DNA of 17,735 nucleotides, from positions 1 through 17,735 of the forward strand of contig JANMQY010000116.1 in the NCBI GenBank assembly GCA_031370785.1. Direction: 5' to 3'. The position numbers and the translations under genes were made by a program. This document shows, in pieces, positions 1 through 17,735 of the stretch; position 1 is the stretch's first letter, and every line of letters begins with the position of its first letter. Source of the DNA: Candidatus Eiseniibacteriota bacterium. GTDB taxonomy: Bacteria; Eisenbacteria; RBG-16-71-46. Under the pieces are notes generated by a model. The model was given only the letters and a program-made list of their open reading frames with translations, was not told the origin of the DNA and made no database searches.

Positions 1-230
1 GCCCCAAAAATCTCTGGGTTTCCCCCCCCCCATACCGGCCCCTTTTTTTTCCCCCGCCCCCGGGATGTCGTATTTACCCCGGGATGTTTGGGGGGGGTTT
101 TTTGTTTTTGTTTTTTAGGGGGGGGGGGGTGGGGGGTGGTATACCCGATGACTCGCGGGTCCCCCGTCGCCCCCACCCTTCCCAAAACCCCGCCGCTCCT
201 GGCCCCACTCGCCATCGGGCATCCCCACCG
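1..230. other. Low-complexity homopolymer-rich segment, probably a low-quality contig or read end
   Basis: Dense runs of C, G, T and A (C run near 22-31, T run near 43-50, G runs near 79-86 and 118-129) unlike the CpG-rich coding DNA in the rest of the window. ORFs here translate to poly-G/F/P/K nonsense. Confidence 0.75.
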
Positions 231-278
231 CGCAGCCCGCGCGCGACGTCGCATCCCACCGCGCAGCCCGCGCCCGAG

Positions 279-1682
279 CTAACCCAGCTCCTTCAGCTCC
301 GCGAGCAGCTTCTGCACAGTGCCCTTTGCGTCGCCGAACAGCATCAGGGTCTTTGGCTCGTAGTAGAGCGGGTTGTCGATGCCGGCGAACCCTGGACTCA
401 TGCCGCGCTTGATCACGATCGCATGTTGCGCCTTGTCCGCGTCCAGGATCGGCATGCCGTAGATCGGGCTCGCCGCGTCGGTGCGCGCAGCCGGGTTCAC
501 CACGTCGTTGGCGCCGATCACCAGCGCCACGTCGGTGCGCTCGAAGTCGCCGTTGATCTGGTCGAGGTCGAACAACTGCGTGTACGGCACGTTGGCCTCG
601 GCCAGCAGCACGTTCATGTGCCCGGGCATGCGTCCGGCCACAGGATGGATCGCGTACTTGACCTCGACGCCGCGGGTCGCGAGCAGGTCGGCGAGCTCGC
701 GCACCGCGTGCTGCGCCTGCGCGACCGCCATGCCGTAGCCCGGCACGATGATCAGCGAGCGCACGTTGGCGAGCAGCACCGCGGCGTCGCTGATGCCGAT
801 CTCGTGCACCGGCTTCGCCGCGCCCGAGGCCGCGCCGGCGGCGGCGGGGGCGCCTGCGCCGAATCCTCCGAACAGCACGTTCGCGAGCGAGCGGTTCATC
901 GCCTTGCACATGAGCTGCGTGAGCAGCGTGCCCGAGGCGCCGACCAAGGTGCCGCTGATGATGAGCGCGGTGTTGTCGAGCGTGAAACCGGTCGCCGCGG
1001 CGGCGAGCCCGGTGAACGAGTTGAGCAGCGAGATCACCACCGGCATGTCCGCGCCGCCGATCGGCAGCACCATGGTCGCGCCGAATACGAGCGCGGCGGC
1101 GAGCAGCACCCAGAACCAGAGATTCACTCCGCCAACGAGCAGCATCGCGGTCGCGACCAGCAACAGCGCGGCCAGCGCGAAGTTGATCAGGCGCAGCAGG
1201 CCGGCGGCGATCGCGCGCTCGGAGACAAGCCCTTGCAGCTTGCCGAACGCGATCAGGCTTCCGCTGAACGAGATTGAGCCGATCAGCGCGCCAACAATCC
1301 CGGTGAACGGAACGCCCTGGCGCGGCAGGAACAGATGAGCGTTGTGCACGAACTCGGAGGTCGAGACCAGTGCCGCCGCGCCGCCACCGAGACCATTCAG
1401 CAGCGCGACCATCTGCGGGATATCGGTCATGCGCACGCGACGCGCGCCCACCACGCCGGCGATGCAGCCGATCACCAGCGCGATGAGGATCGCCGGGCGG
1501 TGCTGGAGCCCGGGCGTGAGCAGCGTCGCGACTACCGCGAGCGCCATGCCGGCGGCCGCGATCAGGTTGCCCGAGCGTGCCTGGAGTGGCGAGCTCAGCC
1601 GCTTGAGCCCTACGATGAAGAGGATCGAGGCGATCAGGTAGGAGAGCGGAACGAATCCCGGGAGCGCGGTGGAAACGCTCAT
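279..1682 (-). CDS. pntB: NAD(P)+ transhydrogenase subunit beta (467 aa)
   Basis: Multi-TM N-terminal half with IGGADMPVVISLLNS. NADP(H)-binding dIII motifs VPGYGMAVAQAQH, AIHPVAGRMPGHMNVLLAEA, VIGANDVVNPAA and LFGDAK. Start overlaps the pntAb stop (ATGA). Confidence 0.97.
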   Translation of the reverse strand: MSVSTALPGFVPLSYLIASILFIVGLKRLSSPLQARSGNLIAAAGMALAVVATLLTPGLQHRPAILIALVIGCIAGVVGARRVRMTDIPQMVALLNGLGGGAAALVSTSEFVHNAHLFLPRQGVPFTGIVGALIGSISFSGSLIAFGKLQGLVSERAIAAGLLRLINFALAALLLVATAMLLVGGVNLWFWVLLAAALVFGATMVLPIGGADMPVVISLLNSFTGLAAAATGFTLDNTALIISGTLVGASGTLLTQLMCKAMNRSLANVLFGGFGAGAPAAAGAASGAAKPVHEIGISDAAVLLANVRSLIIVPGYGMAVAQAQHAVRELADLLATRGVEVKYAIHPVAGRMPGHMNVLLAEANVPYTQLFDLDQINGDFERTDVALVIGANDVVNPAARTDAASPIYGMPILDADKAQHAIVIKRGMSPGFAGIDNPLYYEPKTLMLFGDAKGTVQKLLAELKELG

Positions 1683-1990
1683 GGCTCGCGCTTGGATTTC
1701 GGCGGGCGCGGCCGGCTCTTGAACATCCCGAGCATGCGATCGGTAACGACGAAGCCGCCGGCCAGGTTCATGGCTCCGAACATCACCGCGACGAATCCGA
1801 GCGTCGTTTCGAGCGGACCCTGCGCCATCCCCAGCACCAGGATGCCCCCGACCACCACGATGCCGTGAATGGCGTTAGTGCCGGACATGAGCGGCGTGTG
1901 CAGGACCACCGGAACCTTCGAGATCACCTCGAAGCCCACGAACACCGCGAGCGCGAAGATGGTGAGCTGGGTGAGCAGCAACGCGCTCAT
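1679..1990 (-). CDS. pntAb: NAD(P)+ transhydrogenase subunit alpha, part 2 (membrane segment, 103 aa)
   Basis: Diagnostic LHTPLMSGTNAIHG and NLAGGFVVTDRMLGMF motifs, three hydrophobic helices, and ATGA overlaps on both sides. Confidence 0.96.
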   Translation of the reverse strand: MSALLLTQLTIFALAVFVGFEVISKVPVVLHTPLMSGTNAIHGIVVVGGILVLGMAQGPLETTLGFVAVMFGAMNLAGGFVVTDRMLGMFKSRPRPPKSKREP

Positions 1991-3165
1991 GCGCGCACCG
2001 GCTCGACGGGCGTGGCGGGGGCCGGGCCGCGCGGCGGGCGCGACGCTCCGCCGACCACGCCGTCGCGCATCACGCAGGTCTCGCGCGTGATCTCATCGTC
2101 GAAGTCGAAGGCGAGCGCGCCGTCCTTCACCAGATGCAGCAGCAGCGCCGAAATGTTGCGCGCATACATCTGGCTGGCGTGAACCGGCAGGCTGGCCGCG
2201 AGATTCGTGGGGCCAAGGATGACGACGCCATTCGCGACGACTTCGCCGCCCGCGCGCGTCAGCTCGCAGTTGCCGCCGCTTTCGGCGGCCATGTCGAGGA
2301 TCACCGAGCCCGGGCGCATGGCCTCGACCATCGCGGCCGTGATCAGCAAAGGCGCGCGCCTGCCCGGCACGATCGCGGTCGAGATCACCACGTCGGCGCC
2401 CTGCACGTGTTTGGCGATCAGCTCGCGCTCGCGCTGCTCCTGATCGGCGCTCAGCTCATTCGCGTAGCCCGTCGCGTCGGCATGGGCCGCATTGAGCGCT
2501 TCGGTCGCGATGAACGTCGCGCCCAGACTCTGCACTTCCTCGCGCACCGCGGGGCGCACATCGAACGCTTCGACCACCGCGCCGAGCCGCCGCGCGGTCG
2601 CGATCGCCTGCAGCCCCGCGACGCCGGCGCCGAGCACGAACACGCGCGCCGGGGCGATCGTGCCGGCGGCGGTCATGAGCAGAGGAAAGAAGCGCGGCAG
2701 CTTCTCGGCGGCGAGCAGCACCGCCCGATAGCCGGCGACGGTGCTCATCGACGACATCGCGTCCATGCTCTGCGCGCGCGAGATACGCGGCAGCGCTTCC
2801 ATCGCGAACGCGGTGACCTTGCGGGCGGCGAGGCGCTCGAGCGACTGCGCGGTGCGCACCGGGCCGAGGAAGGCGATGAGCGTCGTGCCTTCGCGCATCA
2901 GGTCGGCCTCGTGCAGCGCGGGTTCTTCGTTCCAGCGCGGCTCGCGCACCTTGAGCACGACGTCGCAGCCGAAGGCGGCGCCGGTGTCCATGACCTGCGC
3001 GCCCGCGGCGCGATACGCTTCGTCGGTCGCGGCGGCGAGCAAACCCGCACCGCTCTCGACCTGCACCGAAAGCCCCGCCTTGAGGAGCGGGGCGATCGAC
3101 TGTGGGAGCAGCGCCACCCGGGTCTCGCCCGGCGTGGTCTCGCGAGGAACTCCAATCGAGAGCAT
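1987..3165 (-). CDS. pntAa: NAD(P)+ transhydrogenase subunit alpha, part 1 (soluble NAD(H)-binding dI, 392 aa)
   Basis: Begins MLSIGVPRETTPGETRVALLP, the typical family start, so ATG 3165 is preferred over the ORF-track start 3411, which overlaps icd. Contains PRISRAQSMDAMSSM, LMTAAGT, Rossmann VLGAGVAGLQAIATARRLGAVVEAFDVRP and GGNCELT. Confidence 0.95.
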   Translation of the reverse strand: MLSIGVPRETTPGETRVALLPQSIAPLLKAGLSVQVESGAGLLAAATDEAYRAAGAQVMDTGAAFGCDVVLKVREPRWNEEPALHEADLMREGTTLIAFLGPVRTAQSLERLAARKVTAFAMEALPRISRAQSMDAMSSMSTVAGYRAVLLAAEKLPRFFPLLMTAAGTIAPARVFVLGAGVAGLQAIATARRLGAVVEAFDVRPAVREEVQSLGATFIATEALNAAHADATGYANELSADQEQRERELIAKHVQGADVVISTAIVPGRRAPLLITAAMVEAMRPGSVILDMAAESGGNCELTRAGGEVVANGVVILGPTNLAASLPVHASQMYARNISALLLHLVKDGALAFDFDDEITRETCVMRDGVVGGASRPPRGPAPATPVEPVRA

Positions 3166-3307
3166 GCACGCCCATTGAATCAGGGCGGAGGGGGGTGAAG
3201 CAAGGCGGGACCGGGGCGCGATCGCGCACCCGCATCGCGCCGGGGCCATGGGTCTGGTACGGTTTCCCCTCAAATCACGAATATTCGACCGGTCGGGGGA
3301 GGAGTCC
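3166..3307. promoter_or_regulatory. Divergent intergenic region pntAa/icd
   Basis: 142 bp between divergent starts. SD GGAGGAG lies just upstream of the icd ATG at 3308. Short palindromes at 3216-3227, 3278-3287 and 3286-3295. No clear -35/-10 pair identified. Confidence 0.55.
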
Positions 3308-4561
3308 ATGGGGCGTTCGCACGGCAATACGACATCCAGAGTGGTCGCGATGAATCCGATCGTCGAGATGGATGGCGACGAGATGACGCGGGTGATCTGG
3401 CAACTGGTCAAGGATCACCTGATCCATCCGTTCGTCGATATCAAGCTCGAGTATTACGACTTGGGACTGCCCGAGCGTAACCGCACCGACGACGCCGTGA
3501 CCGTGGCCGCGGCCGAGGCGATCCGCAAACACCGGGTCGGGGTCAAGTGCGCGACCATCACGCCCAATGAAGAGCGCGTCACCGAATACCAGCTCAAGAA
3601 GGCTTGGCCGAGTCCGAACGGCACCATCCGCGCGCGGCTCGATGGCACCGTGTTCCGCAAGCCGATCGTGGTGAAGAACGTGCCGCCGATGGTGCGCTCG
3701 TGGGCGAAGCCGATCATCATTGGCCGTCACGCCTACGGCGACATGTACAAGAGCGCCGAGATGCGCATCCGCCAGCCGGGCAAGGTCGAGATCGTCTTCA
3801 CTCCCGCGGACGGCAGCGCGCCGCAGCGCGCGACCATCCACGAATTCACGGCATCGGGAATCGTCCGCGGCGTCCACAACCTGGATGCGTCGATCCGCTC
3901 GTTCGCAAAGGCGTGCATCGCGTACGCGCTGAGCGACAAGGTCGACATGTGGTTCAGCGGCAAGGACACGATCGCGAAGGTGTACCACGGCGCGTTCCGC
4001 GAGATCTTCCGGCAGGAGACCGAGGCGCGGAAGGCCGATTTGGAAAAGGCAGGGATTACCTACACCTACATGCTCATTGACGATGCGGTCGCGCGAGCGG
4101 TGCGCAGCCCGGGCGGGTTCCTGTGGGCGTGCATGAACTACGACGTCGACGTGATGAGCGACATGGTCGCTTCGGGCTTCGGCAGCCTCGGCCTCATGAC
4201 CTCGGTGCTGGTTTCCCCGGACGGCCTGTTCGAGTACGAGGCCGCGCACGGAACTGTGACTAAACACTATCGGCTGCACCAGAAGGGCCAGCCCACTTCC
4301 ACCAACTCGACCGCCACGATCTTCGCGTGGACCGGCGCGCTGGCCAAGCGCGGCGAGCTGGACGGGACGCCCGAGCTGACCCGGTTCGCGCGCCGGCTCG
4401 AGGAATCAGTGATCGACACCATCGAATCCGGGGCGATGACGAAGGACCTCGCCTCGATCGCATCCCCCGCACCGCGCGGGCATGCGACCACCGAGGGTTT
4501 CATCGAAGCGATCGCCGAGAACCTGCAGGCGAAGATCGAGAACGGCGCCGCCGCGCGCTGA
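3308..4561 (+). CDS. icd: Isocitrate dehydrogenase, type II (eukaryote-like homodimeric), probably NADP-dependent (417 aa)
   Basis: [79 protein letters not shown] and MTKDLA. Start placed at ATG 3308 after GGAGGAG. Confidence 0.96.
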
Positions 4562-4605
4562 TCGAGCGAATCGAGATCCGAGGGCGGCGCCTGAGAGGTT
4601 CCCTC

Positions 4606-5433
4606 ATGAGTGAAGCGCCAATCGACGCGGACGCCTTCAAGGCGTTCGAGCACGCCGGCTGGGTCGAAGTCGCGGGGCGCTACGCCGACACCTTTGCGCT
4701 CCTGACCGCGCAAGCGATCGAGCCTTTGCTCGACGCCGCTGGAGTCCGCGCGGAAACGCGGGCGCTCGACGTGGCTTGCGGCCCCGGCCACCTCGCGGCC
4801 GCTGCGGCGCGACGCGGGGCGCGCGCGACCGGCGTCGATTTCTCGAGTACGATGGTGGCCGAAGCGCGCCGACTCCACCCCAAAGTCGAATTCCGTGAAG
4901 GCGACGCGGAGAATCTGCCGTTCTCGGACGGCTCATTCGACGCGGTGACGATCGCCTTCGGCATGCTCCACTTCGCGCACCCGGATCGCGCGCTTGGCGA
5001 GGCGCGCCGCGTGCTCGTGTCCGGCGGGCGCTGCGCGTTCACGGTGTGGGACGCGCCCGAACGAGCGGTGACCTTCGGGTTGGTCCTGCGGGCGATCGAG
5101 GAGGATGGCGACCGCAACGTACCGCTTCCGGCCGGGCCCGACTTCTTCCGCTTCAGCGAGCCGACCGAGATCAGGCGCTCGCTGATGTCGGCCGGTTTCG
5201 AAGACGCCACGGTGACGACGATTCCACTGGTCTGGCGCGTGCCTTCGGCCGACGCGCTGTTCGACATCTTCCTCGAAAGTGGCGTGCGCATCCGTGCGTT
5301 GCTCCGCGCTCAGACCCCGGAGCGCCTTGCGGCAATCCGCGCGAAAGTGCGCGAGCTGGCGCGGCCTTACGAGCGCGGTGGCGAGCTCGAGCTGGAGACA
5401 CCATGTGTGCTCGCCTCGGCGCGGCATCCCTGA
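4606..5433 (+). CDS. Class I SAM-dependent methyltransferase (UbiE/Methyltransf_11-like, 275 aa), substrate unknown
   Basis: Motif I ALDVACGPG, then GVDFS, GDAENLPFSDGSFDAV and RRVLVSGGR. SD-like GAGAGG at 4593-4598 precedes ATG 4606. Confidence 0.9.
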   Translation: MSEAPIDADAFKAFEHAGWVEVAGRYADTFALLTAQAIEPLLDAAGVRAETRALDVACGPGHLAAAAARRGARATGVDFSSTMVAEARRLHPKVEFREGDAENLPFSDGSFDAVTIAFGMLHFAHPDRALGEARRVLVSGGRCAFTVWDAPERAVTFGLVLRAIEEDGDRNVPLPAGPDFFRFSEPTEIRRSLMSAGFEDATVTTIPLVWRVPSADALFDIFLESGVRIRALLRAQTPERLAAIRAKVRELARPYERGGELELETPCVLASARHP

Positions 5434-5440
5434 GGCCCCG

Positions 5441-6277
5441 ATGACGGCGCCAGAAGTCTTCGAAGCGTTCGACCGATACGAGCGCACACGCTGGGGCGAG
5501 GTCTCTTCCGTCTACGCGGGCACGTTCGGGCGGGTGACCTCACTCGCGGTCGAGCCGCTGCTCGATGCGGCGGGGGTCGGGCAGAACGTGCGCATGCTCG
5601 ACGTCGCGTGTGGTCCCGGCTTCGCGGCGATCGCGGGCTCGAAGCGCGGGGCCTCCGTGGATGGCGTGGATTTCGCGCCCGAGATGGTCGCAGCCGCGGC
5701 GCTCGCGTGCCCGAAAGGGCGCTTCCAGGTTGCCGATGCAGGGACGCTCCCGTTCGAGCCGCTGCAATTCGACGCGGTCGTTTCGAATTTCGGCGTCCAG
5801 CACTTTCCCGATCCCGATCGCGCGCTCGCCGAGATGCATCGGGTGTTGAAGCGCGGCGGACGCCTCGCGTTCACGGTGTGGGACACGCCCGAGCGCTCGC
5901 CTGCGCAGGGCCTGCTGCAGGAGGCGGTGGCCGCGCACGGCAGCGGAGATGTCGCGCTGCCGGCCGCGCCGCCGCTCCATCGGTTTGCGGACGCCGGCGA
6001 GACGCGCCGCACGCTCGAAGCGGCAGGCTTTACCGACGTCTCGAGCCGCACGCTTTCGCTCGTATTGCGCGCAGCCACGGCGAATGAGGTCTTCGACATC
6101 TATCATCGGGGCACCGTGCGGCTCGGCGCCATGCTCCGCGTCCAGCCACCCGAGGCGCTCACCCGCATTCGTGACGCCTTTACACGTTCGCTCGAGCCCT
6201 ATCATTCGGCCGAGGGCGTCGCGGTGCCGATGCAGGCCGTGCTCAGCACGGCGCGTTCGCGGCCGGATTCGGCGTAA
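5441..6277 (+). CDS. Class I SAM-dependent methyltransferase, paralog of the upstream gene (278 aa)
   Basis: MLDVACGPG, GVDFA, ADAGTLPFEPLQFDAV and HRVLKRGGR. ATG lies 7 nt after the upstream TGA, with GAGG overlapping that stop. Confidence 0.9.
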   Translation: MTAPEVFEAFDRYERTRWGEVSSVYAGTFGRVTSLAVEPLLDAAGVGQNVRMLDVACGPGFAAIAGSKRGASVDGVDFAPEMVAAAALACPKGRFQVADAGTLPFEPLQFDAVVSNFGVQHFPDPDRALAEMHRVLKRGGRLAFTVWDTPERSPAQGLLQEAVAAHGSGDVALPAAPPLHRFADAGETRRTLEAAGFTDVSSRTLSLVLRAATANEVFDIYHRGTVRLGAMLRVQPPEALTRIRDAFTRSLEPYHSAEGVAVPMQAVLSTARSRPDSA

Positions 6278-6525
6278 GGCGCGCCGCACACTCCCAAACC
6301 GCGTCCGCTGAAGTCCCCCGCCGCCTGCCCTCGCACGTGCGATTCGCGCGACGTGCGATGCGCCGCGCAAGCAATCGACTGCGTGCAATCACCCGACCCC
6401 CACCTGCGTCCGCACCGCCAGGTCGTCATCTGTACGGCGGCTTCGCAGATTACGAACCGGCAACGCTTGCGCGACAGCCACTTCCGGCCGGAAGGTCCGC
6501 GGCGCGGTGATTTGCACGATTCGCG

Positions 6526-6541
6526 CGGCACACCTCGTGCG
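6526..6541 (+). promoter_or_regulatory. Possible sigma-54 (-24/-12) promoter for the envelope operon
   Basis: CGGCAC-ACCTC-GTGC: GG (6527-28) and GC (6539-40) are separated by exactly 10 nt. It deviates from the consensus TGGCAC-N5-TTGC at two positions and lies about 110 bp upstream of GTG 6650. Confidence 0.3.
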
Positions 6542-6649
6542 TTGCGGGGCCGCCGCGTCGCGGCTCAGTCAGGCGCGGCTTGCACGCGTGCCGACTCCAT
6601 AGAGCCGGCGCGAGATGCGTGCATCCCGGATCTCAGTGAGGAGTCCATC

Positions 6650-9600
6650 GTGCGCCACGTTTTCCATTTCCGTCTGCTTGCGCCGCTTGTTGTCCTGGCG
6701 GTACTGCTCGTCGCCGCGGCACCGGCCGTGGCGGGTCCGTTCACACGCCTACAGGTGCTGCTCCCCGGCGAGACCGCGGCCCCGGGCACCGGTTCGGGCA
6801 AGACCGGCACACCCAGGGCGCAGACCACCGGCGTTCCATTCAATGTCACGGTGCGCGCCTGCGACGCCTCGTGGAACCTGGTCAACACCGCGACCGACGT
6901 CGTGCGCCTGCTGGCTTCGGACGCCAGCGCGACGCTGCCGGGCGCGACCCAGCTCCAGTCCGGCACGCTGTTGCTCACGGTCACTCTGAACGCCGGCGGC
7001 AGCTTCACGTTCTTCGCGCACGACGAGACCGACGGCACGATTCCCGATGGCACCTCAGCCGCGGTGAGCGCGCTCGTGCTGCAGGGCTTCCAGTTCTCGG
7101 GCATCTCGCAGAAGAATCAGACTGCGGGCGTGCCGTTCAGCATGACGCTTACCGCGCGCGACCCGTCGGGCAATATCGTGACCGGATACAACGGCTACGT
7201 GCGCCTCAAGGAGACCACGAGCTACGGTGACGGACGCACCTCGCCGGACTCGGTGCAGCTCGTGAACGGCTCGTGGTCGGGTGGCCTCGCGGCCTATCGC
7301 GCGGACGAGACCAGCATCAATCGAGGCAATGTGAACTTCTACGCGTTCCTCAGCAACGCGACGGGCAAGAACGGCACCAGCGACCCGTTCACCGTGCACC
7401 CCGGCAGTTTCGCGCGCGTGCAGCTCATCGTCCCGGGCGAGACCACCCTGCCGGGCAGCGTGACCGGCAAGACCGGAACGCCTGCTTCGCAAGGCGGAGG
7501 GCAGGCGTTCTCGGTCACCGTGTATGCGACCGACGCCTACTGGAATCCCCTCGTCAGCAGCGATCAGGTGCGCCTCACCTCCGGCGATGCTGCGGCCAGC
7601 ACGCCGCTCACCGGCGCCATGAGCAACGGCGTCAAGGTGTTCAGCGTCTCGCTCGGCACCGTGGGCACGCAGACGCTCACCATCGCAGATCAGACCAACG
7701 GCTCGATCCAGGGCATGACCAGCCCCGGCATCGTCGTGATTCCGAGCGCAGCCGACCACTTCGCGATCAGCACCATCGCTTCCCCGCAGGTCGCGGGCAC
7801 GCCGCTCAGCGTCACGATCCGCGCTGCCGACGTCTCCAACAACACGGTGCCGGGCTACAACGGCCAGGCCGTGCTCTCCGCCAACACCGGCGCGGGCAGC
7901 ATCTCGCCCGAGCTGATCACGTTCAGCAACGGCGTGTGGACGGGAAGCATGGTGTTCCGTGGCGCGGGTGGCGCGGTGAGCTTCACCGCATTCGACTTTT
8001 CGGCTCCGCCTCACACCGGCACCAGCAATAGCTTCGTGGTGCAGCCGGGTCCGTTCTCGGGTCTTCAGGTGCTGCTCCCCGGCGAGACGCCGCAGGGCGG
8101 TACAGTCGATGGCAAGAACGGCGCGCCCACCGGGCAGACGGCGGGCGCGGCGTTCACGCTGACGCTGCGTGCGGTCGACGCGTACTGGAACCTGGTCGGC
8201 GGCATCAACGATCGCATCGCGCTCGGCTCGAGCGACGCCTTCGCCGGCATGCCGGCCGAGACCACGCTGGCGGGCGGGCAGCTGCTGCTGCCGGCGAGGC
8301 TCTACCGCACCGGCCCGCAGCGCATCTGGGCAAGTGACGTCGACCAGCCCGGCATCACGCCCGACACCTCGGCATACGTGACCGTCACCGGAGGTCCGTT
8401 CGCACGCGTCCTGATCCTGGCGCCCGGCGAGTCGCCCGCGCCGGGCACTGTGACCGGCCGCACCGGCACTGCCACCGATCAGTCCATCAACTACGCGTTC
8501 ACGTGCACCGTGCTTGCCGCCGACTCGTGGTGGAATCCGGTCGGCGGCGTGACCGACGTGATGCACGTCACCTCGGGCGATCCTCTGGCCACGCTGCCGC
8601 CAGACGCGGCGATGGTCGACGGTGTCGCGCAGATGAACGTGCGGCTCGCGACCGGCGGCTTCCAGCAGATCACCGTCAGCGACGTGACGCAGCCGTCCAG
8701 GACCGGCAGCACGACGCAGGTACGCGCGATCTCGACCGGTTTCCACCTCGAGGCGACGGTCACACCCACCACGGCGCAGGCCGGCGGCCCGTTCACGCTC
8801 AGCGTCAAGGTCACGAACGATGCGGGCAGCGTGATCCAGGAGATCAACTCGTTCGTCACCATCGAGGTGCAGAACGCGTCCTCGCAAGCCCCGGGACGCG
8901 GCACCTTGCTCACCACCCAGTTCCAGCTCCTGCAGGGCCAGCGCACGGTCTCGGAGAACTACTCGTTCGCCGAGCCCATCGTGCTGATCGCGCGCGACGA
9001 CGCGGGCAACGCGCCGGCGGCGAGCAACGTGATCACGATCACCCCGGGCGCGCCTTCGCAGGTGCTGCTCAGCAGCGCGCCGACGTGGGTGGGCGGCGAC
9101 AAGAACGCCACCATCACGGCGCGCGTCACCGACGACTACGGCAACGGCGTCCCGGACCGTCCCATCGACTTCATGCTGCTCACGGGCACCGGTTCGCTGA
9201 GCGCAATCGACAGCCTGACCGACTCACTGGGCACGGCACGCGCCAATTTCCTGAGCCCGCGCCGTCCCGAAATCGACCGGCTGCGCGCGGTGTCGGGCAC
9301 GCTGAGCGCCGACCTCGATCTCGAGACTGCGTTCGTGGACCCGGGCGCGCCGGGCGGAACGATCACCAGCTACCCGAATCCGTTCCACCCGCCGGCGCAG
9401 GGCGTGAGCATCGCCTACAAGCTCGACGACAACGCGCAGGTCACCATCCGCATCTTCACCCAGAGTGGCGTGCTCGTGCGGCTCGTGGAATTTGCGAGCG
9501 GCAGCACGGGCGGCTCAGCCGGGCTCAACACATTCGTGTGGGACGGAAAGAACGGCGCCGGCAACGTGGTGGCGAGCGGCGGTTACCTGGCGCTGCTCGA

Positions 9601-9661
9601 AGCCCGCGGAGCAGGCCAGACCCTGAACATCATGCGGCGCAAGATCGCCGTGGTTCGCTAG
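6650..9661 (+). CDS. Large secreted Ig-like repeat protein with Big_1-like domain and C-terminal FlgD-Ig/T9SS type-A-like sorting domain (1003 aa); putative surface adhesin or cargo
   Basis: SD GAGGAG (6638-6643) before GTG 6650. Sec signal MRHVFHFRLLAPLVVLAVLLVAAAPAVA-G. Thr/Gly/Ser-rich beta repeats. Big_1-like segment ATITARVTDDYGNGVPDRPIDF...TDSLGTARA. C-terminus SYPNPF...IRIFTQSGVLVR...WDGKNGAGNVVASGGY...RRKIAVVR. Confidence 0.85.
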   Translation: MRHVFHFRLLAPLVVLAVLLVAAAPAVAGPFTRLQVLLPGETAAPGTGSGKTGTPRAQTTGVPFNVTVRACDASWNLVNTATDVVRLLASDASATLPGATQLQSGTLLLTVTLNAGGSFTFFAHDETDGTIPDGTSAAVSALVLQGFQFSGISQKNQTAGVPFSMTLTARDPSGNIVTGYNGYVRLKETTSYGDGRTSPDSVQLVNGSWSGGLAAYRADETSINRGNVNFYAFLSNATGKNGTSDPFTVHPGSFARVQLIVPGETTLPGSVTGKTGTPASQGGGQAFSVTVYATDAYWNPLVSSDQVRLTSGDAAASTPLTGAMSNGVKVFSVSLGTVGTQTLTIADQTNGSIQGMTSPGIVVIPSAADHFAISTIASPQVAGTPLSVTIRAADVSNNTVPGYNGQAVLSANTGAGSISPELITFSNGVWTGSMVFRGAGGAVSFTAFDFSAPPHTGTSNSFVVQPGPFSGLQVLLPGETPQGGTVDGKNGAPTGQTAGAAFTLTLRAVDAYWNLVGGINDRIALGSSDAFAGMPAETTLAGGQLLLPARLYRTGPQRIWASDVDQPGITPDTSAYVTVTGGPFARVLILAPGESPAPGTVTGRTGTATDQSINYAFTCTVLAADSWWNPVGGVTDVMHVTSGDPLATLPPDAAMVDGVAQMNVRLATGGFQQITVSDVTQPSRTGSTTQVRAISTGFHLEATVTPTTAQAGGPFTLSVKVTNDAGSVIQEINSFVTIEVQNASSQAPGRGTLLTTQFQLLQGQRTVSENYSFAEPIVLIARDDAGNAPAASNVITITPGAPSQVLLSSAPTWVGGDKNATITARVTDDYGNGVPDRPIDFMLLTGTGSLSAIDSLTDSLGTARANFLSPRRPEIDRLRAVSGTLSADLDLETAFVDPGAPGGTITSYPNPFHPPAQGVSIAYKLDDNAQVTIRIFTQSGVLVRLVEFASGSTGGSAGLNTFVWDGKNGAGNVVASGGYLALLEARGAGQTLNIMRRKIAVVR
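6734..8737 (+). repeat. Four ~115 aa intragenic protein repeats (type A) interleaved with two type B Ig-like units
   Basis: Type A units start at 6734 (GPFTRLQVLLPGE), 7403 (GSFARVQLIVPGE), 8048 (GPFSGLQVLLPGE) and 8393 (GPFARVLILAPGE). Each continues G[KR][TN]G...Q...F...DxxWN. Type B units start near 7085 and 7754 and share QxAGxPxSxTxxAxDxSxNxVxGYNG. Confidence 0.85.
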
Positions 9662-9669
9662 GAGGAATC

Positions 9670-10929
9670 ATGAACCGCATCGAAATGCGCCTCACACGCA
9701 CCGCGGCGCTGCTCGCCGCACTCGCACTGCTCGTCACGGTCCCGGCACGCGCCGCGGATCAGGCCGGCGGTATGCCCGGCGAATGGCTGTCGCAGTACGC
9801 GGGCGCCCGCGCGCTCGGGTTGGGCGGCGCCTACGTCGCGACCGCCGACGATGCGCTCGGCATCCTGTGGAATCCATCGGGGCTCAGCCAGCTCGACCGG
9901 AACCAGCTCATGTTCGAGAACCTGCAATTGTTCGAGGACACCTCGGTCAACGGCTTCAGCCTCGCGGTCCCCGGCTCGTGGCTGCCGAGCTTCGGGCTCA
10001 GCATGATTTCGCTCAGTTCGGGAAACTTCCAGCGCACCAACGACGTCAACGATCCGCTCGGCGCGTTCCGTGAAGGCGAGACCGCGTACTTCTTCACCAT
10101 GTCGAAGAGCTTCAGTCCGCGCTTCTCGATCGGCACCAACCTCAAGCTGGTGCAGCAGACCATCGAGGACTTCAGCGGCGGCGGCTTCGGCTTCGACCTG
10201 GGCGCCATGTACCAGGTGAGCCCGCAGATCAGGTTCGGCTTCTCGGCGCTCAATCTGGGCGGCCCCTCGATCACGCTGCGCCAGACTGCCGAGACCTACC
10301 CGACCGAATATCGCGGTGGCGTGTCGCTGGCCGTGCTCAACGGGCGCGCGTTCATCACCGGCGAGATCGACCAGTCGACCGGCATCGGCACGCGCTTCCA
10401 CGGTGGCGCCGAGTACTGGATCCAGTCCGCCATCGCGGCCCGCGTCGGCTACGACGACTCGCGCGCGACCGGCGGCTTCTCGTACCGCTTCCTGCCGCAG
10501 TACCAGTTCGACTACGGCGTCGCGGATCATCCGCTCGGCATGACGCATCGCTTCGGGCTCACCTACCGCTTCGGCGGCTACTTCGCCGCGAGCCACGCCG
10601 ATCCCGAAGTGTTCTCGCCGACCGGCGAGAAGGCGGTCACCAAGATCGACCTCAACGCTCACACCAAGGCCGGCGCCGAGAGCTGGACGCTCGAGCTGCA
10701 CGACAAGTCGAACGCGGTGGTGCGCAAGTTCGGCGGCGCCGGCCAGCCTCCGGCCCACCTGCTGTGGGACGGCAAGGATGAGTCGGGCATGCCGATGGCA
10801 GACGGCACCTACCGCTACCAGCTCACGGTCAAGGATCGGGACGGCCGCGTGCTGATCGGTCGGATGCGTCAGGTCGAGATCTCGACGAACGGTCCGCAGG
10901 GTGCGGTGCCCGTGCTCCCGGTGCAGTAG
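9670..10929 (+). CDS. PorV/PorQ-family (FadL-like) outer-membrane beta-barrel with fused C-terminal FlgD-Ig-like domain (419 aa)
   Basis: SD GGAGG (9661-9665) and signal peptide ending ARA-A. Family hallmark GARALGLGGAYVATADDALGILWNPSGL. Amphipathic strands (GFGFDLGAMY, FGFSALNLG, RFHGGAEYW, ARVGY) end at HRFGLTYRF (10572). Followed by PEVFSPTGE...WDGKDESGMPMADGTYRYQLTVKD. Confidence 0.85.
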   Translation: MNRIEMRLTRTAALLAALALLVTVPARAADQAGGMPGEWLSQYAGARALGLGGAYVATADDALGILWNPSGLSQLDRNQLMFENLQLFEDTSVNGFSLAVPGSWLPSFGLSMISLSSGNFQRTNDVNDPLGAFREGETAYFFTMSKSFSPRFSIGTNLKLVQQTIEDFSGGGFGFDLGAMYQVSPQIRFGFSALNLGGPSITLRQTAETYPTEYRGGVSLAVLNGRAFITGEIDQSTGIGTRFHGGAEYWIQSAIAARVGYDDSRATGGFSYRFLPQYQFDYGVADHPLGMTHRFGLTYRFGGYFAASHADPEVFSPTGEKAVTKIDLNAHTKAGAESWTLELHDKSNAVVRKFGGAGQPPAHLLWDGKDESGMPMADGTYRYQLTVKDRDGRVLIGRMRQVEISTNGPQGAVPVLPVQ

Positions 10930-10961
10930 TTGATGGCGCACGCGAAGGCACACACCACGGC

Positions 10962-10989
10962 GAAGCGCGCGGTTCACGCCGCGCGCTTC
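10962..10989 (+). other. Intra-operon GC-rich stem-loop without U-tract
   Basis: GAAGCGCGCGG (10962-10972), loop TTCACG, CCGCGCGCTTC (10979-10989): a perfect 11-bp stem between the barrel stop and the SD of the TPR gene. Confidence 0.7.
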
Positions 10990-11010
10990 CGCATCACCAC
11001 GGAGGATGCG

Positions 11011-14000
11011 ATGGCGAAGGGAATGCGCACGACGCGGGGGGCCCTCAGCCTCGCGCTCGCCGCGCTGGCTGTGGGCCTGATCGTGAGCCCGGGGCACGCG
11101 GCGCGCACCCGGTCATCGGCCGAGGCGCCGAAGGCAGCCGGTGATGCGCTGCGCGACGCCGGACGCGCGTTCGATCGCGCGCGGCTCGCCGCCGGCGATG
11201 AGCGCCTTGCCGCGCTCCGCGAGCTGGACCAGAGCGTCGAGTCACTGATGAAGCAGGGCCTGAACGACGACCAGCGCACCGCCGCCAGCTTCTTGGCGGG
11301 CGCGGCGCGCTGGGAGCTGGGCGATGGGGATGCGGCGGGCAACGCGTATCGCGACGCGCAGAAGGGCGCCGCCAAGGGCCCGTTCGAAGACGACGCAGCA
11401 TTCGCCACCGTGCGCGCGCTGGAAGCGGCGCACCGTGACGCCGACGCTGCCAGGGAGTGGATCAAGTTCGAGCAGCGCTTCCCGACAAGCCCGCTGCTGG
11501 GTGAAGCCCGCCTCGCGCGCTCGTGGAACGCGCTCCGCCGCGGTGATGCGGAGGAGGCGCGCAAGTCACTGGCCGCGCTGCAGGTCTCTTCGCCGTGGAT
11601 GGCGAACGACGCCCGCGCTTCGCTCGCGCGCGCCGCGGCGTTGCAGCTCTCGGGACGGTCGCAGGAGGCGCTGGCCGCTCTCGGCGCTTCGCCATCCGGA
11701 CCGTGCGCCACCTATCTGCGTGGCCTCGCGCTCTCGGCGAGCGGCAACCAGTTGCGCGCCGCCGCCGCGTTCCAGGACGTGGCCGATCGCTGGCCATCCT
11801 CACCGCTTCACGACCCGGCGCTGCTCGCCAAGGCCAACGTGTTCCTGCGCGCGAAGGACTATCGCAGCGCGGCCGCTGAATTCGAGCGCATGCAATCGCG
11901 CGTCACCAATCCCCAGATCCTCGCGGAAGCCGAAGTGCGCGAAGCCGGCGCACGCTTCCTCGCCGGGCAGGGCGACACCGCACTCACGCTGTTGCGGAGC
12001 GTGGTGGATCGGCATCCCGGCACCGACGCCGCGGCGCGCGCCCAGTTCCTGGTGGCCGAGGCGCTGGCTGGCAAGGCGGACTACGCCACCGCGATCGTCG
12101 AATTCAACCAGGTGCTGACCCATTACTTCGAGCACCAGGTCGCGGCCAGCGCGCAGTACCGGATCGGACGCTGCCTCGATGCCATGGGCCGGCGCGCCGA
12201 TGCGACCGGCACCTATCAGGCGGTGGTGCGCGGCTACCCGCTCGAGCCCGAAGCGCCGGCGGCCGCGTATCTGGCCGGCGTCGGACTCATGCTGCAGAAC
12301 AAGCCGCTCGCTGCCGCGCCCTACTTCCAGATCGTGCTCGATCGCTATGCGACGCAGCGCGACAGCGCCGGCCGCGCCAAGTTCTCGAGCCCAGAGCGCC
12401 AGGAATTGGTCGAGGCCGCGCTGTGCCAGCTCGAACTCGCCTATCACCGAGTGGGTGACCTGGGGCAGCTCTCGGGTGCGCCGCACCTGCTGCTGCAGCG
12501 CATGCCGCCGAGCCGCTCCGAATGGAGGGCGTGGGCGCTGGTGATCGACGCCGACGCCTCCGCAGCGCAGGGACGTTACGCCGAAGCGCAGGCCGCGCTC
12601 GCTCAGGTGCATCGGGACTTCGCGGGCCGCGACGTGGCGATGTCGGCCGATGAGCTGCTGGCGTGGACCTACGCGCGTCAGGGCCACGATAGCCTGGCGA
12701 TCGTGACGGCAGAGGCGCTGGTGGCGAGCGCCGGCGCATCGAACGGGCGGGTGGTGAGCGGCGCGGTGCTCGCGATCGCGCACGAGCGCTTCAACCAGAA
12801 GCGCTACCGCGAGGCGGCCTCGGCCTACGAGGACTTCGTGCGGCGCTTCCCCAAGGATCCGCAGAAGCTGACCGCGCTCTATCAGGCGGGGCTCTGCTAC
12901 GTGCGTCTCGATCGCGCCGGCGATGCGGTGGATCGCTGGGAGACCATCGTGCGCGACAGCGCCGACTCTCCGCTCGCCGAGCGGGCGTGGGCACGGGCCG
13001 GCGACCTCTACTTCCAGGCCGCGCGCTACACCGATGCGAAGCGCTGCTACGAGGGCCTGCTCGCGCACTTCGCGGGCAGCTCGGCGGTGTCGATCGCGAC
13101 GCTGCGTCTGGCGCAATGCGAGTACAACGCCGGCCGCGACGCCGAGGCGCTGCAGGGCTTCGCCGGCACGATCGAGCAATTTCCGGGCACCGCGGCCGCG
13201 CGCGAAGCGCAGCGCGGCACCGAGCGCGCGCTCTACCGGCTGAGCCAGAAGCCGGGAGGACAGGCAGTGCTGGCGAGGCTGGTCGACCAGTTCCCGAACA
13301 GCGCGTTCGCGGCCGACGCCCAGTTCCAGATCGCGCGTCGCCACTACGACGCCAAGGAGTGGAGCGAAGCGGCCGAGGGCTTCCGCAAGGTGGTGAGCGG
13401 CTTCCCCGGCTACTCGGCGGCCGATCAGGCGCAGTTTCTGCTGGCCGACGCTTCGGCCCAGGCGCATGCGAGCGACGATGCGCGCCAGGCCTACGAGCAG
13501 TTCCTGGCGTTCTTCCCGGAGAGCGACCTGCGCTCGACGGTGCGCTTCCGGCTCGGGCTGCTCGACTTCGAGGGCAAGGACTACGCACGCGCCGCGGTGT
13601 CGTTCACGCAGGTGCTGGCCGAGAGCGCCAGCGCCGACATCGCCAGCGCATCCGCATACAACCTCGCCCTGTGCCAGCGCATGATCGGGCAGAGCGAAGA
13701 GGCGCGCAGCGCCCTCGAGCGCTACCGCAGCCAGCATCCGGATGACGCGCGCGCCGCCGAAGTGGCCTACCAGCTCGGCGACATGAACGAAACCGCCGGC
13801 CAGACCGCGGAGGCGTTGCGCGAGTACCAGCGCGCGCTGGCCGCGAAGCATTCGGCTGCTCTCGGGGTCGAGCTGCTGTTCCGCATGGGACGCTGCCACG
13901 AGCAGCTGAAGGAGACGACTGCGGCGCTGCGCTGGTACGAGCAGGCCGCGGCCGTGCCGCAGCGCGCGAACGCGTTCCGGCTCTCGGCGCTGGCACGCTG

Positions 14001-14145
14001 CGCCGCCCTGTACGAGACACGCAAGCAGTACACGCGGGCGGTGGATGCCTACCGCGACATCGCCCGTCATTCCCAGGACCACGAGCTGGTGGCGGCGGCC
14101 TCAGGCCGTGCGAGCCAGCTGGAGGCGCTGTCGCGCCCACGCTGA
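11011..14145 (+). CDS. Large exported tetratricopeptide-repeat protein (CpoB/BamD-like TPR pairs, 1044 aa)
   Basis: SD GGAGG (11001-11005) before ATG 11011, signal peptide ...LALAALAVGLIVSPGHA-A. Many helical repeats with [FYH]PxS-type turns (RFPTSPL, RWPSSPL, RHPGTDA, QFPNSAF, FFPESDL) and AxY/FxLG helices along the full length. Upstream TTG/ATG at 10930/10933 lack an SD. Confidence 0.88.
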   Translation: MAKGMRTTRGALSLALAALAVGLIVSPGHAARTRSSAEAPKAAGDALRDAGRAFDRARLAAGDERLAALRELDQSVESLMKQGLNDDQRTAASFLAGAARWELGDGDAAGNAYRDAQKGAAKGPFEDDAAFATVRALEAAHRDADAAREWIKFEQRFPTSPLLGEARLARSWNALRRGDAEEARKSLAALQVSSPWMANDARASLARAAALQLSGRSQEALAALGASPSGPCATYLRGLALSASGNQLRAAAAFQDVADRWPSSPLHDPALLAKANVFLRAKDYRSAAAEFERMQSRVTNPQILAEAEVREAGARFLAGQGDTALTLLRSVVDRHPGTDAAARAQFLVAEALAGKADYATAIVEFNQVLTHYFEHQVAASAQYRIGRCLDAMGRRADATGTYQAVVRGYPLEPEAPAAAYLAGVGLMLQNKPLAAAPYFQIVLDRYATQRDSAGRAKFSSPERQELVEAALCQLELAYHRVGDLGQLSGAPHLLLQRMPPSRSEWRAWALVIDADASAAQGRYAEAQAALAQVHRDFAGRDVAMSADELLAWTYARQGHDSLAIVTAEALVASAGASNGRVVSGAVLAIAHERFNQKRYREAASAYEDFVRRFPKDPQKLTALYQAGLCYVRLDRAGDAVDRWETIVRDSADSPLAERAWARAGDLYFQAARYTDAKRCYEGLLAHFAGSSAVSIATLRLAQCEYNAGRDAEALQGFAGTIEQFPGTAAAREAQRGTERALYRLSQKPGGQAVLARLVDQFPNSAFAADAQFQIARRHYDAKEWSEAAEGFRKVVSGFPGYSAADQAQFLLADASAQAHASDDARQAYEQFLAFFPESDLRSTVRFRLGLLDFEGKDYARAAVSFTQVLAESASADIASASAYNLALCQRMIGQSEEARSALERYRSQHPDDARAAEVAYQLGDMNETAGQTAEALREYQRALAAKHSAALGVELLFRMGRCHEQLKETTAALRWYEQAAAVPQRANAFRLSALARCAALYETRKQYTRAVDAYRDIARHSQDHELVAAASGRASQLEALSRPR

Positions 14146-14175
14146 ACCCGATCCCCGCCACCAAGGAGCCATACC

Positions 14176-14826
14176 ATGTTCGAGAATTTTGACTGGCTGG
14201 AAGCCATCCGCCGAAGCCCGGTGATGCTGGTGATCCTGGGCTGCAGCGTGATCACGCTCGGATTCGCGATCGAGCGCCTGCGTTACTACTGGTCGCGTCG
14301 CGGCGACGTCGCGGCGCAGCTCGACCAGGCCGCGGAGAAGGTCCGCGCTGGAAACTGGAAGGAAGCCGCCTGGGCGTGCAGCGTGATCAAGCACCCGGCC
14401 GGCCCGGTCGCGGCGAGCGTGCTGCAGAGCGCGACCTTGAGCCGTGAAGCACAGGAAGAGAAGATGCAGATCGCGTTGAGTGAGCAGCGCCTGCTGCTCG
14501 AGCGCAACCTCGGCGTGCTCGGCACCATGGGCAACACCGCGCCGCTGATCGGACTGCTCGGCACGGTGTGGGGCATCATGCGCGCGTTCCATGATATGGC
14601 GCGCACCGGTTCCGCCGGTCCCTCGGTGGTCGCGGCCGGCGTGGCCGAGGCATTGTTCACCACCGCTGCTGGCCTGCTGGTGGCGGTGCCCGCGGTGATG
14701 CTCTACAACCATTTCATCCGCCAGATGAGCGTCATGCTCACCGTGGCCGAGAACCGCGCGCGCACCCTGCGCATGGCGATCGCCGAGGCGGACCACAGCG
14801 AGCGCAGCTCGCGGCGCTCGGCGTAG
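14176..14826 (+). CDS. exbB: MotA/TolQ/ExbB proton-channel protein (216 aa)
   Basis: SD AAGGAG. LGTMGNTAPLIGLLGTVWGIMRAF and AGVAEALFTTAAGLLVAVPAVMLYNHF retain the Thr and Glu channel residues. Three TM segments. Confidence 0.93.
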   Translation: MFENFDWLEAIRRSPVMLVILGCSVITLGFAIERLRYYWSRRGDVAAQLDQAAEKVRAGNWKEAAWACSVIKHPAGPVAASVLQSATLSREAQEEKMQIALSEQRLLLERNLGVLGTMGNTAPLIGLLGTVWGIMRAFHDMARTGSAGPSVVAAGVAEALFTTAAGLLVAVPAVMLYNHFIRQMSVMLTVAENRARTLRMAIAEADHSERSSRRSA

Positions 14827-14834
14827 GGCGACCG

Positions 14835-15245
14835 ATGAGGCGCTCCCGCCGTTCGTCCGACCAGATGTCCGGGATCAACGAGCCCAACATGACGCCGTTG
14901 ATCGACGTCTCGCTGGTGCTGGTCGTGATCCTCATGGTCGCGACGCCGCTCGCGCTTCAGTCCGGCATCGGCGTCTCGAGCGCTTCGTCCAGCGGACGGC
15001 GCGCCGCGCCCAGCAAGACCGAACGCGTCGAGGTGAGCGTGCTTTCGACCGACAGCATCATGGTCAATCGGACCCTGGTGCGGCGCGACGCGCTTGCGCT
15101 GACGCTGCACCGGGTGCTCGAAGCGAGCGCCACGCGCCAGGTCGTGGTGCGCTGCGCCGACGGAGTGCTGCACGGCGACTTCGTGTCGGTGATCGACGAG
15201 GCGCGTGCGCAGGGGGCGGCCGAGATCGCGGTCGCGGGGAGGTAG
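14835..15245 (+). CDS. exbD: ExbD/TolR family protein 1 (136 aa)
   Basis: PNMTPLIDVSLVLVVILMVATP single TM with the essential Asp. C-terminal VVVRCADGVLHGDFVSVIDEARAQGAAEI. Confidence 0.92.
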   Translation: MRRSRRSSDQMSGINEPNMTPLIDVSLVLVVILMVATPLALQSGIGVSSASSSGRRAAPSKTERVEVSVLSTDSIMVNRTLVRRDALALTLHRVLEASATRQVVVRCADGVLHGDFVSVIDEARAQGAAEIAVAGR

Positions 15246-15246
15246 C

Positions 15247-15669
15247 ATGGCGTACACCCGGAGTCGCCAGGAGCCGATCACCAAGATCAACGTGACGCCG
15301 ATCATCGACGTCGCGCTGGTGCTGGTCATCATCCTGCTGGTCACAGCTCCTCTGATGTCGGCCTCCAACCTGCCGGTCAACCTGCCGCAGGCCCACACTC
15401 GCGAGGCAGAGGATCAGCGCAACCTCAGCATCACTCTGGGCTCGGACGGTCGGCTCGCGGTGGACGACCACGACGTGACCCGCAGCCAGCTCGTCGCGGT
15501 GATCGCCGCGCGCCTGGCCGAGTCCGGCAATCGCGACCTGCTGGTGGTGGTGCGCGCCGACTCGGGCACGACGTACGCCAGCGTGCGCGACCTGCTCGAA
15601 GCCGCCCGCCTGGCGGGCGCAAAGCGGTTGGCCATCGCCACCCGTCAGAAGGTCGAGGGCGCACTGTGA
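15247..15669 (+). CDS. exbD: ExbD/TolR family protein 2 (140 aa)
   Basis: SD GGAGG before ATG 15247. INVTPIIDVALVLVIILLVTAP, VNLPQA and VVVRADSGTTYASVRDLLEAARLAGAKRLAIAT. Confidence 0.93.
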   Translation: MAYTRSRQEPITKINVTPIIDVALVLVIILLVTAPLMSASNLPVNLPQAHTREAEDQRNLSITLGSDGRLAVDDHDVTRSQLVAVIAARLAESGNRDLLVVVRADSGTTYASVRDLLEAARLAGAKRLAIATRQKVEGAL

Positions 15670-16610
15670 CCCGCTCGGCTCTCAGACTCAGCTCCGCGCT
15701 CCAGTACGATGCGCAGGCCGTCCGCTCGCGTACCCGCAGCGCGATGGGCGTGAGCATCGGCGTGCACACGCTGCTGCTGCTCTGGCTGGTGTTCGCACCC
15801 AAGCCCGCCCCGGCGCAGCCGCCGCTTACCGAGATCACGCTGCTCGAGCCCGGCGACGCCGCTCCCGCGGCGCCGGCCGCGCCCGCACAGGCCGCGGCGC
15901 GCACCGAAGTCGGCGCGGCAGCGACCAGCGAGCGCGAGGTGCACTTCCGCCGGGCCGCCAACCGCGCCGATCTGGCGCCGACTCCGCAGAGCGATCTCGC
16001 GATCGACGATCAGTTGAGCACGCGCCTGGCCGCGCTGCAGAGCAAGGAAGTGGTCTCGGCGGCCCGCGTCGGAACGTCGGCGGGGGCGATGTGGGGTCAC
16101 GCCGCCACTCCCGCCACGGTGTCCGGTACAGGAACGTCCGGCTCGGTCGCGCTCAATCGCGGCGGCGAAGGCGCGGGCCCGGCGCTCGCACTGACGCGCG
16201 GCACCGGCGTCGGCAGCGCCCCGGCGCTCGCGCCGGCCACGGTTGCGACCCGCGTGGGCGAGGCGGCGCCCGAGAAGGCCGGCGAGAGCGGCGCGCGGCG
16301 CACGCTGGCCGGCGCCACACTGATGGGACCGATCGCCGACCGGCCGGTGCGCGTGCACGTCACGCCCGATTACCCCGAGTGGGCCAAGCGCGACGCGGTC
16401 GAAGGATCGGTCACGCTCTACTTCGTGGTGCGCGCTGACGGCACCATCAAGGAGAACGTGCTGGTGCAGCGCACCGCAGGTTTCGAAGACTTCGATGAGA
16501 ACGCCCGCGCCGCGCTTCGCGCGTGGCGATTTGAGCCGCTGCGCGACGGTCGCACCGGCGAGCAGTGGGGCACCATCACGTTCCGCTTCCGCCTGCGCGA
16601 CGGCGGCTAG
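15666..16610 (+). CDS. tonB: TonB-family energy transducer (314 aa)
   Basis: GTGA overlap with exbD2. N-terminal TM with S-x3-H (VSIGVHTLLLLWLVF). Low-complexity Ala/Gly/Thr linker. TonB_C domain PDYPEWAKRDAVEGSVTLYFVVRADGTI...FDENARAALRAWRFEP...ITFRFRL. Confidence 0.9.
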   Translation: MTRSALRLSSALQYDAQAVRSRTRSAMGVSIGVHTLLLLWLVFAPKPAPAQPPLTEITLLEPGDAAPAAPAAPAQAAARTEVGAAATSEREVHFRRAANRADLAPTPQSDLAIDDQLSTRLAALQSKEVVSAARVGTSAGAMWGHAATPATVSGTGTSGSVALNRGGEGAGPALALTRGTGVGSAPALAPATVATRVGEAAPEKAGESGARRTLAGATLMGPIADRPVRVHVTPDYPEWAKRDAVEGSVTLYFVVRADGTIKENVLVQRTAGFEDFDENARAALRAWRFEPLRDGRTGEQWGTITFRFRLRDGG

Positions 16611-16633
16611 GGCAAGGCGAAAGGAGCATGGCG

Positions 16634-17677
16634 ATGACTCGAAGCATGAATCTCATGACCGCGGCCGGAGCGTGCGCCGTTGCGCTTGCGCTGGCCGCCG
16701 CATCGACCGGGGCAGCGCCGTCCAAGAGCGCGGCCCCAGGCAAGAGTGCCGCGCCGCCCACGCATAAGTCGGCGAGCGCAAGCTCCGCGGCCGGCGCGTC
16801 CGCCACGGCGACTTCCGACACCAACCTCGTGCTTCACGGCGGGCAGGAAGGGACCGCGTTCCGCAGCCTGACCATCGAGGGCGAGGACCGCGTGCACTAC
16901 GAGTTCCCGCGGCCCGTGCTGGATGTCGACCTCGATCCCGAGAAGGCGCCGGGGCTCGACCGCGGCACCGCGGCCGACGTGCTCGATCGCAATCCTCCGG
17001 ACATCACGACCGTGCTGGTTCAGCAGTCCGCGACCGATGCGTCGCCTTATCTCGCGCAGCCCTGGCTGCACGAGTTTGCGACCGGCGCAGTGGCTCGCTT
17101 CCGTCCGACCGTCGATGAAGTCGAGAGCTGGAAGCTGACCGTGGTCAACGCCAAAGGCGAGCCGGTCGCCGCGTTCCAGGGCCACGGCAAGCCGCCCGCC
17201 GAGATCGCATGGGACGGCCGCGCCTCTTCGGGTGCGCCGGTGACCCCGGGCATCACTTACTCCTATGTATTCGAAGCTCGCGACCGCGCCGGCAACAAGC
17301 GCAACTTCGTCGGCGAAGGATTCCGCGTCGCCGCCTATCACCTGGAGACGCCGGCCGGCCCCGTGCTCGCCTTCACGGGCGCTGACCTCGCGAGCGGCGC
17401 GGCCGCCGCGCGCGGCCCGGGCGGTACGAGCGACGCCATTGCGCCCCCCGTGGTGCGCGAAGCCGCGCAGTGGATCAACCAGGCGCCGTCGGTGCGCACG
17501 CCGCTCAAGCTGACCGTGACCGCGCGCTCGCGCGATCAGGCGACGTCGCTCGCCGCGTACCTCGCGCGCACACTCACGCCCCTCGTGATCGGCGATCCCG
17601 CGCGACTGCGCATGACCGCCAGTGTCGAAGCCGACGCACCGGAATCGGGCACCATTCGCATCGAGCCCACGCACTGA
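16634..17677 (+). CDS. Exported hypothetical protein with FlgD-Ig-like (WDG) domain and possible degenerate OmpA-like C-terminus (347 aa)
   Basis: SD AAGGAG (16621-16626) is best spaced for ATG 16634, with ATG 16628 as an alternative. Hydrophobic signal, Ser/Ala linker, then ESWKLTVVNAKGEPVAAFQGHGKPPAEIAWDGRASSGAPVTPGITYSYVFEARDRAGN, colinear with the barrel's C-terminal domain. Confidence 0.8.
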   Translation: MTRSMNLMTAAGACAVALALAAASTGAAPSKSAAPGKSAAPPTHKSASASSAAGASATATSDTNLVLHGGQEGTAFRSLTIEGEDRVHYEFPRPVLDVDLDPEKAPGLDRGTAADVLDRNPPDITTVLVQQSATDASPYLAQPWLHEFATGAVARFRPTVDEVESWKLTVVNAKGEPVAAFQGHGKPPAEIAWDGRASSGAPVTPGITYSYVFEARDRAGNKRNFVGEGFRVAAYHLETPAGPVLAFTGADLASGAAAARGPGGTSDAIAPPVVREAAQWINQAPSVRTPLKLTVTARSRDQATSLAAYLARTLTPLVIGDPARLRMTASVEADAPESGTIRIEPTH

Positions 17678-17691
17678 CATCGGTGCCCGAG

Positions 17692-17730
17692 CACACGGCC
17701 CGCCCTGGAAAGGGGCGGGCCGTTGTGTTT
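17692..17730 (+). terminator. Rho-independent terminator closing the envelope operon
   Basis: ACGGCCCGCCC (17695-17705) pairs with GGGCGGGCCGT (17713-17723), plus a U-G pair and a GGAAA loop. Followed by U-rich TGTGTTT, starting about 15 nt after the last stop. Confidence 0.85.
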
Positions 17731-17735
17731 GGTGG

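Follow-up and report, generated by a model that had tools for sequence, protein, structure and literature searches.

An eight-gene cassette that points to a cell-envelope machine joining a Ton-type motor, a PorV-family barrel and a large surface protein

Few outputs are known for motors of the ExbBD/TolQR type: receptor gating, Tol-Pal and Agl-Glt. The Agl-Glt core complex is made up of aglR, aglQ, aglS and gltC, D, E and G (available text of PMC3169522, PMC11761067 and PMC9389320), and a strand of GltF sits on the TonB domain of GltG (available text of PMC11761067 and PMC9389320). On the T9SS side, the available text of PMC9143113 and PMC12618676 describes static cargo-PorP-PorE complexes and cognate shuttles, with PG1035-PorP-PorE in Porphyromonas and Fjoh_3952-3951-3950 and SprB-SprF in Flavobacterium as cargo-barrel-anchor examples.

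The window analyzed here, a stretch of 17,735 nucleotides from a Candidatus Eiseniibacteriota bacterium, contains an eight-gene set whose sequence points to a cell-envelope machine in which a proton-driven motor of the inner membrane is joined to a barrel in the outer membrane and to a large protein at the surface. The cassette suggests a further output of ExbBD/TolQR-type motors, one tied to T9SS parts, and its parts list is short and fixed, so that it can be expressed and tested. No description of it was found in a literature search of main texts, mostly of open-access papers.

Layout and conservation of the cassette

Eight open reading frames were confirmed between 6650 and 17677, all on the + strand and in the order g1 to g8, with spacers of 8, 81, 30, 8, 1, -4 and 17 bases.

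Upstream intergenic region: 6278..6649, no strand, 372 bases
g1: 6650..9661, + strand, 1003 aa, predicted SprA cargo and surface protein
g2: 9670..10929, + strand, 419 aa, PorV/FadL-type barrel with a fused C-terminal FlgD-like Ig domain
g3: 11011..14145, + strand, 1044 aa, exported solenoid of TPR repeats with a predicted role as periplasmic scaffold
g4: 14176..14826, + strand, 216 aa, ExbB/TolQ-type pentamer subunit (MotA_ExbB)
g5: 14835..15245, + strand, 136 aa, ExbD1
g6: 15247..15669, + strand, 140 aa, ExbD2
g7: 15666..16610, + strand, 314 aa, TonB-like, with TonB_C
g8: 16628..17677, + strand, 349 aa, TonB-box-like motif, FlgD-like Ig and OmpA/MotB-fold C-domain
Intrinsic-terminator-like hairpin: 17695..17723, + strand, 12 pairs and a T-rich tail, closing the operon

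The ORF calls, gaps and hairpin agree with an earlier note on this DNA, which had described eight co-directional, close-set genes with a 372-base upstream gap and a terminator. The window holds 4 terminator-like sites against 6.7 in shuffles, so the hairpin at 17695-17723 draws its weight from position, not rarity. No sigma-70-type site was found in the 372-base region. Profile searches returned Big_1/FlgD_ig, PorV_fam, TPR, MotA_ExbB, two ExbD, TonB_C and, for g8, a weak FlgD_ig match, bearing out the gene families as first read. As that note had also stated, no TBDR, TolB, Pal, SprA or PorKLMN family was found among the eight genes in these searches; PorP/SprF and type B CTD models were likewise absent from their family matches.

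Conservation of gene order had been named beforehand as a test, and the order held. The full g1-g8 order was present in 28 of 39 fetched loci, a count that leaves out four PorV paralogues lacking the cassette (L073, L074, L004 and L005) and one locus near-identical to a counted one (L001); 10 of the others were cut by contig ends, and 1 had g1 elsewhere. g1 and g2 were adjacent in 36/39 loci. Of the other three, two run into a contig end and one is split; the genome with the split locus, G084, retains g1 at 62% identity 296 kb away. When four cassette-negative genomes were probed for g1, all gave only CTD-level matches. A second clade, at 25-38% identity, keeps the gene order and has the same CTD ending as the main clade. 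It is represented by L062 and by 22 metagenome loci found with the g8 alignment of this clade, of which 4 are long enough for g1-g8 and the remainder are collinear as far as they extend.

Comparison of the host receptor ORFs with the flanks, which are short (about 3.5 kb upstream and 5.5 kb downstream) and often cut, gave a TBDR match in 0/39 and 0/22 loci. TolB and Pal were sought in the cassette and flanks and not found. The proposal that the Ton-type motor, the TPR protein, the PorV-like barrel and the CTD protein belong to one self-contained unit, beside which no receptor or TolB/Pal was seen, is supported. One flank carries a WD40-kinase gene (L039) and another an OmpA gene (L060); neither is conserved.

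The cassette was found in 56 of 151 sampled genomes and not found in 95; the carriers are related to one another, with 31 of the genomes positive for g8 coming from a single family. Outside the phylum, cassette proteins matched, by label only and without gene order, Krumholzibacteria, Latescibacterota and an Elusimicrobiota cluster (0.95), most of the 30 looked-up proteins carrying no taxon. Within the phylum there are also motor-less fusions, namely cargo with PorV-OmpA (L004, L005) and cargo with PorV-TPR (L073, L074). A relative about 88-94% alike appeared in two metatranscriptome runs of one study. Depth was flat over genes and spacers and contigs reached 59 kb, which makes DNA carry-over likely, and these reads were discarded as evidence of transcription.

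Properties of the encoded proteins

The g1 protein has a signal peptide (read by eye) and a body of about nine Ig-like beta repeats of a family absent elsewhere in the host genome. Big_1 lies at 816-869 and is followed by a C-terminal FlgD_ig domain; the CTD ends in RRKIAVVR. Relatives are 54-68% identical, and length is constant in 15/15 aligned. This conservation is unusually high for an adhesin; a structural or capture protein would fit too. The type A CTD model TIGR04183 did not match the g1 CTD at E<=0.05, and its best T9SS matches were the C-termini of the PorZ and PorU models, far under their cut-offs. An atlas search with the g1 body gave a top match of 0.88 and no informative family.

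The g2 protein matches PorV_fam NF033709 at 118 bits (cut-off 90) and the PorV equivalog model at only 31 bits against a cut-off of 250. Its predicted structure (pLDDT 83) has 14 strands by hand count from the DSSP line. In the fold search the best PDB matches were 8gl6_F and 6h3i_F, which are chains F of T9SS translocon entries, followed by FadL. The protein has an N-terminal hatch in which W67-N68-P69 is invariant, and at its C-terminus a fused FlgD-like Ig domain that had been missed in the earlier note; the strand count predicts that this domain is on the periplasmic side. PorV-family genes occur at 11 places in the host genome, 7 of which directly follow a gene for a CTD protein. A CTD end motif special to PorV-adjacent cargo was considered and judged unconvincing (3/7 for cargo preceding PorV genes versus 11/104).

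Relatives of g3 are 24-63% identical (16 aligned). The protein scores 87 bits on the PorW/SprE model (cut-off 250) and, through its repeated TPRs, 217 bits on the YbgF/CpoB model. The automatic reading of g3 as YbgF/CpoB was ruled out by its 1044 aa, its 9 stretches and the true CpoB on contig C8.

Among the motor genes, g4 has invariant T130, E158, T162 and T163 and falls under both the tolQ (111 bits, cut-off 221) and exbB (98 bits, cut-off 206) cut-offs; for both g4 and g6, the TolQ/TolR models give higher scores than the ExbB/ExbD models do. The membrane Asp of g5, D24, is kept in 45/45 loci with a matched segment (35 + 10 loci). That of g6 is present here and in 32/34 main-clade loci (Gly in the other 2), and the divergent clade has Asn at this position in 11/11 loci. 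The g7 protein consists of about 25 cytoplasmic residues, a membrane helix with S30-x3-H34, a long linker and TonB_C at 234-310. The ExbB, ExbD and TonB charge-path residues of a Ton system are intact across g4, g5 and g7; their roles are taken from E. coli work.

The g8 protein comprises a signal peptide, a disordered linker, a TonB-box-like motif at 77-86, a FlgD-like Ig domain at 153-235, of the type also present in g2, and an OmpA/MotB-fold C-domain; the motif and the C-domain had escaped the earlier note. When windows were scored with a profile built from the TonB boxes of 9 host receptors, residues 77-86 ranked 1 of 2,928 with a score of 7.9 (next window, 6.0; left-out true boxes, -2.6 to 14.8). 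The boxes had been chosen by eye from 9 of the 11 receptor ORFs, the other 2 being set aside, the scoring followed the noticing of the motif, and window averaging favors conserved windows. The structure of the C-domain matches DotK/TagL/MotB-type OmpA domains (Z of 9-10, rmsd about 3, about 110 residues), with Z little above the level reached by unrelated folds. Relatives of g8 stay well under the Pfam OmpA cut-off (4/9 at E of 0.02-0.04), and a g8 profile against PDB chain sequences gave nothing below E 0.5. The wall-binding motifs of g8 are altered relative to the usual consensus, and there is no conserved lipobox. When g7 205-314 and g8 62-349 were submitted to complex prediction, each with an alignment, the score was 0.00 twice, with controls not folded, a result that weighs neither for nor against an interface.

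Comparison with described systems and the host background

As in the cargo-PorP-PorE loci, a CTD gene lies directly upstream of its own 14-strand barrel gene, predicted TPR and OmpA-like periplasmic functions are in the same cluster, and export would depend on an SprA whose gene is elsewhere. Unlike in those loci, the barrel is of the PorV rather than the PorP family and has a fused Ig domain, the g1 CTD is FlgD type, and the TPR and OmpA-like parts are two proteins (g3 and g8). The PorE model scored only 24 bits on the cassette (cut-off 600). The OmpA-like domain of g8 differs further in its altered motifs and accompanying TonB-box-like strand; the operon includes a Ton-type motor; and, unlike in the hosts of cargo-PorP-PorE, GldK/L/M/N were not found in the genome.

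The cassette resembles Agl-Glt, as far as the available text on that system goes, in its motor, which pairs a single TolQ/ExbB-type subunit with two of TolR/ExbD type, and in its TonB-like transducer and large TPR scaffold, a likeness of architecture only. A TonB-box-like strand in a protein that is disordered in part is also common to both (GltF in Agl-Glt, g8 in the cassette), as is a barrel that holds, or in the cassette would hold, a surface protein. In contrast to GltG, g7 had no cytoplasmic FHA domain in a domain search, and the barrel and surface protein of the cassette belong to the T9SS tool-kit. The GltC model did not match the host genome, and none of the GltD/E/G/F models exceeded its cut-off on the cassette, the only match being an AgmX/PglI tail at 23 bits (cut-off 40). 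We regard the two as analogous in build and do not claim homology.

With the Ton system the cassette shares its motor families, the ExbD membrane Asp, and the S-x3-H helix and TonB_C of g7. It differs in having no receptor in or beside 61 loci (unlinked receptors exist in the host), in its predicted target, a soluble periplasmic protein, and in that only the first of its two ExbD proteins always keeps the Asp. Likeness to Tol-Pal extends to the TolQ/TolR-like motor, the TPR protein and the OmpA-type domain, whereas TolB and a conserved g8 lipobox are missing, the g8 motifs are altered, and the true Tol-Pal set, with its own CpoB, is on C8.

Compared with a canonical T9SS, the host has SprA (TIGR04189 over cut-off on C113, outside the operon) and the PorV-family barrel; the GldL/GldM motor and the GldK/GldN ring were not found. 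This host, 100% complete by markers, gave no match to GldK/L/M/N in searches run without a T9SS control genome, so that distant homologues are possible. Of the T9SS check set out earlier, the part on these motor and ring proteins agrees with the proposal, and the idea of export without SprA is not supported. The genome also encodes about 110 CTD proteins, some over 2,000 aa, a second ExbB-ExbD-TonB cluster on C45 (C45-type ExbB is in 121/151 genomes), and in all 3 MotA_ExbB, 9 TonB_C and 11 receptor matches. At three further places (C16, C126 and C133) a receptor gene precedes a pair of CTD protein and PorV genes.

Proposed mechanism and alternative readings

We consider it probable that a private ExbB-ExbD-ExbD-TonB motor acts, via g8 and g3, on SprA-exported g1 held on its own barrel, g2. 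This would be a motorized form of the static cargo-PorP-PorE tether, Agl-Glt-like in build and not a member of that system. From what is known of T9SS, g1 would pass the inner membrane via Sec and then, by means of its CTD, the outer membrane via host SprA. Gene order, together with the cognate cargo-barrel pairs of Flavobacterium, suggests that it would be collected by, and kept on, g2. By their predicted folds, the g2 Ig domain, g3 and g8 may supply, through contacts that we infer, the periplasmic scaffold, Ig and OmpA-like domain that PorE has in one chain. The TonB domain of g7, driven by ExbB5-ExbD1-ExbD2, would then grip the TonB-box-like strand of g8 and pull, as the residues and motif suggest. 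The favored output would be mechanical work on the displayed g1-g2 complex, that is, cyclic repositioning, retraction or release of an adhesin-like protein. Directed gliding of the Myxococcus type is less likely, because none of the parts offers a cytoplasmic domain that could engage a track. It is possible, though doubtful, that the cassette is a third, independently assembled machine for surface motility or adhesin retraction, in which an Ig-repeat adhesin, exported by the T9SS and held on a PorV-like barrel, is moved by a Ton-type motor, so that Myxococcus motor logic would meet the Bacteroidota export route in lineages with a GldLM-free T9SS.

Receptor-less uptake, in which g1 captures a substrate and the motor, via g8 and the g2 Ig domain, moves the hatch of a FadL-like g2, seems unlikely. 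The FadL/PorV fold and NP hatch motif of g2 speak for it, as do the pairs at C16, C126 and C133, which place such pairs in uptake-like loci, and the high conservation of g1, which fits a fixed ligand. Against this, g2 reaches 1.8 in its best TonB-box-like window versus 7.9 for g8, the cassette has no linked gene for an enzyme, a sugar-binding domain or an inner-membrane transporter, and PorV keeps the same fold with no known import role. Decidedly unlikely is a motor that only extracts g1 from SprA, a private export energizer that would serve a single large cargo and do nothing more once g1 is displayed. The failure to find GldK/L/M/N in the host, the 87 bits of g3 on PorW/SprE and the collection of cargo at the translocon by cognate shuttles (available text of PMC12618676) would agree with it. 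However, about 110 other CTD proteins lack a motor in their loci, going by the 3 MotA_ExbB matches, and at L004 and L073 cargo of 2,400-3,300 aa is encoded next to PorV fusions with no motor genes.

The OmpA/Pal-type fold that ends g8, the YbgF/CpoB score of g3 and the TolQ/TolR preference of g4 and g6 would suit a Tol-like tether, with the motor cycling g8 on and off the wall so as to anchor to peptidoglycan either the outer membrane or a lattice of g1, for instance at division. We judge this very unlikely given the full Tol-Pal set on C8, the failure to find the cassette in 95 genomes, which would be strange if it had a core envelope function, and the altered wall-binding motifs. We allow little probability to motor genes that serve receptors encoded elsewhere and merely neighbor an unrelated cargo-barrel pair: the genome does have receptor matches, and g7 is a TonB_C protein, but the gene set and its order persist down to 25-38% identity, the host has another ExbB-ExbD-TonB cluster and 9 TonB_C matches, and g8, with its Ig type common to g2, sits after the motor genes. 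Finally, the cassette had been proposed to replace PorLM as export motor. As a general replacement in these bacteria this is largely refuted already, and we give it next to no credence. SprA is present in 144 of the 151 genomes and GldM was matched in 0/151, in a search without a positive control, as such a role would have it; yet 91 of the 144 SprA-positive genomes, some of them 97-100% complete, have neither a cassette nor a GldM match.

Gene content and predicted products of the cassette

The eight genes of the cassette (g1 to g8) are separated, in order, by intergenic gaps of 8, 81, 30, 8, 1, -4, and 17 bases. Re-examination of the sequence bore out the tight, codirectional spacing described in an earlier note, along with the 372 gene-free bases upstream of g1 and the terminal hairpin, and family model searches upheld its assignments for all eight genes:

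Window 6650-17677, + strand: cassette, comprising a protein with an FlgD-type, T9SS-cargo-like C-terminal domain (CTD) (g1), PorV family (g2), TPR (g3), MotA_ExbB (g4), ExbD (g5, ExbD1), ExbD (g6, ExbD2), TonB_C (g7), and an FlgD-Ig protein (g8)
Window 17695-17723: hairpin downstream of g8

g2 scored 118 bits against the PorV family cutoff of 90. None of the motor subunits reached an Exb or Tol equivalog cutoff. By eye, the upstream genes (window 279-6277) are ordinary (transhydrogenase subunits on the - strand, NADP isocitrate dehydrogenase, and two tandem SAM methyltransferases) and are not kept beside the cassette outside the genus. Positions 1-230 contain C, G, and T runs resembling low-quality contig-end sequence, and at its other end the window overlaps contig C117 by 81 bases.

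The g1 product is a chain of Ig-like repeats, of equal length and 54 to 68% identical in 15 relatives; three g1 repeat profiles matched nothing else in the host genome (G000). The g2 model (pLDDT 83) comprises a helical hatch, 14 barrel strands (counted manually), and an Ig domain that follows the last strand and therefore faces the periplasm. In the PDB, the model matched best to the F chains of two T9SS translocon structures, followed by FadL proteins. Four of five g2 relatives in genome records are labeled Ca. Eisenbacteria; the closest (87%) is labeled Saccharimonadaceae, presumably a mislabel.

The g8 protein has a disordered N-terminal part, an Ig domain about 40% identical to that of g2 over 57 residues, and a C-terminal domain that aligns with OmpA/MotB-type domains (Z, 9 to 10). 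Compared with what we take to be the OmpA wall-binding consensus, main-clade g8 sequences depart at both motifs and those of the divergent clade (cassettes 25 to 38% identical to the main clade) at one. Conserved g8 residues 77-86 ranked first of 2,928 windows from the g1, g2, g3, g7, and g8 alignments against a TonB-box profile; this ranking was run once the motif had already been noticed, and the profile was built from nine boxes chosen by eye from host TonB-dependent receptors, 2 of the 11 receptor ORFs being left out. Many proteins of 1,000 to 4,000 aa (P0136 and P0150-P0270) carry 7 to 23 tandem copies of the FlgD-like Ig domain that g2 and g8 share, and the Atlas ties Ig domains of this type to spirochaete FlgD-OmpA proteins.

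g7 lacks a cytoplasmic domain and keeps S30/H34, and g4 keeps T130/E158/T162/T163, residues whose functional roles, like that of the ExbD membrane Asp, we assume. Because the Asp is kept in ExbD1 at 45/45 matched loci and lost from ExbD2 at 13/45, the sequences suggest that ExbD1 and ExbD2 form a heterodimer in which a single Asp is essential. The ExbD2 Asp is replaced by Asn in 11/11 divergent-clade loci (clade: L062 and L077-L097) and by Gly in two main-clade loci (L043 and L044).

Conservation of the cassette

Among 151 genomes of the phylum (including G015, marked unpublished), 51 encode a full g2 orthologue (11 candidates scored per genome) and 54 a true g8 (on a first look stricter than usual); combined, these tallies place the cassette in 56 genomes. 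Forty regions were fetched, of which 38, from 37 genomes, carried a cassette, one genome having two copies. With L002 these gave 39 loci, 12 other g2-positive genomes being left out. The gene-neighborhood comparison proposed in the earlier note found g1 to g8 in order in 28 loci; 10 more stop at a contig edge with the order unbroken. In the remaining genome (G084), g1 is absent from the cassette and present 296 kb away (62% identity); since similar kinase genes adjoin both places, rearrangement or assembly error is possible. Four cassette-negative genomes (92 to 100% complete) matched g1 at the CTD level only.

The second copy in G043 (L062) is 25 to 38% identical, keeps the gene order, and has a cargo of 2,362 aa with repeats related to those of g1. 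Another 22 divergent-clade metagenome loci are collinear (4 span g1 to g8) and share the CTD ending of g1. No neighbor gene was conserved across families in the short flanks. By label, g8 and g2 relatives also occur in Krumholzibacteria and Latescibacterota, and Elusimicrobiota make up most of one Atlas cluster; gene order was not seen in any named genome from outside the phylum.

Secretion and motor genes of the host

The host genome (3.44 Mb, 68% G+C, 100% marker completeness) has 12 PorV-family matches at 11 places, 11 receptor matches, and 111 ORFs whose ends match a g1-derived CTD profile, g2 among them. The host check proposed in the earlier note found SprA; GldK, GldL, GldM, and GldN were not found in searches run without a T9SS-positive control. 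MotA_ExbB matches number three: the cassette, a Tol-Pal cluster on contig C8 that includes TolB, Pal, and CpoB, and the following cluster:

G000:C45:12611-19900 (L098): PBP-family protein, TPR, anti-sigma-antagonist-like gene, ExbB, two ExbD, TonB

The C45 cluster is a candidate general receptor motor and, speculatively, could energize SprA where GldLM is missing. SprA (2,084 aa; G000:C113:13145-19399) adjoins, by eye, two opposite-strand LptF/G-like genes and a peptidase-like gene, with no por genes adjoining. At G000:C142:9194-24103, the gene for a PorU-like protein of 1,429 aa precedes, in order, genes for PorV, a CTD protein, and a large barrel, the last of which matches SprA weakly; the PorU-like and PorV genes are probably the housekeeping PorU-PorV pair.

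Predicted role and alternatives

In the host, a CTD protein immediately precedes seven of the 11 PorV-family places, and in three of these cases a receptor gene comes before both. In Bacteroidota, a cargo gene placed upstream of the gene for its barrel is reported to mark a cognate pair, which a PorE partner (TPR plus OmpA) ties to the wall (PMC9143113, PMC12618676). In Myxococcus, the GltG TonB domain is predicted to take up a GltF strand, and the motor is connected through TPR proteins to adhesin-holding barrels (PMC11761067, PMC9389320). By analogy, we consider it rather probable that the cassette is the former arrangement fitted with a motor link of the latter type: g1 would exit via SprA, g2 would hold it, and g3 and g8 would link the pair to a pulling motor. 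Functionally, the cassette would be a hybrid between the cargo-barrel-PorE tether and the Agl-Glt core (PMC3169522). We class it with the Ton/Tol/Agl kind of motor system; it is a member of none of canonical T9SS, Ton, Tol-Pal, or Agl-Glt. No published description was found in the literature searched, and one study found T9SS only in Bacteroidetes as of 2015 (10.1101/031039).

The earlier note had reported no receptor or SprA gene in the operon, and the host ORFs for both matched none of the 39 and 22 loci within their short flanks. Uptake by a cassette with no receptor of its own is unlikely. TolB and Pal queries each matched one unrelated flank gene across these loci. A Tol-like tether is improbable; service as a private export energizer is doubtful too, if slightly less so. 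Receptors appear to have their own motor, since a C45-type ExbB occurs in 121/151 genomes at E<=1e-45 (56/59 in the host's family), and it is very unlikely that the cassette motor serves unlinked receptors. SprA is present in 144/151 genomes and was matched in 53 of the 56 with the cassette, leaving 91 that have SprA without it; GldM was found in 0/151. The earlier idea that the motor replaces PorLM is therefore not supported for T9SS in general and is the least probable reading. The cassette is also patchy within the host's family, even inside genera.

Elsewhere in the phylum, giant CTD proteins (2,375 to 3,300 aa) precede a PorV fused to TSP3-OmpA or TPR (L004, L005, L073, and L074); no motor genes accompany these four pairs. 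In the host, C16, C126, and C133 each carry a cluster in which a receptor gene is joined by genes for a large CTD protein and a PorV-family barrel, and C32 has a receptor with PorV; one role of PorV paralogues in this phylum may be to anchor SusD-like capture proteins.
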